DNA from: Akkermansia sp.
GTDB taxonomy: Bacteria > Verrucomicrobiota > Verrucomicrobiia > Verrucomicrobiales > Akkermansiaceae
Direction of reading: 5' to 3'
Assembly (NCBI GenBank): GCA_017472085.1
Contig: JAFUQZ010000084.1
Span: 424-64,423 of the forward strand
DNA length: 64,000 nucleotides
A model generated the notes under the pieces. It saw only the letters and a program-made list of their open reading frames with translations. It made no database searches and was not told the origin of the DNA. The position numbers and the translations under genes were made by a program. Below are positions 1-64,000 of the stretch, one piece after another (position 1 is the stretch's first letter; every line of letters starts with the position of its first letter).

Positions 1-1850
1 AGGACGGCTTCCGGGAGGCTGTAATCGCGGAAGGGATTGCCGCCGCGCGCCTGAATGGCCTCTGAGCGGGCCTCCACCAGTGGATTGCCGGGGGATTCAA
101 AGGGGATGCGGGTGACGATGACGTTGGAAAGCGCTTCGCCGGGGACATCCACGCCGGTCCAGAAGCTATCCGTGCCGAAGAGAACGCTGCCGATGTGGTT
201 TTTGAAGCTTTGGAGCATCTGGGAGCGGGTGAGGGAGTCGCCCTGCACGAGCAGAGGCCAGCCGCGTTCCTCACAGAAGGGGCGCAGGCGTGCTGCCTGG
301 GCGCGCATGAGGTTGTAACTGGTGAAAAGGACGAAGGCACGCCCCTGTGATTCATCCAGAGCCCGCATAATCCAGTCGGTGAGGGCGGGTTGGTACACGT
401 CTTCTTCGCTGGCAGGGGGCGGTGGGGGCATGCTGCGGGCAACGATGACTCGCATCTGCTCCGCAAAGTTGAAAGGACTGCCGATTTTGAGGGTGGCGGC
501 ACTTTCTGCGCCGATGCGACCGGTGAAGTAGTCCATGCCGCGTTCTCCCGTGGAGAGGGTGGCGCTGGTACAGATACAGGCGCGGCCGGATTCGAAGAGT
601 TTTTCGCGCAGCACGGGCGCCACATTGATGAGCGCGGAGCGGATGTTCATGTAGCGCCCCTCCGCGCCGCTGCTTTCTGCCCAGTAGACTGAGGTGTCAG
701 CCTTGGTGAGTTCCACGAGCTCCCGGGCGGTGGCACACCATGCCAGCAGGCGGGAGGCCGTGTCCAGCAGTTCGTCCCGCGTGAGGGTGTTTTCCTCTGT
801 GGCGGCCATTTCCCGTACTTCTTTGTAGAGTTCCTGCAGGGCGGGGGAGAGGAGGTCCTCCGTCCACCCCCCGGAGCGCAGGCGCACCGTGCCGTGGTGG
901 GCATCCAGCTGGCAATCGGCGCGTGCGGCGCGGAAGAACTCTTCCGTTGCCACCTGGGCTTCCTCAATGAGTCGCAGCAGGTTGGGTGTGGCGTTGCGGC
1001 GCATGGTGCCTTTGTGGGTGTGCGGGTTGTAGAGTCTCAGCAGGTCGTAGGTGAGCTCCGCTTCGCTGAGGTTGAGCCCCAGCTGGTGGGCTGCTACGGT
1101 CTCGATGGTGTGAGCCTCGTCCAGAATCACGAAGTCGCCGGGGAAGATGAACCCCTGTGGGGCTTCTTCATCCTCCGCTGCCATTTCTTCTGCCAGAGCC
1201 AGCAGTCCGAAAAAGAGGGTGTGGTTGAGCACCACCACCCGCGCTTCCTGCACGCGGCGGCGGGCTGCCTGATAGGGGCAGTCCGGCCCGCAGTTGCGCG
1301 GGGTGCAGACGTGGTTTTCGCTGCATACCTGAGCCCAGACCTTGGGGGAGATGTTCAGCTCTGCGGGCAGCTCTGCCAGCGAGCCCTCACCGGCAGCGCC
1401 GCTGTTGAACCAGAGCTGCAAATCGTGCAGCTGCTTGGTTTCGGCCTGGTTGAAGAGGTCTGTGGCCTGCTCCAGCGCGCGGCGGAGCCGGGTCTTGCAG
1501 AGGTAATTGGCGCGACCTTTCAGCAGGGCTGCGGTGAACTCGCAGTCCAGCGCACGGGCCACGGTGGGGATGTCCTTGTGGAAGAGCTGTTCCTGGAGGT
1601 TGATGGTGTGAGTGGAGATGACGGCCTTGCGGTCATGCTCCAGCGCAAAGCGTATACCGGGGATGAGGTAGGCGAGCGATTTGCCCACGCCGGTGCCGGC
1701 TTCTGCCAGCAGCGCCGTGTCTGTTTCCAGAGCACGAGCCACGGCTCCGGCCATTTCCTGTTGCTGCGGGCGGAACTCGAAGCCACGGGCTCCGGAGAGA
1801 ATGCCCGTGGCTGAAAAATCCTGCAGGGTCTGGTCGAAGAGCTGGCCCAC
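1..1850 (-). CDS. dinG: DinG/YoaA-family ATP-dependent DNA helicase (3' end runs off the window; start approximate, GTG at 1850)
   Basis: Missing from the ORF track; manual minus-strand translation gives EFRPQQQEMA (Q motif), AEAGTGVGKSLAYL (Walker A) and GDFVILDEAHTIE (DEAH, ~1110-1140). Confidence 0.9.
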   Translation of the reverse strand, partial: MGQLFDQTLQDFSATGILSGARGFEFRPQQQEMAGAVARALETDTALLAEAGTGVGKSLAYLIPGIRFALEHDRKAVISTHTINLQEQLFHKDIPTVARALDCEFTAALLKGRANYLCKTRLRRALEQATDLFNQAETKQLHDLQLWFNSGAAGEGSLAELPAELNISPKVWAQVCSENHVCTPRNCGPDCPYQAARRRVQEARVVVLNHTLFFGLLALAEEMAAEDEEAPQGFIFPGDFVILDEAHTIETVAAHQLGLNLSEAELTYDLLRLYNPHTHKGTMRRNATPNLLRLIEEAQVATEEFFRAARADCQLDAHHGTVRLRSGGWTEDLLSPALQELYKEVREMAATEENTLTRDELLDTASRLLAWCATARELVELTKADTSVYWAESSGAEGRYMNIRSALINVAPVLREKLFESGRACICTSATLSTGERGMDYFTGRIGAESAATLKIGSPFNFAEQMRVIVARSMPPPPPASEEDVYQPALTDWIMRALDESQGRAFVLFTSYNLMRAQAARLRPFCEERGWPLLVQGDSLTRSQMLQSFKNHIGSVLFGTDSFWTGVDVPGEALSNVIVTRIPFESPGNPLVEARSEAIQARGGNPFRDYSLPEAV

Positions 1851-1875
1851 AGCGGCAGGGAATGAGAGGATGCGG

Positions 1876-2622
1876 TTACAGCGTGCGGTCGCCGGAGGCC
1901 GGCAGCTTGATGTAGAGCGGCAGATCCGGGAAGAAAGTGCGCAGGGTGTTCACATCCGTGTTACCATCAATGAAATACCACTGGTTGAGCTTCGTGCCGC
2001 GGCTGATGCCCGTGTCGGTGATGACCTCATCCCGCACGGCAAAAATGTGGCTTCTGCGTTCCATGCGGGTGGTGCCGTTGCGGCTCGGCATGCTGATGAC
2101 CAGCGTGGTGGGCAGCACCACAATGCGGCTGCGGTCTTTCGTTTGTTGTACCTCTTCCACGGCGCGAACTCCCTTGGTATCTTTGCGAACCGCCTGCACG
2201 GAGGCCATGGGCGGTGTGACCACATATTCCGAGAAGGGCGCTCCCACGGTGAAGCTTTCAATCTTCACGCCGCTGTCTTTCATGGCCTTGCCCATGCGGG
2301 CGTATTTTTCGCGCAGGGCGCGGTCGCTGGCAATCATGCGGGCACGAGCTTCTTCCTTGGTTTCGCTGCGATTGTTGATACCCATGATACGGTGAGCACG
2401 TGCGGCTTCGCTGCCGGGGGCAGAGGCGGTGAGCCGGTCGGCGTAGGTGCGGCGCAGCGGAGGGTACATGGAATCCACCGCCCATCCCATGTCGCAATTA
2501 CGCACGGCCGCACCATAGCGGCGGGCGGCTTCGCGAGCGTTGTTGGCGGCATCGGACGCAGCCATGCTGACACCGGATAACAGCCCTGCTGTCAGCAGAA
2601 TCAGGAGGAAAGCTTTTTTCAT
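1876..2622 (-). CDS. Secreted hypothetical protein
   Basis: ORF 1876..2658; likely start MKKAFLLILLTAGLLSGVSMAA (signal peptide) at 2622, directly behind a predicted promoter. Confidence 0.8.
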   Translation of the reverse strand: MKKAFLLILLTAGLLSGVSMAASDAANNAREAARRYGAAVRNCDMGWAVDSMYPPLRRTYADRLTASAPGSEAARAHRIMGINNRSETKEEARARMIASDRALREKYARMGKAMKDSGVKIESFTVGAPFSEYVVTPPMASVQAVRKDTKGVRAVEEVQQTKDRSRIVVLPTTLVISMPSRNGTTRMERRSHIFAVRDEVITDTGISRGTKLNQWYFIDGNTDVNTLRTFFPDLPLYIKLPASGDRTL

Positions 2623-2629
2623 GCCCTCC

Positions 2630-2658
2630 ATCCTACCAGCTATGCCGCAGCGGTGCAA
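2630..2658 (-). promoter_or_regulatory. sigma70-type promoter TTGCAC-17-TAGGAT, 7 nt before ATG 2622
   Basis: Counted directly from the sequence. Confidence 0.65.
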
Positions 2659-2861
2659 GGGTGAAGTTTGTACTACTCAGACCTGACAAAGGAGAAATGA
2701 CGATGGACAATGGGAAAGTTCGGCGGCCTCCGGCTCGCAGTAGGGCAACGAGTTGGTTGCAAGGCATCTGCATGCGAGCAAAGCGAGCGGAATTGACACC
2801 TTGTCCATCGTACATCGGACCTTGTACTTCCCGACAATTTCGATTTGGGACACATGAGGGT

Positions 2862-3137
2862 CTATATACCGATGATGTTGAAGTATATCAGATAAAAAAC
2901 GAGGTAGTAGAGGAGCAGGGGGATGAGCCCGACGAAGAGCGCGGTGTATAAAATGGCTTTCATCAGTCGCCGTTTGCATATCTCGTATATCAGGAGAAAA
3001 ATGCAGATGAGCGGAATGCCGAACGTCAGGGTATTGACCACATATTCATTCGCCTGAGCACTCACTTGGCCGTACAGGGATGCCCCTGTCAGGGAATACC
3101 CGATGGCAAGCATCGTCAGAAGGATTTTTTTTGCCAT
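2862..3137 (-). CDS. Small membrane protein (91 aa, 2-3 TM), AT-richer than neighbours
   Basis: Hydrophobic ORF downstream of and co-oriented with the FHA-like gene. Confidence 0.6.
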   Translation of the reverse strand: MAKKILLTMLAIGYSLTGASLYGQVSAQANEYVVNTLTFGIPLICIFLLIYEICKRRLMKAILYTALFVGLIPLLLYYLVFYLIYFNIIGI

Positions 3138-3165
3138 ACCGCGAAGGTTAAGGCGCAGGCAGACC

Positions 3166-3771
3166 TCAGAGCATCGTGGACGGGAAGAACTCGCCGGTGG
3201 TGAGCAGATGGTGCAGCGTCAGACCCGCTATGAATGCTGCAATCAACACCGCTATCACATAGATGGGCTTGATGAGGGTGATGAGCGGATTTTCGCGCTT
3301 AATCTCAATTTCCGGAATATGAGCCGCTGCGTGGCTGCGCAGGCTGCGGGTGCGGCCCACGGGTTTGCGGCGCAGCTGAACGGGCACGGCTTCTGCGCGT
3401 GTCAGCGTGGTGGCTTCCGTTTCCTCTTCGCTGCCTTCCTCATCGGCCTCCTCTGGCAGTTCAGCAGCAGGCAGTTCTTCCGTGTAGGAGAGGTGAGCAG
3501 CGCCGATGCCGTAGGGCACGCCCGCCACCAGCGCCACACAGTTGTGCGGCTCCCCGTTGGCTGTAACCATCAGCTCCGGGGTGCAGGCGTGGAGCATGTA
3601 CATGTTCAGCTCCGCATTCCACATCAGCTCGCAATGCTGTTCGGCAACGCCCTCTGTATCCGCCATGCGGATGTCGCAATCCTCACCGCTGCCCAGCAGA
3701 TACATGAACTCCGGATTGAGTTCATAGGCCAGGGGTGTTCCGCTTGCGTCTGTGATGTGGATGGCTGCCAT
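3166..3771 (-). CDS. FHA-like domain protein with acidic linker and C-terminal TM helix
   Basis: YLLGSGEDCDIRMADTEGVAEQHC resembles the FHA G-R..CDI..S..H motif; C-terminal IYVIAVLIAAFIAGLTL TM. Confidence 0.6.
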   Translation of the reverse strand: MAAIHITDASGTPLAYELNPEFMYLLGSGEDCDIRMADTEGVAEQHCELMWNAELNMYMLHACTPELMVTANGEPHNCVALVAGVPYGIGAAHLSYTEELPAAELPEEADEEGSEEETEATTLTRAEAVPVQLRRKPVGRTRSLRSHAAAHIPEIEIKRENPLITLIKPIYVIAVLIAAFIAGLTLHHLLTTGEFFPSTML

Positions 3772-3893
3772 AGCTCTGCCCAGTATGCCAGAATCCGCTG
3801 AAAATGCAACACCAAAATGGATTCTGCTGAGCCGCAGCCCCCTTTTTGGGTGTTGTGTGACTTTTTTGACACAAATAAGGGCGGGAAAAATTG

Positions 3894-3922
3894 TTGAAAA
3901 ACGGAAAGAATTACGTTACATT
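3894..3922 (+). promoter_or_regulatory. sigma70-type promoter of the RND operon, TTGAAA-17-TACATT
   Basis: Counted directly; 21 nt upstream of ATG 3944. Confidence 0.55.
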
Positions 3923-3943
3923 AAGCGTAGACACGATAAAGAT

Positions 3944-6076
3944 ATGTATCCACGTTGTTCTTTAATCACCATTGTTCTGATGGCCGGGGCTGCGGCGGCG
4001 CAGATGCCCGGTGGAATGGCCTCTCACGTGCAGGTGGAAAAGGCCGTGCGCGGTAAAGACTGTATCGTACGCAAGAGTATAGCCCATGCGGAGCCTATCA
4101 GCACGGTGAACATCTCTGCGGCGGTGTCCGGGTTTCTGCACGAAGTCCGTTTCAAGGAAGGCAGTATGGTAAACGCAGGGGAGGTGCTCATGGTAATTGA
4201 CCCCATCCGTTATCAGGCTGCCGAGCAGAAAGCGCGTGCAGCCGTTTCTCAGCTGGAGTCGCAGATTGTCTATGCCGGTAACCGTTATGCGCGCCTTTCC
4301 CGCCTGGCAGAACAGCAGGCAGCCTCCAAAGAGGATATGGAAAGTGCGCTGGCCACGCTGGAGGAGCTGAAAGCCAAACGCGCCGCCGCTCAGGCCAATC
4401 TGGTGAAAGCTCAGAAGGATTTGTCTGACTGCACCATCAAGGCAGAGATTACCGGGCGCATCGGGAGACTCAATTTTTCACAGGGCAACTATGTGAACGT
4501 GGGAGAGAAATTGGCCACCATCACCCAGATAGACCCCATTTACATGCGATTCCCGCTCAGCCAGACCGATGTGAACAGCATTTTCGGCGGCCCCGAGAAG
4601 ATTGCGGACGCTTCTAAAGTGAATATCATCACGGCCAACGGCGTGCGTTATCCCTCTGCGGGAAAGGTGGATATCGTGGACAACCAGCTGACCGGCGATA
4701 CGGACAGTTACACGCTCTGGGCCAAATTTGACAATGCTGAGCACGTGCTGACCCCGCGCGGCATTGCCGCGCTCCATATTGCACTCGCTGATACACAGGA
4801 AGTGACGATGGTGCCGCTCACCGCCGTGCAGCACGATGCCGACGGTGCCTTTGTGCACACGGTGGATGAGAACAATGTGGTGGCACGGCGTAATGTGGTG
4901 GCCGGCCCCATTCAGGGCCGCTTGCAATCCATTTACGAGGGGCTGGAACCCGGCGAAACCGTCATCATCGACGGCGCTCACAAGACCCGTATCGGCGGGA
5001 GCGTCATTCCCGTGGAAAACACTCCGCCTGCGGAGAAAACAGCATCCTCTGAGGTGTCGGAGCCCGAGGCGGTAGTACCGGTTAAAACCGATATCGTGAG
5101 TGAGACAGAAGACCCCACCGTCATCACCTGCCAGGGGGCGCGCATCGAGGCTATCAACACCGTTTCCCTGCGTCCGCTGGTGCAGGGATTGCTGGAGGAA
5201 CCCCAGTTCAAGGAAGGCGATATGGTGAAGAAGGGGGATGTGCTCTTCCGCATCGACCCCGTTCGCTATCAGGCCGTGGTGGATGCCCGTAAATCTGAAA
5301 TTGCACAGTTGGATGTGAGAATCCGGGACGCGCTGGTGAAGCTGAACCGCCAGAAGTACCTGTTGGAGCGCAATGCCACCAGCAAGGATGAGGTGGAGAG
5401 TGCTCAGGCCACGTATGATGAACTCACCGCTGCCCGCCTGGCGGCTGTGGCAGATTTCACCATTGCCCTGGATGACCTTTCCCGCTGCACCATTCATTCC
5501 GGTATGAATGCCCGCATCGGCCGAGTGAACTTCTCCGGCGGTAACTACATCACCGATACCAAGTCTCCGCTGGCCACGCTGGTGCAAATCAGCCCCATCT
5601 ACGTGCGCTTTTCCATGAGCGAGAACCGCATCCTCTCCGCTTTCGGCAATGTCTCCAGACTCATGAACGAGGCCGAAATATCGCTTGTGACCGCCTCCGG
5701 CAATGTCTACGGCGAAAAAGGCCATGTGAGCTTCTGTGACAATGTCATCCGCACGGCTACCGATACCCAGAATATCTGGGCTTTCTTCGATAACAAGGAT
5801 GGTCGCCTGAGCCCGGGCGGCGTGGTCACCATCCGCGTGAAGCGGAAACCCGAGTGCAAAGTGCCCTCCGTTCCGGCGGATGCCGTGTTGGTGGATACCT
5901 CCGGGCACTACGTCTATGTGGAGGAAGAAGGCTATGCCCGCCGCCGGCAAGTTCTCTGCGGCGATACCTCGGAGGATGGCCGCATGGCCATTCACTACGG
6001 CCTGACACCCGGGCAGAAAGTCATCGTCAACAACCTGGCCTCCCTGGCGGACGGCACACCTGTGCAACCCGAATAA
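3944..6076 (+). CDS. RND efflux periplasmic adaptor (MFP) made of two complete MFP modules fused in tandem
   Basis: Lipoyl/hairpin motifs occur twice: AEPISTVNISAAVSGFLHEVRFKEGSMVNAGEVLMVIDPIRYQA and IEAINTVSLRPLVQGLLEEPQFKEGDMVKKGDVLFRIDPVRYQA; start re-assigned to MYPRCSL at 3944. Confidence 0.9.
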   Translation: MYPRCSLITIVLMAGAAAAQMPGGMASHVQVEKAVRGKDCIVRKSIAHAEPISTVNISAAVSGFLHEVRFKEGSMVNAGEVLMVIDPIRYQAAEQKARAAVSQLESQIVYAGNRYARLSRLAEQQAASKEDMESALATLEELKAKRAAAQANLVKAQKDLSDCTIKAEITGRIGRLNFSQGNYVNVGEKLATITQIDPIYMRFPLSQTDVNSIFGGPEKIADASKVNIITANGVRYPSAGKVDIVDNQLTGDTDSYTLWAKFDNAEHVLTPRGIAALHIALADTQEVTMVPLTAVQHDADGAFVHTVDENNVVARRNVVAGPIQGRLQSIYEGLEPGETVIIDGAHKTRIGGSVIPVENTPPAEKTASSEVSEPEAVVPVKTDIVSETEDPTVITCQGARIEAINTVSLRPLVQGLLEEPQFKEGDMVKKGDVLFRIDPVRYQAVVDARKSEIAQLDVRIRDALVKLNRQKYLLERNATSKDEVESAQATYDELTAARLAAVADFTIALDDLSRCTIHSGMNARIGRVNFSGGNYITDTKSPLATLVQISPIYVRFSMSENRILSAFGNVSRLMNEAEISLVTASGNVYGEKGHVSFCDNVIRTATDTQNIWAFFDNKDGRLSPGGVVTIRVKRKPECKVPSVPADAVLVDTSGHYVYVEEEGYARRRQVLCGDTSEDGRMAIHYGLTPGQKVIVNNLASLADGTPVQPE

Positions 6077-6088
6077 CCCCTTACGCTC

Positions 6089-9000
6089 ATGTTTTCCGAA
6101 TTTTTCATTCATCGTCCCAAGTTTGCCTTCGTCATTTCCATTGTCATGATGCTGGCAGGGCTCATCTGCCTGTCGCTCATGCCGGTGTCGGAGTACCCGG
6201 AGGTGTCGCCGCCCACGATATCGGTGCGCATGACCTACGCCGGAGCCAGCGCGGAAGAACTGGCACAGGTGGTGGCTGCCCCGGTGGAGGAACAGCTCAT
6301 CGGTATGGATGACCTGGAGTACTTCTACTCCTCCTGTGCCAACAACGGTTCCTACTCGCTCACCCTCATCTTTGCCTCCGGCACGAATGACGACATGGCC
6401 ATGGTGAACGTGTCCAACGCCATCAAAGCCGTGGAATCCAAGTTGCCGGCAGAAATCAAGCAGACCGGCTACAATGTCCGCAAGCGCTCGGGGGATATGC
6501 TCTGCTTTGTCAACTTCAGTTGCGATGAGAACAAGATGAGCATCCTGGAACTCTCCAACTGGGTGCGTATGAACGTGAAAGACCGCGTCTGCCAGGTGGA
6601 CGGCATCTCCAGTGCGGATATCATTCCCAGCCGCAATTACGCCATGCGTGTGTGGATGAACACCACCCGCATGAGTGCGCTCAACATCACCCCTGCCGAT
6701 ATCAAATCCGCCATCAATGAGCAGAATATCCAGGCCGCAGCCGGTTCCGTCGGCTCGGAAGACGAGGAGTCCTATGCCACCTTCAAGGTGACGGCCACCG
6801 GGCGTCTCAAGACCGTGGAAGAGTTCGGCAATATCATCGTCAAGCGCGGGCTGGACGGTCACGTGACCATGCTCAAGGATGTGGCCACCATCGAGCTGGG
6901 GGCGGAGCGCAACTCCGGCTACAATCGCGTGAACGGCAAGGACTCCGTGGGTATGATTGTGTTCCGTAACAATGATGCCAACGCTGTGGCCACCGTGGGT
7001 GCTCTCCAGGAATGCATGAAGGAGATTGAGAAAAACTTCCCGGACGGCATGGACTGGCGCATGGGCTATGACCCCACCCAGGCGATTTCCGCCACGATGG
7101 AGGAAATCGCCATCACGCTGCTGATGGCACTGATTCTGGTGATTCTGGTGACCTACCTCTTCCTCCAGGACTGGCGCGCCACGCTCATCCCCACGCTGGC
7201 CATTCCGGTGTCGCTGCTGGGTGCGTTCATGATTATGTACCCGCTGGGCTACACCATCAACGTGCTGACGATGTTCGGCCTCATTCTGGTGATTGGTTCT
7301 CTGGTGGATGATGCCATTGTGGTGGTGGAAAACGTGATGCGAATCATCCAGGAGGAGAAACTCAGCCCGAAGGAAGCCACCATCAAGAGCATGAAACAGA
7401 TTACCGGCGCCGTGATTGCCACCACCCTGGTCACTCTCGCCGTGTACGTCCCCATTGCTTTCTATGGCGGCATGGTGGGTATCATCTATACGCAGTTCTC
7501 CGTGACGATGTGCGTGGCGCTCGTCATCTCCACCATCAACGCGCTCACGCTTTCCCCGGCACTCTGTGCGCTCATTCTGCGCCCGGCAGATGCGAAGAAG
7601 AGTCGCCTGGAGGTGCTGTTCGCACCGTTCAACTGGGTGATGGAGAAATCCCGCGCCATCTATCTGAAGGGTGCTTCCGTACTGGTGAACAATGCCTGGC
7701 TGACGGTGCTGCTGTTGCTGCTTACCATCGGCGGTAACTATGTGTACTTCGCCGGCGCCCCCGCCTGGTGGAATAACATCTTCCGCGGCGCACCCGCAGC
7801 CGTTGCGGGTAAACCCGGCGCCGCGCAGCAGGATAAGGGGCTGGATTACCTCTCCCTCATTGCACCGAAGATGATTAACAGCTCCTTCATCCCCACGGAG
7901 GATAAAGGCTCGCTCTTCGTGATGGTCAACATGGAGGGTACGGCTACGGCCAAGCAGCGTACCGATAAAGTGATGCGCATGATTGAGGAGAAAGTGAAAA
8001 ATATCCCCGGTATCGAGATGGTGACCACCCAGAGCGGTTACAGCTTTGCTTCCGGTTCCGGCGAGAGCAACGGTATGATGATTGTGCTGCTCAAGCATTG
8101 GAGCGAGCGCACCACGCCGGAGCTGAGCAACACTGCCATTGCGGCCGCCATTAACAAAGCCTGTGCGGATATTCCGCAGGCCTCCATCATGGCCGTGACC
8201 CCGCCCGCCATTCAGGGCCTGGGTATCACCGGCGGTATTTCGCTGGTGCTGACGGTTTCCGGCGATGATGCCACCCCGCTGCTGCTGGGCAACATGGTCA
8301 AGGAGATACAAGCCCGCCTCCAGGCGCGCACGGATCTGGTGACAATGGTACGCAGTGAGTACAACGCCGAAAACCCGCAGGTGTTCCTGGAAGTCAATCG
8401 AGAGAAAGCCCAGTCGCTCAATGTCCCGGTCAACACCATTTTCAGCACCCTGCAGAGCGTGATGGCTTCGTCCTATGTGAACGATTTCACTCTCAATGGT
8501 TTCAATTTCAAGGTGATGATTCAGGGTAACACCCGTGATCGCCGCACGGCAGATGACATCCTCAACCAGATGGTGCGTAACACCAAGGGAGAGATGGTGC
8601 CGCTGTCTGCCCTCTGCACGCTGTCTTACCGCATGGGTCCCGCCTACTATGAGCGCTTCAACCAGTACATGAGCGCCAACATCACCGTGCAGAGCAAGCC
8701 CGGTACCGGCTCCGGGCAGGTCATGAAGTATATCGAGGACACCATCGCTCAGATTAACGAGGAGGAGCGCAAGGCCGGACGCGACCTCATCTGGGGTGCG
8801 GAGTGGAAAGACCTTTCCTACCAGGAGCGTAAGAACGAGGGTAAGCTTGCCCCGCTCATTGCCATGGCCGTCATCTTCGCCTACCTCTTCCTGGTGGCTC
8901 AGTATGAGAGCTGGACCACACCGGTGCCCGTGATGCTCTCCGTGACCGTGGCCACCATGGGGGCGCTCATGGGTGCCCAGCTCTTCGGGCTCTCCATGTC

Positions 9001-9385
9001 CATCTATGTGCAGCTGGGTATCCTGATGCTCATCGGTCTGGCTGCCAAGAACGCCATCCTCATGGTGGAGTTCAGCAAGGAAGATCACGAGGCCGGTACC
9101 CGCATTCAGACGGCCGCTATCAACGGTGCGCGCCAGCGCTTCCGCGCCGTGCTCATGACGGCCATTTCCTTCCTCTTCGGCGTATTCCCCATGGTGGTGG
9201 CCACCGGCTCCGGTGCTGCCAGTCGAGTGGAAATTGGTGTCACCACCTTCTTCGGCATGCTGCTGGCAACCTGCTTCGGTATTTTCATGGTACCGCCTCT
9301 CTACTCCATCTTCGCCCGCATGCGCGACTGGACTGCCGCCCGCCTGCGTCTGCGCCGCATCCATTCGATTGCCCGCGACAAATAA
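6089..9385 (+). CDS. RND efflux permease, AcrB/HAE1 family
   Basis: MFSEFFIHRPKFAFVISI start, PVSEYPEVSPP, GSLVDDAIVVVENV (TM4 DD), GLAAKNAILMVEF (TM10 K), RFRAVLMTA. Confidence 0.97.
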   Translation: MFSEFFIHRPKFAFVISIVMMLAGLICLSLMPVSEYPEVSPPTISVRMTYAGASAEELAQVVAAPVEEQLIGMDDLEYFYSSCANNGSYSLTLIFASGTNDDMAMVNVSNAIKAVESKLPAEIKQTGYNVRKRSGDMLCFVNFSCDENKMSILELSNWVRMNVKDRVCQVDGISSADIIPSRNYAMRVWMNTTRMSALNITPADIKSAINEQNIQAAAGSVGSEDEESYATFKVTATGRLKTVEEFGNIIVKRGLDGHVTMLKDVATIELGAERNSGYNRVNGKDSVGMIVFRNNDANAVATVGALQECMKEIEKNFPDGMDWRMGYDPTQAISATMEEIAITLLMALILVILVTYLFLQDWRATLIPTLAIPVSLLGAFMIMYPLGYTINVLTMFGLILVIGSLVDDAIVVVENVMRIIQEEKLSPKEATIKSMKQITGAVIATTLVTLAVYVPIAFYGGMVGIIYTQFSVTMCVALVISTINALTLSPALCALILRPADAKKSRLEVLFAPFNWVMEKSRAIYLKGASVLVNNAWLTVLLLLLTIGGNYVYFAGAPAWWNNIFRGAPAAVAGKPGAAQQDKGLDYLSLIAPKMINSSFIPTEDKGSLFVMVNMEGTATAKQRTDKVMRMIEEKVKNIPGIEMVTTQSGYSFASGSGESNGMMIVLLKHWSERTTPELSNTAIAAAINKACADIPQASIMAVTPPAIQGLGITGGISLVLTVSGDDATPLLLGNMVKEIQARLQARTDLVTMVRSEYNAENPQVFLEVNREKAQSLNVPVNTIFSTLQSVMASSYVNDFTLNGFNFKVMIQGNTRDRRTADDILNQMVRNTKGEMVPLSALCTLSYRMGPAYYERFNQYMSANITVQSKPGTGSGQVMKYIEDTIAQINEEERKAGRDLIWGAEWKDLSYQERKNEGKLAPLIAMAVIFAYLFLVAQYESWTTPVPVMLSVTVATMGALMGAQLFGLSMSIYVQLGILMLIGLAAKNAILMVEFSKEDHEAGTRIQTAAINGARQRFRAVLMTAISFLFGVFPMVVATGSGAASRVEIGVTTFFGMLLATCFGIFMVPPLYSIFARMRDWTAARLRLRRIHSIARDK

Positions 9386-9412
9386 CGGTCGCCACCATGA
9401 ACTCTTCATCCC

Positions 9413-9443
9413 CACGCACCGATTGCTGCGGTGTGTGGGGAGT
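9413..9443 (+). terminator. GC-rich hairpin after the RND permease (possible terminator)
   Basis: CCCCACGCACCG / CGGTGTGTGGGG stem with one G-U pair; no clear U-tract. Confidence 0.45.
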
Positions 9444-9584
9444 GTCGTGAAGCGGAGCGTCTCTATCGTGCAGATTCGGATTCCCGCGAAGCGGTGAAAG
9501 AATAAGCTGTCAGGCTGCGTACTTGTTAATATCTTGCCATAGGCGTTGCCTTGTGGTAGAACGGGATTTTATCTTGTGACCGAT

Positions 9585-10238
9585 ATGCTTAAGGCAGTCT
9601 TATTCGATATGGATGGTACGCTGGGGGATACGCTTCCGCTGTGTGTGGAGTCGTATCGCACCTGTGTGGAGGAGTTGGGGCATTCCAAGCCCTCTGCAGA
9701 GAAAGTCGTCAGCTTTTTCGGGCTGAATGACAGCGGGGTGCTGGCCGGATTGCTGGGCATGGCGCCGGATGATCCGGCGTTGCCGATAGGGCGTTTTGTG
9801 GAGGTTTATGAGCGCTTGCATCCTGCGCTGGCGCCGGCTCCCTTTCCCGGGGCGGTGGAGATGCTGCAGGCGGTGAAGGCAGCGGGCATCCGCATCGGCA
9901 TCATCAGCGGCAAGGAACATTTTACGGGCAATCCGACCATCCGTTATTTCGGGCTGGAGGAGTTTGTGGAATGGCGAGGATTCGGTCTGGCCACGCATAA
10001 CTGCAAGCACGAGCGATTGGAGCAGGTGATGCAGGAATGGAATCTGCGCCCGGAGGAACTGGTGTATGTGGGTGATGCTCCCTCGGATATTGAGCTGAGC
10101 CACCGTGTGGGAGTCCGCATCATCAATGCGGCCTGGGCCTCCACGGCGGCACAGGAGGAGGCTGCCTGTCTGGCGCTGAAGCCGGACTGGCGATTGACCC
10201 GTTTTGATGAATTACTTCCCCTGATATTGAGTTTATGA
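9585..10238 (+). CDS. HAD-family phosphatase (phosphoglycolate phosphatase-like)
   Basis: Motif I LFDMDGTLGDT, motif II IISGK, motif IV YVGDAPSD. Confidence 0.9.
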   Translation: MLKAVLFDMDGTLGDTLPLCVESYRTCVEELGHSKPSAEKVVSFFGLNDSGVLAGLLGMAPDDPALPIGRFVEVYERLHPALAPAPFPGAVEMLQAVKAAGIRIGIISGKEHFTGNPTIRYFGLEEFVEWRGFGLATHNCKHERLEQVMQEWNLRPEELVYVGDAPSDIELSHRVGVRIINAAWASTAAQEEAACLALKPDWRLTRFDELLPLILSL

Positions 10239-13129
10239 TGACAACTGACAAAGCAATGACAGTGGCAGCTGTACTGGCTGCCGTGCCGGCTTTGGTTGCC
10301 ACGGCGACTGAAGAGCAGCGCTGCCCGGTATTCCCCGCGCCGCAGTATTATGAGGTGTCTGCCCAACAGACGGTGAAAGCCGGAACGGTCACCGTGCAGG
10401 TGCGCACGCCGGAGTCTGCCGGCGGACTTTGGGACAGACTTCCCGCCGGAGTGGAGGGCGGTTATGCCATCAGTATTTCTCCGGAGGGGGCGGTACAGGT
10501 GGTGGCCAACGATGCAGCGGGTGTGTTCTATGCCAAGCAGACGCTCTCGCAGATGCTCATCAAGGTGCCCGGTGCCCGCACGGCTCAGGAAGACCCCTTC
10601 CCGGAGCTGACTCTGGAGCAGGTCGCGACTCTGGGAGAATTGCCCGTTGGTACGGTGGCAGACTGGCCCAGCCTGCGCTATCGCGGCGCGGTGGAGGGGT
10701 ACTACGGTATTCCGTGGAGCTATGAAGGCCGCCGCTCGCTGTTTGATTTTTATGGGCGGAACAAGATGAACATCTACATCTACGCGCCCAAGGACGACCC
10801 CTTGCACCACGGCAAGGGCTGCTATGAGCCCTACCCGGAAGCCAAGGCGCATGAGCTGGCTGCACTGGTGCAGCATGCACGCCGCAACCACGTCCGCTTT
10901 GTCTGGGCCATCCATCCCGCCAATACGGTGAAATGGGAGGAAAACGAGGGCCGTAATCAGCTGGATGCCCTCTGCACGAAGCTGCAGTGGATGTATGAGC
11001 TGGGGGTGCGTGACTTTGCGGTACTGGTGGATGATTCCTTCGGCGAAATCGGCAAGGCCTCCCGCCAGGTGCAGCTCTGCAATTATATCCTGGAGAACTT
11101 CATCCGCAGGCATCCGGATGTGAACCAGGAGCTCATCATGTGCCCCACCGGCTACAACAAGAGCTGGGCCAGCCCCTCGGAGCTGGAGACGCTGGGGGAC
11201 GGGCTGGACAGGGATATCCACATCATGTGGACGGGCAATACTGTGGTAAATGACATCACCATGGAGGGGCAGAAATGGGTGAATGCCCACACCCGCCGCC
11301 CCACCTTCATCTGGTGGAACTGGCCCTGCAACGATATGAAACCCTCCCGCCTCTCCATGGGCCGCACCTATGGCCTGGAGCAGACGCCCGGCATGGAAAA
11401 GGAAATGAGCGGTTTTGTTGCCAATCCCATGGAGCGGCCGGAGGCCAACAAGGTGGGGATGTTCGGGGTGGCTGCCTACACCTGGAATATTCCGGCATTT
11501 GATTCCGAGCCCACCTGGCGAGAAGGCATTCGCCGTCTTTATCCGCAGTGTGCAGAGGCTATGCAGGTGTTTTGCGAGCACAATGCTGATTTGCTGCCCA
11601 ATAATCACGGCTACGCCCGTGAAGAATCGGTGAGCCTGCAACCGCTTGCCGCACGTTTCCGGGCAGAGCTGGCAGACGGCGCGCCGACGCCGGAAACTGC
11701 CTCAAGGATGAGTGATGAGTTTGCCGCCATTGCAGCCGCCGGGCACAATCTGATTCAGGCGCGTGGAATGCAAGCCCTTCAGAGCGAGATCGCCCCCTGG
11801 TTGCGCGCCTTTGCCCTGACCGGTCAGGCGGGGGTAGAGGTGATTCGCGCCATGCGGGCAGAGCGTTTCCAGGAGCGGCTGAGCACCACATTGCATGTGG
11901 TGGATGCTCTCAATGAGATGTCGCTGCTCTATCGCGACACCTGGCAGGATAACGCCGTGGCTCAGGTGCAGGATGTGCAGGTGGGCTCCGCCGCTGTGAC
12001 CCCGGCGCTGCGCTCGGCCTTCAACTATGTGAATGCCGCCATCCTTTCCGAGCTCGCCGGGCGCAATATCCGCACGATGCTGCCTGCTTTCAGTTGCAAG
12101 GGGGGAGATGCTTCCGTGAACGCTGCCAATGTGGGCGATGGTAACCTGAACTCCCTCTGGGAATCCGGGCAGCCGCAGCAGGCGGGCGATTGGTATTGCC
12201 TGGATTTGGGCGAGCTGACCCCGGTGAGCACCATCAACCTGCGTATGGGGGGCAACACCCGCCGCAGCTGGGTGCCTCAGGCCGGGCAGATGGAGTACTC
12301 TGCCGATGGCCAGACCTGGAGTCCGCTGGGTGAACCGGTGCATGGCCCGAAGGTAACCATCGACCGCCGGGCAGAGCCGGTCATGGCCCGCATGGTGCGC
12401 TACCGCGTGGTGCAGCCGACGGAAAAACGCCCGCTGGCCATTTGCGAGTTCACCGTCAACCGCCCGCTCCCGGCCTTGCTTTCCACCTCTATCCAGGGAC
12501 TCACCGGCATCTATGCCTATAACGATGAGACCTCCATCGGCCTGAGCCGCAAGATGGAAGTGGTGACGGCAGACCCCGGCAGCTATCTGAACCTCAATCT
12601 GCCCATCCCTGCCTATGCCACCTCCTTTGCCATGGATTTGGATGACTCTACGGCCGCGCAGTGGTGCCGGCTGGAGCTGACCCTGGAGGATGGTTCTGTG
12701 GTGACGCCAAAGCTGACCCGTGTGTATGAAAACTACTTCGTGATTGAGAAGGAAAACATGCCCACGCAGGGGATTCGCAATATCCGCCTGCTCAATGCCT
12801 GCGGAGAGCCGAAGCAGATTCGTCTCAATTCCTTTGCCATTCGCCTGCCGTATGTGACGCCTGATACGGACGTTCACCGCCTGACGGATGGTGACATTTC
12901 CACCGCATACAACTGCGGCAAGGCTGCGCTGAGCACGGAGTTGGATGTTCCCGTCGGTGCGACCCGCATCTCTGTGGTAACGACGGCTGACTGTACTGTC
13001 AGCCATGCCAGACCCATCGGGCATATGGATGGGCTCATGACCTTTGAGCTGCAGCCCGGCATCGAAAAGGTGACCCTGGAGGCTGCACGCCAGCCCGGTA
13101 TGCGGGTGTATGAGGTCATCTTCCGCTGA
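10235..13129 (+). CDS. GH84 beta-N-acetylglucosaminidase with N-terminal GH20b-like domain and F5/8 type C (CBM32-like) module
   Basis: RGAVEGYYGIPWS, YIYAPKDDPLH, catalytic VLVDD, WWNWPCND; signal peptide; GDGNLNSLW..WYCLDLG discoidin motif; ATGA overlap with HAD gene. Confidence 0.92.
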   Translation: MMTTDKAMTVAAVLAAVPALVATATEEQRCPVFPAPQYYEVSAQQTVKAGTVTVQVRTPESAGGLWDRLPAGVEGGYAISISPEGAVQVVANDAAGVFYAKQTLSQMLIKVPGARTAQEDPFPELTLEQVATLGELPVGTVADWPSLRYRGAVEGYYGIPWSYEGRRSLFDFYGRNKMNIYIYAPKDDPLHHGKGCYEPYPEAKAHELAALVQHARRNHVRFVWAIHPANTVKWEENEGRNQLDALCTKLQWMYELGVRDFAVLVDDSFGEIGKASRQVQLCNYILENFIRRHPDVNQELIMCPTGYNKSWASPSELETLGDGLDRDIHIMWTGNTVVNDITMEGQKWVNAHTRRPTFIWWNWPCNDMKPSRLSMGRTYGLEQTPGMEKEMSGFVANPMERPEANKVGMFGVAAYTWNIPAFDSEPTWREGIRRLYPQCAEAMQVFCEHNADLLPNNHGYAREESVSLQPLAARFRAELADGAPTPETASRMSDEFAAIAAAGHNLIQARGMQALQSEIAPWLRAFALTGQAGVEVIRAMRAERFQERLSTTLHVVDALNEMSLLYRDTWQDNAVAQVQDVQVGSAAVTPALRSAFNYVNAAILSELAGRNIRTMLPAFSCKGGDASVNAANVGDGNLNSLWESGQPQQAGDWYCLDLGELTPVSTINLRMGGNTRRSWVPQAGQMEYSADGQTWSPLGEPVHGPKVTIDRRAEPVMARMVRYRVVQPTEKRPLAICEFTVNRPLPALLSTSIQGLTGIYAYNDETSIGLSRKMEVVTADPGSYLNLNLPIPAYATSFAMDLDDSTAAQWCRLELTLEDGSVVTPKLTRVYENYFVIEKENMPTQGIRNIRLLNACGEPKQIRLNSFAIRLPYVTPDTDVHRLTDGDISTAYNCGKAALSTELDVPVGATRISVVTTADCTVSHARPIGHMDGLMTFELQPGIEKVTLEAARQPGMRVYEVIFR

Positions 13130-13155
13130 TTCCTCCCGCTGCAATGATTTGACTG

Positions 13156-13284
13156 CAACCGCCCGCACATCGTTATCCGGTGTGCGGGCAGTTGCTTGCA
13201 GGGCGCGGTGCGGAGCAGTCCGTTTCCCGCCCGCAGGCGGGCAGGGGAACAGTAAGGGAGGGGCAACCGTGGCTGCCCCTCCCC
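13156..13284. repeat. Three GC-rich hairpins between convergent genes (terminator/REP-like)
   Basis: GCAACCGCCCGCACATCG..CGGTGTGCGGGCAGTTGC; CCCGCC-cgca-GGCGGG; GGAGGGGCAACC..GGCTGCCCCTCC. Confidence 0.6.
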
Positions 13285-13313
13285 CGAAGTGTTGTTGAGA
13301 TTCCCGGATGGAA

Positions 13314-13820
13314 TTACTGCGCGAGCGTGTCGGTAATCTCTGCGATGTAGAGAACGTGCATGGGGTTGTTCTCATCGTACCACTGGGGGGCGACTTCGGA
13401 GAAATCAAGGAAGTCTGCCTCTTTCAGCGTGGTTTGGAACATGGTGCGGCATTCCAGCACCAGTTCGGCCTCCTCAAAAGCCACACAGCCGGCAGCGGTG
13501 GTCATGGGTTTGAGTGAGGTGTTGGCCGTCTTGTCCACATCGCGCCCGGAGTTGCGGCCGCAGAAGATTAAATCCTGGCGGTACTTCTCCGGCATGAAGG
13601 AGAGAGTGAACTTCTTCTGCTCGTTGATGAAGCCGGCAGTATGGCGGTTGGTGCGCACAAAGACATAGGCAACCGGGCGATTCCAGAGGAATCCCAGACC
13701 GCCCCAGCTGGCGGTCATGGTGTTGAACTTGTCCGGCGTGCCGGCGGTGATGAGCATCCACTGCCGTCCGATGAGTTTCGGGGCGGAGATGTCCAGCGTA
13801 TTGATGTCGATGCTTTTCAT
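13314..13820 (-). CDS. Flavin reductase-like family protein
   Basis: WMLITAG..FNTMTASWGG..VFVR..RHT and LVLECR motifs. Confidence 0.85.
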   Translation of the reverse strand: MKSIDINTLDISAPKLIGRQWMLITAGTPDKFNTMTASWGGLGFLWNRPVAYVFVRTNRHTAGFINEQKKFTLSFMPEKYRQDLIFCGRNSGRDVDKTANTSLKPMTTAAGCVAFEEAELVLECRTMFQTTLKEADFLDFSEVAPQWYDENNPMHVLYIAEITDTLAQ

Positions 13821-13829
13821 GATGCCTTA

Positions 13830-16547
<2,718 letters not shown>

Positions 16548-16686
16548 GGTGTGCCGTAGCGTTGTTATTTGACGAAACTTGACTGAAATACGCGCGGAGT
16601 ATACACCCTGGGCGCGTAAAAGCAAGCTAAAAAGAGCTGATAGTGCGGCGAATCCAAAAAAAACAGGCGATTTGAGCAGATTAGGC

Positions 16687-16715
16687 TTGCAAAATGGTCG
16701 GCGGCGTAGTAGTCT
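16687..16715 (+). promoter_or_regulatory. guaB promoter TTGCAA-17-TAGTCT, 5 nt before ATG
   Basis: Counted directly from the sequence. Confidence 0.7.
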
Positions 16716-16720
16716 CCGCT

Positions 16721-18175
16721 ATGGCAGAAATTCAGCTTGGACTTACATTTGACGACGTGCTCCTGCTTCCTTGCCTGAGCACGATTCTTCCCGGCGAGGC
16801 CGACCCCTGTTCTCAGCTTTGTGAGGGCTTTCCTCTTCGCCTGCCCATTCTTTCCGCACCCATGGACACGGTGACGGAGGTGGATATGGCCATAGCCATG
16901 GCTCGTGAAGGCGGCCTTGGCGTCATTCACCGCAACAACCGCATCGATGACCAGGCCGCCATGGTGGCCAAGGTGAAGCGCTTTGAAAACGCCGTCATCA
17001 CCAAGCCCCTCACCGTGACGAGCGACATGAGTCTCAGCCGTGTGAAGGGTATCATGCTTGACCATGGTTTCTCCGGCCTGCCCGTGGTGGCAGAGGGGAA
17101 TCTGCTGGTGGGTATCATCACCGGCCGTGATATGCGCGTGGTGGATGGTCATGACCTGGACAAACTGACGGTGGCAGATGTGATGACCCCCATGAGCCGC
17201 CTCATCACCGGTACTCCCTCCACCACTCAGGAGGAAGCCCGCAAGATTCTCTTTTCCAACCGCATCGAGAAGCTCCCCCTTATCGATGATAACGGCTGCC
17301 TGGTCGGTCTGATTACCGATACGGACATCCGCAAGCGCGAGGCTTTCCAGGAATCCACGAAGGATGACATGGGCCGTCTGCGCTGCGGTGCTGCCGTGGG
17401 CCCCGGTCCGGAGTTCATGGCTCGCGCACAGGCGGTGGTGGATGCCGGGGCAGATGCCCTGTTCATTGATGCCGCTACCGGTCACACCAGCCGTGTGCTG
17501 CATGTGATTGAGAAGCTCCGTGAGCTGGGCAAGCCCGTGGTGGCCGGTAACGTGGTCACGCAGGACGGTGCCCGCGACCTCATTTCTGCCGGCGCCAGCG
17601 CCATCAAGGTGGGCGTGGGCCCCGGTTCCATCTGCACCACCCGCATCATCTCCGGTGTGGGTATGCCCCAGTTCTCCGCCATCCAGGAGGTGGCCAAGGT
17701 GGCCCGCCCCGCCGGGGTCACCGTGATTGCCGACGGCGGTATCCGCTATTCCGGCGATGCCGTGAAGGCTCTTGCCGCCGGTGCAGACCTCATCATGATG
17801 GGTGGCATGCTGGCCGGTTGTGAGGAAAGCCCCGGTGCCGTGGTGCACTATCAGGGTCGCAACTTCAAGACCTACCGCGGCATGGGTTCTCTGGGCGCCA
17901 TGCGTGCCGGCTCCGGCGACCGCTACGGTCAGAACGGCAGCGGCAAGCTTGTGGCCGAGGGTGTGGAAGCCCGTGTGCCCTACAAGGGTATGCTGGCCGA
18001 TGTTATCTTCCAGCTGGTGGGAGGTCTGCGCTCCGGCATGGGCTATCTGGGTGCCAAGAGCCTCCAGGAACTCCGCGACCACGCCCGCTTCGTCCGCATC
18101 ACCGCCGGTGGCCTTCAGGAAAGCCACCCGCACGATGTCACCATCACCCAGGATCCGGGTAACTACACCCGCTAA
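16721..18175 (+). CDS. guaB: IMP dehydrogenase with CBS subdomain
   Basis: [19 protein letters not shown], catalytic [32 protein letters not shown]. Confidence 0.98.
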
Positions 18176-18204
18176 TCCTCCGGCGATACTTATTTCTCAT
18201 CCCC

Positions 18205-18241
18205 GGGCTGCCGTTCCGCAAGGTTTCGGCAGCCCTTTTTT
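18205..18241 (+). terminator. Rho-independent terminator of guaB
   Basis: GGGCTGCCG / CGGCAGCCC stem followed by T6. Confidence 0.85.
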
Positions 18242-18274
18242 CGTGGCCCGAAAGCGCAGAATTGTGCAAATTAA

Positions 18275-18401
18275 GGAAAATATAATGGAATATAGTGAAA
18301 ATCTCTTATATGGCGCTATATTGTATTATATCTTTCTATAGAAGTGAGAAAATGGGCGAAAAACAGGCCGTATAAGGAAAATCTCATATACGGCCTTATA
18401 T
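18275..18401. repeat. Left phased TATA array (module plus partial second module) at the 3' end of the AAA+ gene; includes AGGCCGTATA/TATACGGCCT inverted repeat (possible terminator)
   Basis: TATA at 18281, 18291, 18307, 18317, 18327, 18337, 18371, 18387, 18397. Confidence 0.85.
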
Positions 18402-19577
18402 TTACTGACAGGTGTTTTTCTCTGTCCTGTTAAGGAACTCTCCGAATAAGGGGACACTGTAGTCGATGAAACCGTGTCGTGGGCTGAATATCATGCCTTT
18501 GCGGATGAGACTGGCACGTATGGGGGTGGCTGCAGACGGCTTCATGTTCAGTTTTTCTGCCACATCGGCACTTTTACAGGGTGTTGCTCCTGTTGCCATG
18601 GCGTGCAGGAAGCGTTTTTCGCCATCGGTCAGTCGGTCGTATCGAACACGGAAGAAGTTGGTGTCCAGTCGTGCGGTGACGAGTGTTTCCGCTGCTTGAA
18701 CATCGTCTCTGGTCATGTAGGGGTGAGTGGCGACTTTCCAGACCTGATATCCCCATTCCTGCAGGAAATAGGGGAATCCTCGCGTGTGCTGATAAATAGC
18801 ATCCAGCGCATCCTGACTGAAGTCTGCATGTTCCAGGGAGACCGGTTCCTGCAGGGCGCTATCGCATTCTTCTTTGGTGAGTTGACCGATGATGGGATAT
18901 GAGAAGAGCCGCTCGGCGTATGATTTGGCCTCTCCTGCCAGTCGGGGCAGGGTGGGAAGTCCGGCCGCGATAAGGACGAAAGGTGCTTGCTTCTGTTGCA
19001 ATTTGTGCATGGCCATAATCAGACCGGCGAGTTCTTCCTGTCTCAACAGCTGTATCTCGTCAATGAGTAAGGCTACTCCACTATTTTTTGCGCGTGCCGC
19101 TTCGGCCACGGCCAGAAATAAATCCGGCAGGTCAATTTCAGGGTTACCGGAGTCTGCTATGCCGGGCAACGGATCTAATTCTACCCCGAATTCGCCGTAA
19201 TTCAGCTTGAGCGAACCAATGAAATTCCGAAGAATCATTAATCCTCGCTTAATCATTTCTTTGCTGCCTTCGATACGATCCAGCTCAAAGAACAGGTTAC
19301 GCAGAGCCGGTATCAGCTTGTGGCCCATCGTTTGACTTTCCGTTACTTCAAAGAAAATGGTCTTGTAACCCTGCGATTGGGCTTCCTGTTCAATCGCATT
19401 CAGAAGAACGGTTTTCCCTACACCTCTCAGCCCCGTGAGCAGCATGCTCTTTTCCGGCTTTTTGCGAAGCGTTCGCCCCAGAAGAATGCGCGCTTCTTCC
19501 AGTACTGCTTCTCGTCCAACCAGTTCGTGAGGTGGATATCCGGCTCCGGGGGTGAAGGGGTTTTTAATGGGGTCCAT
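18402..19577 (-). CDS. Stand-alone AAA+ ATPase with C-terminal winged helix (archaeal-ATPase/STAND-Orc1-like architecture)
   Basis: NPFTPGAG start, Walker A LTGLRGVGKT, Walker B ALLIDEIQ, AERLF, C-terminal RYDRLTDGEKRFL..SADVAEKLNM..RASLIRKGMIF wHTH; GC visibly lower than guaB. Confidence 0.88.
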   Translation of the reverse strand: MDPIKNPFTPGAGYPPHELVGREAVLEEARILLGRTLRKKPEKSMLLTGLRGVGKTVLLNAIEQEAQSQGYKTIFFEVTESQTMGHKLIPALRNLFFELDRIEGSKEMIKRGLMILRNFIGSLKLNYGEFGVELDPLPGIADSGNPEIDLPDLFLAVAEAARAKNSGVALLIDEIQLLRQEELAGLIMAMHKLQQKQAPFVLIAAGLPTLPRLAGEAKSYAERLFSYPIIGQLTKEECDSALQEPVSLEHADFSQDALDAIYQHTRGFPYFLQEWGYQVWKVATHPYMTRDDVQAAETLVTARLDTNFFRVRYDRLTDGEKRFLHAMATGATPCKSADVAEKLNMKPSAATPIRASLIRKGMIFSPRHGFIDYSVPLFGEFLNRTEKNTCQ

Positions 19578-19597
19578 GGCTTTTATGTAAAAAATAA

Positions 19598-19754
19598 CGA
19601 AATATAAAGAAAGTCAATAAAATTGTCTTATATAGTGCTATATTTCGTTATATTTAGTTATAGAAACCCAAAAAAGAGAGAAATGAGGAAAATATAAGGC
19701 TATATAAAGAAAATGCTATATATGGTCTTATATTTGCTTATATTTTTCTATAGG
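19598..19754. repeat. Right phased TATA arrays (two modules) upstream of the AAA+ gene
   Basis: TATA at 19603, 19629, 19639, 19649, 19659 and 19693, 19703, 19719, 19729, 19739, 19749. Confidence 0.85.
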
Positions 19755-19954
19755 TGTGCAATACGGGGGGATAAAACAGTGCTGCGGTACATCAGTTGCA
19801 TTCCTCCGCGGTATCATTCCGTATGTGCAAACCAAGGTCCTCAGAACAGACTGGGCGGCCGGAGAATGCGGGCGGAACCATTGTGGTCGTTCTGCCGGAT
19901 TCTGCCGACCGCTGTTTTGCCGCCACGGTTTTGCGTGAGCGGGGGTGGGGATAT

Positions 19955-20701
19955 TTACTTTTGCACGCCGCTGAACCCTACCTTCATATTGAGAGGAATG
20001 GTGATGGTGGTGGGGTCTTTGTAAGTGGAGACAATGACACTGACTTCTTTTTCATCGGTGTCAAGGCTGTAGCCTAATGTCATTTCTTTCATGCCGCTCC
20101 ATCGGGTAGTCCCGTTTACCTTGACTTTCTGACCGGATTTAGTTCTGAATCGGATATCGGCCACCCTGGCGTTGTCTTTGTTGGACATGGAGAACTGAAT
20201 ATTTTCATCTTCTTCCCATTCATAGGAAATGTCCAGCCCTTTAATGTTGAGTTTGCCTTTTTCGCCGGATTTAATCGTCTGTGCCGGCTGTTTGGTAGAG
20301 CCTGTGGCTACGGAGGCAGAAAGGTTTCCCTTGATTTCAATCCAATCTCCCTTGGGTTGGGTATCGATGTCGATGGATACAAGTTTATCATCCGAGTTGG
20401 AGAAAATATTATTGCCGGTGCTCCATTCCAGCGCGGCGCCGGAGGCATCGGAAATACGGATATCGCCGGGTTTGATGCTGATGATATTCTGCTTTTGAGG
20501 CGCGTTGAGTTTCCAGGTAATTCGGAGCGCGGGCTGTTCATTGAAGAAGGTGAACATGCTCCCGGTTTTCTGAGCCGGTTCTTTCTTTTCTTCAAATACG
20601 CGAGTAAGAGAGTACAGGGTAGCAGTTGGAGCATCTGCAGCCATGCAGAAACCGGAAATGCTCATCAACAGGGTAATGGATAACAAGGGGAGTTTATTCA
20701 T
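19955..20701 (-). CDS. Secreted hypothetical protein (beta-rich)
   Basis: Start re-assigned to MNKLPLLSITLLMSISGFCMAA (signal peptide); predicted promoter TTGATT-17-TATACT at 20739-20711, 9 nt upstream. Confidence 0.75.
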   Translation of the reverse strand: MNKLPLLSITLLMSISGFCMAADAPTATLYSLTRVFEEKKEPAQKTGSMFTFFNEQPALRITWKLNAPQKQNIISIKPGDIRISDASGAALEWSTGNNIFSNSDDKLVSIDIDTQPKGDWIEIKGNLSASVATGSTKQPAQTIKSGEKGKLNIKGLDISYEWEEDENIQFSMSNKDNARVADIRFRTKSGQKVKVNGTTRWSGMKEMTLGYSLDTDEKEVSVIVSTYKDPTTITIPLNMKVGFSGVQK

Positions 20702-20991
20702 AGCGCGCTCAGTATATCGGTTCTGTAATACAGAATCAAGAAAAAACGTTAGGCTTTGAATTTGTCTTGTAATTGCTAATGCCTTGATTCTGGATGGCAG
20801 TATGAGGAAAGTAATCGGAAAGGTCGTGTATGCCGTGTCATCTGCTCTGAGCGAGGGAATACGGTGTACAGTGGTGATTGGGAGGAATATTACGGCTCCC
20901 GCTGGCAAATTTGGTTCACTCCGAAAGAGGGCGGGGAGCCGCAGTGCGTCAACTCTCAGAATTTCCTCATGATGGGCGGGATGCACTGAGT

Positions 20992-21453
20992 TTAATGTTT
21001 ACAAGAGGAAGTCGGTAAAAAGGAAAACAGAACAAAGGGAATCAGGGTGCCCAGGGCAAGGGGTGCGGTCAGGATAATGCAGCAGAAAAGGGCATGAGGG
21101 AAATTAAACGGCCCGCCCATGTGCAGCATGGTGCGCAGGATGTCCTCGTGAAGAAAGAGCCCTTCCAGAGCCATGAGCGGGCTGATGAGGGCCAGCCAGC
21201 GGCTCAGGTTGCGCAGGAGTCGACTCTGCGGGGTGAATATCAGCCATTGTGCCAGCATGGCGAGGGCCAGCGCCCAGGGCAGGGAAACGACGACCAGCTC
21301 AGGGATGGTGGCTTTTTCCACCAAGGTGGCATGGGTGATGCCGCGGCTTTCCACTTCTGCGGCATAGGTATCAAAGGTCAGCCACTCGGCTACGCAGATG
21401 CCGGCAAAGGCGGTGATGCCGGAGAGGAGTGAGAGCAGAAGCAGTTTTCGCAT
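20992..21453 (-). CDS. Integral membrane protein (about 4 TM)
   Basis: Four hydrophobic segments in a 153-aa ORF. Confidence 0.7.
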   Translation of the reverse strand: MRKLLLLSLLSGITAFAGICVAEWLTFDTYAAEVESRGITHATLVEKATIPELVVVSLPWALALAMLAQWLIFTPQSRLLRNLSRWLALISPLMALEGLFLHEDILRTMLHMGGPFNFPHALFCCIILTAPLALGTLIPFVLFSFLPTSSCKH

Positions 21454-21490
21454 GTGGTATGGATGATAGTTCGGAGAGTTGTGTTGTCAG

Positions 21491-21525
21491 AAAAAATCCC
21501 CGTTGCATCGGGATGCAGCGGGGAT
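21491..21525 (-). terminator. Rho-independent terminator of the nuo operon
   Basis: Minus strand ATCCCCGCTGCATC/GATGCAACGGGGAT stem followed by a T-tract. Confidence 0.85.
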
Positions 21526-21551
21526 GAAATCTCAGAGGATGTCGCGGCGCA

Positions 21552-23018
21552 TTACCGGAAGGAGCCGATAAGCGGCCAGGTGCCCAGAACGATGAGGGCA
21601 ATGGCGCAGGCGGTCATCACGCAGGCCGTGCAGAAAGGCACGCAGAGCGGCTTGTCTTCAGCCTGCGGTTTTTCCCAGTACATGGCGCGGATAATCTTGA
21701 AGTAGTAGTAGAACCCGGCAGCAGCCGTCACTACCATGATGGGCAGCAGCCATACCAGGCACGTCCAGGACTGCATGACCGTCACCAGGGAGATGAATGA
21801 GGCCATCTTCACCAGGAAGCCCATGGTCAGCGGGACGCCTGCCAGAGAGGCAAAGCTGACCACGATGAGGAATGCCGTGCGCGGGTTGGTCTTACCCAGA
21901 CCGCGGAACGCGCAGATTTCCTCGCTGCCGCGCTGAGTGCGTACCATGGCGATGGCAAAGAATGCCGCCACGGTGGCCAGGGTGTAGGCCATCAGGTACT
22001 GGAACGTGAGGGCTTCCACCGGGCCGCTGAGGTTCACGAAGAACACCAGAATGAAACCGGCCTGACCGATGGAGGAGTAGCCCAGCAGGCGCTTGGCGTT
22101 GCTCTGGAAGAGGGCACCGAGGTTACCAATCAGCAGAGTGGCAGCTGCCACGATGCCGAAGACGCATACCAGCATATCAGCCACGAGTACACCGGGGATG
22201 GCCAGGTCGCGGAAGGGTACTACCAGCGCGCAGAGCAGGGCAAAGCCGGCGGTTTTGGAGGCCACGGCCAGGAAGGTGGTGGTGGGGGTGGGAGCTCCCT
22301 GATACACATCGGGAATCCAGACGTGCATGGGAGCGGCGCCTACCTTGAAGAATGCGCCCAGGAAGAGCAGGGCCACGGCCATCAGGAAGCCGATGGCAAC
22401 CGTGCCGGGGGCAACGCTGCCGACGCGCAGGGTGTCAATCACCACGGAGGAGTCCAGGATGAAGGTTCCGCTCATGCCGAAGTACCAGGCAGCACCGAAC
22501 ACGAGGATGCCCGTGCTCATGGCACCCAGTACCAGGTACTTGATGCCGGCTTCGATGGAGCCCTGATTGCGGCGGAAGTAACCGGCCAGCACATAGGAGG
22601 TCAGCGTGACCACCTCCAGGCTCACAAATACCATGATGAGGTCGGCTGCCTGAGTGAGGCAGAGGATGCCCGCGCATGCTACCAGCGGCAGGGCGTAGAA
22701 TTCGCCCGTGCCTTCATCGTTGCTGCCGCCCGCGATGGAGGCGCAGCTGACCTTGGTGTAATCGTAGGCGAGCAGGATGCTCAGGCCTGTGGCAAGGCAT
22801 GCCAGGAAGCTGTAGGCATTGGTGTGCTCACCGCTGACGGTGAGACAGGCCACCAGCAGCGCACCGATGGCTGCCGTGAGGGCATAGGCTCGCTTGGGCA
22901 GGGCTTTGATGAAGGTGTCTGCCATGAGCAGAACCGCAGCAATCCCGATGAGGATGAAGGCCGGCGTGAACTGACCCCAGGTGTAGGTTGCCGAGCAGTA
23001 TGTTGCAATGTCGTTCAT
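21552..23018 (-). CDS. nuoN: NADH-quinone oxidoreductase subunit N
   Basis: EAGIKYLVLGAMS, FKVGAAPMHVWIPDVYQGAP, AKRLLGYSSIGQAG; operon position. Confidence 0.96.
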   Translation of the reverse strand: MNDIATYCSATYTWGQFTPAFILIGIAAVLLMADTFIKALPKRAYALTAAIGALLVACLTVSGEHTNAYSFLACLATGLSILLAYDYTKVSCASIAGGSNDEGTGEFYALPLVACAGILCLTQAADLIMVFVSLEVVTLTSYVLAGYFRRNQGSIEAGIKYLVLGAMSTGILVFGAAWYFGMSGTFILDSSVVIDTLRVGSVAPGTVAIGFLMAVALLFLGAFFKVGAAPMHVWIPDVYQGAPTPTTTFLAVASKTAGFALLCALVVPFRDLAIPGVLVADMLVCVFGIVAAATLLIGNLGALFQSNAKRLLGYSSIGQAGFILVFFVNLSGPVEALTFQYLMAYTLATVAAFFAIAMVRTQRGSEEICAFRGLGKTNPRTAFLIVVSFASLAGVPLTMGFLVKMASFISLVTVMQSWTCLVWLLPIMVVTAAAGFYYYFKIIRAMYWEKPQAEDKPLCVPFCTACVMTACAIALIVLGTWPLIGSFR

Positions 23019-23037
23019 ATCGTTATCGGGTGATGGT

Positions 23038-24630
23038 TCAGATGAGGTTCATGAGCAGCTGCGGGGCAATGCCGAACAGCACGATGAAGAGCGCCAGGAA
23101 AGCGGCAGAGATGATGTCGAGAGCGCTCAGCTTTGTGGCGCGCTCGGAGGTGTGACCGATTTCGCTCTCGAAGATGTTGCGGAAGGCTCGCAGCATGTAA
23201 ATGGCGCTGATGACCAGCCCCCACAGGGCAAAGACCAGCGTCAGCTGCACGGCGCCCAGTCCGCCGAAGAGGGCGGCAATGGAGTTGAGCGCGCAGGTGA
23301 TGCCGCCGAATATCCAGGCGAACACGCAGCCGATACCCCAGGGCAGATTCTGCAGCCAGTTGATGCTGCAGGTGAGCACATCGCATCCGGCGGTGGCGGC
23401 GGCAGCGCCCGGCTGCCAGTTCTCGAAGCAGGAGACAAAGACGGTGTATTCTCCGGCGAAGTTGGCCAGCAGCGGCAGACCGATGGAGGCCATGCCGGCC
23501 AGTCCGAACAGGAAGCCCAGCAGCGGCAGCTTGCGGGCAAGGCCGCCCATGGAGTCGAGCTCCAGCGTGCGGGTCTGGCTCTCAATCTGTCCGGTGAGCA
23601 GGAAGAGCATGGCGATGGTCAGACCGTGTGCCAGCATCAGCACGGCAGCACCGGAGTAGGCCAGCTGGTTGGCTCCCTTGTCTGCCACGAAGGCGGCAAA
23701 GGCCAGGAAGATGTAGCCCATGTGCATGACGGAAGAGTTACCGAGCATGTCGTCCAGACGGGTCTGGGAAACGGTCACATAGCCCACCCACAGGATGTTG
23801 CCCAGCAGGAGCAGCAGCAGCAGGTTGTTCCAGCTGCCGAAGAGGTCTCCGCACTTGGGACCGAACGCAGCCGCCAGGGTGAAGAGGCCGTACAGACCGA
23901 ACTTCTTGAGCACACCCGCATGCAGCATGCTGATGGGGGTGGGGGCGCTGGCATAGGCCGGAGCTGCCCAGGTGTGGAAGGGGAAGAGCGACACCAGCGT
24001 GCCGAAGCCCACGATCAGCAGCCCGGCAATCAGGCAGGGCGTGGTGGGCATGATGCCGGAGGCCACGGAAGTTGCCATTTCGGTGAAGGTCCAGGCGTGC
24101 ATCTGTGTGCAGAGCAGCAGCAGACCCGCCAGCAGCACCATGGAGGCCAGCCCCAGGTACACCGTGGCGGTCCAGGCGATGGTGCGGCGGTCACCGCGAC
24201 CATAGCAGCCAATCATGATGAAGGTGGGAATGAGGGCAAGCTCATGGAAGCCGTAGAAGGCGATGATGTTGTCGGACATGAAGGCACCCAGGGCACCGGC
24301 CGACAGCAACAGCGCGGAGATGGCCCAGCTGCGCTCGGCATCCTTGTCCGGGGCTTTCATGCCGACAACGGCGGCAAAGGTCACCAGAATCGCCAGCAGC
24401 ACCATGATTTTGCTGAGCGGCAAAGACAGGGTGAACTGGATGGGCTCTCCGCAGAACGTGGAGAGACAGGCTGCGCTGCAAGCGGGGCAGAGGGTGGAAC
24501 CGATGATGGCTCCCACGCCCAATACAAGCATGATGGCGGCAGCGGTAATCGCCGTGAAGCGACCCGGCGTGCGAAGCAGGCCGATGAGGGCTGCGGCAAT
24601 CACAGGTACGAGAATAAGCCAGATAAGCAT
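23038..24630 (-). CDS. nuoM: NADH-quinone oxidoreductase subunit M
   Basis: FHELALIP, LFPFHTWAAPAY, HAGVLKKFGLYG, MASIGLPLLANFAGE. Confidence 0.95.
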   Translation of the reverse strand: MLIWLILVPVIAAALIGLLRTPGRFTAITAAAIMLVLGVGAIIGSTLCPACSAACLSTFCGEPIQFTLSLPLSKIMVLLAILVTFAAVVGMKAPDKDAERSWAISALLLSAGALGAFMSDNIIAFYGFHELALIPTFIMIGCYGRGDRRTIAWTATVYLGLASMVLLAGLLLLCTQMHAWTFTEMATSVASGIMPTTPCLIAGLLIVGFGTLVSLFPFHTWAAPAYASAPTPISMLHAGVLKKFGLYGLFTLAAAFGPKCGDLFGSWNNLLLLLLLGNILWVGYVTVSQTRLDDMLGNSSVMHMGYIFLAFAAFVADKGANQLAYSGAAVLMLAHGLTIAMLFLLTGQIESQTRTLELDSMGGLARKLPLLGFLFGLAGMASIGLPLLANFAGEYTVFVSCFENWQPGAAAATAGCDVLTCSINWLQNLPWGIGCVFAWIFGGITCALNSIAALFGGLGAVQLTLVFALWGLVISAIYMLRAFRNIFESEIGHTSERATKLSALDIISAAFLALFIVLFGIAPQLLMNLI

Positions 24631-24651
24631 GATTGTGATATCAGGTTAGTG

Positions 24652-26487
24652 TTAGAGGGCGATGAGAACGATGATGATGAGGATACCCAGACCTGCCACG
24701 CAGGAATAGGCGCGCAGCGAGCCGCACTGTATCCAGCTGAGCAGGATGCCGACGCGTCCCACCAGCCAGGCGAGTCCCTGCACCAGCAGGCCGCGGATGA
24801 GGGCGGAGTCGATGAACTCGATGATGTGAGCACCGCACTGCTGCAGACCGCCCACCAGTACCTTGTCGTAGAGGGCATCGATGTAGAGACGCTTGCGGAG
24901 AGCGGTGGCGATGAAGTTGTTGCCCAGCGGATCGGAGCTGCGCTTGCCGAAGCCGTAGACGGCGATGGCGGCCAGCAGACCCAGCACCAGCGCACCCAGG
25001 CTCACGTAGAAGGTGAAGCCGATGTGGAAGCCGGGAGCACTGAAGCCCTCAGCGGGTACCAGGTAATCAGCCACAAAGCCGTAGCCGGAGATGATGGCCA
25101 TGACGGCCAGCAGCAGCAGCGGCAGCAGCATGGTCGGCGAGGCTTCGCGGGCTTCTTCCGCGCCGTGGGCACGGGCCGATCCGAAGAAGGCTACCAGGCA
25201 GAGACGGGTCATGTAGAAGGTGGTGATGGCGGCCACGCCGGCTCCAATCCAGAAGAAGGCGGGGTGGTTGACGATGGCGGCATCGAGGATGGCTTCCTTG
25301 GAGAAGAAGCCGGAGAATCCGGGGACGGCGATGAGGGCGAAGGTGCCCATGAGGAAGCAGAGCACGGTCACCGGCATGCGGCGAGCCAGTCCGCCCATTT
25401 TCCAGATGTCCTGCTCGTGGTGGCAGCAGACGATGACGGCGCCGGCACCCAGGAAGAGCAGAGCCTTGAACCAGGCGTGTGTGTACAGGTGGAACATGGC
25501 GGCTTCACCGGCCAGCAGACCCACGGCCATGACCATGTAGCCCAGCTGGGACAGGGTGGAGTAGGCCAGCACGCGCTTGATGTCGTCCTGCTGGGTGGCG
25601 ATGATGGCGGCCATCACAGCGGTGATGGCACCCACGGTGGCAATGACCATGCAGGCGGTCTCCGTGAAAGCGCCGGTACCCATGCTGATCTGCAGACGCA
25701 CCATCATGTACACACCGGCGGCCACCATGGTGGCGGCGTGGATGAGGGCGGAAACGGGCGTGGGGCCTTCCATGGCGTCCGGCAGCCACACATGCAGCGG
25801 GAACTGGGCGGACTTACCGATGGCACCGCAGAAGAGGCAGATGACGGTCACCGTCAGCAGGCAGGGAGTCACGCCGGCAACGGCGGTGCCCATGTCGGCA
25901 AAGGTGAGGGTGCCGAACACACCGAGAGTGAGCAGGATACCCAGCAGGAATCCGAAGTCGCCCACGCGGTTGGTGATGAATGCCTTTTTGGCGGCATCGG
26001 CGGCGCTGGCCTTGTGGAACCAGTGGCCGATGAGCAGGTAGGACGAGAAGCCCACCATTTCCCAGCCGATGAAGGTCATGGCCAGGTTGTCCGCCAGCAC
26101 GATGGTGCTCATGCTGAACATGAAGATGCTCAGCCCGGCGAAGTAGCGGCTCAGGTTGGAGCTGTCGCCCTTCATGTAGCCCAGGGAGAAGATGTGTACC
26201 AGCAGGCCGATGCCGGTCACCACCAGCATCATGCGCATGGCCAGTGCATCCATGGTCAGACCCAGGTGCAGGGACAGAGTGCCGGAGGCCATGGGCATCC
26301 AGGTGTAGACATCCGGCGTGCCGGTCTGCCAGCCGGAGAGGTAGGCCACACACAGGGCAAAGGTGCCCAGTGCGGACAGGATGGAGAGTGTGGCGGCCGT
26401 TTTGGGGCACTTGTGGAAGACCACCCAGTCAATGGCTGCCACCAGCAGCGGCAGTACGAGGAAGAGCCAGGGAAGATTCTGTATCAT
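24652..26487 (-). CDS. nuoL: NADH-quinone oxidoreductase subunit L
   Basis: AAKKAFITNRVGDFG, GKSAQFPLHVWLPDAMEGPTPVSALIHAATMV, QDDIKRVLAYSTLSQLGYM. Confidence 0.98.
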   Translation of the reverse strand: MIQNLPWLFLVLPLLVAAIDWVVFHKCPKTAATLSILSALGTFALCVAYLSGWQTGTPDVYTWMPMASGTLSLHLGLTMDALAMRMMLVVTGIGLLVHIFSLGYMKGDSSNLSRYFAGLSIFMFSMSTIVLADNLAMTFIGWEMVGFSSYLLIGHWFHKASAADAAKKAFITNRVGDFGFLLGILLTLGVFGTLTFADMGTAVAGVTPCLLTVTVICLFCGAIGKSAQFPLHVWLPDAMEGPTPVSALIHAATMVAAGVYMMVRLQISMGTGAFTETACMVIATVGAITAVMAAIIATQQDDIKRVLAYSTLSQLGYMVMAVGLLAGEAAMFHLYTHAWFKALLFLGAGAVIVCCHHEQDIWKMGGLARRMPVTVLCFLMGTFALIAVPGFSGFFSKEAILDAAIVNHPAFFWIGAGVAAITTFYMTRLCLVAFFGSARAHGAEEAREASPTMLLPLLLLAVMAIISGYGFVADYLVPAEGFSAPGFHIGFTFYVSLGALVLGLLAAIAVYGFGKRSSDPLGNNFIATALRKRLYIDALYDKVLVGGLQQCGAHIIEFIDSALIRGLLVQGLAWLVGRVGILLSWIQCGSLRAYSCVAGLGILIIIVLIAL

Positions 26488-26505
26488 ATCTGTATTGCTG
26501 TGGGG

Positions 26506-26826
26506 TTAGTCTTTGAGTGTGTTGAGGGCGGAGCTGTCCACCGTGCGGCGGGCGCGGAACATAGCAACGATGAGTGCCAGACCAATGGATACTTCAGCCG
26601 CGGCGATGGCCACGATGAAGAGGGAAAGTACCTGGGCATCGTACACCGGAATGCCCTCTGTACCCTGAGCGCGGGAGAAGGCCACCAGCGAGATGTTGGC
26701 CGCGCTGAGCATCATCTCCAGACACATGAACACCACGAGGATGTTTCTGCGGATGAGTACCCCGGCCAGCCCGATGGAGAACAGGATGCCTGAGAAAATC
26801 AGGTAATGTGCTAACGGAATTGTCAT
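26506..26826 (-). CDS. nuoK: NADH-quinone oxidoreductase subunit K
   Basis: RRNILVVFMCLEMML, AIAAAEVSIGLAL. Confidence 0.97.
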   Translation of the reverse strand: MTIPLAHYLIFSGILFSIGLAGVLIRRNILVVFMCLEMMLSAANISLVAFSRAQGTEGIPVYDAQVLSLFIVAIAAAEVSIGLALIVAMFRARRTVDSSALNTLKD

Positions 26827-26844
26827 GGGTGTGTGTGAAAGGGG

Positions 26845-27522
26845 TTAGTCTTTGCGAATCTTGCGGGCCAGAGCCACGGCGCCCACCGTGCCGGAAAGCA
26901 GGGCAAAGCTCAGGATGACAAAGGCGATGTTGTACTGAGTGAACAGGGTTTTGCCCAGCAGCTTCACGTCCGGGTACCCGGTGGCGGCTGCGGCTGCCTC
27001 GGGGCTCATGCCGGGATTGGCTGCCAGGTTGGCGGCCGTGCTGTTCAGCTGCGGCAGGGAACCGCCGAATCCGGTCGGCTTGGCGGCGGGTGTCTCTGCC
27101 TTGGGTTCATCGGTCACGGCGAGGGCATCAATGTTTTCGCAGGCGGTCAGCACCGGGCAGGCATTGTCCCCGGCACCCGGCAGGTGCAGAGCCACATGGG
27201 TGACGATACCGGCAAAGACGGAGGCCACGACCACGCCCACGACCATGGGCATCAGCCCGGAGTGCTCCTCGGCCTTCACGTCGAGCATCATCACGATGAA
27301 GAGGAAGAGCACCAGGATGGCGCCGGCATAGACGATGAGCTGGACGATGCCCATGAACTGTGCCCCCATGCCGAAGAGGATGGCGGCGGTGAACCCGAAG
27401 CTCAGAGCCATGTTCATGGCCGATGCCACGGGGTTGCGGAAGGCTACGACGCCGATGGCGCACAGGGCTGCCAGTGCCGCAAACACGTAAAAGATAATCT
27501 GACAAATGGCGGATTCAAACAT
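26845..27522 (-). CDS. nuoJ: NADH-quinone oxidoreductase subunit J
   Basis: NPVASA, QLIVYAGAILVLFLFIVMML, GKTLFTQY. Confidence 0.96.
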   Translation of the reverse strand: MFESAICQIIFYVFAALAALCAIGVVAFRNPVASAMNMALSFGFTAAILFGMGAQFMGIVQLIVYAGAILVLFLFIVMMLDVKAEEHSGLMPMVVGVVVASVFAGIVTHVALHLPGAGDNACPVLTACENIDALAVTDEPKAETPAAKPTGFGGSLPQLNSTAANLAANPGMSPEAAAAATGYPDVKLLGKTLFTQYNIAFVILSFALLSGTVGAVALARKIRKD

Positions 27523-27531
27523 GGCGGTATA

Positions 27532-28098
27532 TTATTTGTATTGGTTCCACTTGTTGACCAGACCCTTGCGCGTGCCGCCCAGGCGGTAGAGCGTCTCCTT
27601 GTTGCGGACGGCGTTCTTGCGGTCGGTCATGGTGATGAGGTATTCCTTGGAGAGGAAGATGGCCTGTTCCGGGCAGACTTCCTGGCACATGCCGCAGTAG
27701 ATGCAGCGCAGCATGTCAATCTCGAACTCCCTGGGGGCTTTTTCCTGTTTCTGACAGCCGCTTTCCGGTGAGACCTCACCGGGGGTCACGGTGATGGCGC
27801 GGGCCGGGCAGATGAACTCGCAGAGCTGGCAGGAAACGCAGCGCTCGCGTCCGTCCTCGCCGCGCACCAGCGTGGGGGCGCCGCGGTAGTATTCGGGCAT
27901 GCGGTCATCCCAGCGTTGCTCGGGGAAGGGCATACAGGCGCCCACGCCCTTGCCGTTGAATTCTTTCTTGGCCGGGGTCTTGCCCAGGAGGGAAAGCACC
28001 AGGTGCTTGAGGGTGATGCAGAGCCCCTTGACGAGCTCCACCACGTACACCTTGTCCAGAATGGAGAACTTGGGTCGTTTAATCTTGATGTAAGACAT
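27532..28098 (-). CDS. nuoI: NADH-quinone oxidoreductase subunit I
   Basis: CVSCQLCEFICP and CIYCGMCQEVCP 2x[4Fe-4S] motifs. Confidence 0.97.
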   Translation of the reverse strand: MSYIKIKRPKFSILDKVYVVELVKGLCITLKHLVLSLLGKTPAKKEFNGKGVGACMPFPEQRWDDRMPEYYRGAPTLVRGEDGRERCVSCQLCEFICPARAITVTPGEVSPESGCQKQEKAPREFEIDMLRCIYCGMCQEVCPEQAIFLSKEYLITMTDRKNAVRNKETLYRLGGTRKGLVNKWNQYK

Positions 28099-28113
28099 GA
28101 TGAGTGAAAGGGG

Positions 28114-29379
28114 TTACTTGATGAAGTACAGTACGGCGGCGGTCAGGAAGATGTTGGCTACGGCCAGCTCCAGGAATACGAGCCAGCCCAGCTTCATCAC
28201 CTGATCCCAGCGGAAGCGCGGCAGTGTCCAGCGCACCCACACGAAGAAGAAGATGAAAGCCACCAGCTTGATGAGGAACATGAGGAACTGGCAGATGACG
28301 GCTACCCAGTCGCACCATGCGGCCAGTGCCTCATCAATGCCGAAGCCGATGGACCAACCACCCAGGAAGAGTGTGACCACCAGCGCGGAGCCGATGACCA
28401 TGGCGGCGTATTCGCCCATGAAGAATGAGGCAAACTTCATGGAGGAGTATTCCGTGTGGTAACCGCCCACCAGGTCGGTTTCACATTCGGCCATATCGAA
28501 AGGCGTACGGTTGGCCTCTGCAAAGACGCAGGTCACGAAGATGATGAAGCTGAGCGCCATCGGTACCATCATGGCCCAGCGCTGGAGGCTCAGACCCTCA
28601 CCCCAGAGCGGCAGGAGAGTCCAGCCGTTGGCGGCCTGGTTGCTCACGATGTCCTGCAGGTTGAGCGTGCCGAACATCATCAGCAGAGGGATGATGGAGA
28701 GACCCATGGCCACCTCGTAGGAGATGAGCTGAGCCGTGGCGCGCAGACCGCCCAGGAACGGGAACTTGGAGTTGGAGGACCAACCGGCCATGGTGAGACC
28801 GTAGACAGAGAGGCCGGAGATGGCGAAAATCCACAGCGGGCCGATGCCGATGTTGGCCACCACCATGTTGATATCACCCCAGCAGGTGGAGGCGGAGGAG
28901 GCAAAGGGCACTACGGCCGCAGCCACCATGGGCGGCCCCAGCACGAGCATGGGTGCGATGGTGAAGTAGAGCTTGCGCACGTAGGAGGGGGTGTTCTCCT
29001 GCTTGAGGAAGAGCTTGCCGCCGTCCAGACAGGGCTGCATCAGACCGAAGGTCGGAATGTCGCGGTCGAGTTTCAGCCAGGTGCAGAGTCTGGCAATCCA
29101 GCAGGTCTCCGGGATGCCGAAGTAGTGCAGCAGGTTCTTGAGCGGCTGCTTCTCCTTGCTGCCGTAGCGCTTGAAGAGAGTCAGCGGAATGCCGGCGCGG
29201 TTGGGGCCGGGGCGATCCTGAATCCAGCCGGCGACTCGGCGCTCAATCCACACGGAAAGGACAACGAATGCCAGAATCACGGCAAACATCAGCACCAACT
29301 TGATTACCGTGGTAATCAGGTAGAACCAGATGTCGTTTTCCAGCAGGTTGTCGCACCAATTTAAGATAGCGTCCATCAT
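28114..29379 (-). CDS. nuoH: NADH-quinone oxidoreductase subunit H
   Basis: ERRVAGWIQDRPGPNR, GGLRATAQLISYE, EANRTPFDMAECETDLVGGYHTEYS, RWTLPRFRWDQ. Confidence 0.97.
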   Translation of the reverse strand: MMDAILNWCDNLLENDIWFYLITTVIKLVLMFAVILAFVVLSVWIERRVAGWIQDRPGPNRAGIPLTLFKRYGSKEKQPLKNLLHYFGIPETCWIARLCTWLKLDRDIPTFGLMQPCLDGGKLFLKQENTPSYVRKLYFTIAPMLVLGPPMVAAAVVPFASSASTCWGDINMVVANIGIGPLWIFAISGLSVYGLTMAGWSSNSKFPFLGGLRATAQLISYEVAMGLSIIPLLMMFGTLNLQDIVSNQAANGWTLLPLWGEGLSLQRWAMMVPMALSFIIFVTCVFAEANRTPFDMAECETDLVGGYHTEYSSMKFASFFMGEYAAMVIGSALVVTLFLGGWSIGFGIDEALAAWCDWVAVICQFLMFLIKLVAFIFFFVWVRWTLPRFRWDQVMKLGWLVFLELAVANIFLTAAVLYFIK

Positions 29380-29408
29380 ATCAGGTTTATATTACGTTGG
29401 TGTTGAGA

Positions 29409-31142
29409 TTAGTTCTTAGCTTTTGTGCGCTCGATGAGGGGGATGGTGACACCGGTGTTGAGAATCACCTTGCCCTCGTTGCCGATGTTGCCCCAGGTGA
29501 GGCCCTTCATCGGCTCGAACTCCTGTGCCATTTCCTCCAGCACCATCATCGGTGTGGGGCAGGCAATCACTTTTACGCAGTCGCAGCCCAGACGCTCGGA
29601 CACATCGCGGAAGATGGCCCAGTCGGAATGCGCCTCGCCCATCGGCTCGATGGCCTTGTTCAGTCGCTGGATGCGGCCGGCCACGTTAATCATGGTGCCG
29701 TATTTCTCTGCAAAGGTCACACCGGGCAGCACCACGTCGGACATGCGGGTGGTTTCGTTCTCGCTGTGGTGGATGGTCAGCAGGTAGTCCAGCCCTTCGA
29801 GGTCCTCCTTCGTGAAGCCGGCCTCCGGGGAGGTCAGATCCTCGCCCAGTGCGATGACGAAGCGGACGGTGCCGTTGCGTACGCCGCGGCGGATGGCGTT
29901 CAGACCGGTGCCGGTCTTACCCAGAATCATCTTCACGCCGTTGGTGTTCGGGTTGCGGTCTTCGCTCACGAGCATGTTGTCACCGGCACCCTTGCGGGAA
30001 ACGATGTCGAGCTTGGTGATACCCAGCTGGCGGGCCAGAGCGCGCACCATGTAGAGCTCTTCGTTGGTCATGCGGGCAGAGGCCACGATGGCGGTTTCCG
30101 TGGGGGCGCACTTGTGCAGCTGCTCGACCACGAGGTTGAGGGCAGAGTCCCAGGTGGCGGGACGCTGCGGTGCCTTGGTATCCGTCTTGACCAGCGGGGT
30201 AAGGATACGCTCCGGGGCGTTGATGTATTTGTAGTTGAGGCGGTGGCTGTCGGGCATCCAGCAACTGTTCACCTCGTCATTCTGGCGCGGGGTGATGCGG
30301 TATACCTTGCTCTCACGGGTCCAGATGTTGATGTTGGTGCCGGTGCCGCAGTTCACGTCGATGGTCGGCGTGCTCTTCAGGAACCAGACGCGCATCCGGA
30401 AGCGGAAATCCTTGCTGGTGAGAGCACCCACGGGGCAGAGGTCCACGGTGTTCATGGAGTAATTGCTGTCCAGCGTGGTGCCGGGATAGCAGGAGATGGC
30501 GTTGTGGGTGCCGCGGTTCACGACGCCCAGCACCTCTTCGCCCACGATTTCCTTCATGAATCGGACACAGCGGCGGCAGAGCACGCAGCGCTCCTGGTCC
30601 AGATTCACACGCGGCCCGATGGACAGGTTCTTGCCCTTCTTGGTCTTGGCCTCAGTGAAGCGGTGCGTGCCGCGACCGTAGTCGGCGGTGTACTCCTGCA
30701 GCTTGCATTCGCCGGCCTGGTCGCAGATGGGGCAGTCCAGCGGGTGGTTGGTCAGCAGGAACTCCAGCACGCCCTTGCGGGCCTCTTCGGTCATTTTGCT
30801 GTTGGTGCGGATCCCCATGTTCTCACCCACGGTGTTGGCGCAGGCGATGACGGCACGGGGCATCCAGGAGATGGGCTGGTAGCCGTTCTCATCATAGGTG
30901 GGGGCTGCACCGGGAGCCAGGCGGGGGGGCATGCCCTGTTCCACCAGACACATGCGGCAGGAGCCCACGATGGAAAGCTTCGGGTGATAGCAGAATGTGG
31001 GCACATGTGCACCCACGGAGTTGCAGGCATCCACGATGCGGGTGCCCTTGGGGAATCGATACCAGGTGCCGTTAATCTGGACGTTCACCTTGCCTTCTGC
31101 GGCTGCGGCGTCCTTCGGCAGTATTGCGGGAATAGAGCTCAT
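29409..31142 (-). CDS. nuoG: NADH-quinone oxidoreductase subunit G (short, 577 aa)
   Basis: FCYHPKLSIVGSCRMCLVE, NHPLDCPICDQAGEC, CVLCRRCVRF, DLCPVGAL. Confidence 0.95.
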   Translation of the reverse strand: MSSIPAILPKDAAAAEGKVNVQINGTWYRFPKGTRIVDACNSVGAHVPTFCYHPKLSIVGSCRMCLVEQGMPPRLAPGAAPTYDENGYQPISWMPRAVIACANTVGENMGIRTNSKMTEEARKGVLEFLLTNHPLDCPICDQAGECKLQEYTADYGRGTHRFTEAKTKKGKNLSIGPRVNLDQERCVLCRRCVRFMKEIVGEEVLGVVNRGTHNAISCYPGTTLDSNYSMNTVDLCPVGALTSKDFRFRMRVWFLKSTPTIDVNCGTGTNINIWTRESKVYRITPRQNDEVNSCWMPDSHRLNYKYINAPERILTPLVKTDTKAPQRPATWDSALNLVVEQLHKCAPTETAIVASARMTNEELYMVRALARQLGITKLDIVSRKGAGDNMLVSEDRNPNTNGVKMILGKTGTGLNAIRRGVRNGTVRFVIALGEDLTSPEAGFTKEDLEGLDYLLTIHHSENETTRMSDVVLPGVTFAEKYGTMINVAGRIQRLNKAIEPMGEAHSDWAIFRDVSERLGCDCVKVIACPTPMMVLEEMAQEFEPMKGLTWGNIGNEGKVILNTGVTIPLIERTKAKN

Positions 31143-31157
31143 GTAGTTAAGAGAGGT

Positions 31158-32567
31158 TTAGTCTTCGCGAATCAGGTACTTGCGGGCCTCGGCCGTCTCC
31201 GGGGAGTGGGCCTTGAGGGCGTTGATGGGCTTGGTGAGCGCCAGGAACTCTTCCCGGAACTTGGTGGTGAATGCCTGGGTGGGCCAGGAGCAGGCCTCGC
31301 CGAAGGCACAGACGGTGCGACCGCAGATGTTGTCTGCCACGGACTTGAGCAAATCGACATCTTCCGGGGACCCCTTGCCCTCGCAGATACGGGTGGAGAG
31401 CTTGAGCATCCAGGGGTTACCCTCGCGGCAGGGAGAGCACTGTCCGCAGGACTCCCAGGCAAAGAAGCGGTTCAGGTTGTTGAGCACCTTGGGCATGCTG
31501 CGGGAATCATCCATCACAATCACACCGCCGGAACCGCTCATGGAACCGAATTTAGCGATGGAATCCAGATCCAGCGGGATGTCAAACACGCTCATCTCGC
31601 GCACGGTACCGTCCGGATTGCGGTCTTTGAGCACCTCATCGCAGCGCATCACCTTGGCAGAGGCACCGCCGGGGATGATGGCCTTGAACTTGCGACCGCG
31701 CTTCGGGCCGCCGCAGATGTCGTACAGCAGTTCACCATAGGTGATGGAGCCGGAAATAATCTCATAGTAGCCCGGGCGGCGCACGTCACCGGACACGCCG
31801 ATGATGCGGGTGCCGGGGGAGCGCTGGGCACCCTCTGCGGCAAAGGCCTCGCCGCCGCGCATGAGCACCTGGCGCACCTGGCAGAGAGATTCCACGTTGT
31901 TCACGATGGTCGGGCAGCCGTACAGACCGATGGCGGCCGGGAAGAACGGCGGCTTGATGCGCGGATAGGGGCGCAGACCCTCAATGGAGTTAATCAGACC
32001 GGTTTCCTCACCGCAGATGTAGGCACCGGCGCCGCGGTGGACGATGATTTCCAGATCAAAGCCGCTCTTGAGGATGTTCTTGCCCAGGAATTTCTTCTTT
32101 TTGGCTTCCTCAATCGCGTTCTGCATGATTTTGGCGGCCTCCGGGAACTCCTCGCGCATGTAGATGACACCAAAGTGTGCCTGCACGGCATAGCAGGCGA
32201 TAATCATACCCTCCAGCAGCTGGTGCGGGTCCTGGTGCACCACAAAACGGTCCTTGAAAGTGCCGGGCTCGGATTCGTCGCAGTTGCAGACGAGGTACAC
32301 GGGCTTGGTGTTGCCCTTGGGAATGAAGGTCCACTTCACACCGGTGGGGAAACCGGCACCGCCGCGGCCGCGCAGACCGCTCTTCTTCACTTCGTTGACG
32401 ACGTCGGCAGGCTCCATCTTGATAGCCTTTTTCAGCGTCTCGTAGCCGCCGTCCTCCATGAAGCATTTGATGGAAGGATTGTATCCCTCGCGGTCAATGT
32501 TACGGAAAATGCGGCGCGTTTCACGCGGGTGCGGCTCGCGGCCGCGGATATAGGTGATTTCGCTCAT
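31158..32567 (-). CDS. nuoF: NADH-quinone oxidoreductase subunit F
   Basis: SGLRGRGGAGFPTGVKW, NCDESEPGTFKDR, GAGAYICGEET, ESCGQCSPCREG. Confidence 0.98.
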   Translation of the reverse strand: MSEITYIRGREPHPRETRRIFRNIDREGYNPSIKCFMEDGGYETLKKAIKMEPADVVNEVKKSGLRGRGGAGFPTGVKWTFIPKGNTKPVYLVCNCDESEPGTFKDRFVVHQDPHQLLEGMIIACYAVQAHFGVIYMREEFPEAAKIMQNAIEEAKKKKFLGKNILKSGFDLEIIVHRGAGAYICGEETGLINSIEGLRPYPRIKPPFFPAAIGLYGCPTIVNNVESLCQVRQVLMRGGEAFAAEGAQRSPGTRIIGVSGDVRRPGYYEIISGSITYGELLYDICGGPKRGRKFKAIIPGGASAKVMRCDEVLKDRNPDGTVREMSVFDIPLDLDSIAKFGSMSGSGGVIVMDDSRSMPKVLNNLNRFFAWESCGQCSPCREGNPWMLKLSTRICEGKGSPEDVDLLKSVADNICGRTVCAFGEACSWPTQAFTTKFREEFLALTKPINALKAHSPETAEARKYLIRED

Positions 32568-32582
32568 GTTTCGCAGAGGGGG

Positions 32583-33164
32583 TTAATCTTTCTTGCTGTA
32601 TTCGCTGATCAGCTTGTCAATCATCTTCGGAGTGACCTGAGAATACAGCGTGTCGTTAATCATCACATTGGGGCCGAAACCGCAGTTGGCCAGGCACTCT
32701 ACCGGTTCGATGCTCCACAGGCCATCCGGGCTCACGGCCATGGGATGCTCATCTGTTAGAGAAGCGGGGTCGACACCGATTTTGCCGCAGATGTAGGCCA
32801 TCAGCTCCTCGCCGCCGGAAAGGGCACAGGCGATGGTGCGGCACACGCGGAAGTGGTACTTGCCGGGGCAGGAGGTGTGAATACCGGGGTAGAAGGTAAC
32901 CACGCCGGCCACGTGGATGGGTGTGCTCTTGCACATTTCCGCAATCCAGGGCATGGCCTCCGGGCAGATGTAACCGTGCTTTTCCTGAATCATGTGGATG
33001 ATGGGCAGCACGGCGGACTGTTCCTTGCCCTCCGGATACAGAGCCACCAGCTTGGCGGCTTCCTCTGTCAGCTCCTTGGTGACCTCGAACTTGGGGAAGT
33101 ACTTCTCTCCGGGAGAAGGCTTGGCCGCCGTCAGGGCGTCAATCGCATTGGGTTGTTCAGACAT
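32583..33164 (-). CDS. nuoE: NADH-quinone oxidoreductase subunit E
   Basis: VCRTIAC and VECLANC [2Fe-2S] ligands, VVTFY. Confidence 0.96.
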   Translation of the reverse strand: MSEQPNAIDALTAAKPSPGEKYFPKFEVTKELTEEAAKLVALYPEGKEQSAVLPIIHMIQEKHGYICPEAMPWIAEMCKSTPIHVAGVVTFYPGIHTSCPGKYHFRVCRTIACALSGGEELMAYICGKIGVDPASLTDEHPMAVSPDGLWSIEPVECLANCGFGPNVMINDTLYSQVTPKMIDKLISEYSKKD

Positions 33165-33194
33165 GTGAGTTCAGAAGTGTTGTCTTTGAAAGGT

Positions 33195-34439
33195 TTAGCG
33201 GTCGCATTCGCCCTGCACGAAGTCGAAGGAACCCAGAATGGCGGGTACGTCGCTGACCAGGTGACCCGGCAGCAGCTCCGGCAGGATGGAAAGGGTGCAG
33301 TAGGAGGGGCTGCGCATCTTCAGGCGGTTGGCAATGCCGCCGCCCTTGGAATCCAGGAAGAAGCCCAGCTCGCCCTTCGGGTTTTCGGCGGCGAAGTAGA
33401 CCTGGCCGACCGGGGCGTTCACGCATTCGGTGCTGACCATGAACTGGCGGATGAGTTCCTCCATGCCTTCCATGGCGGCCTGCTTGTTCGGCAGGATACC
33501 CTTGTCGTTCTGCACCCAGATGGGACCGCCGGGCATCTTTGCCAGCACCTGGCGGATGATACGGACGGACTGGCGGATTTCTTCCATACGCACCTGGAAG
33601 CGGGCGTAGCAGTCACCTTCCTCTGCCACGGGGACGTCGAATTCGTACTGCTCGTAGCCCAGATAGGGATTGGTCTTGCGGAGATCGCGGTTCACACCGC
33701 TGGCGCGCAGGTTGTTGCCGGTCATGCCGTTCTGCAGGGCCATCTCCCTGGTGATGACACCCACGCCGACCAGACGGTCGATGAATACCTTGTTGTGCAG
33801 AAGCAGTTTCTCCATTTCATCCACGGTGCGCAGGGCGCTGTCGCAGAAAGCAAGTATCTGTTTCTCAATACCCTTCGGCAAGTCGCGGGTCATGCCGCCG
33901 ATGCGGGTGTAGCTGGAGGTGAAACGGGCGCCGCAAATCTGTTCGTAGATGTTGTGCACGCGCTCCTTTTCCTCAAAGGCATACAGGAATGCAGTCATGG
34001 CACCGGTGTCCATGGCATACACACCCGTCCCCAGGAAGCAGGAGGAGATGCGGGACAGCTCGCAGCACAGCACGCGGATGGCCTGGCCGCGCTCCGGCAG
34101 CTCCCAGCCCATCAGCTTCTCCACCGCGCAGGCGTAGGCGATGTTGTTGCTCATCGGGGCCAGGTAGTCCATGCGATCCGTGTAGGTCACAAACTGGTTG
34201 TAGTGGCAGTTCTCGGCAATCTTTTCCATGCCTCGGTGCAGGTAGCCAATCACGGGGTCGCAAGATACAATCTCCTCACCGTCAATGACCAGCTTCAGGC
34301 GCAGCACACCGTGCGTTGCAGGGTGCGAGGGACCCATGTTCAGGGTCACCAGCTCGCCCTGGTCCTCGGCGTCGTTTTTCAGGTAATCTACCGCAGCGGT
34401 TGATGTATCAGGCACTTGTAAAATCTTTGTTGTCTTCAT
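33195..34439 (-). CDS. nuoD: NADH-quinone oxidoreductase subunit D
   Basis: LNMGPSHPATHGVLRL, IGYLHRGMEK, DRMDY, ENPKGELG, GSFDFVQGECDR. Confidence 0.98.
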   Translation of the reverse strand: MKTTKILQVPDTSTAAVDYLKNDAEDQGELVTLNMGPSHPATHGVLRLKLVIDGEEIVSCDPVIGYLHRGMEKIAENCHYNQFVTYTDRMDYLAPMSNNIAYACAVEKLMGWELPERGQAIRVLCCELSRISSCFLGTGVYAMDTGAMTAFLYAFEEKERVHNIYEQICGARFTSSYTRIGGMTRDLPKGIEKQILAFCDSALRTVDEMEKLLLHNKVFIDRLVGVGVITREMALQNGMTGNNLRASGVNRDLRKTNPYLGYEQYEFDVPVAEEGDCYARFQVRMEEIRQSVRIIRQVLAKMPGGPIWVQNDKGILPNKQAAMEGMEELIRQFMVSTECVNAPVGQVYFAAENPKGELGFFLDSKGGGIANRLKMRSPSYCTLSILPELLPGHLVSDVPAILGSFDFVQGECDR

Positions 34440-34665
34440 AACCGGTTATATGCAGGGCCACCTCCGGCCACTATCGTGCGGAGATATTAAACACCTTTCA
34501 CTTGTAAAGTTCAAGCCTAAAGTGCTGCCCGACAGCGGAAAATCAGCCGGATGATAACCTGTTCTATGGTTAGTTTTATCAAACTTTTAGAACTATTCAA
34601 AAGTTAAATAGGGCTGCGGAAGCTCCGTCGGTGACATTTCAGGAACAGTAAGCCACGATTGCCGC

Positions 34666-34694
34666 TTGCAGGGAGGCAGGGCAGAGGGTATGAT
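34666..34694 (+). promoter_or_regulatory. Promoter TTGCAG-17-TATGAT, 6 nt before ATG 34701
   Basis: Counted directly from the sequence. Confidence 0.75.
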
Positions 34695-34700
34695 ACAGGT

Positions 34701-35168
34701 ATGAGTTCGAAAGTAACGGCTGAACAGTTGGATATGGTGCGCGGATGGGCATCCGAGGGAATTGACCTCAACGGCATCCAGAAGAAGCTGGTGTCGGAGT
34801 GCGGGGTGCATCTCACCTACATGGATGTCCGCTTCCTGCTGCTGGACAATGGTATCGAAATTGCCACCGCTCCGGCACCGGTGAAAGCTCCTGAAAAACC
34901 GGTCGCACCGAAACCGGCTGAGCCTGCTCCCGCAGAGACTGCCGATGCGGCAGCAGCTCCCGGTGCGCCGAAAGTGACCCTGGATGAGCTGCAGCTCCCC
35001 GGCGCTCTGATTTCCGGCAAGGTAGAGTTCCCCTCCGGCACACGCGGTGCCTGGATGATTGACCAGATGGGCCGTTTCGCCTGGAATGACCTGAGCGGCA
35101 CGCCCACACAGGAAGAGCTGCAGGCATTCCAATTTGAGCTGACGCAGCTGCTCAGCCGCGGACGCTGA
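34701..35168 (+). CDS. Hypothetical protein (N-terminal helical domain, Pro/Ala linker, C-terminal alpha/beta domain)
   Basis: Host-like codon usage; start MSSKVTAEQ behind a clear promoter. Confidence 0.8.
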   Translation: MSSKVTAEQLDMVRGWASEGIDLNGIQKKLVSECGVHLTYMDVRFLLLDNGIEIATAPAPVKAPEKPVAPKPAEPAPAETADAAAAPGAPKVTLDELQLPGALISGKVEFPSGTRGAWMIDQMGRFAWNDLSGTPTQEELQAFQFELTQLLSRGR

Positions 35169-35457
35169 GTGGAGAAAACAATCTCCATTCCTGCCAACGG
35201 CAGGAATTCTTCACCGTGCGCGACAGCGCGTTCTTCGCCCAAATGCCGCAGGCATTTTTCTTCACCACAGGGCGCAAGCTCTGTTCTTCATCTTGCATTA
35301 AAAACTCGCTTGCGCTCGTGGTGAAGAACGCCCTGCCGGGCGTGGTGAAGAATCGGCTTCGCCGATGGTGAAGAAAAGTGCCCTGCCGGGCACTTGGGTG
35401 AAGAACTCAGCGCGCTGCGCTGAGTGGAGAAAACAAGTGCGAGAGAAAACAAGTGCG
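35169..35457. repeat. Symmetric mosaic array of 9-bp linkers (TTCTTCACC x4, then GGTGAAGAA x4) separating variable hairpins (REP/BIME-like)
   Basis: Linkers at 35207, 35231, 35258, 35284 (reverse) and 35320, 35344, 35367, 35397 (forward); GCTGAGTGGAGAAAACA direct repeat at 35164 and 35419. Confidence 0.9.
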
Positions 35458-35477
35458 GTGCTTCTTTCTGCCCGGAT

Positions 35478-35999
35478 TTATCGGAAATCGCGATGGCCGA
35501 TGCTTTTTCGGAAATGATATTCGGTCGGGTCATCTTTATATTTTTTGATGACACCGGTGACTTTTCCGGTTGAATCGTGTTTGAAGGTGAGGGTATATTG
35601 ATTATCCTGAGAGAGCAGGGTGTTGTCTCTCAGTTCCAGGTTCAGTGCACACTCCATTTCAGGGTCTTCCAGGTAGTGGTCCTGAAAGATTTCGATGACG
35701 GTGACGCCGTAGTGGTATTTCCCTGCGTATTGCGGGAGGAGAATCATGAGATGGGGGGAGCCGCTGTCGAGCCCATTGTCGGGTCGTTCGTAATCGTAGC
35801 AGTACACTCCCTGCAATTGATAGAGTTTATCCCACCCCGGGGCGGGCTGTTCCCTCCGCTTGGCTTCGCAGACCTGTTGCGACTGTTCATGCGTCAGTCT
35901 GAGCGCCGGTTCTGCTGCGGGTGTCCGGCAGCCCGTGATGAGCCACCCGACTGTGAGCAGAATCACCGGGGCGAGGAGTGTGGACGGAGTATGCATCAT
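35478..35999 (-). CDS. Putative lipoprotein
   Basis: Signal peptide ending LITG-C (lipobox-like); lower GC. Confidence 0.65.
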   Translation of the reverse strand: MMHTPSTLLAPVILLTVGWLITGCRTPAAEPALRLTHEQSQQVCEAKRREQPAPGWDKLYQLQGVYCYDYERPDNGLDSGSPHLMILLPQYAGKYHYGVTVIEIFQDHYLEDPEMECALNLELRDNTLLSQDNQYTLTFKHDSTGKVTGVIKKYKDDPTEYHFRKSIGHRDFR

Positions 36000-36208
36000 A
36001 TCTACTCAATATAATCCACATTCGCTGTCAATCCGCAACTTTTTTTTCTGAAAAAAAGATGTGCCGGGAGTCAGTATGTGAAGGCAGGCCTGTGTTTCCC
36101 GGAAGCGATAGACGGGGAACAAAACAATGGCAGAAAATGCGTAAAAAGATTCCGGCGGCGGGAAATATGCTTGAGTTCGGGTGTTATAGGTGTTAGCATA
36201 GGGACAAC

Positions 36209-37237
36209 ATGATACCCAAATTTTTATTTTTTATTTTCCCGTTGCTGGCAGTGCTGGTCGGGATTCCGGCCGGTGGGTTGGAGCTGGAGGTTCTTTCCCC
36301 GACGATGACTCGTCAGGATGCCGATGACTATCTGACCAAGGATTATGTCTATCGCGTGCTGGAAGATGGTTCGGTGCGCCGCACCTGGAGTCCGGATGCG
36401 AACAGCCGCCTGATGCTGGATTTTGACCCGAAGAAAGGCGCGTTGCTGAGTATGTTCATGGAATACCGCAAACCGATTGCGGAGGAGGAGGCCATGAAGA
36501 CTCTGCAGGTGATGACCGGCAAGGATAAGGTTTCCTGGTCCAGGATGCCGGAGGAAAAGATGGAAAAAATCGGTGTGTCGGGAGCCCGTGCCATGAAAGT
36601 GGGCAAGGGGTTTGCTTTTTATGAGACAACGGCTTCCGGCAAGTGCCGCAGAATCACCGTGTATCCGCATGCTCCCAAGGAAAGTCGCCTCCTGTTGCGC
36701 GAAATTGCGGTCAGTGAGGCCGGACAGAGTGGGTTCGATAGTTCAAAGTCGGTGGCGGATTGTCGCCAGCTGATGGCTGAGGAGGAAAAAATCTTCTTTA
36801 CCCCGAATAAGGCCGAGCTGGCCAAGGCGGCAGCGGCAGCCCGCAAGCGCCAGGCCGAATCCGGGGAGGAATCGACTTCCATAGCGGTGAATACCGTGCA
36901 GGAGGAAGAGCCGGAGGTGAAAGAGGAGCCTGTTGCGCAGGAGCAGGAGGCTGCAACGGAGGAGAAGCCTGTGGCCACGACCAAGAAGAAAAAGAAGACG
37001 GCACGCGAGAAGTCTTTCATGGAGAAACTGGGGTTGGGCGACATGACGGAAGGCGAGATGATGACCTATGGCGCCGGGGTGCTGGTGTTGCTTATCATCA
37101 TCGTGGTGGCTGTGCGCAGCAAAATGAACAGTGATATCAGAAAGAACCGAGAGAAGAATATCCGGCTGGGAACGGCTACCTCTGCCGATCAGTTGGGCGC
37201 GCCGCGTCGCAGACCGCAGACGCATCGCAGAAAATAA
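36209..37237 (+). CDS. Exported protein with charged linker, C-terminal TM helix and basic tail
   Basis: Signal peptide MIPKFLFFIFPLLAVLVG; TM YGAGVLVLLIIIVVAV; promoter TTGAGT-17-TAGCAT at 36171-36199, 9 nt upstream. Confidence 0.75.
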   Translation: MIPKFLFFIFPLLAVLVGIPAGGLELEVLSPTMTRQDADDYLTKDYVYRVLEDGSVRRTWSPDANSRLMLDFDPKKGALLSMFMEYRKPIAEEEAMKTLQVMTGKDKVSWSRMPEEKMEKIGVSGARAMKVGKGFAFYETTASGKCRRITVYPHAPKESRLLLREIAVSEAGQSGFDSSKSVADCRQLMAEEEKIFFTPNKAELAKAAAAARKRQAESGEESTSIAVNTVQEEEPEVKEEPVAQEQEAATEEKPVATTKKKKKTAREKSFMEKLGLGDMTEGEMMTYGAGVLVLLIIIVVAVRSKMNSDIRKNREKNIRLGTATSADQLGAPRRRPQTHRRK

Positions 37238-37258
37238 CGACTTAAGAGAAAAGAGACT

Positions 37259-39808
37259 ATGAAACTTCGTCAACCCTTTTCGTATGTATCAGCTCTGGTG
37301 CTGATAGGGGCCGCCATGTTGTGCGGTGCTCAGGATAAAGCTCCGACAAAACCGGCCGGTAAACCGGCTAAGAAAGCAGCCAGGGCTGAGGCTGCCGATG
37401 ATGGTGAGTATGTGAATCGCAAGATGGCAGAAAACTGGAAAAACCCGGACCAGACACTCCGGCGTCTGGGTGCTGCCATTACGGAGCGAGTGAAAGGTAC
37501 AGACCCGGAGGCTGTGCAGCGCTTTGTGGAGAAGCCTGCCAACCGCCTGTTGCTGGCGCAGTGGATGCTGGCCTGGTGTGACCGGAATTGCTCGAACTCG
37601 GAGGCCATTCAGAACTCGGTGAGAGCGGCTGCCAATAAGTTCACCAACCGCGAGCTGGACTTCCAGGTGCAGGAGTCCATTCTGGCGGATATGCCCAAGG
37701 AGGAACGCCCCGAACAACAGCGGAAACTGGATGAAATCAGGAGGGATCTGGATATGCTGGAGAAGCACCAGAACCTGCCGTGGACACTGGCCGACTTTGC
37801 AGAGGAGAAGAGCAGCAAGAAGCTGCTGGAGGCTTTATCATCTGACCTGGGGTGGATGTACCAGCTGGTATTCAGCGGTGAATGCATCAACCCCGGGCGT
37901 GCGCTGGCCATTATTCAGGGCGTGTCTGAGCGGCATCCGGATATGTATAAGACCCGCATGGTGCGCGATATCGCCACCGCCACCGGCCTGGAGTTCGCCC
38001 GCGAGTGCTGGGAATACGGCAAGGCGATGGATCGTGCGGATTACTATATCGGCAAATGGCGTGAGAAGAAGCTGAACATCGTCTTTGAATCCCTGCCTTT
38101 CTGGCAGCGCCGCATCCTCTGCGCCAGTAAGTGTTCGGATGGTTTCGGTAACGCTTCCGCCGGTCTGCCTGCCAGCTTTGAGTGGGTGCAGGACAATGTG
38201 CGCATTCCTGCCGAGCGTTTTTCCGGGTGCTGCTGGCGCTGCGGGTACAAGCTCTGGAATCCGTATGCCCAGAGTGTGCATGGTGCGGATTACCGCAACC
38301 CGTTCAATGGGATGTTTGACAGCAATCACCACCAGTTCACCTATGAAGTGGGCGGCGTTTGCGGTGGGTTGTCCCACTTCGGTGCCTATGCGGCCACGGC
38401 GCACGGCATTCCCGCTCTCACAATGGGTGAGCCGGGGCACTGTGCCTTTGTGCTGCGCGTCAACGGTGAGTGGACGCCCGCCTACTCCGTGTTCTGGCAG
38501 CACAGCCTGCACTGGACTCCCTGGGCCAACAACTGGCGCTATACCTCGCTGCACATGATGACGGAGTGGCTGGAGGAGTCTGATGCCAGGGATAACGATG
38601 TGGCTAATGCCTATCTGGTGCTGGGGCGCATCTTCCAGGACCGGAATCGTAAGAAAGAAGCCCTCAAGTGTTTCTTCCACTCGGTGGAAACGCAGCCGCT
38701 CAATTATACCGCCTGGCGTGCCTGTGCGAAGTTCCTTCAGGAGAATTATCCCGGTGATACTGCCCTCTGGCGCCGGCTTCAGGATGAGGCCTGCACTCTG
38801 CTGGCAACGCGTTACCCGGAGCTGGGGGCAGAGTTCCTTCAGAAGCACGTCTATGACAACCTGGCCAAAACTTCCATATCCAAGGATGAAATCAAGCAGT
38901 GCATTCATCTCTTCTGGAGCTCGCTCTATGATGAGGGCCCGGCCCGTTGGGAAGTGGGCGTGATGGCTGACCGCCAGATGCGGCTCCTGGAAAAGGATGC
39001 CGAGCAGCCCCAGGTGACTGTAACCGTGGGCGAAGGGGATAAGAAAGAGACGAAGAAGGTGGACAAGCTCAATGTGGAGCGAGCCTGTTACCTCTTTGCC
39101 TCCATCTATTCTGCGGTGTCGGCCAAGCCGGTGCTGCCCACCCGTGTGACGGATTGGATGAACGAGCTGGACGCCATGCACAATCACGTCCTGTCTGACC
39201 GCGTGAAACAGATGACGGCTCATTTCAGCCATGTGCCCTCCGGGCCGCAGGGCGAAATGATGCAGAACCGCATGTTGCTGGCGGCAGAAGCTTCTTTCAA
39301 CATGGATGCATTCCAGTCCATGGGGCGTGATATGGCCGATGAAAAGGGCCTGCTGAGCGGCGAAATGCCGCCGCATGAGGCGTTGAACGGTGCCATCATG
39401 TCACAGGGCGGGCTCGTCTTTGCCGGCAGCTATGCCGAGAGCGATACTCCGGCAGGCCACTGGGGCGTGCTGGAGGGGTGCGGCGGCAATATTGAGACCG
39501 CTGCGGAGGCCAACCCCTGGGTGGCCGTGATGCTGCCCAAGGATGCCTTTATCTCCGGGGTTGTCATCATTGGACCGGAGGGCAAGAACCGGAATCGCAA
39601 TGATATGGTGATTCAGGTTTCCGAAACCGGCAAGGAGGACTCCTGGCAGACGGTAGGCAGCCCGCTGGGTGCATGCACCGGACGCATCAGCCGCGCTGAT
39701 TTCGGCGGGCAGGAGAGCAAGTGCAAGTTCATCCGCGTGCTGCGTAAGGGGGGCAATACGCCGCTGCAAATCAACGCCATTTATGTGTACGGTCGCCCCG
39801 CCGCCTGA
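37259..39808 (+). CDS. Secreted protein with putative transglutaminase/papain-like core and C-terminal discoidin (F5/8C)-like domain
   Basis: Signal peptide; GGVCGGLSHFG..AHGIPA..GEPGHCA Cys/His motif; C-terminal ETAAEANPWVAVML..VIQVSETG..WQTVG..KFIRVLR. Confidence 0.65.
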   Translation: MKLRQPFSYVSALVLIGAAMLCGAQDKAPTKPAGKPAKKAARAEAADDGEYVNRKMAENWKNPDQTLRRLGAAITERVKGTDPEAVQRFVEKPANRLLLAQWMLAWCDRNCSNSEAIQNSVRAAANKFTNRELDFQVQESILADMPKEERPEQQRKLDEIRRDLDMLEKHQNLPWTLADFAEEKSSKKLLEALSSDLGWMYQLVFSGECINPGRALAIIQGVSERHPDMYKTRMVRDIATATGLEFARECWEYGKAMDRADYYIGKWREKKLNIVFESLPFWQRRILCASKCSDGFGNASAGLPASFEWVQDNVRIPAERFSGCCWRCGYKLWNPYAQSVHGADYRNPFNGMFDSNHHQFTYEVGGVCGGLSHFGAYAATAHGIPALTMGEPGHCAFVLRVNGEWTPAYSVFWQHSLHWTPWANNWRYTSLHMMTEWLEESDARDNDVANAYLVLGRIFQDRNRKKEALKCFFHSVETQPLNYTAWRACAKFLQENYPGDTALWRRLQDEACTLLATRYPELGAEFLQKHVYDNLAKTSISKDEIKQCIHLFWSSLYDEGPARWEVGVMADRQMRLLEKDAEQPQVTVTVGEGDKKETKKVDKLNVERACYLFASIYSAVSAKPVLPTRVTDWMNELDAMHNHVLSDRVKQMTAHFSHVPSGPQGEMMQNRMLLAAEASFNMDAFQSMGRDMADEKGLLSGEMPPHEALNGAIMSQGGLVFAGSYAESDTPAGHWGVLEGCGGNIETAAEANPWVAVMLPKDAFISGVVIIGPEGKNRNRNDMVIQVSETGKEDSWQTVGSPLGACTGRISRADFGGQESKCKFIRVLRKGGNTPLQINAIYVYGRPAA

Positions 39809-39841
39809 TTTGTGAGGATTCAACGTATAATGTTCCATACT

Positions 39842-41137
39842 ATGAAAAAGATTTTTAGCACAATATTGACTGTGGTGCTGGCAGCGGGGCTTTCCCTGCA
39901 CGCAGCCACGGTGGTCAAAAACTATGATGAGGCTACCAGGGCCGTGGGCAAGAACGGGTACATCGTGTTCGTCTATGGTGCCAACTGGGATCCGACCGGC
40001 CTGCAGATTTGCAGGAAACACATGGACTCACCGGAGGTGAAAGAGGCGGCCGGCGATGCCGTGTTGTGGACGGTTCCGTTTTACCAGCTGCCCACGGATG
40101 AGCAGAAAACAGACCAGAATATCAAGTGGGGGGCTTTGAAAGTGCCGCATGTTTTCAGTGCTGAGTCCTATCCGGCGCTGCTGCTCTACGATAAGAACGA
40201 GGTCAATTATGCCGCCCTGAATGGTGCCCTGGTGCAGAAAGGAACCCCGGCAGAAGTGGCTGCCGTGCTCAGGGAAACCATCGCCAACAAACACAAGCGG
40301 GATGAGATTATGACCAGGGCAGACGCAGCGCAGGGGGTGGAGAAGGCAAAACTTCTGCTGGAGGCCTGCCGTATTCCCGGCCTGCACCGCCCTGACAGAA
40401 TCCTGGAAACCATCAAATCAGCAGACCCTCAGGACCAGTCCGGAGCCACCCGCACGCTGACGTATGAACCCAGCGCCAAGGCTGAGGCCTATAGTGAGAA
40501 AACCATGGCAGAAGCCATAGCCGACATGGAGAAACTGTTGCAGGATCCGGTATTCACGCCGGAACAGCGCCAGTCCATGTACGCCATCATGGTGGGCAAG
40601 ATTCACCTGGAGGGTACTTATGATGATCGCGCCAAAATCCTTGAGATGACGAAGAAGATGCAGGAACTGAACCCGGATTCTCTGCTGGGGCGCTCTGCGG
40701 TGGTGGCAGGGCGGCTCTGGGGCGGGCAGATTAACTACGAGACCGGGTGGTCTCCGCTGTGCCTTCCTCCCGGTGGGGGATTGGTGCAGATTGTCGGTCG
40801 GGTGCCCATCAGCTCACCCGGGCGCTATACCGTAACCTTTGTCAAAACAGGCGGCTCGGATTTGCGAGTTCTTGCCGTGGAGGTGCACAAAGACGGGAAA
40901 AAAGTCGGCGGAGATGAGCATACCTGCGTGGTTCAGACCCCCAGAAAAGAAGAGGCAGACCCGAAACAGAAAGGCCCCCGGCGTCTCAGCTCTCGTGCAC
41001 GCTCTGCGCAGAAAGATGATAATGAGATGAATAACGTGTATACCGTGAACATTCCCAAGGGCGATAATGTGACACTACATGTGCGCGTTGAAAATGGCGG
41101 CAACTGCTACGGGCGTGTCATCATCAGAAAGAAATAA
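39842..41137 (+). CDS. Secreted protein with thioredoxin-like N-terminal domain lacking CxxC
   Basis: Start MKKIFSTILTVVLAAG; YIVFVYGANWDPTG aligns by eye to the LDFTGSDWCxxC motif; YPALLLYD cis-Pro loop. Confidence 0.65.
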   Translation: MKKIFSTILTVVLAAGLSLHAATVVKNYDEATRAVGKNGYIVFVYGANWDPTGLQICRKHMDSPEVKEAAGDAVLWTVPFYQLPTDEQKTDQNIKWGALKVPHVFSAESYPALLLYDKNEVNYAALNGALVQKGTPAEVAAVLRETIANKHKRDEIMTRADAAQGVEKAKLLLEACRIPGLHRPDRILETIKSADPQDQSGATRTLTYEPSAKAEAYSEKTMAEAIADMEKLLQDPVFTPEQRQSMYAIMVGKIHLEGTYDDRAKILEMTKKMQELNPDSLLGRSAVVAGRLWGGQINYETGWSPLCLPPGGGLVQIVGRVPISSPGRYTVTFVKTGGSDLRVLAVEVHKDGKKVGGDEHTCVVQTPRKEEADPKQKGPRRLSSRARSAQKDDNEMNNVYTVNIPKGDNVTLHVRVENGGNCYGRVIIRKK

Positions 41138-41166
41138 GTGAATCTGCTTTGTTGCTGTTGCTTTTC

Positions 41167-41197
41167 GCCTGTGGTCTGTTGACTACAGGCGTTTTTC
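41167..41197 (+). terminator. Rho-independent terminator
   Basis: CGCCTGTGGTC / GACTACAGGCG stem followed by T5. Confidence 0.8.
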
Positions 41198-41594
41198 CTT
41201 GTCTTTTTGTTAGGGAAAAATGTTTTCTTCCGCTGGGGCTTATTCTGATTGGTGCTGATTGATTCGTATGCTGCTTTGATAGGTTGGCGTTGCTGCTTCG
41301 TTTGTTGCTTTATATCAATGAATGAGAGTTAATCGGATGTCGCGTCTTGCGTGAGGGGAGCGAGATTGTTGCAGGAGAAAAGAGAGGGTGATTATGAGAA
41401 TCGGTAAGAGGAAGTCGTCGCATCTGCGGAAAATATATTGAATGAAATTATGCGGTTTGGAGTTCATAAATGGCTTGTTTTTCAGTAAATGACACAAAAA
41501 AGTGATAAAATGGGGCAGAAATGGAGGAAAAATATCTTTCTTGCTTGCAATGTGTGGAAAAAAAGAGTAAAAGGAGACCAGTAACAACTTTTTT

Positions 41595-42008
41595 ATGGCT
41601 AAGAAACACGCAACATATACAGCAAAGGAAAAAACGGAGATAGTATTGCGAATTCTTCAGAAAGGTCGTGATAATACCATTCAGAAAGTGGCTGCGGAAA
41701 AGAACATCGTGCCCACGCTGATTTCTCTCTGGAAAAAGCAGGCTGAAGAGGCCATCCTCAATCGCTTTGAGAATGCGACTCCCGGTCGTCGTAAATCCAC
41801 GGAGCCCAAGGTTGCCGTGAAGGAAGATGTCCGCGCAGCCAGGTCTGAGCTTCGTCGAGCCAGAACCCGCGCTACCAAGGCGGAGAATAAGCTCAAGGAG
41901 GTTACTGAGCGTCTGACTGCCCTGGAGCAGGGTATCACGGCCATGTCCGAAGCCATGGGCTGCAAGCTGGTGAAGAAGCGCGCCAAGCGCGGTTCCCGCA
42001 AAGCTTGA
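41595..42008 (+). CDS. HTH protein resembling IS3-family OrfA (HTH_Tnp_1) with coiled coil and basic tail; no OrfB
   Basis: YTAKEKTEIVLRIL..TIQKVAAEKNIVPTLISLWKKQ, then coiled coil; followed by a terminator and prc. Confidence 0.7.
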   Translation: MAKKHATYTAKEKTEIVLRILQKGRDNTIQKVAAEKNIVPTLISLWKKQAEEAILNRFENATPGRRKSTEPKVAVKEDVRAARSELRRARTRATKAENKLKEVTERLTALEQGITAMSEAMGCKLVKKRAKRGSRKA

Positions 42009-42034
42009 GTTTCGCTGCCTCTGCCGGCGAACAT

Positions 42035-42078
42035 GGAATCACCGGTGCACTCTGAGGAGTTGCCGGTGATTCCTGTTT
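42035..42078 (+). terminator. Hairpin terminator after the HTH gene
   Basis: GGAATCACCGG / CCGGTGATTCC 11-bp stem then TGTTT. Confidence 0.7.
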
Positions 42079-42173
42079 CCGGGGGTGTCCCCCGTTTTGG
42101 TGTGTCATGATTCAAATAAGATGACAGATGCGGAGTGTCTGAACCGTATCAATGGGCATGATAAGCATCGCGC

Positions 42174-44438
42174 GTGCATGTGCGGGCGCAATGCCGGATG
42201 TTTTACAATATGAAGAAGAGTTTTCAACAATGGATGAGAGGAATGCGGGTTGCCGGAGCGCTGGCAATCGCGGCGGTTGCGGCTGTGTCTGCTCCTGTGC
42301 AGGCCGAGCCTGATTATGATTTGATAGGTAAGCAGTTTTCGCTTGTTCTGCAGAATGCCCACTTTTCCCGTGAGCGTTTTTCGCAGGAGCAGTATGCCAG
42401 ATTCCTGGAGTGCTATGTCCAGACCCAGGACCCGCAGCATTTGTTCCTGAGCGAAGACGAGGTGCAGCAACTGCGCAGCAAGTATGCCACAAGCTTCGGG
42501 GATTACCTGCTGGCCAATCAGACGGCGCGCCTGGCAGAGGAATTGTACTCTTTTTACAGCGAACGGGCGCTGGCTCGCATTTCTTTTGCAGAGAAGCTTC
42601 TGCGACAGTATGAGGATAAGTTGCCCGCCTTTGATTCCGAGCGAACAACCGCTCGCACACGGCGCAAGCTGCCGCGTTCGGCCAACGCTGCTGAGCTGGA
42701 GCAGGTCTGGCGTGACCAGGTGGAGGATATGTTGCTCTCCGAGGTCATCCGTCGCGAAAATGTGGCTAAACTGGCAGCAGAAAAGGGGAAACCCGACCCC
42801 AATGCCAAGGAGAAGCCCATAGTGGAGAAACTGCTGGCACGTCTGAAGCGCATGCGCAACGATATCCAGGAAGCAGACCGCGAGGATATGGTGTCTTACC
42901 TGCTCAATGCCGTGGCGCATGTGTACGACCCGCACAGCGATTACATGGGTGCCCGGGAGGAGCAGCGCTTCAAGGACATGATTAAGGCCTCCATCGTCGG
43001 TATCGGTGCCCGCCTCAAGTCTGATGACGATGGCTCCACCGTCATTGAGGGTATTGTGAAGGGCGGCCCTGCCGCCAAGTGTGGTCAGCTTCAGCTGGGT
43101 GACCGTATCGTGGCCGTTGCCAAGGATGGGGATGAGAACTGGACCGATATCATGTTCCTGAGCATTGATAAGGTGGTGGACCTCATTCGCGGCAGGAAGG
43201 GACAGCAGGTGAAACTGCGTGTGCTGGATGCCGAGGGCGGCAATGAGCGCGTCGTATCCATCGTGCGCGATGAAATCCCCATGTCGGAGGAGCTGGCCAG
43301 CGGACGCGTGATTCACCTGACCGCCCCGGATGCCAATGGGCAGCCGCGGAAGTATTGCCTGGGTGTGCTGACGCTGCCTTCGTTCTACGTTGATCTGGAT
43401 GACGGGGAGGTTCACTGCGCGGCGGATGTGAAGCGCATTCTGCGCCGGATGATAATGGAGGGCGTGGAAGGTATCGTGCTTGACCTTCGCTTCAACGGTG
43501 GCGGCTCTCTGGATGAGGTACGCAAGATGGTGGGCTTCTTTACCGGAGCCGGTCCGGTCGTGCAGGTGAAGGATTCCCGAGGGCATGTGGAGCGCCTGAC
43601 GGTGAGCGGTCGTCCCATTTTCCGTGGTGATCTGGTGGTGCTTATCAACAAGCTCAGCGCCTCTGCTTCCGAGATTTTTGCCGGGGCCATGGTGGACTAC
43701 GGCCGCGCCGTGGTGGCCGGTGATGAATCCACCTTCGGCAAGGGTACGGTACAGGTTCCCAGAGGGCTGGCAGACTACATGCCCTATTTCTCCTCACGCG
43801 AGGGTTGTGGCATGATTAAGGTGACCACGCAGAAGTTCTACCGAGTGGGCGGTGCATCCACGCAGCTGCGGGGTGTGCCCAGCGATATCGTTCTCCCGAC
43901 GGCTACCACCGGGCTGCGTATTTCTGAGGGTGAGCAGGATTATGCCTTGCCCTATGATGAGATTCCCCGTGCCGGCGGATATGTGATGAATACGCGCATT
44001 GCCCGCATCCTGCCGTCTCTGCTGGGCCGCAGTGCAGCCCGTGTGGCGAAAGACCCGGATTTGCAGTACATGCAGGAGGATGCCGTGCGGGCGGATGAAC
44101 GCCAGAAGAAAAACAGCGTTTCCCTTAACAAGAAAGTGCGCGAGGAAGAAAATGAAGCCCTCCTTGCCCGTAAGAAGCGCATAGATGAGGAGCGCAAGGT
44201 ACGCTACGAAAAAATGGCGGCTGAGGATGCGAAGAACATGGTTATCTATCGTCTGAACCTCTCGGATGTGAAAGCAGCCACACTTCCCATTGCTTCCAAG
44301 GAGGACAAAACCGAGTTCATGGATGAGGTGGAAGACCCTGAGGAGGAATTGACCGAAACGCCGGAATACCCCTCCAATCTGGATCCGGTATTGCGAGAGG
44401 GCCTGCATATCGTCAAGGATATGATTGACCTGCGTTGA
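42174..44438 (+). CDS. prc: Carboxy-terminal processing protease (S41A, Prc/Tsp); start may be 20-30 nt further downstream
   Basis: YDPHSDY, PDZ GIGARL..GGPA, DLRFNGGGSL, catalytic SASASEIF and TFGKGTVQ, TTQKFYRVGGASTQLRGV. Confidence 0.95.
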   Translation: MHVRAQCRMFYNMKKSFQQWMRGMRVAGALAIAAVAAVSAPVQAEPDYDLIGKQFSLVLQNAHFSRERFSQEQYARFLECYVQTQDPQHLFLSEDEVQQLRSKYATSFGDYLLANQTARLAEELYSFYSERALARISFAEKLLRQYEDKLPAFDSERTTARTRRKLPRSANAAELEQVWRDQVEDMLLSEVIRRENVAKLAAEKGKPDPNAKEKPIVEKLLARLKRMRNDIQEADREDMVSYLLNAVAHVYDPHSDYMGAREEQRFKDMIKASIVGIGARLKSDDDGSTVIEGIVKGGPAAKCGQLQLGDRIVAVAKDGDENWTDIMFLSIDKVVDLIRGRKGQQVKLRVLDAEGGNERVVSIVRDEIPMSEELASGRVIHLTAPDANGQPRKYCLGVLTLPSFYVDLDDGEVHCAADVKRILRRMIMEGVEGIVLDLRFNGGGSLDEVRKMVGFFTGAGPVVQVKDSRGHVERLTVSGRPIFRGDLVVLINKLSASASEIFAGAMVDYGRAVVAGDESTFGKGTVQVPRGLADYMPYFSSREGCGMIKVTTQKFYRVGGASTQLRGVPSDIVLPTATTGLRISEGEQDYALPYDEIPRAGGYVMNTRIARILPSLLGRSAARVAKDPDLQYMQEDAVRADERQKKNSVSLNKKVREEENEALLARKKRIDEERKVRYEKMAAEDAKNMVIYRLNLSDVKAATLPIASKEDKTEFMDEVEDPEEELTETPEYPSNLDPVLREGLHIVKDMIDLR

Positions 44439-44463
44439 TTCTCCTCATTTAATTATTTCGGAC

Positions 44464-44500
44464 AACGACCTGCGGCCAACTTTCGGCAGCAGGTCGTTTT
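44464..44500 (+). terminator. Rho-independent terminator of prc
   Basis: AACGACCTGC / GCAGGTCGTT stem, T-tract. Confidence 0.75.
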
Positions 44501-44504
44501 CCGT

Positions 44505-44533
44505 TTGTCAAATGCAGCCGGTTGTGCTACCAT
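44505..44533 (+). promoter_or_regulatory. Promoter TTGTCA-17-(TGc)TACCAT, 6 nt before GTG 44540
   Basis: Counted directly; extended -10 TG present. Confidence 0.7.
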
Positions 44534-44539
44534 ACAACC

Positions 44540-46549
44540 GTGCGAGCGTTGGGAATAGTTTTGTCTCTGGTAGGGCTGACGGCTGCTTTTGTGAGCGTGG
44601 CCGGGTCTCCCTCTGCCACTCCGACGGCTTCATCCGCTCACTGGGATGAAACAGCCATACCCGTTTCGCTGCAATGCGCCGCCTGCCACCGCAAGGAGTA
44701 TGATGAATGGGCAGACAGCCACCATGCCCGGGCCTGGCGAAAGTTGCGCGCACAGGATGCGGCGGCGTTTGACGGCCGCCGCATAACCGCACACGGTATG
44801 GAGCTGAGCATGGAGACGGATGCACAGGGTAATCCTCAGATACGCGATGTGCGCTCCGGGCAGGTATATGCCGTGGATTCCGTGGTGGGAACCACGCCGT
44901 TGGAACAGTACCTGGTGCGTTGGCCCGACGGCGGATTGCAGACCCCGAGTGCCGCCTGGGATGTGCAGAAGAAAGAATGGTTTGACGTGTTCCGTGATGA
45001 TGCCTTGCAACAGGCCTCCGGCGGTGCGGAGCGCAACCCCGGCGAGTGGGGACACTGGCAGGGGCGGGGCATGAACTGGAACTCCCAGTGCGCCTGGTGT
45101 CACATGAGCGGATTCCGTAAAAATTATGATGCGGAGAACAATCAGTATGCCTCCTCATGGACCGAGCCGGGGGTCACCTGTGTGCAGTGCCACCGCGTGG
45201 CAGAGAAACCTGCGGATGACGGCTGCATGGTCAGCCGGGAAGACCGCGCGCTCACCCCGCAGCAGCACGATGACAACTGTGCTTCCTGCCATGCCCGCCG
45301 CGAGGAACTGACGGATCGGTTCACCATCGGTGATCGTTTTGATGATCACTATCGCCTGGAATTGCCTGCTGTACCCGGGGTGTTCTATCCCAACGGTCTG
45401 CAACGGGAGGAGGATTATTGCGAGACAAGTTTCCGGCTCAGCCGCATGGGGCACACCGGGGTGACCTGCTATGATTGCCATAACCCGCATACCGGGGGGC
45501 TGACGGAGTCCATGGACAATGACCAACTCTGCCTGCAATGCCATGCCACTAACAAGGTGGTCAACGGGGTGCTTGCCCCGCAGGTGAAGCGCAATGCCCT
45601 CTGCGGCGGGCACGAGAACCGCTGCGTGGATTGCCACATGCCGGAGATGACCTACATGGGGCGCGATTCCCGCCGCGACCATGCCCTCCATTGGCCCGAT
45701 CCCCGCATGAGCATGGAGCTGGGGGTGCCGAATCCCTGTCTGACCTGCCATCAGGACAAGGACCATCAATGGGCGGCCGATTATCTGGAAAAACGCTACG
45801 GGAAGCGTATGGAGAAATACCGCCTGCGTTTCCGTGCTGCCGGTGCAGCCATGCAGGGCAGGGGGAACACCGCGCAGTTGATGGAGGCCTATGCAGCCGA
45901 GGAAGTGAGCGCCTGGCGGGCCACGCTGCTGGGACTCATGGCACAGTACCCCCGCACCCCGGAGGTGGAGGCTCTGTCGCGGCAGGCACAGCAGGATAGC
46001 GACCCGCTGGTGCGCGCTGCGGCGGTGGCTCTGTTGCCGCCGGAGGAGGTGGTCCGCCTGCTGGGCGACGACACGCGCGTGGTGCGCCATGCGGCCGGTT
46101 GGCAGCTTTTCCCCCGGATTACACGCATGCCCGGGGCTGGGACGGTGCTCAGAGAGATGAAAGAAACGGCTGCCTTGCAGAGCGACCAGCCGCCCGGAGC
46201 CATGCAGCTGGCCATGCTGGCAGCGGCAGAGGGCAATCGGGCCGAGGCAGAGAAACAGTATCGCCGTGCCATTCATCTGGATGCCTCCTCGGCCGTGGCC
46301 CGCATGGATTACGCCGTGTTCCTGGCACAGCAGAATCGCCTGGCAGAAGCCCTGCAGCAAATGTTGGCCTGTACTGCCGCCGCACCGGATAATGCGGAGG
46401 CGCAGTATCGTCTCGGTATCCTGCTGGTGGAGGTGGGCATGCCGGAGGCCGGGCGCCGTGCGCTGGAAAAGGCCGTCCGGTTGCAACCGACTCATGCTGC
46501 CGCCGCAGAGACCCTGAGAATACTGAACCAACAGCCGCAACAACGATAA
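44540..46549 (+). CDS. Multiheme c-type cytochrome (8 CxxCH) with HEAT-like and TPR C-terminus
   Basis: CAACH, CAWCH, CVQCH, CASCH, CYDCH, CLQCH, CVDCH, CLTCH; signal peptide from GTG 44540; TPR-like PDNAEAQYRLGILL. Confidence 0.9.
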   Translation: MRALGIVLSLVGLTAAFVSVAGSPSATPTASSAHWDETAIPVSLQCAACHRKEYDEWADSHHARAWRKLRAQDAAAFDGRRITAHGMELSMETDAQGNPQIRDVRSGQVYAVDSVVGTTPLEQYLVRWPDGGLQTPSAAWDVQKKEWFDVFRDDALQQASGGAERNPGEWGHWQGRGMNWNSQCAWCHMSGFRKNYDAENNQYASSWTEPGVTCVQCHRVAEKPADDGCMVSREDRALTPQQHDDNCASCHARREELTDRFTIGDRFDDHYRLELPAVPGVFYPNGLQREEDYCETSFRLSRMGHTGVTCYDCHNPHTGGLTESMDNDQLCLQCHATNKVVNGVLAPQVKRNALCGGHENRCVDCHMPEMTYMGRDSRRDHALHWPDPRMSMELGVPNPCLTCHQDKDHQWAADYLEKRYGKRMEKYRLRFRAAGAAMQGRGNTAQLMEAYAAEEVSAWRATLLGLMAQYPRTPEVEALSRQAQQDSDPLVRAAAVALLPPEEVVRLLGDDTRVVRHAAGWQLFPRITRMPGAGTVLREMKETAALQSDQPPGAMQLAMLAAAEGNRAEAEKQYRRAIHLDASSAVARMDYAVFLAQQNRLAEALQQMLACTAAAPDNAEAQYRLGILLVEVGMPEAGRRALEKAVRLQPTHAAAAETLRILNQQPQQR

Positions 46550-46556
46550 TTTTACT

Positions 46557-47348
46557 ATGGAATTGTTACAGAACCACGCATTGCTGATAGTCCTCGGCGT
46601 TATCCTGCTTGCTATCCTGTTCTTTGTGATATTCAAGGGAGTTATCAGGATGATTGTCCTGGCTACCGCTGTCATCTGTGCCGTGGCGGCATGGATGTTC
46701 CTGCAACGCAATGGATTCACCTATCTGGCCTTTGTCACGGACACACCGCAGCCGTGGATGGTGCAGGTGCTGGCCTGGGGGGCGGCTGTTTTTATCCTGC
46801 TGCTCTTCTTTCACATCATCTCCTGGTTCACGCAGCTGTTCTCCTGGAAGAAAAAGCTGAGCGCCGGCGGGGTGTTGACCACCATTCTGATGAGTCTGCT
46901 GATGCTCTGGGTCGGCGTGATGGGGCTTTCCTACTACGGCAGTATTGCCAAGATTCGCCATTATCACGAGCTGGCAGAGGCGCAGATAAACGGTGCAGCC
47001 CTGCCGTCTCTGCCCTGGAGCACTCGGGCCTGTGATACCCTGCGGCAGCATCCCTGGACCTCCTGGGTGTCTGCCATTGATTTGATGGAGAACCGCGAGC
47101 AGACCAATCTGGCGTGTCTGGTGGCTTTCGGCTGCTCGTTGGATGAGCCCACCTACACCGCTTTTTATAATGCGCAGCTGGCACAGCGGGGAATCCCCCA
47201 GCCCTCGCGTTTCCTGCAGCTTTTCGGAGACCAGGGACTCCGCACTCTGGTGAAAGAGGGACGCTTTGTCACTCTGCTGGAAAATGAGCACCTGACCTCT
47301 TTCCTTCAGTTTCGCGATACCGCGGCCAAGTTCCGCGATATCCTCTGA
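46557..47348 (+). CDS. Membrane protein (about 4 TM plus soluble C-terminal domain)
   Basis: Hydrophobic N-terminal half; 7 nt after the cytochrome gene. Confidence 0.75.
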   Translation: MELLQNHALLIVLGVILLAILFFVIFKGVIRMIVLATAVICAVAAWMFLQRNGFTYLAFVTDTPQPWMVQVLAWGAAVFILLLFFHIISWFTQLFSWKKKLSAGGVLTTILMSLLMLWVGVMGLSYYGSIAKIRHYHELAEAQINGAALPSLPWSTRACDTLRQHPWTSWVSAIDLMENREQTNLACLVAFGCSLDEPTYTAFYNAQLAQRGIPQPSRFLQLFGDQGLRTLVKEGRFVTLLENEHLTSFLQFRDTAAKFRDIL

Positions 47349-47357
47349 GTCTGTCGC

Positions 47358-48335
47358 TCAGAAATCAATTCCCGTTTCGCCCAGGATGTCCGTCAGTTCC
47401 GCATAGGAGGCCACGCGGGAGAGCCGGGGGCGCAGCGGCTTGGTGCCGGGGATGCCCTTGGCGTAGGCCAGCAGGCGGGCGCGCATGGCGCGCATGGTGA
47501 CAAGCTCTTCCCCATAATGCCCGCTGTCGATGGCCATGCGCGTGTGGCGCAGCATGAAGGCAATGCGCTGCGCGGGCGAGGGGGCAGCCGGGATGATGCC
47601 GCTGTGCAGGTATTCTTTCGCCTGACGGAAGAGCCAGGGGGCATTCATGGCGGCGCGGCCAATCATCACACCCGAGACTGCGGTTGTTTCGCGGGCACGT
47701 TGCACATCCTGCGGGGTGCAGATGTCGCCATTACCGATGACGGGAATGCTGATGCTGCGGGCACAGGAGTCAATGATATCCCAGTCGGCCCGGCCTCCGT
47801 ACTGCTGGGAGCGGGTGCGGCCGTGAATGGCGAGTGCCTGTACCCCGGCATCCTGAAGCCGTTGGGCGGCTTCGGTCGCGCAGATATGCTCCGCATCCCA
47901 GCCGATGCGTATTTTGACCGTCACGGGGCAGTCGTTGCCCAGCTCCTGCACCACGGCAGCGGCGATGCGTTGCAGCAGCGGCAAGTCTTTCAGGAGCGAG
48001 GAGCCCCCGTTCTTGCCCACCACCTTGGGAACGGGACACCCGGCATTGATATCCAGAAAATCCGGGTGCATGGCATCCGTAATGATGCGGGCGGCGCGCG
48101 CCATGTGTTCCGGGACGGAGCCGAATATCTGAATACCCAGGGGGCGGTGTTCCTCCGCAAACTCCACGTAGCGCCGATTGCGTTCCCACGCCTGCAATAC
48201 CCCCTCGGCGGAGACGAACTCCGTCACCATGACATCGGCCCCCTCCTCCTTGCACAGCGTGCGGAAGATGGGGTCAGTGACTCCCGCCATGGGAGCCAGA
48301 TACAGGGGAAAGCTGCTGAAATCCGGCAAGGCCAT
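47358..48335 (-). CDS. dusB: tRNA-dihydrouridine synthase B
   Basis: LAPMAGVTD, IQIFGS, DINAGCPVPKV, TVKIRIGWD, IHGRTRSQ, IGNGDI, GVMIGRAA. Confidence 0.95.
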   Translation of the reverse strand: MALPDFSSFPLYLAPMAGVTDPIFRTLCKEEGADVMVTEFVSAEGVLQAWERNRRYVEFAEEHRPLGIQIFGSVPEHMARAARIITDAMHPDFLDINAGCPVPKVVGKNGGSSLLKDLPLLQRIAAAVVQELGNDCPVTVKIRIGWDAEHICATEAAQRLQDAGVQALAIHGRTRSQQYGGRADWDIIDSCARSISIPVIGNGDICTPQDVQRARETTAVSGVMIGRAAMNAPWLFRQAKEYLHSGIIPAAPSPAQRIAFMLRHTRMAIDSGHYGEELVTMRAMRARLLAYAKGIPGTKPLRPRLSRVASYAELTDILGETGIDF

Positions 48336-48341
48336 GGCCTG

Positions 48342-48408
48342 AGTCTAGCATAATTTAGCAATATGAGCAAGTCTTTGGCTTGCGGAAGCGGCGCGCCGGT
48401 GGTATAGT
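48342..48408. promoter_or_regulatory. Back-to-back promoters: dusB (TTGCTC-17-TAGACT, minus, 48370-48342) and pdxH (TTGCGG-17-TATAGT, plus, 48380-48408), each 6 nt before ATG
   Basis: Counted directly from the sequence. Confidence 0.75.
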
Positions 48409-48414
48409 TCGGGT

Positions 48415-49053
48415 ATGGACTTATCTGCATTCAGAGAAGAATACCTCAAGGACACCCTGCATCGCCGGGATCTGGCGGATTCTCCATTCGTCCAGTTTGA
48501 CCGCTGGTTCAAACAGGCGCTGGAGGCCGGCATCCCGGAGCCGAATGCCATCAGCATCGCCACCGCCACCCCGGAGGGTCGCCCCTCCCTGCGCACGGTG
48601 TTGCTGAAGTATTATGATGACCGCGGCTACGTGTTCTTCACCAACTACACCAGTCGCAAAGCACGTGAGCTGGAAGCCAACCCGGAAATATGCATGATGC
48701 TCCCCTGGGTCACGCTGGAGCGCCAGATTATCGTCTACGGCCGCGCAGAGAAGATATCGCGCGCCGAAACCCTCAGATACTTCCTTTCCCGCCCGCGTGA
48801 GAGCCAGCTGGGCGCCTGGGTATCGCACCAGAGTCAGGTGATATCCACCCGCAAGCTTCTGATGATGAAATTGCAGGAGCTGAAGCACAAATTCTCGGAG
48901 GGGCAGGTGCCTCTGCCGGATTTCTGGGGCGGCTTCCGCATTGTCCCGCACCATGTGGAGTTCTGGCAGGGCGGCCCCGGCCGCGTGCATGACCGCTTCA
49001 TGTACACCCTGCAGCCGGATTCCTCCTGGAGCATTGAGCGCCTCCAGCCCTGA
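48415..49053 (+). CDS. pdxH: Pyridoxamine 5'-phosphate oxidase
   Basis: EPNAISIATA..PSLRTVLLK, FFTNYTSRK, YFLSRPRESQLGAWVSHQS, EFWQGGPGRVHDR. Confidence 0.97.
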   Translation: MDLSAFREEYLKDTLHRRDLADSPFVQFDRWFKQALEAGIPEPNAISIATATPEGRPSLRTVLLKYYDDRGYVFFTNYTSRKARELEANPEICMMLPWVTLERQIIVYGRAEKISRAETLRYFLSRPRESQLGAWVSHQSQVISTRKLLMMKLQELKHKFSEGQVPLPDFWGGFRIVPHHVEFWQGGPGRVHDRFMYTLQPDSSWSIERLQP

Positions 49054-49062
49054 AGCGAAAAG

Positions 49063-49098
49063 CACCCCCGCTGAACCTTTCCGGTACAGCGGGGGTGG
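49063..49098. terminator. Hairpin between convergent pdxH and the accessory operon
   Basis: CACCCCCGCTG / CAGCGGGGGTG 11-bp perfect stem. Confidence 0.75.
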
Positions 49099-49124
49099 GG
49101 CATGAATACCAATGCCGCATTTGG

Positions 49125-49661
49125 TCAGAAATCCTGCGGAGTATCCAGCGTTTTGAGCAGCTCCTCATTTTCCTTTTCCAATTCCTTGACCCGATTTTGC
49201 ATCATGGCTGAATTTCGGGAAATGAGAGCTTCCGCTTCGTGCATTTCTGCAAACTTGATGATTTTCTCATAGTGCTGCCTGACGGCGGCATTTTTTCTTT
49301 TTTCTTCCTTCAGATTGCCGTTGACTCGCAACACGACATCCCGATTAATCAGCTTTCTGCTGCTGAATTCTCTCTTGCGGGTATCGATGATACGAATCAT
49401 CTGTGCTCTGCGGTTGTAACGCTCTCTCAATTCTTCTGCTTTTTCCCGAATACCGGGATAAGGCAGACGGTTGACGTAGTCGTTCGCAACAAGATCATTG
49501 CCGGCGGAGAGGAAATCCTCAAAGTCTTTTGATTCAATACTGGTGATGAATACATCCACATCCGGCAATGCCTTTTTTTGTGCGTCCTGATTCTGAGAAA
49601 AGAAATAACACCCGGCCGTTGGCACAAAGAGAACGAGGGTAAACAGAAACCATCCTTTCAT
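49125..49661 (-). CDS. N-terminally anchored coiled-coil protein
   Basis: Hydrophobic N-terminus, charged helical remainder; low GC. Confidence 0.75.
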   Translation of the reverse strand: MKGWFLFTLVLFVPTAGCYFFSQNQDAQKKALPDVDVFITSIESKDFEDFLSAGNDLVANDYVNRLPYPGIREKAEELRERYNRRAQMIRIIDTRKREFSSRKLINRDVVLRVNGNLKEEKRKNAAVRQHYEKIIKFAEMHEAEALISRNSAMMQNRVKELEKENEELLKTLDTPQDF

Positions 49662-49681
49662 GTTGATTGATAAGCTTAAGG

Positions 49682-50347
49682 TTATTTAATCGTCTGATTG
49701 AGCAGCTCCTGTTTAAGTGCCTGTTCCGTTCTGTTCAGCTCATCAAGAAGCTCTGTATCATTGAATCGCCGTCCCAGATTGGAGAATAATCTGGCGAAAT
49801 ACAGATACCCCGCCTGCGTTTCGACGTTTTTCCTGAGCTCTGCATAGCGTTTCATTGATGCTTTATGCGAGGCGATGCTCTTGCTTAATTTATCTCTTGC
49901 TTCCCGATTACGCATGCCGGCACGGGCAGATTCCTCCTCTTTGCGTAGAGTATCAAGGGAATCACTCACGCGTCCCAACTCGCAATAGTGCTCAAACAGC
50001 AGAGGCTTTTCTTTCGCCAGAATGGAAATAGGCCCCTGTGTCAGAGGATTGATTGCGACAGCATCTTCCTGTTTTTGTCTGCGAGCCTCTGCCTTCTTGT
50101 TCCCAAAAAGGAAGGGTTCACTCAGAGCCAGCAACCCTCCTGCGTTGAAAAACAGAAAGAGAGCGCCTATGGCACAGCCCATGGAGCAGCTCCTGTTGCC
50201 CTTATCCCGGTATTCCTCTTCCTCACTTCTGCCCACTTGCCCGGACATAATGTGAAAATAAATACCCCGTATAATGGCAGATAGGACGGCGCAGAGACAG
50301 AACAGTACTATTACAGCGTTCCAGAACTCATTTTCTATGAGCATCAT
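49682..50347 (-). CDS. Two-TM membrane protein with C-terminal coiled coil
   Basis: TM1 AVIVLFCLCAVLSAII, TM2 CAIGALFLFFNAGGLLAL, coiled-coil tail. Confidence 0.75.
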   Translation of the reverse strand: MMLIENEFWNAVIVLFCLCAVLSAIIRGIYFHIMSGQVGRSEEEEYRDKGNRSCSMGCAIGALFLFFNAGGLLALSEPFLFGNKKAEARRQKQEDAVAINPLTQGPISILAKEKPLLFEHYCELGRVSDSLDTLRKEEESARAGMRNREARDKLSKSIASHKASMKRYAELRKNVETQAGYLYFARLFSNLGRRFNDTELLDELNRTEQALKQELLNQTIK

Positions 50348-50367
50348 GGTGTGTGCAGCGGTGGTTT

Positions 50368-50970
50368 TCAGTCCATCATCATCAGAACATCTATCTCCGC
50401 ATTCAGCCGGTTGCAGTTGCTTTGCAGATTGGCCACATTCTGCTCGGCCTTATCCAGCACTTCCTGCATTCCGGCATCGTCCAGAGAATCCCGCATGGTT
50501 TGCATCATAGCGATGCGCTGACGCGCAAAACGAACATCCTGGTACGCGCGTTCGCGTATTTTTTTGAGCTCTTCCAGCTTCGTTTTTCGTTTTTCGATGC
50601 TGTTTTTGACGGTTTCGTGCTTGGACTCGAAAAAGACAGCCTGTTCCTCGCTGCGGAGTGCCAGGTCTTCCCTCCCTTCCTTACGCTGCGCTTCGGCCGT
50701 TTCGCGTGCGCGCCTGGCACAGACGAGGGCATCTGTCTGTGAGCCCATCAGGGCTGTCAGTTTATTGTAGGCAGAGTTATAGGCCTGGTCATAGCGGGCC
50801 AGCGCCAGCGTTCCCTGGTCCACCTGAGCCTCCATGCGGGAGACTTTGTCTCCCACAAACGAGTACCAGATAATTTTGGCATCGGATCTGTATTCCGGTG
50901 AGAGGATGATGGTGCCTGCGAACAGTACCAGGAGGGCTGCTATGCTATAGGTGATGATTTTTTTTAACAT
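50368..50970 (-). CDS. Membrane-anchored PspA/IM30-like coiled-coil protein 2
   Basis: Start MLKKIITYSIAALLVLFAG; AEAQRKEGREDLALRSEEQ matches the PspA A..A..G.EDLA motif; ends RLNAEIDVL. Confidence 0.6.
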   Translation of the reverse strand: MLKKIITYSIAALLVLFAGTIILSPEYRSDAKIIWYSFVGDKVSRMEAQVDQGTLALARYDQAYNSAYNKLTALMGSQTDALVCARRARETAEAQRKEGREDLALRSEEQAVFFESKHETVKNSIEKRKTKLEELKKIRERAYQDVRFARQRIAMMQTMRDSLDDAGMQEVLDKAEQNVANLQSNCNRLNAEIDVLMMMD

Positions 50971-50992
50971 GGGGAGTGAGGGGAAGAGAGAT

Positions 50993-51622
50993 TTATTCCA
51001 TATCATTGTCAAGCTGCTGCACCTGAAGCTCTGCATCCAGCCGGCTGCAGGTCTTCTTTACTTCCTCTTCCAGCTCGCGGGCGCGCTGCATGGCAAAGCC
51101 GGCATCGCCGCCGCTCAGGGCTGTCAGCTCTCCCTTGAGCATTTCGGTTTTGGCGCTGAGCGTGTCCAGCTCCACTTTCTTGCGTTTGAAGAAGAGGTCA
51201 AATTCCTTGTAGGAGGCTTCGGCCTTGGCAGAGGAATCTGCCAGTTTGGCAGCCTGTTCCTCAAACATGGCCTTTTCTGCATCCTTTGCAACAGCTGAGG
51301 CTTCCTTACCGCCTGCGCGCAGTTCTGCGGCTTTGATAGCTGCTTCTGCGGCTTTACGTTTCGCTTCGGAGTGCAGGGTCTTAAGCTGTACCAGTGATTC
51401 CCGCTTGGCCTTGTAGGCGGTTTTGTAGTGTTCCAGAGCCACGCGTGTTTTTCCCACGCGCTCCTCCATGGAGGCGATGATTTTGTCCACCGCCACAGCT
51501 CCGGTTGCTTCGATTGATTGTTTTGCTTCGGCTGTTTTTTCGGGATAGAACACGGCGAGACTCCCGAGCGTGAGGAGCAGTCCTGCTCCTCCGCCCACTG
51601 TCCATTTAATGATATTGGTCAT
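50993..51622 (-). CDS. Membrane-anchored PspA/IM30-like coiled-coil protein 1
   Basis: TM GAGLLLTLGSLAVFY; DKIIASMEERVGKTRVAL, AAELRAGGKEASA, ends RLDAELQV; same layout as its neighbour. Confidence 0.5.
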   Translation of the reverse strand: MTNIIKWTVGGGAGLLLTLGSLAVFYPEKTAEAKQSIEATGAVAVDKIIASMEERVGKTRVALEHYKTAYKAKRESLVQLKTLHSEAKRKAAEAAIKAAELRAGGKEASAVAKDAEKAMFEEQAAKLADSSAKAEASYKEFDLFFKRKKVELDTLSAKTEMLKGELTALSGGDAGFAMQRARELEEEVKKTCSRLDAELQVQQLDNDME

Positions 51623-51630
51623 GTTGGTTG

Positions 51631-51657
51631 AGTGTTGTTAGTGTTGTTAGTGTTGAT
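51631..51657. repeat. 9-bp tandem repeat AGTGTTGTT x3 (CAA-rich leader on the minus strand)
   Basis: AGTGTTGTT AGTGTTGTT AGTGTTGAT. Confidence 0.8.
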
Positions 51658-51668
51658 GAGAGGATAAT

Positions 51669-54600
51669 TTATCGGTTGCTGATGTAGTTGCGGATGAAGT
51701 GTATCAGGCATTGTGCCATGATAAGGAACGGAGCAAGGATAAGTGCCAGCATCAGCATGCACGCTGCCACCGCACATCCCATGGTTTTGTTTTCCAAATC
51801 TTTGTAGAGCCGCCCGTGCTTATCCACATACACGGTATCAAAATCACCTCTGGCGCTGCATGCGGCAGCTACGAACATGCCGATGCCGAGTCCGTAGAGC
51901 AAACGGTGCATGAGGAGGAGATACCAGGGTTCCGGATTAACCGTTTTATATCGGGGCGTCAGCAGGGCCAGGTAATAGACAAAGGGTATAGCCCAGGCCA
52001 CAAAGCCAATCATGAACCCTGCCGCTATGCAAATGGAACAGATAATGATAAATTGCTTTTTCTCACACCCAAGTATACGACTCTGAGCGTTGTTTAAATC
52101 TGAACCAAAGGCATTGAGTGCATATTTTTCATCATCACTCAAATCCGATATTCCCTTGAATTTCGCCAAGGCTGCATAGCCCTTGTCGATTTCTTTCTTC
52201 AGAGAAAAGTAGCGTACTTCCACTCCGTCCATATTTTCCCTTTCCATATTGTCCCATATTTCGCGCAATTCATTAAATTCATTGCGCAAGCCTTCGACAT
52301 CAAAGACGCAGCCTTGAGGGACCTCATAATCTTCCGGCAATTCAAGTGCTTTCCAGCGGCGTTTATTTTCCCGGTACAAAATCCACCCCATGTAAGGGAT
52401 TGACAACAGCCACAGCGTGACAATAGTGATGATAATGGTCAGGATTGCATTTTCGGCAGATTCCTCGATTGATACCGGCGCAGCTGGGCGCTCCATACCG
52501 AACGTATCCCATTTGTCGCGCATACTGATAATGGTTTTTTCATATTCTTGCGAGGCTTCTCCGGTGTCGTTTTCGTAGATGTAAAATGATGCAAAATTGA
52601 CTGATGTACGGAAATCGTTGGAAAGCCAAATCCAATTACTGTAGAAATATTGATCTGTTGTGATAATATGTTTCCCGGCCGTATCCGTTGCGTGAGCATA
52701 GCAGGTTACTTTCTTTTGTTCGGATGATACGAAATAATTCTTGAATGCATCCGGCAAACGGTAGATAGATACTTTCAGGTCAACTAAATCACCGATGGAG
52801 GCGTTGAGTATTTTTTCCGGGGCGTCAATATCAGACAGATACAGTCCGAACACCCCGTCGGGCCATTTGATTTTGTTTTTGTAGTCCAGCTTTCCGTAGC
52901 CGACCTTTGCCTGTATATTTTCTGTGTAACTATAGTCGGCAAAGAATGAAAGCACTTCATGGTATTTCGGAATGATGACCTCCTTGTAGAATCGGATATA
53001 TTCCGGACTGACTTCGAGCGTTGCGCTTGCTCCTGTGAACCAGTAGCGACTGCGCTTGGCTTCCTCTGAGCTCAATAACCCAAAAGACGTCTGTTTATAC
53101 GGACTGGCCGATTTGATGATGTACTGGGTCTGCGTGTGTTCTTTTACGCCCGTAGTAAATTTTTTGAACCAATCCAAATCCTGATTGCTTTCCGGCAATT
53201 CCAGATTCAGCCAGAAGTCCTGCATGTCCTGAGGAATTCCGACGTATTCGACACCATCAGATGCTGCAGGCTGTTCTATCTCAAGGTTTTCGTATACGAC
53301 AGGAGATGCTTCCTCAACGACTCGCGGTTTATTTGTTTCGATGCTAAATTGCGTTTTGTCCGGCGTGATACCTTCTTCCAGACAGATATCATCAAAGGAA
53401 AGATCTTTTGCATAAGTTTTCAGTATCCAGTACGGTTGGCAGACGAAGGAACTGTTGCATGAGGCCACGCTGTTTCCCGCATTATCGTACAGTCGGGCTG
53501 TTATGTTCTCCTTTGTACCTTCGGTTGAGGTATAGTATTCCGAGAAAACTTCCGGTAAATAATAGACCGTCATCTTCAGGTTGACCGTGGCACCGTCCTT
53601 TCTGCTGAACAGGGATTCCGGTTCATCTGCGGTCAGGAAGTAAATCCAGGAGCCTCTGTTTTTGAAATCTTTGGGTCTGTTGTATCTGAGGCTGTATTCA
53701 GATTGCCTGAGGCTAATCGTTCCTTTGATGCGATGGACGGCGACCTCCGTGCTCAGGGCTTTCAGGAAGGCTCCGTATTTGGGAACAATGACCTCATGAT
53801 AAAAACGGACAGAATCTGAACTGACACGCACATGCGCCGTGGCTCCCGTATACCAGTTATTGCCTTTTTGGGCCTGGTCGGCAGAGAGCTTTTCAAAGGG
53901 AACAGGCCGATATTGCTGCCCGGGAACGACAGTAAGTTGAGGTGTCAGATTCTGCGCGATAGCTTTGACCGTATTGTGAAAGCCCGTGGTATCCGTCTTA
54001 TTCTCCAGCGGTTTCAGGTTGTACCAGAACTGCCGCATGGCCTTCGGAATTCCGGGGTATTTGTCTGCGTACGGATTTTCATCGCCCTTATCTGAGGCCT
54101 GAGTAACAGTCTCGGGGGCAGCATCCCCGGCATCATCACTCAGCAATTCTTCAATTGCTCGTTCGTTTGCATTTTCTTTTTCGATGTCTTTGGCAAATTC
54201 CGCGTCCTTGAATCGGAATGCCTTCAATTCTTCATCCCAGGTCACATATTTCTGAACACCGGGGATGGCACTCTTCTGAACGGCTGAGTTGTAATCAACA
54301 TTTTTCTGCAGCAGCAGATTTTGCACGGAGACGAGGACGCAGTCTCTCCAGCCGCTGTCGATGGAGCTTTCGAGCTGCTTCGAATGGTTACCGAGCTTCA
54401 GGAGCAGGTCTGCCGTGGCGATGGCCTTGGAGACGTCTTCGATATATGCCTCTGCCGTCCCTTGATTGGGGTTGGCATCTTTGCTGTGCTCCTGCTGAAT
54501 GCGGAGAAGGGTGGCTGCTGATGAGCCGAATACGAGCTTGCCGTTGTCGTGACGCACCTGCACGCTATCCTTGCCTGTGTTAATGATAGGGGCCTGCGTG

Positions 54601-54815
54601 ATGGCCTTGCCGTTCTCCGGGGTGATGATTCCATTTGTCACCAGAACGTTGATGATGCGTTCCCGGCATGCTGCCAGCATGTTGTCATCTTTCTGTTGGT
54701 TCTGTCCCGGCATGGGGGGTGCCTCGCCGGTATTCTGTGTCGGTGTCGCCGTAATCGGCAGCACCATTGCCGGCAACAGCAGCAGCCATTGCAAATTGTG
54801 TAGTGTGTGTTTCAT
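51669..54815 (-). CDS. Large exported protein with an internally duplicated ~210-aa domain and a multi-TM C-terminal region
   Basis: Signal peptide; repeats start YPGIPKAMRQFWYNL (54059) and YVGIPQDMQDFWLNL (53246); TM segments from ~52450 to the C-terminus. Confidence 0.85.
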   Translation of the reverse strand: MKHTLHNLQWLLLLPAMVLPITATPTQNTGEAPPMPGQNQQKDDNMLAACRERIINVLVTNGIITPENGKAITQAPIINTGKDSVQVRHDNGKLVFGSSAATLLRIQQEHSKDANPNQGTAEAYIEDVSKAIATADLLLKLGNHSKQLESSIDSGWRDCVLVSVQNLLLQKNVDYNSAVQKSAIPGVQKYVTWDEELKAFRFKDAEFAKDIEKENANERAIEELLSDDAGDAAPETVTQASDKGDENPYADKYPGIPKAMRQFWYNLKPLENKTDTTGFHNTVKAIAQNLTPQLTVVPGQQYRPVPFEKLSADQAQKGNNWYTGATAHVRVSSDSVRFYHEVIVPKYGAFLKALSTEVAVHRIKGTISLRQSEYSLRYNRPKDFKNRGSWIYFLTADEPESLFSRKDGATVNLKMTVYYLPEVFSEYYTSTEGTKENITARLYDNAGNSVASCNSSFVCQPYWILKTYAKDLSFDDICLEEGITPDKTQFSIETNKPRVVEEASPVVYENLEIEQPAASDGVEYVGIPQDMQDFWLNLELPESNQDLDWFKKFTTGVKEHTQTQYIIKSASPYKQTSFGLLSSEEAKRSRYWFTGASATLEVSPEYIRFYKEVIIPKYHEVLSFFADYSYTENIQAKVGYGKLDYKNKIKWPDGVFGLYLSDIDAPEKILNASIGDLVDLKVSIYRLPDAFKNYFVSSEQKKVTCYAHATDTAGKHIITTDQYFYSNWIWLSNDFRTSVNFASFYIYENDTGEASQEYEKTIISMRDKWDTFGMERPAAPVSIEESAENAILTIIITIVTLWLLSIPYMGWILYRENKRRWKALELPEDYEVPQGCVFDVEGLRNEFNELREIWDNMERENMDGVEVRYFSLKKEIDKGYAALAKFKGISDLSDDEKYALNAFGSDLNNAQSRILGCEKKQFIIICSICIAAGFMIGFVAWAIPFVYYLALLTPRYKTVNPEPWYLLLMHRLLYGLGIGMFVAAACSARGDFDTVYVDKHGRLYKDLENKTMGCAVAACMLMLALILAPFLIMAQCLIHFIRNYISNR

Positions 54816-54912
54816 ATTGGTGATTTGTTGGTGAAGTGAGGATTGTGGTTTATAGTCTCCTCTCGTGTGAGTTCCTTCTCAGAGACGCGGATTATTTGTG
54901 AATGCCATTTTG

Positions 54913-56448
54913 TTAACGATGCATCAGTATGAGGGCTGCGTAAGATAAGTACAGACGCTGTATGCCGCCCATTTCGGAGTGCGAATCAAAATGATTTCTC
55001 AGTTTTTCGGAACCAAACCACATGGGGGCATTATACCCTTGCAACGCATGTTCACCACTCGCTTTAAGTAAGTCGTGAGTGTTCTTCATCACCTTGACGC
55101 TTTCTCTATCATACAGAAGCCATCCGCATCCCTCCCCGTATGCGTCGAAAATGCACAGAATGTTGGAGGCCAGTTGCTCCAGTATCAGCATTTGTTGGTT
55201 CAGCAAATCTGCATATTTGTCTGCACTGGCTTTATCCACGATCAGTTTGGTTATTCGGTGGTATTCCGTCACCCATTCATCCAGCAGTCTGATGGATTCC
55301 GGAAGTACATATTTGAGCAGGGCTTCCAGTTCTTCATGGCAAACGCTGTCCCCTTCTTTCCATACTTTGGCATTATCCTGCAGGGCATAGTATTGCAGAT
55401 ACGCATTTCGCGCAGCTGCAAATTTGGCTTGGCGTATGGACTCTGCCCCTTCTTCTGCGGAGAGTGTTTTTTCAAAGCCCAGTTGTTCCACCAGCTTCTC
55501 ATCAACATTTGCGTTCGGTTTATAGCTTTTGATGACGGCGGCCAGGGTCTTGTCAATGGCGTATTTGGCGTTGATATAGACTTTCTGCTTGTGTTCCAGG
55601 GTTGATTGTGCCAGAGTTGTGCGGATGTGTTGATTTGTCTGGTCTATTGTTTCCTTTACTTTGTGGTGTTCCGTGCTTTTCTTCTCCACGGCTTCCGCGA
55701 CAGCATCTAGGGCCAGCATCCAAATCTGTATGCGCTGATTTTCGTAGCGCAGCATGGCAAACAGTCCCTTATTGTCGTCCAGTCCTGCTCCTTCTTCCGG
55801 ATAGTGTGCCACAATATCCTCCACATAGCGCTTGTACGCCGGTTCTGCGGTGGCCTTTTGCTTGAGGAAGTCATGGAACTTCTGCTCACGGGACAGAAGC
55901 CGGCGGTCAACGACATGCAGAGCATACAGACACAACAGCGTTTCAGGGTTACTGCGCTCCTGCCTGTCGAACAAATGACTGGCATTCCGGGAACGACCGT
56001 AGTACCAGTATTCCTTGATTCCATCATACGTCGCATTTGCCCGGGCTTCTCCGCTCACCAGTGCGGCTTCTTCCACCAGTTTGCGTGCGCCTGCCTCCAC
56101 GTCTGCATCGCGTGCGGGGCGCTCCAACAAGGCCGCCACTGCGGTCTTGTTCACCTTCACTCGCGCCGGTTCATTCCCATCATAATACATGTATTTCCAT
56201 GTTGTTTCGCCGTGGATTTTTCGTTTGTTGAACTCTTCTTCCTCCAGATAGCTGAACTTTGCCTGCTGTTGTACCTGTTCTGCTGCCACCGCAGGGAATC
56301 CTATTTTGCCGAATTCCTCTGCAATAATCTTTGCCACTCCTGCCAGTGTCTTTCTCAGCAGGCTGTCCATTTCTGCCTCGCTTGGCGCCGCCGTGGCACT
56401 CGCCAACAGGCATGCTCCGGCTATCATGCTTAAAATAATCCGTTTCAT
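54913..56448 (-). CDS. Secreted alpha-helical hypothetical protein
   Basis: Signal peptide MKRIILSMIAGACLLASATA; 511-aa ORF; no motif recognised. Confidence 0.8.
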   Translation of the reverse strand: MKRIILSMIAGACLLASATAAPSEAEMDSLLRKTLAGVAKIIAEEFGKIGFPAVAAEQVQQQAKFSYLEEEEFNKRKIHGETTWKYMYYDGNEPARVKVNKTAVAALLERPARDADVEAGARKLVEEAALVSGEARANATYDGIKEYWYYGRSRNASHLFDRQERSNPETLLCLYALHVVDRRLLSREQKFHDFLKQKATAEPAYKRYVEDIVAHYPEEGAGLDDNKGLFAMLRYENQRIQIWMLALDAVAEAVEKKSTEHHKVKETIDQTNQHIRTTLAQSTLEHKQKVYINAKYAIDKTLAAVIKSYKPNANVDEKLVEQLGFEKTLSAEEGAESIRQAKFAAARNAYLQYYALQDNAKVWKEGDSVCHEELEALLKYVLPESIRLLDEWVTEYHRITKLIVDKASADKYADLLNQQMLILEQLASNILCIFDAYGEGCGWLLYDRESVKVMKNTHDLLKASGEHALQGYNAPMWFGSEKLRNHFDSHSEMGGIQRLYLSYAALILMHR

Positions 56449-56462
56449 ATCATCAGATGCTC

Positions 56463-57599
56463 TTAGTTTTCCTCCTCGCCCGTCTTGCCATAACGCATTT
56501 GTGTGTTAAATGCAACGAGCTTCAATAATGTGCTGACTGCTATTTTTGCGGCTTTGGCCCCTTCGGTGTTCTTAACACTGCACTCGGGTTCGATCCACTT
56601 ATTATTTTCCCACACTCCACCTGTTTTTTCTTGTTTATCGGGTGCGCTTAATCCATCACGAACATGCTTAGTTGCATCTTCCCAATTAGTAAATAAAATA
56701 TCTGCACTTTGCGCGTAGATAAACCAAGCTAACGCATAATCAAGTTGATTTTTTATTGGATATTTGAATCCCAAAAGGTATTCAATGGTATCTAGTTTTT
56801 CGTATGTGTAGGTAACTTTGTTGTCTTTTACTTCGGTAAACAACAACAAAGATAAAGCCATTTCCGGGGGGCACTCTTTCGCAATATAGTCTACAAAATT
56901 GCTTTTATTGTCAGTTTTTTTGTGTCGCTGAAGTTCGTACAGGTACTGTACATAGACAGCATACGATTCTGTGGAAACAAACCTAAGCCGATAGCGAAGT
57001 GTAAATAAATCGGGGGGGTATCCTCCTTCCTCCGGTTTTTTTTCATATCGGACGTCATCAATCGTTGGCTGTTCATACGAAAATATAGCATGCCCCATTT
57101 CATGAGCTATGCAGATATCAGCATCACCGGGAAGTCCCGGCTTGAAAGAGAAATTTTTGTCTTTTGTTTCAGGTGTATCCGTTTCAGCCATAACGGCGAT
57201 ATAATCTCTGAATGTATATCCGTACTTTTTAGCATCCTGAGCAGAATATCTACCGTGTGCGGCTCTTACTAAACAGTAATCATTTGGTTCCGTGAAAAAA
57301 AGCGATACATTATCCGTTATGTCAATTTTGCCATCTGTTGAGATTCCCAGAATTCGGGAATCTGTCATTACTGCCTCGTTTGAAAAAAATGGAATTACTT
57401 TTTCCTCTGCCAGTTTTTTTAATTCAGCATCATAAGCTTTATTATGTCTATAACGCCCGGCTACAATTTCACTACTAAATGGGTAGTCGATTGTAAAACC
57501 CTTAAAATACCAGTGGTCATTGTTGTAAGCCTCATTTGCTGATATCTCCTGGGAATGGAGAATTAAACCGAGAGAGAAAAGGAATAAAAGATGTTTCAT
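56463..57599 (-). CDS. Secreted putative zinc metallopeptidase (HExxH), strongly AT-rich
   Basis: Signal peptide; ICIAHEMGHAIF at 57090-57104 and downstream TESYA. Confidence 0.65.
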   Translation of the reverse strand: MKHLLFLFSLGLILHSQEISANEAYNNDHWYFKGFTIDYPFSSEIVAGRYRHNKAYDAELKKLAEEKVIPFFSNEAVMTDSRILGISTDGKIDITDNVSLFFTEPNDYCLVRAAHGRYSAQDAKKYGYTFRDYIAVMAETDTPETKDKNFSFKPGLPGDADICIAHEMGHAIFSYEQPTIDDVRYEKKPEEGGYPPDLFTLRYRLRFVSTESYAVYVQYLYELQRHKKTDNKSNFVDYIAKECPPEMALSLLLFTEVKDNKVTYTYEKLDTIEYLLGFKYPIKNQLDYALAWFIYAQSADILFTNWEDATKHVRDGLSAPDKQEKTGGVWENNKWIEPECSVKNTEGAKAAKIAVSTLLKLVAFNTQMRYGKTGEEEN

Positions 57600-57624
57600 A
57601 AGAAAAATATGGTTTTTGGAAAAA

Positions 57625-59199
57625 TTATTTCACATCGCTCAGTTGTTTCATGAGCTGCTGAGTATCCGGGAATTTGGCTGTGGCGCGGTATTGGGAGAAG
57701 AAGTCGGCGGCGTGGCGGAGGCAGGATTGCTGGCGGGGTTCTTTGGAGGCGAGCTCGGAGAGGTGGCGGTTCAGCTCTGCATCAGCGATATCGGCGGGGA
57801 CATCTGCTAGGAGTTTGCAGCCTTTGAAGAGGTGGCTGCGGGCACCGGCGATGTTGGTGCGGAATTGCTCCAGCTTGGGTTGGATGAGAGCGCGGGCTTC
57901 ATCATCCGTATCCTCGCGCTCCAGGAGGGAGGTGAGGTCTGCCTCTGCCTTGAGGTAGTAGGAGAGGTGGGCGGCGGAGGTGCTGAGCATGGTGAGGGCG
58001 GCATCTGCCTTGAGCTGTTCGCTCTGGCGGACCAGGGCCAGGGATTGCTTGAGCTGGGCTTCCACCACGGTGCTTTGCTTGCGGATGGCGGTGAGCTTGT
58101 CTTTCATTTCCACATCGGCGGTGAGAGCGGCGGCTTCCAGCTCCTCCACGCGGCTGCGGAGGCGTGCGTTTTCCTCCTCAGCCTGCTGCGCGAGGTCTTC
58201 CAGGCAGACTTCTGTGGTGGATCCGGCGGCTTCTACCGGGGGAGGCGGGGTGCGGAGTTCCTCAAATTCCTTCCACTGGTCAGAGAAGGCCTGCATGGAC
58301 ATTTCCTTGTGGCGAATGACGGAGCCGAGCACGGGGCGGAAGCCGACCAGCTCGCTGCGGAACTCGGAGCCGTCCTCGCGGTAGGGGATGCACTCCGATC
58401 GGTCGGAGGAGTGGAGGGTGGCTTTCTCTGTGCGGAAATTGCCGCCGCAGGTGAGGATGCCGCCGGAGCGGCCGAGGCTGCTGTCGAAGTAATAGATGGG
58501 GCTTGCCAGTTCGGAGACATTGCCGAGCATATCGTAGAGCCCGACGGGGTTGGGCTTGCGACTGCCTTTGACGGGGCGGGGGGCCACGTTGCGCGAACCG
58601 GTGAAGGTGACTTCGTAGCGAGAGATGGCGTTGGCGGGGTAGGGGGTGGAGGCATCAAAGATGCCTTCATCCACATTCACGCCGCCGCGCGCCGCGAATT
58701 CCCACTCCACGGGGGAGGGAAGACGGAAGAAGAATGCGTGTGTCTTGTCGTTGCGGTAGGGGATGAGGGCGGCGGCGAATTCCTCGCTGGCGGCCATGAG
58801 TCTGTTGAGTCGGGAGAGGAAGTTCTGAGCATCGGTCACGGAGATGTTGACCATGGGAAGATTGGCCTCTTTTGCCGGGGGCATGGGTTCGCCCATGACG
58901 GCGGCGTACTGGGCGCGGGTGACTTCTGTCTCGCAGAAGGGGATGTACCATTTTTTGCCGTTGAAGGCGGTGCCCGCCAGATTGACGCGGGTGACGGGTT
59001 CGTTGGTGTAATCTCCGCTGCCGGCATTGAAGCTGCGGTAGGCAAAGATGTTCGGGTTATCGGAAATTTCCACGGGTATGAACACCATTTTCTGCCCCTG
59101 CGGCAGCAGGAGTTCCATGGGGGGCGCGGCAGGGGTGCCGTCCTGAGCAGTGGCGAGACTGGCAATGAGAGAAATAGCAAGGATGGAGGATTTGGTCAT
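57625..59199 (-). CDS. FGE-sulfatase (SUMF1) domain protein with C-terminal coiled coil, TagR-like
   Basis: Start MTKSSILAISLIASLATA; ETEVTRAQY, FRLPSPVEWEFAARGG, NPVGLYDMLGNVSE, GGNF, GFR. Confidence 0.88.
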   Translation of the reverse strand: MTKSSILAISLIASLATAQDGTPAAPPMELLLPQGQKMVFIPVEISDNPNIFAYRSFNAGSGDYTNEPVTRVNLAGTAFNGKKWYIPFCETEVTRAQYAAVMGEPMPPAKEANLPMVNISVTDAQNFLSRLNRLMAASEEFAAALIPYRNDKTHAFFFRLPSPVEWEFAARGGVNVDEGIFDASTPYPANAISRYEVTFTGSRNVAPRPVKGSRKPNPVGLYDMLGNVSELASPIYYFDSSLGRSGGILTCGGNFRTEKATLHSSDRSECIPYREDGSEFRSELVGFRPVLGSVIRHKEMSMQAFSDQWKEFEELRTPPPPVEAAGSTTEVCLEDLAQQAEEENARLRSRVEELEAAALTADVEMKDKLTAIRKQSTVVEAQLKQSLALVRQSEQLKADAALTMLSTSAAHLSYYLKAEADLTSLLEREDTDDEARALIQPKLEQFRTNIAGARSHLFKGCKLLADVPADIADAELNRHLSELASKEPRQQSCLRHAADFFSQYRATAKFPDTQQLMKQLSDVK

Positions 59200-59221
59200 G
59201 GTTAGTGAAGCGTGGGTGAAA

Positions 59222-60979
59222 TTACATTTCGCGGATGGCGGTGGAGGGCTGTGTGCGAAGGACGTTGACGGCGGCACAGACAGCCGCCAGCAGTCCGATG
59301 GCGATACCGCAGCCCAGCACAAGGGCATGATGGGCGGGGGAGAGGAAACAGAGGTTCTCCCCTGTCTCAATTTCTGCAGCAAACAGCACGCTGATGGCGT
59401 GAGCCATGCCGTGGAAGAGGAAGAAGCTCAGCCCGATGGAGAGGAGAGTCAGGAGAAGGGATTCGCAGATGGGAAAGCAGGTGAGGGTGGCGCGGGAGAA
59501 TCCGAGGGTGGCCAGGATGGCGTAGTCGCGTCGGCGCTTGAGAACTCCGTTGAAAAGATTGAGAGCAAGGGAGATGGCTGCTCCTGTCACACAGATGACG
59601 GCCAGTAGTGTGAAGAGGATTTCCAGCTGGGCGTTGAGCTCCTGCACGCGCCGGATGCCGGCAATGTTGCCCTCTGCGTGGTAGCCGCGGGCGGTGATGT
59701 GTTGCACCAGCGGCTCTACATCATCCAGCCCACGTGCGTAGAGCCGGATGCGGGAGAAGGCGCGGTGCGGCTGTGTCAGCCCGCCCGCTTCCTCGCTCCA
59801 GAAAAGCCCGCGCTGACAGATGCCGTGCAGCACGCCCAGCACGGAGGCGGACGCCGTCCATTCCCCCGGTGGCAGGGAGGTATCCGCCACCGCTTCCACT
59901 CGCATACTGCCTTTCCCTCCGGCCAGCAGCAGAGTGTGGAAGCCGGCATCAGCGGGATTGCCGCAGCGGATTTGCAGCGCCGGGGCGGCGGCGCGGAGGT
60001 TGAGCGGTTCGGGGATGCAGTGAATCGTGAATGTTTCAGTTTTATCGCTTGTTTGCCGGGTGGCGGAGACGGGCGGATTCCAGAGTCGGAATTCTGCCCG
60101 GTTCTGCTTGGCTAACTGGTAGGCCCGGCGTAATTTGTCGACAGCTTTGTGCTGTGCGGAGTTGAAGAAGAGGATTGCTTCCTGAGATGCCATACCGCGG
60201 CGGATTTCGTCCTCTGTGGCGGGACGCTGTTCCGAAAAGGGGCAGGCTCGATCCCAGACGTAATCCGGCGTACTGTCTTTCAGCCCCGGTTTGTTGAGCC
60301 ACATGCCGTGGTAGACCGGGGCGGGGGGCGTGAGCCCCTGCGCACCCTCTGCAGAGAGTGATTGCCGAGCCCCCTCGGCATATTCTTCCACAGCGATGAC
60401 GAGTGAGAGCGGCACAAATACCTGTGCGCCGACACCGCTGCTGTCCGGCAGGATACCGACTACCCTGCAAGGGACTTCGGTGTACTGTGCCCTGCCGCCT
60501 TCCATGCGTCCGCGTCGCAGCCGTATCTCGCCACCCACCTCCGGAGAGAGCTTTTCTGCGATGGCAGAGCCGAGGACAATTTCCCCGGCACGGGGAACGG
60601 GGAGAGAATGCCGCGCCAGCAGGGGGTCGCCCGCACCGGTGGGGATGAGATTGACCTCCTCACTGCCGCTGTCTGTGACCAGATGGGCAGAGGTGGCCAG
60701 AATGCGTGTGGCCGGGATGCAGAATCCCACCCCGGGCAGCGCGCGGAGGCTCTCCACCTCCTGTGAACTGATATGGGTGGAAATGGGCATGCGGATTTCC
60801 AGATTGGCGGGGTCTGCCGCCAGACGCTGCCGCAGGGTCTGCACCGTGCCTTCCTTCAGCCCCAGTATCATCAGCACCGGTACCAGGGCGGCGGCCATGG
60901 CAATGCAGAGGCAGGCAGCGGCGAGCCATTCATGCCGCAGCTGTTGCCAGACAAGTTTCAGTACCAGACAGAGGTTCAT
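59222..60979 (-). CDS. ABC transporter permease, FtsX/MacB-like, TagS-like
   Basis: N-terminal TM, RLAADPANLEI, large periplasmic domain, RIRLYARGLDDV, three C-terminal TM, KRRRDYAILATLG. Confidence 0.88.
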   Translation of the reverse strand: MNLCLVLKLVWQQLRHEWLAAACLCIAMAAALVPVLMILGLKEGTVQTLRQRLAADPANLEIRMPISTHISSQEVESLRALPGVGFCIPATRILATSAHLVTDSGSEEVNLIPTGAGDPLLARHSLPVPRAGEIVLGSAIAEKLSPEVGGEIRLRRGRMEGGRAQYTEVPCRVVGILPDSSGVGAQVFVPLSLVIAVEEYAEGARQSLSAEGAQGLTPPAPVYHGMWLNKPGLKDSTPDYVWDRACPFSEQRPATEDEIRRGMASQEAILFFNSAQHKAVDKLRRAYQLAKQNRAEFRLWNPPVSATRQTSDKTETFTIHCIPEPLNLRAAAPALQIRCGNPADAGFHTLLLAGGKGSMRVEAVADTSLPPGEWTASASVLGVLHGICQRGLFWSEEAGGLTQPHRAFSRIRLYARGLDDVEPLVQHITARGYHAEGNIAGIRRVQELNAQLEILFTLLAVICVTGAAISLALNLFNGVLKRRRDYAILATLGFSRATLTCFPICESLLLTLLSIGLSFFLFHGMAHAISVLFAAEIETGENLCFLSPAHHALVLGCGIAIGLLAAVCAAVNVLRTQPSTAIREM

Positions 60980-61716
60980 ATAGTGTTGCTTTCGCGGCGG
61001 AGGGTGGAGGTGACACAGGTGCCTTCCACCCTGATATCAAATCCGTATACCCGGTCTGCGGCGGTGCGGAACAGCTCTGCATCATGCGTGACGATGAGAA
61101 CCGCCACGTTGCGCTCACGCGCGGTTTCCAGCAGCAGTTCTCTGACAATGCGGGCAGATTCCGGATCGAGCGCCCCGGTCGGTTCATCTGCCAGCACGAT
61201 GCGGGGCCCCGCCGCCAGAGCCCGGGCGATGGCGACACGCTGCCGCTGTCCGGTACTCAGCTGCGCCGGGTACTGGCGGCTCAGCCCGGCGATTTCCAGT
61301 CTCTCCATCAGCTTGCCGATGCCGTCCCGGGGGCTGCCGCAGAGCTGCCGGGGCAGGGCGACGTTATCCTCTACGCTCAGGAAAGGGAGAAGACCTCCGG
61401 TCTGCAGGATGTAGCCCAGCTGTGTGCGGCGCAGGTGCTCTGCTTCGTGCGGGGTGGCACGCAGGGCATCAAACCATTGACACGGGTTGCGGCGGATGCG
61501 GTAGGACTGTGCCGAATCCGGGCGGGATATCATGCCCAGCATGTCCAGCAGGGTGGATTTTCCGCATCCGCTGCGACCGATGATGATGTTGACGCTGCCG
61601 GCATCCACATTCAGTTCCGGTACCAACAGCCGGAAGCTCCGCTCGCTCCCCGCATAAAAGCGGGAGAGCTCGCGGGCTGTGAGAACGGTGGAGGCTGACA
61701 GCGCTTCGTAGCTCAT
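60976..61716 (-). CDS. ABC transporter ATP-binding protein, LolD/MacB-like, TagT-like
   Basis: GRSGCGKST, LSTGQRQRVAIARAL, LADEPTGALD, VTHD. Confidence 0.95.
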   Translation of the reverse strand: MSYEALSASTVLTARELSRFYAGSERSFRLLVPELNVDAGSVNIIIGRSGCGKSTLLDMLGMISRPDSAQSYRIRRNPCQWFDALRATPHEAEHLRRTQLGYILQTGGLLPFLSVEDNVALPRQLCGSPRDGIGKLMERLEIAGLSRQYPAQLSTGQRQRVAIARALAAGPRIVLADEPTGALDPESARIVRELLLETARERNVAVLIVTHDAELFRTAADRVYGFDIRVEGTCVTSTLRRESNTI

Positions 61717-61725
61717 GTTGGTGTA

Positions 61726-64000
61726 TCAGGGCAGTTGCTCCAGCGGAATGGGGGTGAGCATCTGGCTCTCATCGCAGGATGCATCCGGCTTCATCCACAG
61801 GTCGAGGTTATCATATACGGCCTTGTAGAATTTGAGCTTGTTCTGCGCATTGCTGATGAATTCATCCTGCTCATCCTGCTGCATGCTCTGCCAGTACTCG
61901 TTGGTCATGGTCAGAACCTTGCTGCGGTAGGGCAAATCCTTCAGGAAGGTAGGCACGAAGCGCGAATCCGCCAGCATGTTGATGTTATTCAGCATGTCCG
62001 CGTTCTTTTGGGTGGCCATAACCGTGCTCTGAAGTGCTGAGAAGAAGGCGGTGGAGGTTCCCTTGGCGCTCATGCCTGCTGCCACCACGTTTTCCAGGAT
62101 GGAGCGCACGGAATCCAGCTGCTGGCGAGTCAGCATCACGCAGGGTTTCACGGAATCCAGCGCAGGATCTTTCAGATCCTTGTCCAGCACCCAGCCGCTC
62201 ATCTCATTGGTGACCCCCACTTTATGTGCCTCCGAAATCCAGTGTACCCGGGCGTTTTGGAAGAGGGCTGTTGCAAAGCTCTGTCCATTGGTGGCAGGCT
62301 TGATTTCGGAGCCGCCCTGATTGGCTACCATGGTCTGGGCTACGAGCCAAGTGATAACCTCGCGGGAGAAATTCTCAAAATCGCCGGCTTTGCCCATGTT
62401 GAGGATGGCGGTGGCGCGCTTGTTTTCGCCGGTGGCAAGGGCATCAAACTGCTGGCGGGCAATGGGCAGGTGCTCCTTGTAGCGGGGAACGTTCACATAG
62501 GCGGTACCCACGGATACGCGGTGCTTGTCCGCAAGCCCTCGGATTTCATTGGTTCCCATTTCGGCAGCTGTTCCCACGGGTTTATCCTTGCGGCGGCTGA
62601 AGGGGTCTGTCTTGCCTGGCTCACGACCGGGGGCATCGCCGATGAGGATGATGGCTCGTGCCGCGCCCTCGCGCCACTTGGTCTTTTCAATGGCATCCTT
62701 CATGCCGGCCAGCACGTCTTCCGCGTAGTCCACGGAGTCAATGCGGGTTTCTTTGGCCTTCTCCAGAGTCTTGACGAATTCGGCGGCTGTCTGGAGTCCC
62801 TCGGCGGTATAGTCGTGGGTGAGATATTCAATGCCCGGGCAGGCTTTCATGTCATCCCGGTAACCCCAGAAGCCGAAGTGAATCATAGAGTCCTTGAAGT
62901 TCGGGTTGCCGGAGGTGGCTTCGGCAATCTGACGGATGGTCTTGAGCACCTGGTCTTTGATGGGACCCATGCTGCGGGATAAGTCCATGACGAAGACCAA
63001 ATCCAGGGACATGTTTTTTGCGGTCAGCGGCTCTGTGGAGGTAGCCGTGTTTTCCGTGGCTGCGGACACCTTGATGGCAGTCATATCGTATTCTGCGGCA
63101 ATTTCTGACTGCTCGTCCGAGAATTCCACAATGGGCATGAGATAGAAATTGCTCTTCATGGTGGCCCAGCCTTCCGGTTCGCATGCCACGATGCTCTTGT
63201 CAGCAACCGGCTGGTTTTTCTCGATGTTTTCGTAGGCAGGGCGCAGAGCCACTTCCCGTTCTTCCGGGGTCATCTCGGCGTAACGAAGGGCATCTTCCTT
63301 ATTGGCAAAGAAAAGAGTTCGCGCGCGGCCGTTCGGGTTGGCAAACTGAACCACCAGCTGGTGTTTCCAGGGGAGGGTGTCTTCTTCCTTCACCCAACCT
63401 TTGAGCCCCTTGCCGCCGGGAGCCTGCACCTGAATGCGTCCGGCCTCTCGAGAAATAACTTCCAGAATGGAGAAGTTCGGCAGGTAAGTTTCCGATTTTT
63501 CCTCACCAACGGAGGTATACAGCATGACTCCCGGCTTGGAGAGGATGCGTTCTGCCATGGTCAGCTCGGCGGGAGAAGACACGCTGATTTTCTTCTTAGC
63601 TTCCTGCTCGGCCTTGGCTTCCTGCTCAGCCTTGGCTTTGGCTTCCTGCTCAGCCTTGGCTTTGGCTTCCTGCTCAGCCTTGGCATTGGCTTCCTGCTCA
63701 GCCTTGGCATTGGCTTCCTGCTCAGCCTTGGCTTTGGCTTCCTGCTCAGCCTTGGCATTGGCTTCCTGCTCAGCCTTGGCATTGGCTTCCTGCTCAGCCT
63801 TGGCCTTGGCTTCCTGTTCGGCCCTGGCCTTGGCTTCCTGTTCGGCCTTGGCTTTAGCTTCCTGCTCGGCCTTGGCTTCCTGCTCGGCCTTGGCCTTGGC
63901 TTCCTGCTCGGCCTTGGCCTTGGCTTCCTGTTCGGCCCTGGCCTTGGCTTCCTGCTCGGCCTTGGCATTGGCTTCCTGCTCAGCCTTGGCTTTGGCTTCC
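61726..64000 (-). CDS. vWA-domain protein (resembling the PpkA C-terminal region) preceded by a long Ala/Glu/Lys stalk; 5' end lies beyond the window
   Basis: MIDAS DLSRS (LVFVMDLSRSMGP), ILIGDAPG, KGWV..LPWKHQLVVQF; the frame stays open through the EQEAKAKA repeat to 64000, so the track start at 63582 is internal. Confidence 0.88.
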   Translation of the reverse strand, partial: EAKAKAEQEANAKAEQEAKARAEQEAKAKAEQEAKAKAEQEAKAEQEAKAKAEQEAKARAEQEAKAKAEQEANAKAEQEANAKAEQEAKAKAEQEANAKAEQEANAKAEQEAKAKAEQEAKAKAEQEAKAEQEAKKKISVSSPAELTMAERILSKPGVMLYTSVGEEKSETYLPNFSILEVISREAGRIQVQAPGGKGLKGWVKEEDTLPWKHQLVVQFANPNGRARTLFFANKEDALRYAEMTPEEREVALRPAYENIEKNQPVADKSIVACEPEGWATMKSNFYLMPIVEFSDEQSEIAAEYDMTAIKVSAATENTATSTEPLTAKNMSLDLVFVMDLSRSMGPIKDQVLKTIRQIAEATSGNPNFKDSMIHFGFWGYRDDMKACPGIEYLTHDYTAEGLQTAAEFVKTLEKAKETRIDSVDYAEDVLAGMKDAIEKTKWREGAARAIILIGDAPGREPGKTDPFSRRKDKPVGTAAEMGTNEIRGLADKHRVSVGTAYVNVPRYKEHLPIARQQFDALATGENKRATAILNMGKAGDFENFSREVITWLVAQTMVANQGGSEIKPATNGQSFATALFQNARVHWISEAHKVGVTNEMSGWVLDKDLKDPALDSVKPCVMLTRQQLDSVRSILENVVAAGMSAKGTSTAFFSALQSTVMATQKNADMLNNINMLADSRFVPTFLKDLPYRSKVLTMTNEYWQSMQQDEQDEFISNAQNKLKFYKAVYDNLDLWMKPDASCDESQMLTPIPLEQLP
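63599..64000 (-). repeat. Coding tandem repeat, 15 x 24-bp and 2 x 18-bp units plus a partial unit, encoding (A-K/R-A-E-Q-E-A-K/N)n
   Basis: Units counted from GCTTCCTG(C/T)TC anchors at 63599, 63617, 63641 ... 63971, 63995. Confidence 0.95.

Follow-up and report, generated by a model that had tools for sequence, protein, structure and literature searches.

What kind of element places eight different palindromes, separated by a constant linker and arranged in two mirror halves, directly behind the stop codon of a gene? The window, the stretch of 64,000 nucleotides analyzed here, comes from contig C47 of a 2.45-Mb, 96-contig Akkermansia MAG (56% GC, 93% complete), and between positions 35182 and 35430 it holds a gene-less fishbone of about 250 bases in which four TTCTTCACC-type linkers are followed by four GGTGAAGAA linkers, with eight differing small hairpins. 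The upstream gene (34701 to 35168, plus strand, 155 amino acids from its ATG, no Pfam match) is conserved across the genus, and the element stands directly after its stop codon TGA (35166 to 35168). The downstream gene (35478 to 35999, minus strand, 173 amino acids, no Pfam match) is convergent with the upstream gene and is not syntenic in relatives.

The left half of the element (35187 to 35292, minus strand, on which it reads as GGTGAAGAA-tagged hairpins) consists of four hairpins (35187-35207, 35218-35231, 35241-35257 and 35267-35284), each followed by a linker, namely, TTCTTCACC at 35207, TTCTTCGCC at 35231, TTCTTCACC at 35258 and TTCTTCATC at 35284. The right half (35320 to 35425, plus strand), which is the half most often found alone, has GGTGAAGAA linkers at 35320, 35344, 35367 and 35397, each followed by a hairpin (35328-35343, 35352-35366, 35376-35395 and 35405-35425). 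Between the halves lies a center of 27 nt without an ORF (35293 to 35319, plus strand, TTGCATTAAAAACTCGCTTGCGCTCGT) that contains a TTGCAT, an A-tract and a conserved module that is not a hairpin, CTCGCTTGCGCTCG. At the outer ends, TCTCCA (35182 to 35187, plus strand) and TGGAGA (35425 to 35430, plus strand) are inverted partners, and the CTCCA end is common to all full copies. With TGGAGAA, the right end is one base off TGAAGAA, the core of the linker, and could represent a degenerate fifth one.

The preliminary description of this DNA, made by eye from the letters, had located the linkers, their complements and the two outer motifs correctly, and its statement that every inter-linker spacer is a different palindrome was confirmed for all eight, the second having only 4 bp and the fourth one G·T. 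It had also reported a direct repeat that brackets the element and overlaps the upstream stop codon; both the repeat and the overlap stand, but the length is 19 bp and not 17 bp, with the repeat finder placing the left copy, CGCTGAGTGGAGAAAACAA, at 35163 to 35181 and the right copy at 35418 to 35436 (both plus strand). The repeat finder also recovered the linker family and the individual palindromes. Exact GGTGAAGAA occurs nine times in the window, six of them inside the element, compared to 0.4 expected from shuffles, and none of 100 shuffles reached nine.

Comparison of the orthologous intergenic regions found the element absent at nine sites, those of the nearest species, G004, and of eight further relatives, which makes the window copy an insertion. 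In G004 (86% identity), the upstream gene ends ...CTCAGCCGCGGACGCTGAG and is followed by unrelated sequence, and the orthologue reads ...GACGCTGAGG without the element. Since G004 shares this gene end without the element, the 7 nt that open the 19-bp repeat, stop codon included, are native. No target-site duplication was found consistently across copies, the 19-bp repeat being present at the window copy only, and no simple empty site was found among the relatives, as the downstream gene is syntenic in none of them and the recombinase locus of G019 is a replacement. All contigs from other samples that encode the exact flanking proteins have an identical filled site, so that no ongoing mobility is seen at the strain level. 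At the C4 locus, the contigs from other samples have the same orientation throughout and one loop difference.

By BLAST and linker clustering, the genome holds three full and at least nine partial copies. The full copies on contigs C4 and C78 are 96% identical; partial copies lie on C20, C43, C56 (two), C50 (two), C22 and C35, and diverged cousins lie on C30, C48 and C43. The left-half hairpins recur in identical order in C4, C78, C56 and G004:C9. The hairpins and their order are shared by every copy, which makes the "different palindromes" modules of a single mosaic. The search for further linker-palindrome units in the genome and its relatives found a family restricted to Akkermansia, with BLAST matches in 10 of 25 genomes of the genus and in 0 of 16 outside it (41 related genomes in total). 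Other members keep the (G)GTGAAGAA linker and have entirely different hairpins (G006, G017, G021, G004:C21 and G010), and in G004, G006, G017 and G021 there are arrays of three linkers with unrelated hairpins; in other species, the arrays are one-directional tandems or mirrored. Arrays of GTGAA[AG] number 17 in the genome versus 1 in a reversed-sequence control. There is also a third lineage, which has GTGAAAG linkers, besides others. The characterization of the element as a dispersed, extragenic palindromic repeat with a constant tag, variable hairpins and insertion behavior is thus borne out. Across the whole sequence collection, the pattern GGTGAAGAA-N10-26-GGTGAAGAA yielded mostly chance matches in coding DNA of unrelated phyla; its one informative match was L084, a public contig described below. 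A phage or plasmid origin was considered and dropped, since blastn against 50,697 phage and 72,556 plasmid records gave no match.

Pairing of the stems is kept while their sequence changes, as had been proposed, and this holds across copies and species. When 17 right halves from eight species were aligned, 90.6% of the cells are paired compared to 76.7% in shuffles, with 0 of 500 shuffles reaching the observed value; slid controls gave 16 to 56%, and compensatory double changes were present in 10 of the 15 pairs. Among six close copies (91 to 98% identical), the variable columns make up 71% of the loops, 3% of the stems, 12% of the linkers and 24% of the unstructured sequence (loop versus stem, p = 1e-7; loop versus unstructured, p = 0.0065), which places stems and linkers below the local background and loops above it. 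This pattern suggests purifying selection on pairing and on the linker, together with an extra mutability of exposed loops. The C-GNA-G loops that had been singled out as a feature show no conservation, since the loops vary more than any other part of the element. The predicted single-strand fold contains local hairpins and linker-linker spine pairs (-140.2 kcal/mol, z = -9.4 for RNA; -84.6 kcal/mol, z = -9.2 for DNA), but an inverted-repeat design by itself entails such stability, which is thus no argument for a function. A central spine of paired linkers, as drawn in the preliminary description, stands for the predicted fold of this copy but not as a general feature of the family: many members are one-directional, a gene of about 450 nt parts the halves in full-size elements, and left- and right-half linker variants, as read from the sequences, do not compensate.

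At no fewer than 12 loci, a four-helix-bundle gene lies between the mirror arrays. The case closest to the window is L084, a public "Akkermansia sp." contig that is syntenic with C50 at about 79% nucleotide identity and in which the 114-amino-acid gene of a GGTGAAGAA-type element sits exactly where the window has its 27-nt center. This gene has a promoter, TTGTCA-17-TATCAT, located 6 nt before the ATG, and the center module CTCGCT..CGCTCG is present on both sides of it in inverted orientation. The cassette protein matches PF05635 (23S rRNA intervening-sequence protein) with 72.6 bits and TIGR02436 (four helix bundle protein) with 84.2 bits; among solved structures it comes closest to 2RLD, a five-chain entry. 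Published work relates this family to Avd of DGRs and describes, for a relative of the cassette protein, a pentameric assembly of four-helix bundles. Avd is a pentamer that binds nucleic acid. To our knowledge, PF05635 or "four helix bundle" proteins, which are widespread and structurally solved, have no known role outside DGRs.

The window genome contains three such genes: one on C7 between TTTCAC and GTGAAAG arrays, one on C72 between TTTTCA and TGAAAAC arrays and one on C41 between heptamer repeats. Elsewhere, the gene lies between GTGAAAT arrays (L186 and L187), between GACGATATC / AACGATAT arrays (L215, L216 and L222), between GGGAACTT arrays (L218) and between mirror arrays in L213 and L146. 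The linkers around the gene in relatives are GTGAAAT, GACGATATC, AACGATAT, GGGAACTT and AGGTAAT, and in two genomes outside the genus, the gene is accompanied by mirrored short repeats without hairpins. Linker type tracks protein clade, with protein identities of 94% within the GTGAAAT type, 71 to 73% within the CGATAT type and 65% within the GGTGAAGAA type, compared to at most 45% between distant types, although this co-variation could be simple co-inheritance on one element. An intact gene of the GGTGAAGAA lineage was not found in the window genome (93% complete), where a truncated 3' remnant is present on C50. The window element has the constant linker, the variable hairpins and the short terminal inverted repeats of the mirror arrays, and a PF05635/TIGR02436 gene with its own promoter is absent from its 27-nt, ORF-free center. 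As the gene is present in L084 and in at least 11 other loci and absent here, the window copy is classed as a gene-less derivative. It keeps the -35-like TTGCAT and the right center module, the rest having been lost; read by eye, the TTGCAT would be the remnant -35 box of the cassette promoter. Our literature search brought up no publication connecting PF05635 genes with Gut-1 or with hairpin arrays.

The reading that we prefer, and to which as a whole, mechanism included, we give a probability of about 0.6, is that the window holds a gene-less, MITE-like copy of the mosaic cassettes of Akkermansia. The identity of the element, a new linker variant in a gene-less member of the family, seems to us well established, if not certain. 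The window copy would be a non-autonomous internal-deletion derivative of a small mosaic cassette whose full form runs from CTCCA through about four units of hairpin plus linker, a sigma70-like promoter, a gene and the mirror array to TGGAG, the gene encoding some 115 amino acids from an apparently leaderless ATG and belonging to PF05635/TIGR02436 (the Avd / 23S-rRNA-IVS protein family). How such a cassette would work can be proposed only tentatively. The 8- to 9-nt linkers may be sequence-specific sites for the (pentameric) four-helix-bundle protein of the cassette, with the hairpins serving as compact spacers by which consecutive linkers are displayed next to one another. The action would take place on DNA, the arrays forming the mirror-image ends of a selfish cassette and the hairpins extruding from the DNA, and the spread would need host functions, for which the neighboring Akkermansia-specific tyrosine recombinases would be the prime suspects. 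The earlier suggestion of a substrate for single-stranded DNA recombination is a possible one. The copy in the window is probably carried along passively and at most blocks or stabilizes convergent transcripts.

The closest catalogued relative of the family is Gut-1, which was reported in 2010 from human-gut metagenomes only, as a single-orientation likely RNA on the basis of covariation, with no function or gene partner (Weinberg et al. 2010, Genome Biol 11:R31, PMC2864571). The consensus of its model (Rfam RF01706) has three variable hairpins separated by GUGAAAU. Three loci in the window genome score above the gathering score of 50 bits (51.5 to 55.6 bits), and sub-threshold matches on both strands lie directly after an integrase stop codon on C7. 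Gut-1 is present in 18 of 37 genomes of the genus, in up to 22 copies, and in none of 24 from the rest of the order, and its matches are often neighbors on opposite strands. At the window element (cmscan of 34000-36500, E <= 10) there was no Gut-1 match, so that it lies below the RF01706 gathering score, and from the other Rfam families only a chance KDPG-aldolase match (E = 7) was obtained. The architecture is nevertheless shared: in both, short, variable and covarying hairpins are separated by a constant, purine-rich linker with a GUGAA core, and in the same genome, both have the same neighbors (recombinase 3' ends and four-helix-bundle genes) and form the same mirrored pairs. The differences are the linker, GGUGAAGAA in the window versus GUGAAAU, the other hairpins, and the four or five units per half. 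The window family is a sister of Gut-1, the window element being a new linker variant and a gene-less member, and what Rfam records as Gut-1 is half of the paired arrays of the lineage that has the linker GUGAAAU. The family is thus not wholly undescribed, as had been supposed, since the same design is already catalogued under RF01706.

The relation to Gut-1 brings up the question of whether the arrays act as RNA. If they were structured noncoding RNAs of the Gut-1 type, the half-arrays would be transcribed and GGUGAAGAA would be a putative single-stranded protein-binding site, for example in a sponge or a 3'-UTR stabilizer bound by the four-helix-bundle protein or another RNA-binding protein, with the mirror image serving the opposite strand. 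Gut-1 was rated a likely RNA by its discoverers, the covariation is strong, and in four of five simple cassettes of the GTGAA family, the four-helix-bundle gene has the GTGAA-sense array in its 3' UTR. The homologous Avd works with a reverse transcriptase and a structured RNA and is an essential accessory protein of DGR retrohoming. However, of 582 stem pairs in 101 distinct units, only 14 are non-Watson-Crick, and only 3 of these are G·T, and a near absence of G·U (3/582) without strand bias in the mismatches is unusual for RNA under selection. On the GTGAA strand, mismatches count 11 A·C versus 3 G·T, and a recount around four-helix-bundle genes gave a non-significant 18 versus 11; no strand asymmetry in mismatch type was significant, G·T and A·C being balanced relative to these genes. 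The arrays moreover occur in both orientations relative to flanking genes, one locus being opposite in two species, no promoter or terminator frames a half-array, the element behaves like an insertion, and hairpins extruded from DNA would give covariation equally well. The rare G·U, the mirror symmetry, the independence of orientation and the insertional behavior argue for a constraint on both DNA strands, which favors an element acting as DNA over an RNA made from one strand, and we consider the RNA explanation unlikely.

The tyrosine recombinases enter our preferred reading, that of a gene-less cassette derivative, as candidate helpers, but they could also be given the leading part. One recombinase type, with the C terminus ...RYTMPTLSSVAKRYW, has five fishbone copies starting 7 to 16 nt (0 to 3 codons) behind its stop codon, and its multi-copy gene is one inside which contigs break; the full 324-amino-acid form, recovered from another sample, adjoins an MmeI-family restriction-modification gene. 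A second type, with the C terminus ...CRLGERCA, is followed by Gut-1 arrays in the window genome and in G019, and a third, in G022, is followed by GACGATATC arrays. From these observations, the element could be construed as the attachment or arm region of an integrase-borne element, with GGTGAAGAA as a putative arm-type site, four per arm and inverted around a core, and with solo copies as cargo-less, cis-mobilizable mini-elements flanked by a duplicated 19-bp core. Each recombinase type is accompanied by a linker of its own (type A with GGTGAAGAA in G000, G004 and G019, type B with GTGAAAT in G000 and G019, and the third with GACGATATC in G022), the size of about 250 bp and the 19-bp direct repeat fit the product of an att site, and behind some recombinase genes lies a second copy of the gene's own 3' end, a sign of integration.

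Such a construction meets with several objections, and we regard it as improbable. Recombinases of this family are confined to Akkermansia (23 of 23 genomes of the genus, up to 20 copies each; 0 of 14 outside), but arrays lie downstream of only 2 or 3 of 30 sampled members, and an association of integrase and array as a general rule had to be given up, most members being without an adjacent array. At the locus between the CxxC gene and the recombinase, the fishbone is present in G000, present in the opposite orientation in G004 and absent in G019, where an 83%-identical recombinase occupies the same locus without it. Gene-bearing cassettes such as that on C72 lie far from any recombinase, palindromic spacers have no role in known arm-site regions, and the center modules of L084 are inverted and not direct, as att cores would be. 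Since many copies adjoin a recombinase and most family members have no array, the link is real but not obligatory, and the G019 locus indicates that it may reflect only shared insertion hot spots. Recruitment, hitch-hiking or shared hot spots could each account for it.

A bidirectional transcription barrier, in which each hairpin followed by UUCUUCACC would be a weak intrinsic terminator and the two halves would face the two convergent genes, suits the setting between convergent genes and directly after a stop codon. The unit at 35267-35284, which is followed by TCTTCATCTT, passes a terminator scan, and G·T is weakly in excess on the TTCAC-reading strand (11 versus 3, or 18 versus 11 in the recount, neither being significant). 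However, only this one of the eight units passes the scan, the conserved CACC of the linker, which contains no U, is left unexplained, the linkers of other lineages, such as GACGATATC and GGGAACTT, are not U-rich, and nine orthologous sites do without the element. Any terminator effect could be a side effect and not the reason why the family exists, and a barrier is in our opinion a most improbable primary role. The mobilization by a RAYT (HUH Y1) transposase that was suggested earlier, which would make this a REP/BIME/REPIN element of the kind seen in E. coli and Pseudomonas, has the shared extragenic, multi-copy, modular mosaic build of palindromes with a short tag or tagged head, often between convergent genes, in its favor, but it is largely refuted and scarcely worth retaining, as PF01797 has 0 matches in the window genome (93% complete) and was detected in 6 of 14 control genomes, so that there is no Y1 transposase or RAYT/TnpA(Y1) gene for the units to flank, the tag has 9 nt instead of a tetranucleotide head, the eight palindromes differ from unit to unit instead of being near-identical, and the partner that the elements flank is the gene for a four-helix-bundle protein and not a RAYT.

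For the preferred reading, the gene-less cassette derivative, the ORF-bearing 23S rRNA intervening sequences are the best structural counterpart of the whole cassette. In Leptospira and Coxiella burnetii (where the protein is "S23p"), these are selfish elements of about 430 nt with terminal inverted repeats and a PF05635 ORF, and how they move has been a puzzle since 1993 (Ralph & McClelland 1993; Warrier et al. 2016, PMC4990558). Full-size fishbone relatives have exactly this layout, but the family lies outside rRNA genes, whereas an intervening sequence sits in a helix of the 23S rRNA and is cut out by RNase III, and its arms are arrays of tagged hairpins and not one continuous stem; the window copy, in addition, has no ORF and lies between two protein-coding genes. 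With MITEs, Correia/NEMIS, RUP and pneumococcal BOX elements, the fishbone shares a short, non-coding form, terminal inverted repeats, many copies, a variable number of modules and insertion, its CTCCA...TGGAG ends and mirrored arrays being present in at least 12 copies and absent at nine orthologous sites. It has no known transposase parent IS, the 19-bp direct repeat is confined to the window copy, and its interior, unlike theirs, is built of linkers and hairpins. No cassette encodes a transposase or other known mobility enzyme, the parent-like cassettes encoding only the four-helix-bundle protein. Integron attC sites and CTX-phage attP(+), which serve tyrosine recombinases as folded single strands, resemble the element in their short conserved cores, variable and imperfectly palindromic body recognized through its structure, and nearby tyrosine recombinase, but here there are no cassette ORFs between units and no R''/R' core (RYYYAAC / GTTRRRY), and the neighboring recombinase scores 18.8 bits against a cut-off of 265 in the integron-integrase model TIGR02249. 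Avd is homologous to the four-helix-bundle protein of the full cassettes, but there is no reverse transcriptase, template repeat or variable repeat near the cassettes.

A more general proposal, which we think possible but doubtful, is that the fishbone, Gut-1 and their relatives are the cis-acting ends of one unrecognized class of selfish cassettes, with the gene for an Avd-like four-helix-bundle protein as their sole gene. The pentamer would read the 7- to 9-nt linker of its lineage, one per subunit, on single-stranded or extruded DNA (or RNA), while the hairpins would fold out of the way as spacers. Tyrosine recombinases of the host, or its replication and repair enzymes, would be recruited by this nucleoprotein "gear wheel" and would copy or move the cassette, and the hypervariable loops would be scars of repeated extrusion and processing. 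If true, this would also explain the movement of ORF-bearing rRNA intervening sequences. Two orphans gain a testable partner here, Gut-1, which since 2010 has had no host, function or gene context, and the PF05635 proteins: in Akkermansia, Gut-1-like arrays and a PF05635 gene form one unit, and gene-less copies have spread through the genome. The question of what the PF05635 protein binds becomes testable with a defined oligonucleotide, and the unit offers a model for the origin of rRNA intervening sequences. The repeats and the expanded recombinase family also fragment Akkermansia assemblies, and they flag plasticity hot spots in the genome of a species that is under development as a probiotic.

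Two further observations concern other repeats and the surroundings of the element. The published inverted repeat of Akkermansia invertons, CGGATT..AATCCG, differs from the motif of the element, and a relation to them was set aside. Just outside the element, GAGAAAACAAGTGCG is tandemly duplicated (35427 to 35457, plus strand, two copies with a 16-nt period), and the flank at 35442-35475 is 85% like the flank of the C35 copy, a match of marginal significance (E = 0.008).

The tyrosine recombinases whose genes adjoin many of the fishbone copies belong to a single family with about 20 genes in the 2.4-Mb genome from which the window comes (G000), on contigs C4, C7, C10, C19, C22, C23, C35, C36, C38, C43, C44, C46, C53, C65, C78, C82, and C92. 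The family was present in all 23 of the genus genomes searched, at 1 to 20 copies per genome; at an E value of ≤1e-20, the 14 genomes searched from other families of the order yielded no member.

The locus on C4 allowed the same fishbone surroundings to be compared between species. The flanking genes, which encode a CxxC protein and a recombinase, are the same in G000 (C4:14933-15182) and in a second species (G004:C9:81835-82081), but the whole fishbone is oppositely oriented in the two, and the 5- to 7-nt junctions differ. The opposite orientations therefore reflect an inversion or, alternatively, separate insertions at a single hot spot. In a third species (G019:C73), the same locus carries about 150 nt of unrelated spacer in place of the fishbone. 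On L190 (ena:ERZ28019339:k141_861828, positions 3373-4464), which covers the locus seen on G000:C4, the recombinase linked to the fishbone and a restriction-modification gene of the MmeI family (type IIL) are divergently transcribed, and the two may form a phase-variable or mobile restriction-modification module.

In several recombinase genes, the stop codon is followed immediately by a diverged duplicate of the final ~30 codons of the same gene, encoding EMGHRSTDLLR..YLNLP.. (G000:C65, ~6810-7000; C53, ~17180-17340, minus strand; C82, ~4290-4460, minus strand; and locus L232). This second copy looks like the displaced 3′ end of a recombinase gene into which an element carrying its own replacement end has integrated.

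Directly after a four-helix-bundle gene on G000:C7 (35660-35826), units with the GTGAAAG linker are expanded in tandem to nine linkers, with GGGGC-ATGC-GCCCC hairpins alternating with CTGTCGCGAGAAAGCGGCGC, which shows that linker-hairpin arrays can be enlarged by unit duplication. On G000:C50 (18200-19880), the long noncoding sequence enclosed by two fishbone halves consists of further recurring modules, such as GGAGCCCCGCGAGGGGTGACAGAAGGCG...CTTTCTGTCACCCC and GAATGGCAGCCCGGCGGGCTGCGAAAATGGCGCCCGG. These modules have no match in Rfam, occur also on C22 (200-560), C43 (6100-6400), C30, and C48 and at loci L124 and L126, and look like nested repeats.

Immediately beyond the right end of the window's fishbone, a 16-nt sequence (GAGAAAACAAGTGCG) is duplicated in tandem (two copies; window 35427-35457). 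A 33-nt stretch of this right flank (window 35442-35475) is 85% similar to sequence flanking the C35 copy (E = 0.008) and could belong to a preferred target or to a longer unit.

Some four-helix-bundle genes sit between mirrored runs of short repeats that lack hairpins (G000:C41:8246-8548; L202 in G060; L221 in G037), the repeats being TCGTAAA/TCGTAAT, CAGTRRT heptamers, or CTTCATCCTT; one such gene lies between two purine biosynthesis genes. The rule of flanking mirror arrays may therefore hold outside Akkermansia as well, and without hairpin spacers. Fishbone copies in two relatives directly abut the end of an rRNA operon, at its 5S rRNA terminator (L123, G019:C20; L132, G004:C15), a position that is notable since the four-helix-bundle protein family was first found within 23S rRNA intervening sequences.

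Follow-up and report, generated by a model that had tools for sequence, protein, structure and literature searches.

In the TagQ/TagR-PpkA model, TagQ and TagR bind the periplasmic vWA part of PpkA, and ATPase activity is required (PMC13713981). A tagQRST/ppkA-like cassette has also been linked to srfABC (PMC3608642; bioRxiv 10.64898/2026.09.18.752743), and operons combining vWA with FtsZl1 were described by Makarova and Koonin in 2010 (PMC2875224). In this study, we analysed a window of Akkermansia DNA, meaning the whole stretch of 64,000 nucleotides, that carries a related set of genes. Published papers have already tied this cassette to TagQRST/PpkA; our best reading of the locus is a portable add-on for envelope sensing that is joined here to a new partner set.

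The row comprises 11 co-oriented minus-strand genes, namely vWA, the ABC ATPase, the FtsX/MacB permease and the FGE gene, and then seven for proteins that are exported or lie in the membrane, with the following features.

61726..64000, continuing beyond the window, minus strand: exported vWA protein, C-terminal 757 codons (PF00092 weak, E 0.0016; MIDAS present)
63610..64000, minus strand: 24-bp tandem repeat, 16.5 copies in the window and on to the contig end, encoding the AKAEQEAK-type helical stalk of the vWA protein
60976..61716, minus strand: ABC ATPase of the LolD/MacB/FtsE type, TagT-like (ABC_tran 7e-25)
59222..60979, minus strand: FtsX/MacB_PCD-type permease, TagS-like (FtsX 5e-9, MacB_PCD 1e-7)
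57625..59199, minus strand: exported FGE-sulfatase-fold protein, TagR-like (PF03781, 5e-20)
56463..57599, minus strand: secreted 378-aa protein of low GC with an AHEMGH (HExxH) motif
54913..56448, minus strand: secreted helical 511-aa protein
51669..54815, minus strand: 1048-aa membrane protein (signal peptide and TM prediction)
50993..51622, minus strand: 209-aa protein, first of a four-gene small coiled-coil set (N-terminal hydrophobic helix and long helical hairpin)
50368..50970, minus strand: 200-aa paralogue of the 209-aa protein (ORF open up to 51036; the MLKK start agrees with homologues)
49682..50347, minus strand: 221-aa protein (two TM segments and a coiled coil)
49125..49661, minus strand: 178-aa coiled-coil protein, the last gene of the island (lipobox-like TAGC)
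49054..49124, no strand: right island junction (GC-rich hairpin at 49063-49097, common to the island end and the convergent pdxH)

The first-pass annotation had described a vWA gene with an intact MIDAS followed by ABC, FtsX and FGE genes on the minus strand, and seven further co-oriented exported or membrane genes down to 49125. All four head genes were recovered where it had placed them, and a signal peptide, a lipobox or TM segments were identified in each of the seven downstream proteins (7/7); the ABC ATPase was the sole cytoplasmic protein of the row. The head genes are closely packed, with 9 nt between vWA and ABC and 22 nt between permease and FGE, and the permease start overlaps the ABC ATPase stop by 4 nt. 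The gaps among the seven genes after FGE range from 14 to 97 nt, and those flanking the 1048-aa gene (97 nt before it and 46 nt after it, ahead of the 209-aa gene) exceed the others and would allow separate promoters. No terminator-like site above chance was detected on the minus strand within the 11-gene row.

The vWA protein consists of the repeat stalk, a small beta domain, an integrin beta-I-like vWA domain with an intact MIDAS (DLSRS...D) and a helical C-terminal domain; its structure model (pLDDT 86.7) matched integrin beta-I domains at E 1e-9. Walker A, the signature LSTGQ, the Walker B LADE and the H-loop THD are all intact in the ABC ATPase, and the permease crosses the membrane four times, some 400 aa between TM1 and TM2 forming a periplasmic domain. 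The FGE-fold protein, whose PDB profile matches were PorK, PvdO and FGE, lacks both catalytic cysteines and bears a helical, coiled-coil C-terminal extension of about 220 aa. At the supposed catalytic-Cys positions of its family, 2 and 7 residues past GGNF, T was found in 41 and L in 35 of the 62 sequences; we take the catalytic cysteines of SUMF1 to fall at these positions (GGSYMCHRSYC).

Compared with TagQRST-PpkA, the threonine-phosphorylation sensor of the P. aeruginosa H1-T6SS, the locus has matching component types in a non-catalytic FGE-fold protein of the periplasm, an ABC ATPase paired with an FtsX/Lol-type permease, and a vWA domain that is likewise periplasmic; its Gly-zipper lipoprotein is a candidate counterpart of TagQ. 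The PF03781 fold without catalytic cysteines is a TagR-type trait, and the ABC_tran and FtsX/MacB_PCD proteins encoded by overlapping genes make a TagT/TagS-type pair. An equivalence to the order ppkA-tagT-tagS-tagR had been claimed at first pass; it stood for the domain composition of TagT, TagS, TagR and the periplasmic vWA part of PpkA, but the island order relative to transcription is the mirror image of tagQ-R-S-T-ppkA (PA0070-PA0074). The proposed kinship to TagQ/R/S/T of P. aeruginosa rests on domain composition and on the published annotation of the srf-linked cassette, and by analogy the two systems likely share a logic in which an FGE-fold protein and a lipoprotein engage the vWA in an ATPase-dependent manner. 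In contrast to TagQRST-PpkA, the island is without a Ser/Thr kinase, PppA, Fha and T6SS, its vWA domain is exported as a separate protein with a repeat stalk, and its FGE-fold protein carries a long coiled-coil tail. No kinase, PP2C or FHA match was obtained among the island proteins, and the vWA protein, which begins with a signal peptide, lacks a kinase domain. TssC/VipB gave no match in this 93%-complete genome or in the island carriers G010 and G019; three further species genomes of Akkermansia do contain TssC (G014, G020 and G042), of which G014 and G020 showed no vWA match and G042 is absent from the vWA tallies.

The sequence past the window completes the cassette. Contig C47 ends 129 bp after the window, within the 24-bp repeat, and contig C19 ends in the same repeat, so the assembly break between them is attributed to this tandem repeat; a full-length 807-aa vWA orthologue spans both pieces. 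C19 supplies the vWA N-terminus (L001 5891-6376), a signal peptide that has a conserved Cys, along with genes for two lipoproteins and a tyrosine integrase and the tRNA-Ser(UGA) gene, in place of the Ser/Thr kinase or srfB/srfC-like genes that had been predicted just beyond position 64,000. No T6SS lies on C19 either. One of the lipoproteins, LP1, has a LISC lipobox and a Gly-rich segment and aligned with the Gly-zipper_YMGG lipoproteins of the cassette with an hhalign probability of 97.8% (E 1e-12), while for the second small lipoprotein, LP2, equivalence to the cassette counterparts was not demonstrable. The initial statement that tss and tagQ genes are missing from the window extends to the whole genome as far as TssC/VipB is concerned, but a TagQ-like Gly-zipper lipoprotein is encoded just outside.

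The cassette of vWA, ABC, FtsX and FGE with a Gly-zipper lipoprotein was found at no fewer than 491 loci, and the order vWA-ABC-FtsX-FGE was the same in at least 60 of the loci examined. Its neighbours are SrfBC in Proteobacteria and FtsZl1/Tubulin_2 in other Verrucomicrobiota, or it stands alone. Phylogenetically, the Akkermansia sequences form a clade (support 100) inside a Verrucomicrobiota clade (99). All the rest of the latter is Tubulin_2-linked, and the SrfBC-linked sequences make up a clade of their own. The Akkermansia cassette is the verrucomicrobial branch of a widespread family. The suggestion that similar sets accompany srfABC-type loci was confirmed: the extended srfABC cassette has orthologous vWA (matching full-length and across phyla at E 1e-50 to 1e-62), ABC, FtsX and FGE genes in identical order, and a Gly-zipper lipoprotein. 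It differs in that the Akkermansia lipoproteins are encoded upstream instead of downstream, the permease is about 170 aa longer and the genes lie in an integrase island. SrfA/B/C are absent from the whole Akkermansia genome, where two SrfB (PF07520) and two SrfC (PF10139) queries gave no tblastn match. The vWA/FtsZl1 (Tubulin_2, PF13809) operons contain the nearest non-Akkermansia cassettes, a sister clade with vWA proteins 34-35% identical, which adjoin a Tubulin_2 protein of about 1040 aa, Zn-ribbon TM proteins and paired lipoproteins. Here, by contrast, the Tubulin_2 partner is replaced by an Akkermansia-specific membrane and coiled-coil unit, and Tubulin_2/FtsZl1 had no tblastn match in this genome. 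Finally, the ABC/FtsX architecture with a large periplasmic domain resembles FtsEX-EnvC and the type VII ABC systems MacB/LolCDE, and the Cys-less FGE fold joined to a coiled coil recalls the coiled coil and degenerate LytM of EnvC; no EnvC, amidase or MFP is encoded, however, and the likeness would concern a possible way of working and not membership.

The whole array proved to be the larger part of a site-specific genomic island of about 18 kb reaching from tRNA-Ser(UGA) to pdxH, because in a related Akkermansia genome (G013) the empty site leaves tRNA-Ser and pdxH 66 bp apart. This mobile nature had no place in the first-pass annotation. A tyrosine recombinase (Phage_integrase 5.5e-13) lies 51 bp from tRNA-Ser(TGA), an integrase beside the tRNA-Ser target was also found in L007, L026 and L028, and L005 is inserted at a different site. 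At the far junction, the tRNA 3' end has no exact direct repeat as long as 12 bp; positions 49086-49099 match the tRNA-Ser 3' end at 11 of 14 positions and may be a decayed att site.

The island is built of three modules. M1, the envelope cassette, has six genes, which encode the Gly-zipper/coiled-coil lipoprotein, another small lipoprotein, the stalked MIDAS vWA, the ABC ATPase, the FtsX/MacB permease and the Cys-less FGE-fold protein with its coiled-coil tail. M2 comprises two or three hypervariable secreted proteins, one of them HExxH peptidase-like, and M3+ comprises one multi-TM protein with a variable ectodomain and four small exported coiled-coil proteins. Identity to sister islands was 91-93% for the ABC, FGE and 209-aa proteins, 50% for the 1048-aa protein and 24% for the 511-aa protein, with no match for the 378-aa protein; the latter occupies the position of HEMGH proteins in the sister islands, to which detectable sequence homology is absent. 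Likewise, the 511-aa protein is 23-25% identical between islands whose cassette genes share 83-93%, and GC drops to 46-50% across this stretch; the middle genes are hypervariable. The 1048-aa protein has a signal peptide, a duplicated variable ectodomain, one TM segment, some 110 cytoplasmic residues and three more hydrophobic TM-like windows (residues 920, 966 and 1009); across its small family of 47 clusters, only the C-terminal membrane module, about residues 790-1048, is conserved. The tail formed by this protein and the four small coiled-coil proteins is Akkermansia-specific. It was also found without the cassette at L107, L108 and L110 and on contig C50 of the same genome. A paralogous M3 locus adjoins a GmrSD restriction enzyme, and some M3 loci are integrase-linked.

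We propose, at about even chances, that in this three-module island M1 is an envelope-sensing add-on attached to a new partner, M3+. M1 would be a portable, ATP-driven periplasmic unit for sensing or switching. By analogy with TagQ-TagR and the periplasmic vWA part of PpkA, the MIDAS vWA protein would be bound by the lipoprotein and the FGE-fold protein upon envelope perturbation, and the ABC/FtsX pair would drive or reset this binding by mechanotransmission, possibly through the FGE coiled coil, as in FtsEX-EnvC. In other lineages the cassette is attached to SrfABC or to FtsZl1 tubulin-like GTPases, and a cousin of it to PpkA/T6SS; in Akkermansia the FtsZl1 partner would have been lost and the cassette attached to M3+, which can exist alone. 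Because there is no kinase, the output would be exerted directly on M3+ and the secreted M2 proteins, through protein-protein contacts within the periplasm or membrane. We infer the coupling of M1 to M3+, physical or functional, from conserved adjacency only, M3+ living without the cassette in most genomes that carry it. The first-pass idea that the same module is wired to a different output holds in part: there is no T6SS, and the downstream genes, far from never accompanying the module elsewhere, were present in all cassette islands examined (5/5), even at 26-50% identity; genomes that have the tail genes and no cassette are far more numerous.

Among the other explanations, the best placed, though still rather unlikely, is that the ABC/FtsX pair does not sense but serves as a dedicated Lol-like extractor or exporter, placing the island lipoproteins and helping to put or release cargo at the surface or in vesicles. 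The ATPase scores best with DevA/LolD/MacB models, two lipoproteins are always encoded with the cassette (three or four in the Akkermansia island), and a 2026 preprint puts forward precisely such a function for the srfABC-linked copy (bioRxiv 10.64898/2026.09.18.752743). Yet TagST of P. aeruginosa was reported to be dispensable for TagQ or TagR localisation (PMC13713981), no MFP or outer-membrane channel partner is encoded, and the idea leaves the MIDAS vWA protein and the FGE-fold protein, both conserved, without a task.

It is improbable that the row merely collects independent operons that a single integrative element brought together, the cassette having no functional link to the genes downstream. 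The three modules do differ in phyletic range and composition, the tail exists alone, and the 1048-aa and 209-aa genes follow wider gaps than the rest do; against this, the modules come in the same order even where islands share as little as 26-50% identity and occupy different insertion sites, Akkermansia yielded no island with the cassette only, and no terminator-like signal separates the modules. Equally small is the chance we give to an envelope-level conflict system, for instance one excluding phage or contact-dependent attack, with the hypervariable exported proteins as specificity determinants. The island is mobile, integrase-borne and rare (full-length vWA and island in 4 of the 151 Akkermansia species genomes), its exposed proteins have changed extremely quickly next to machinery that is conserved, and M3 loci may be linked to an integrase or, for the paralogous one, lie beside GmrSD. 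However, PADLOC and PHROG returned no specific match, nothing in the island is a nuclease, an NTPase-effector or an abortive-infection component, and orthologous cassettes elsewhere belong to srf or FtsZl1 operons of the chromosome and not to defence islands.

The first-pass annotation had the cassette sense envelope damage and trigger a PspA/ESCRT-III-like membrane repair by the 209-aa and 222-aa proteins together with secreted enzymes. The 209-aa protein and its neighbours always adjoin the cassette within Akkermansia islands, its hydrophobic N-terminal helix and hairpin suit such a role, the modelled hairpin being of similar length to those of PspA/Vipp1/ESCRT-III, and the best PDB fold matches of the model were Vipp1/PspA filaments (TM 0.54-0.56). 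This account is nevertheless very doubtful and its label found no sequence support: no fold match reached E <=0.001 (best 0.025, for Vipp1) and generic coiled coils scored about equally, neither protein matched Pfam PspA_IM30 or any PDB profile, species genomes with the tail set outnumber those with the cassette about sixfold, the set being found there without any cassette (M3 in 25, the cassette in 4, of 151), and the lipobox of the C50 paralogue and the KK-then-TM start of the 222-aa protein suggest N-terminal anchors and a probable periplasmic site for both proteins, whereas PspA/Vipp1 act on the cytoplasmic face.

Returning to M1 as a sensing add-on, a broader and more tentative extension, which we hold to be a long way from probable, is that the cassette acts generally as a switch for the state of the envelope, passes horizontally between lineages and can be fitted to unrelated membrane machines: the T6SS via PpkA, SrfABC, FtsZl1 and, here, an undescribed five-gene system of membrane and coiled-coil proteins in Akkermansia, with the hypervariable exported proteins setting recognition. 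If true, the island would give an important commensal of the human gut a self-contained, mobile device for defending or adapting its envelope.

Eleven tightly packed genes run on the minus strand of the window, from the vWA gene down to position 49125, as the first-pass annotation had described; gene calls, domain matches and spacing confirmed this observation.

61726 to beyond 64000, minus strand, vWA protein with the MIDAS motif DLSRS...D
60976-61716, minus strand, ABC ATPase (ABC_tran 7e-25; best NCBIfam models DevA/LolD/MacB)
59222-60979, minus strand, FtsX/MacB_PCD permease of 585 aa, with four transmembrane segments and a periplasmic domain of ~400 aa
57625-59199, minus strand, FGE-sulfatase-fold protein (PF03781 5e-20)
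down to 49125, minus strand, seven further genes of 378, 511, 1048, 209, 200 (ORF of 222), 221 and 178 aa

The intergenic spacing is -4 to 25 nt except before the 1048-aa gene (97 nt) and the 209-aa gene (46 nt), and no terminator-like site above chance was detected on the minus strand within the row. GC content falls from ~0.62 to 0.46-0.50 across 52-58 kb. Pfam, NCBIfam, PADLOC and PHROG gave no family for any of the seven downstream genes, all seven products of which carry a signal peptide, a lipobox-like site or a transmembrane segment. Every protein of the row is extracytoplasmic except the ATPase, the only other cytoplasmic piece being a ~110-aa loop of the 1048-aa protein.

The 2.45-Mb genome is assembled in 96 contigs, and contig C47, which holds the window at 424-64423, stops 129 bp past it within a 24-bp tandem repeat coding AKAEQEAK-type octads. 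Elsewhere in the genome this repeat was found only at the end of contig C19 (locus L001, 6.4 kb), in matching orientation and frame. The N-terminal part of the vWA protein, a signal peptide that includes a conserved Cys, is encoded on C19, and a complete 807-aa orthologue from a different assembly spans the C19 and C47 halves, which supports the join. Two small lipoprotein genes precede vWA on C19 (227 aa, LP1, with the lipobox LISC, and 114 aa), and farther out from vWA lie a tyrosine integrase on the opposite strand, which is the island's other cytoplasmic protein, tRNA-Ser(TGA), and then a sulfatase and a MATE transporter. This gene content refuted the prediction of a kinase domain or srfB/srfC-like genes just upstream.

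In the related genome G013, tRNA-Ser and pdxH lie only 66 bp apart, so all the sequence between them here is an insertion. The island comprises 2.8 kb on C19, the repeat gap and 15.1 kb on C47 (~18 kb in total; 17.9 kb plus the unresolved gap). Its right flank is core genome (PdxH, Dus, a multihaem cytochrome and Tsp), and the right junction at 49054-49124 has a hairpin and an 11/14 match to the tRNA 3' end; searching the window for an exact att copy of that end gave none (k=12, no repeat of 12 bp or more). Further Akkermansia assemblies have the same order of integrase, two lipoproteins, vWA, ABC, FtsX and FGE, followed by two or three variable genes, a membrane protein of 800-1068 aa and four small proteins. 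The insertion site is tRNA-Ser(TGA) in three of these islands and a different one in at least one. Only 4 of 151 Akkermansia species genomes encode a full-length vWA protein, and a literature search revealed no description of an Akkermansia island of this kind. In addition, the genome contains at least 15 dispersed paralogues of the integrase (29-55% identity), on contigs including C43, C7, C23, C82, C35, C53, C92, C46, C38, C65, C36, C44 and C10, which suggests many integrase-borne islands. Among relatives without the island, the closest by PdxH is G004 (98% identity); there the stretch beside pdxH (L024, G004:C4, 1295-5675) matches C47 sequence ~36 kb away (about 9500-13100 of the window), and the pdxH neighbourhood has therefore been rearranged between close relatives.

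The cassette, namely the two lipoproteins, vWA, ABC, FtsX and FGE, is widespread and already known but functionally unsolved. The permease has its closest non-Akkermansia homologues in Terasakiella and Halomonas, where the order is SrfB-SrfC-p380-vWA-ABC-FtsX-FGE-lipoprotein-coiled coil, and Thiomargarita has the cassette without Srf genes; the vWA protein aligns full-length to relatives in all three (E 1e-50 to 1e-62). A scan of 185,579 species genomes yielded at least 491 vWA relatives, the cassette occurring in Pseudomonadota, Thermodesulfobacteriota, Planctomycetota and Verrucomicrobiota, and the order vWA-ABC-FtsX-FGE was essentially invariant among the best 80 of these at least 491 loci. 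Three partner classes were recognized: SrfB/SrfC upstream (Alpha-, Beta- and Gammaproteobacteria); a ~1040-aa Tubulin_2 protein (FtsZl1) with Zn-ribbon transmembrane proteins and paired lipoproteins (other Verrucomicrobiota); and neither within 10 kb, with two lipoproteins downstream (Desulfovibrionaceae, Thiotrichaceae, Scalindua and others). Pfam scans of loci from Desulfovibrionaceae and Desulfobacterales additionally revealed an S41/PDZ peptidase 3' of the cassette. In a maximum-likelihood tree of 68 vWA proteins, the Akkermansia sequences formed one clade (SH-aLRT 100) inside a Verrucomicrobiota clade (99) whose remaining members are Tubulin_2-linked, and the SrfBC-linked sequences formed a separate clade (100). 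Searches of this genome found no SrfB, SrfC or Tubulin_2 (tblastn) and no TssC/VipB.

Several observations concern individual loci. The S41/PDZ peptidase, which is periplasmic, lies at L034 17412-21808, L037 17407-21928 and L082 17362-18387; the Desulfovibrionaceae loci L034 and L037 encode an additional ~1057-aa secreted protein, with ankyrin repeats detected in L034 only, and ankyrin proteins are likewise recurrent neighbours of the cassette in its verrucomicrobial and Akkermansia versions. Pooling the srf-linked p380 with the ~390-aa post-cassette proteins of Desulfovibrionaceae was rejected, as Pfam assigned Pro-rich/Sel1 to the former versus S41/PDZ peptidase to the latter. On a Thiomargarita metagenome contig (L010, 6773-8085), an AbiEii toxin gene and a 141-aa partner gene interrupt the pair vWA-ABC, elsewhere invariant, and in Candidatus Scalindua (L044, 1-11782), one of few departures from the fixed order, vWA is divergent from ABC-FtsX-FGE-lipoprotein with a 904-aa gene intervening. 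The TssC/VipB sheath protein (E ~1e-134) was detected in 3 of 31 Akkermansia species genomes (G014:C9:11307-12209, G020:C82:1648-2553 and G042:C61:8688-9590), and hence a T6SS exists in some Akkermansia; no vWA match was obtained in G014 or G020, and G042 is absent from the vWA tallies. Two frames of 1085-1300 aa (G055:C49:11099-12220 and G122:C33:5984-7117) match vWA residues 3-326 only (33-35% identity), representing a different, longer protein that has the N-terminal beta domain and the vWA domain in common.

The motifs of the cassette's ABC ATPase are intact, and D199, S203 and D315 are invariant in the vWA family. In the vWA model (68 homologues; pLDDT 86.7, pTM 0.81), a beta domain at the N-terminus precedes the vWA domain, for which integrin beta-I domains were the best matches (E 1e-9), and the C-terminal domain is helical and gave no match; when queried by sequence, the PDB returned nothing useful for either the vWA protein or the permease. 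Across the FGE-fold family the motifs of the fold are kept, but T and L occupy the positions of FGE's two catalytic cysteines (placed with the SUMF1 motif), and the Cys that this protein has is at a site neither equivalent nor conserved (R/K in 57/62). Its PDB profile matches were FGE itself and FGE-fold proteins that do not modify sulfatases (a Treponema variable protein, PorK/GldK and PvdO), with no TagR entry recovered among them, and its final ~220 residues are helical. LP1 matches the Gly-zipper/coiled-coil lipoprotein of the cassette (profile-profile 97.8%, E 1e-12, 137 columns), while equating the second lipoprotein, LP2, with the 'cc' lipoprotein was rejected, the comparison aligning only 26 coiled-coil columns.

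Related systems have been described. A Lol-like ABC, vWA and FGE cassette, for which an export role was proposed, flanks srfABC, and Salmonella srfABC lacks it (preprint 10.64898/2026.09.18.752743); vWA/FtsZl1 operons are also on record (Makarova and Koonin 2010, PMC2875224). In P. aeruginosa, TagQ and TagR form a damage-induced 2:2 complex predicted to bind two periplasmic PpkA domains via the FGE domain, and the ATPase activity of TagST is required, its role being unknown (Kolesnikov et al. 2026, PMC13713981). We infer that the cassette may be a portable periplasmic switch, in which the lipoprotein and the Cys-less FGE-fold protein would engage the MIDAS vWA protein, as proposed for TagQ/TagR and the periplasmic domain of PpkA, and the ABC/FtsX pair would supply ATP-driven conformational work, as in FtsEX-EnvC. 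There the transmitted element is a coiled coil on a dead enzyme fold, to which we liken the FGE-fold protein of Akkermansia. A Lol-like localisation system, with LolD among the best models of the ATPase and an export role already proposed beside srfABC, appears rather unlikely for a cassette that also holds a MIDAS vWA protein and a Cys-less FGE-fold protein.

Conservation along the island is very uneven in comparison with its closest sisters.

Identity of the genes of this island to the closest sister islands
ABC: 91-93%
FGE: 91%
vWA: 87-89%
FtsX: 83-85%
209-aa protein: 92-93%
222-aa ORF: 86-88%
Integrase: 67%
Lipoproteins: 60-73%
1048-aa protein: 50%
511-aa protein: 23-25%
378-aa protein: no counterpart

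Of four island variants checked, three (this one, L007 and L005) have an (A/V)HEMGH motif in the first gene after FGE, and Pfam at E up to 1 gave only marginal HExxH-centred matches for the variable genes. Hypervariable exported proteins on a mobile island could also belong to an envelope conflict system; ten island proteins scanned against PADLOC and PHROG gave generic ABC-ATPase matches only, and we consider such a system improbable.

The 1048-aa protein and the four small coiled-coil proteins form a unit of their own, hereafter M3+. With the 1048-aa protein as query, exhaustive HMMER searching among 1.84 billion representatives recovered only 47 clusters, which have in common the C-terminal membrane module (~790-1048) and differ greatly in ectodomain size. 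One member of 825 aa (28% identity) lies within a complete cassette island (L109), and another of 348 aa, almost without an ectodomain, directly precedes a 209-199-207-177 set among housekeeping genes with no cassette (L110). The 209-aa family was found in Akkermansia only (word-based search), in 25 of 151 species genomes, where its other partners include ankyrin/Sel1 proteins and a radical SAM/SPASM enzyme, sometimes with an adjoining integrase. A second locus of this family in the same genome (L011, C50 6298-13609) contains a radical SAM/SPASM enzyme, an amidohydrolase, a 195-aa lipoprotein that is 37% identical to its paralogue, the 209-aa protein, a 220-aa coiled-coil protein and a Sel1/ankyrin protein, then a GmrSD restriction enzyme; another Akkermansia assembly has a similar, integrase-linked arrangement (L108). 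M3+ is present in all five Akkermansia cassette islands examined and often occurs without the cassette, and is thus an independent Akkermansia unit. Mere juxtaposition of operons seems very doubtful. The asymmetry of co-occurrence (M3+ without the cassette, Salmonella srfABC without it and, to our knowledge, TagQRST absent from most T6SSs) points to the cassette being an add-on to different machines, with M3+ its partner here. Given the nearly wholly extracytoplasmic gene row, the output of the putative switch would be direct protein-protein action upon M3+ and the secreted variable proteins, not phosphorylation.

The first-pass annotation had considered the output a PspA/ESCRT-III-like membrane response. 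The 209-aa and 200-aa proteins are paralogues, with neither a PspA_IM30 match nor a PDB profile match. An AlphaFold model (pLDDT 74) shows a hydrophobic helix and then a long helical hairpin, and the top Foldseek matches were Vipp1/PspA filaments (TM 0.54-0.56, E 0.025-0.08) among many generic coiled coils, none of the matches reaching 0.001. The lipobox of the C50 paralogue and the MLKK-TM start of the 200-aa protein suggest that the coiled coils face the periplasm. On these grounds the PspA label is unproven and somewhat disfavored, and PspA-type membrane repair is very unlikely. The broader proposal, a damage-sensing module with a different output, held in so far as the cassette occurs here without a T6SS and, in the Akkermansia islands examined, always beside M3+; the kinase/srfB/srfC prediction and the PspA label did not.

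New here are the mobile tRNA-Ser island, the loss of all known partner types, and the apparent coupling of the cassette to an undescribed Akkermansia membrane unit and hypervariable exported proteins. TagQRST-like cassettes are common, yet their role is known in one Pseudomonas T6SS only, and the Akkermansia island offers a compact natural experiment, a cassette without kinase, SrfABC, tubulin-like GTPase or T6SS. Since M3+ also stands alone in sister species, what the cassette adds is testable by comparing natural or engineered strains. Furthermore, the results define M3+ as a genus-specific five-gene membrane unit and document that Akkermansia, a medically relevant genus, harbours a mobile island of hypervariable surface proteins.
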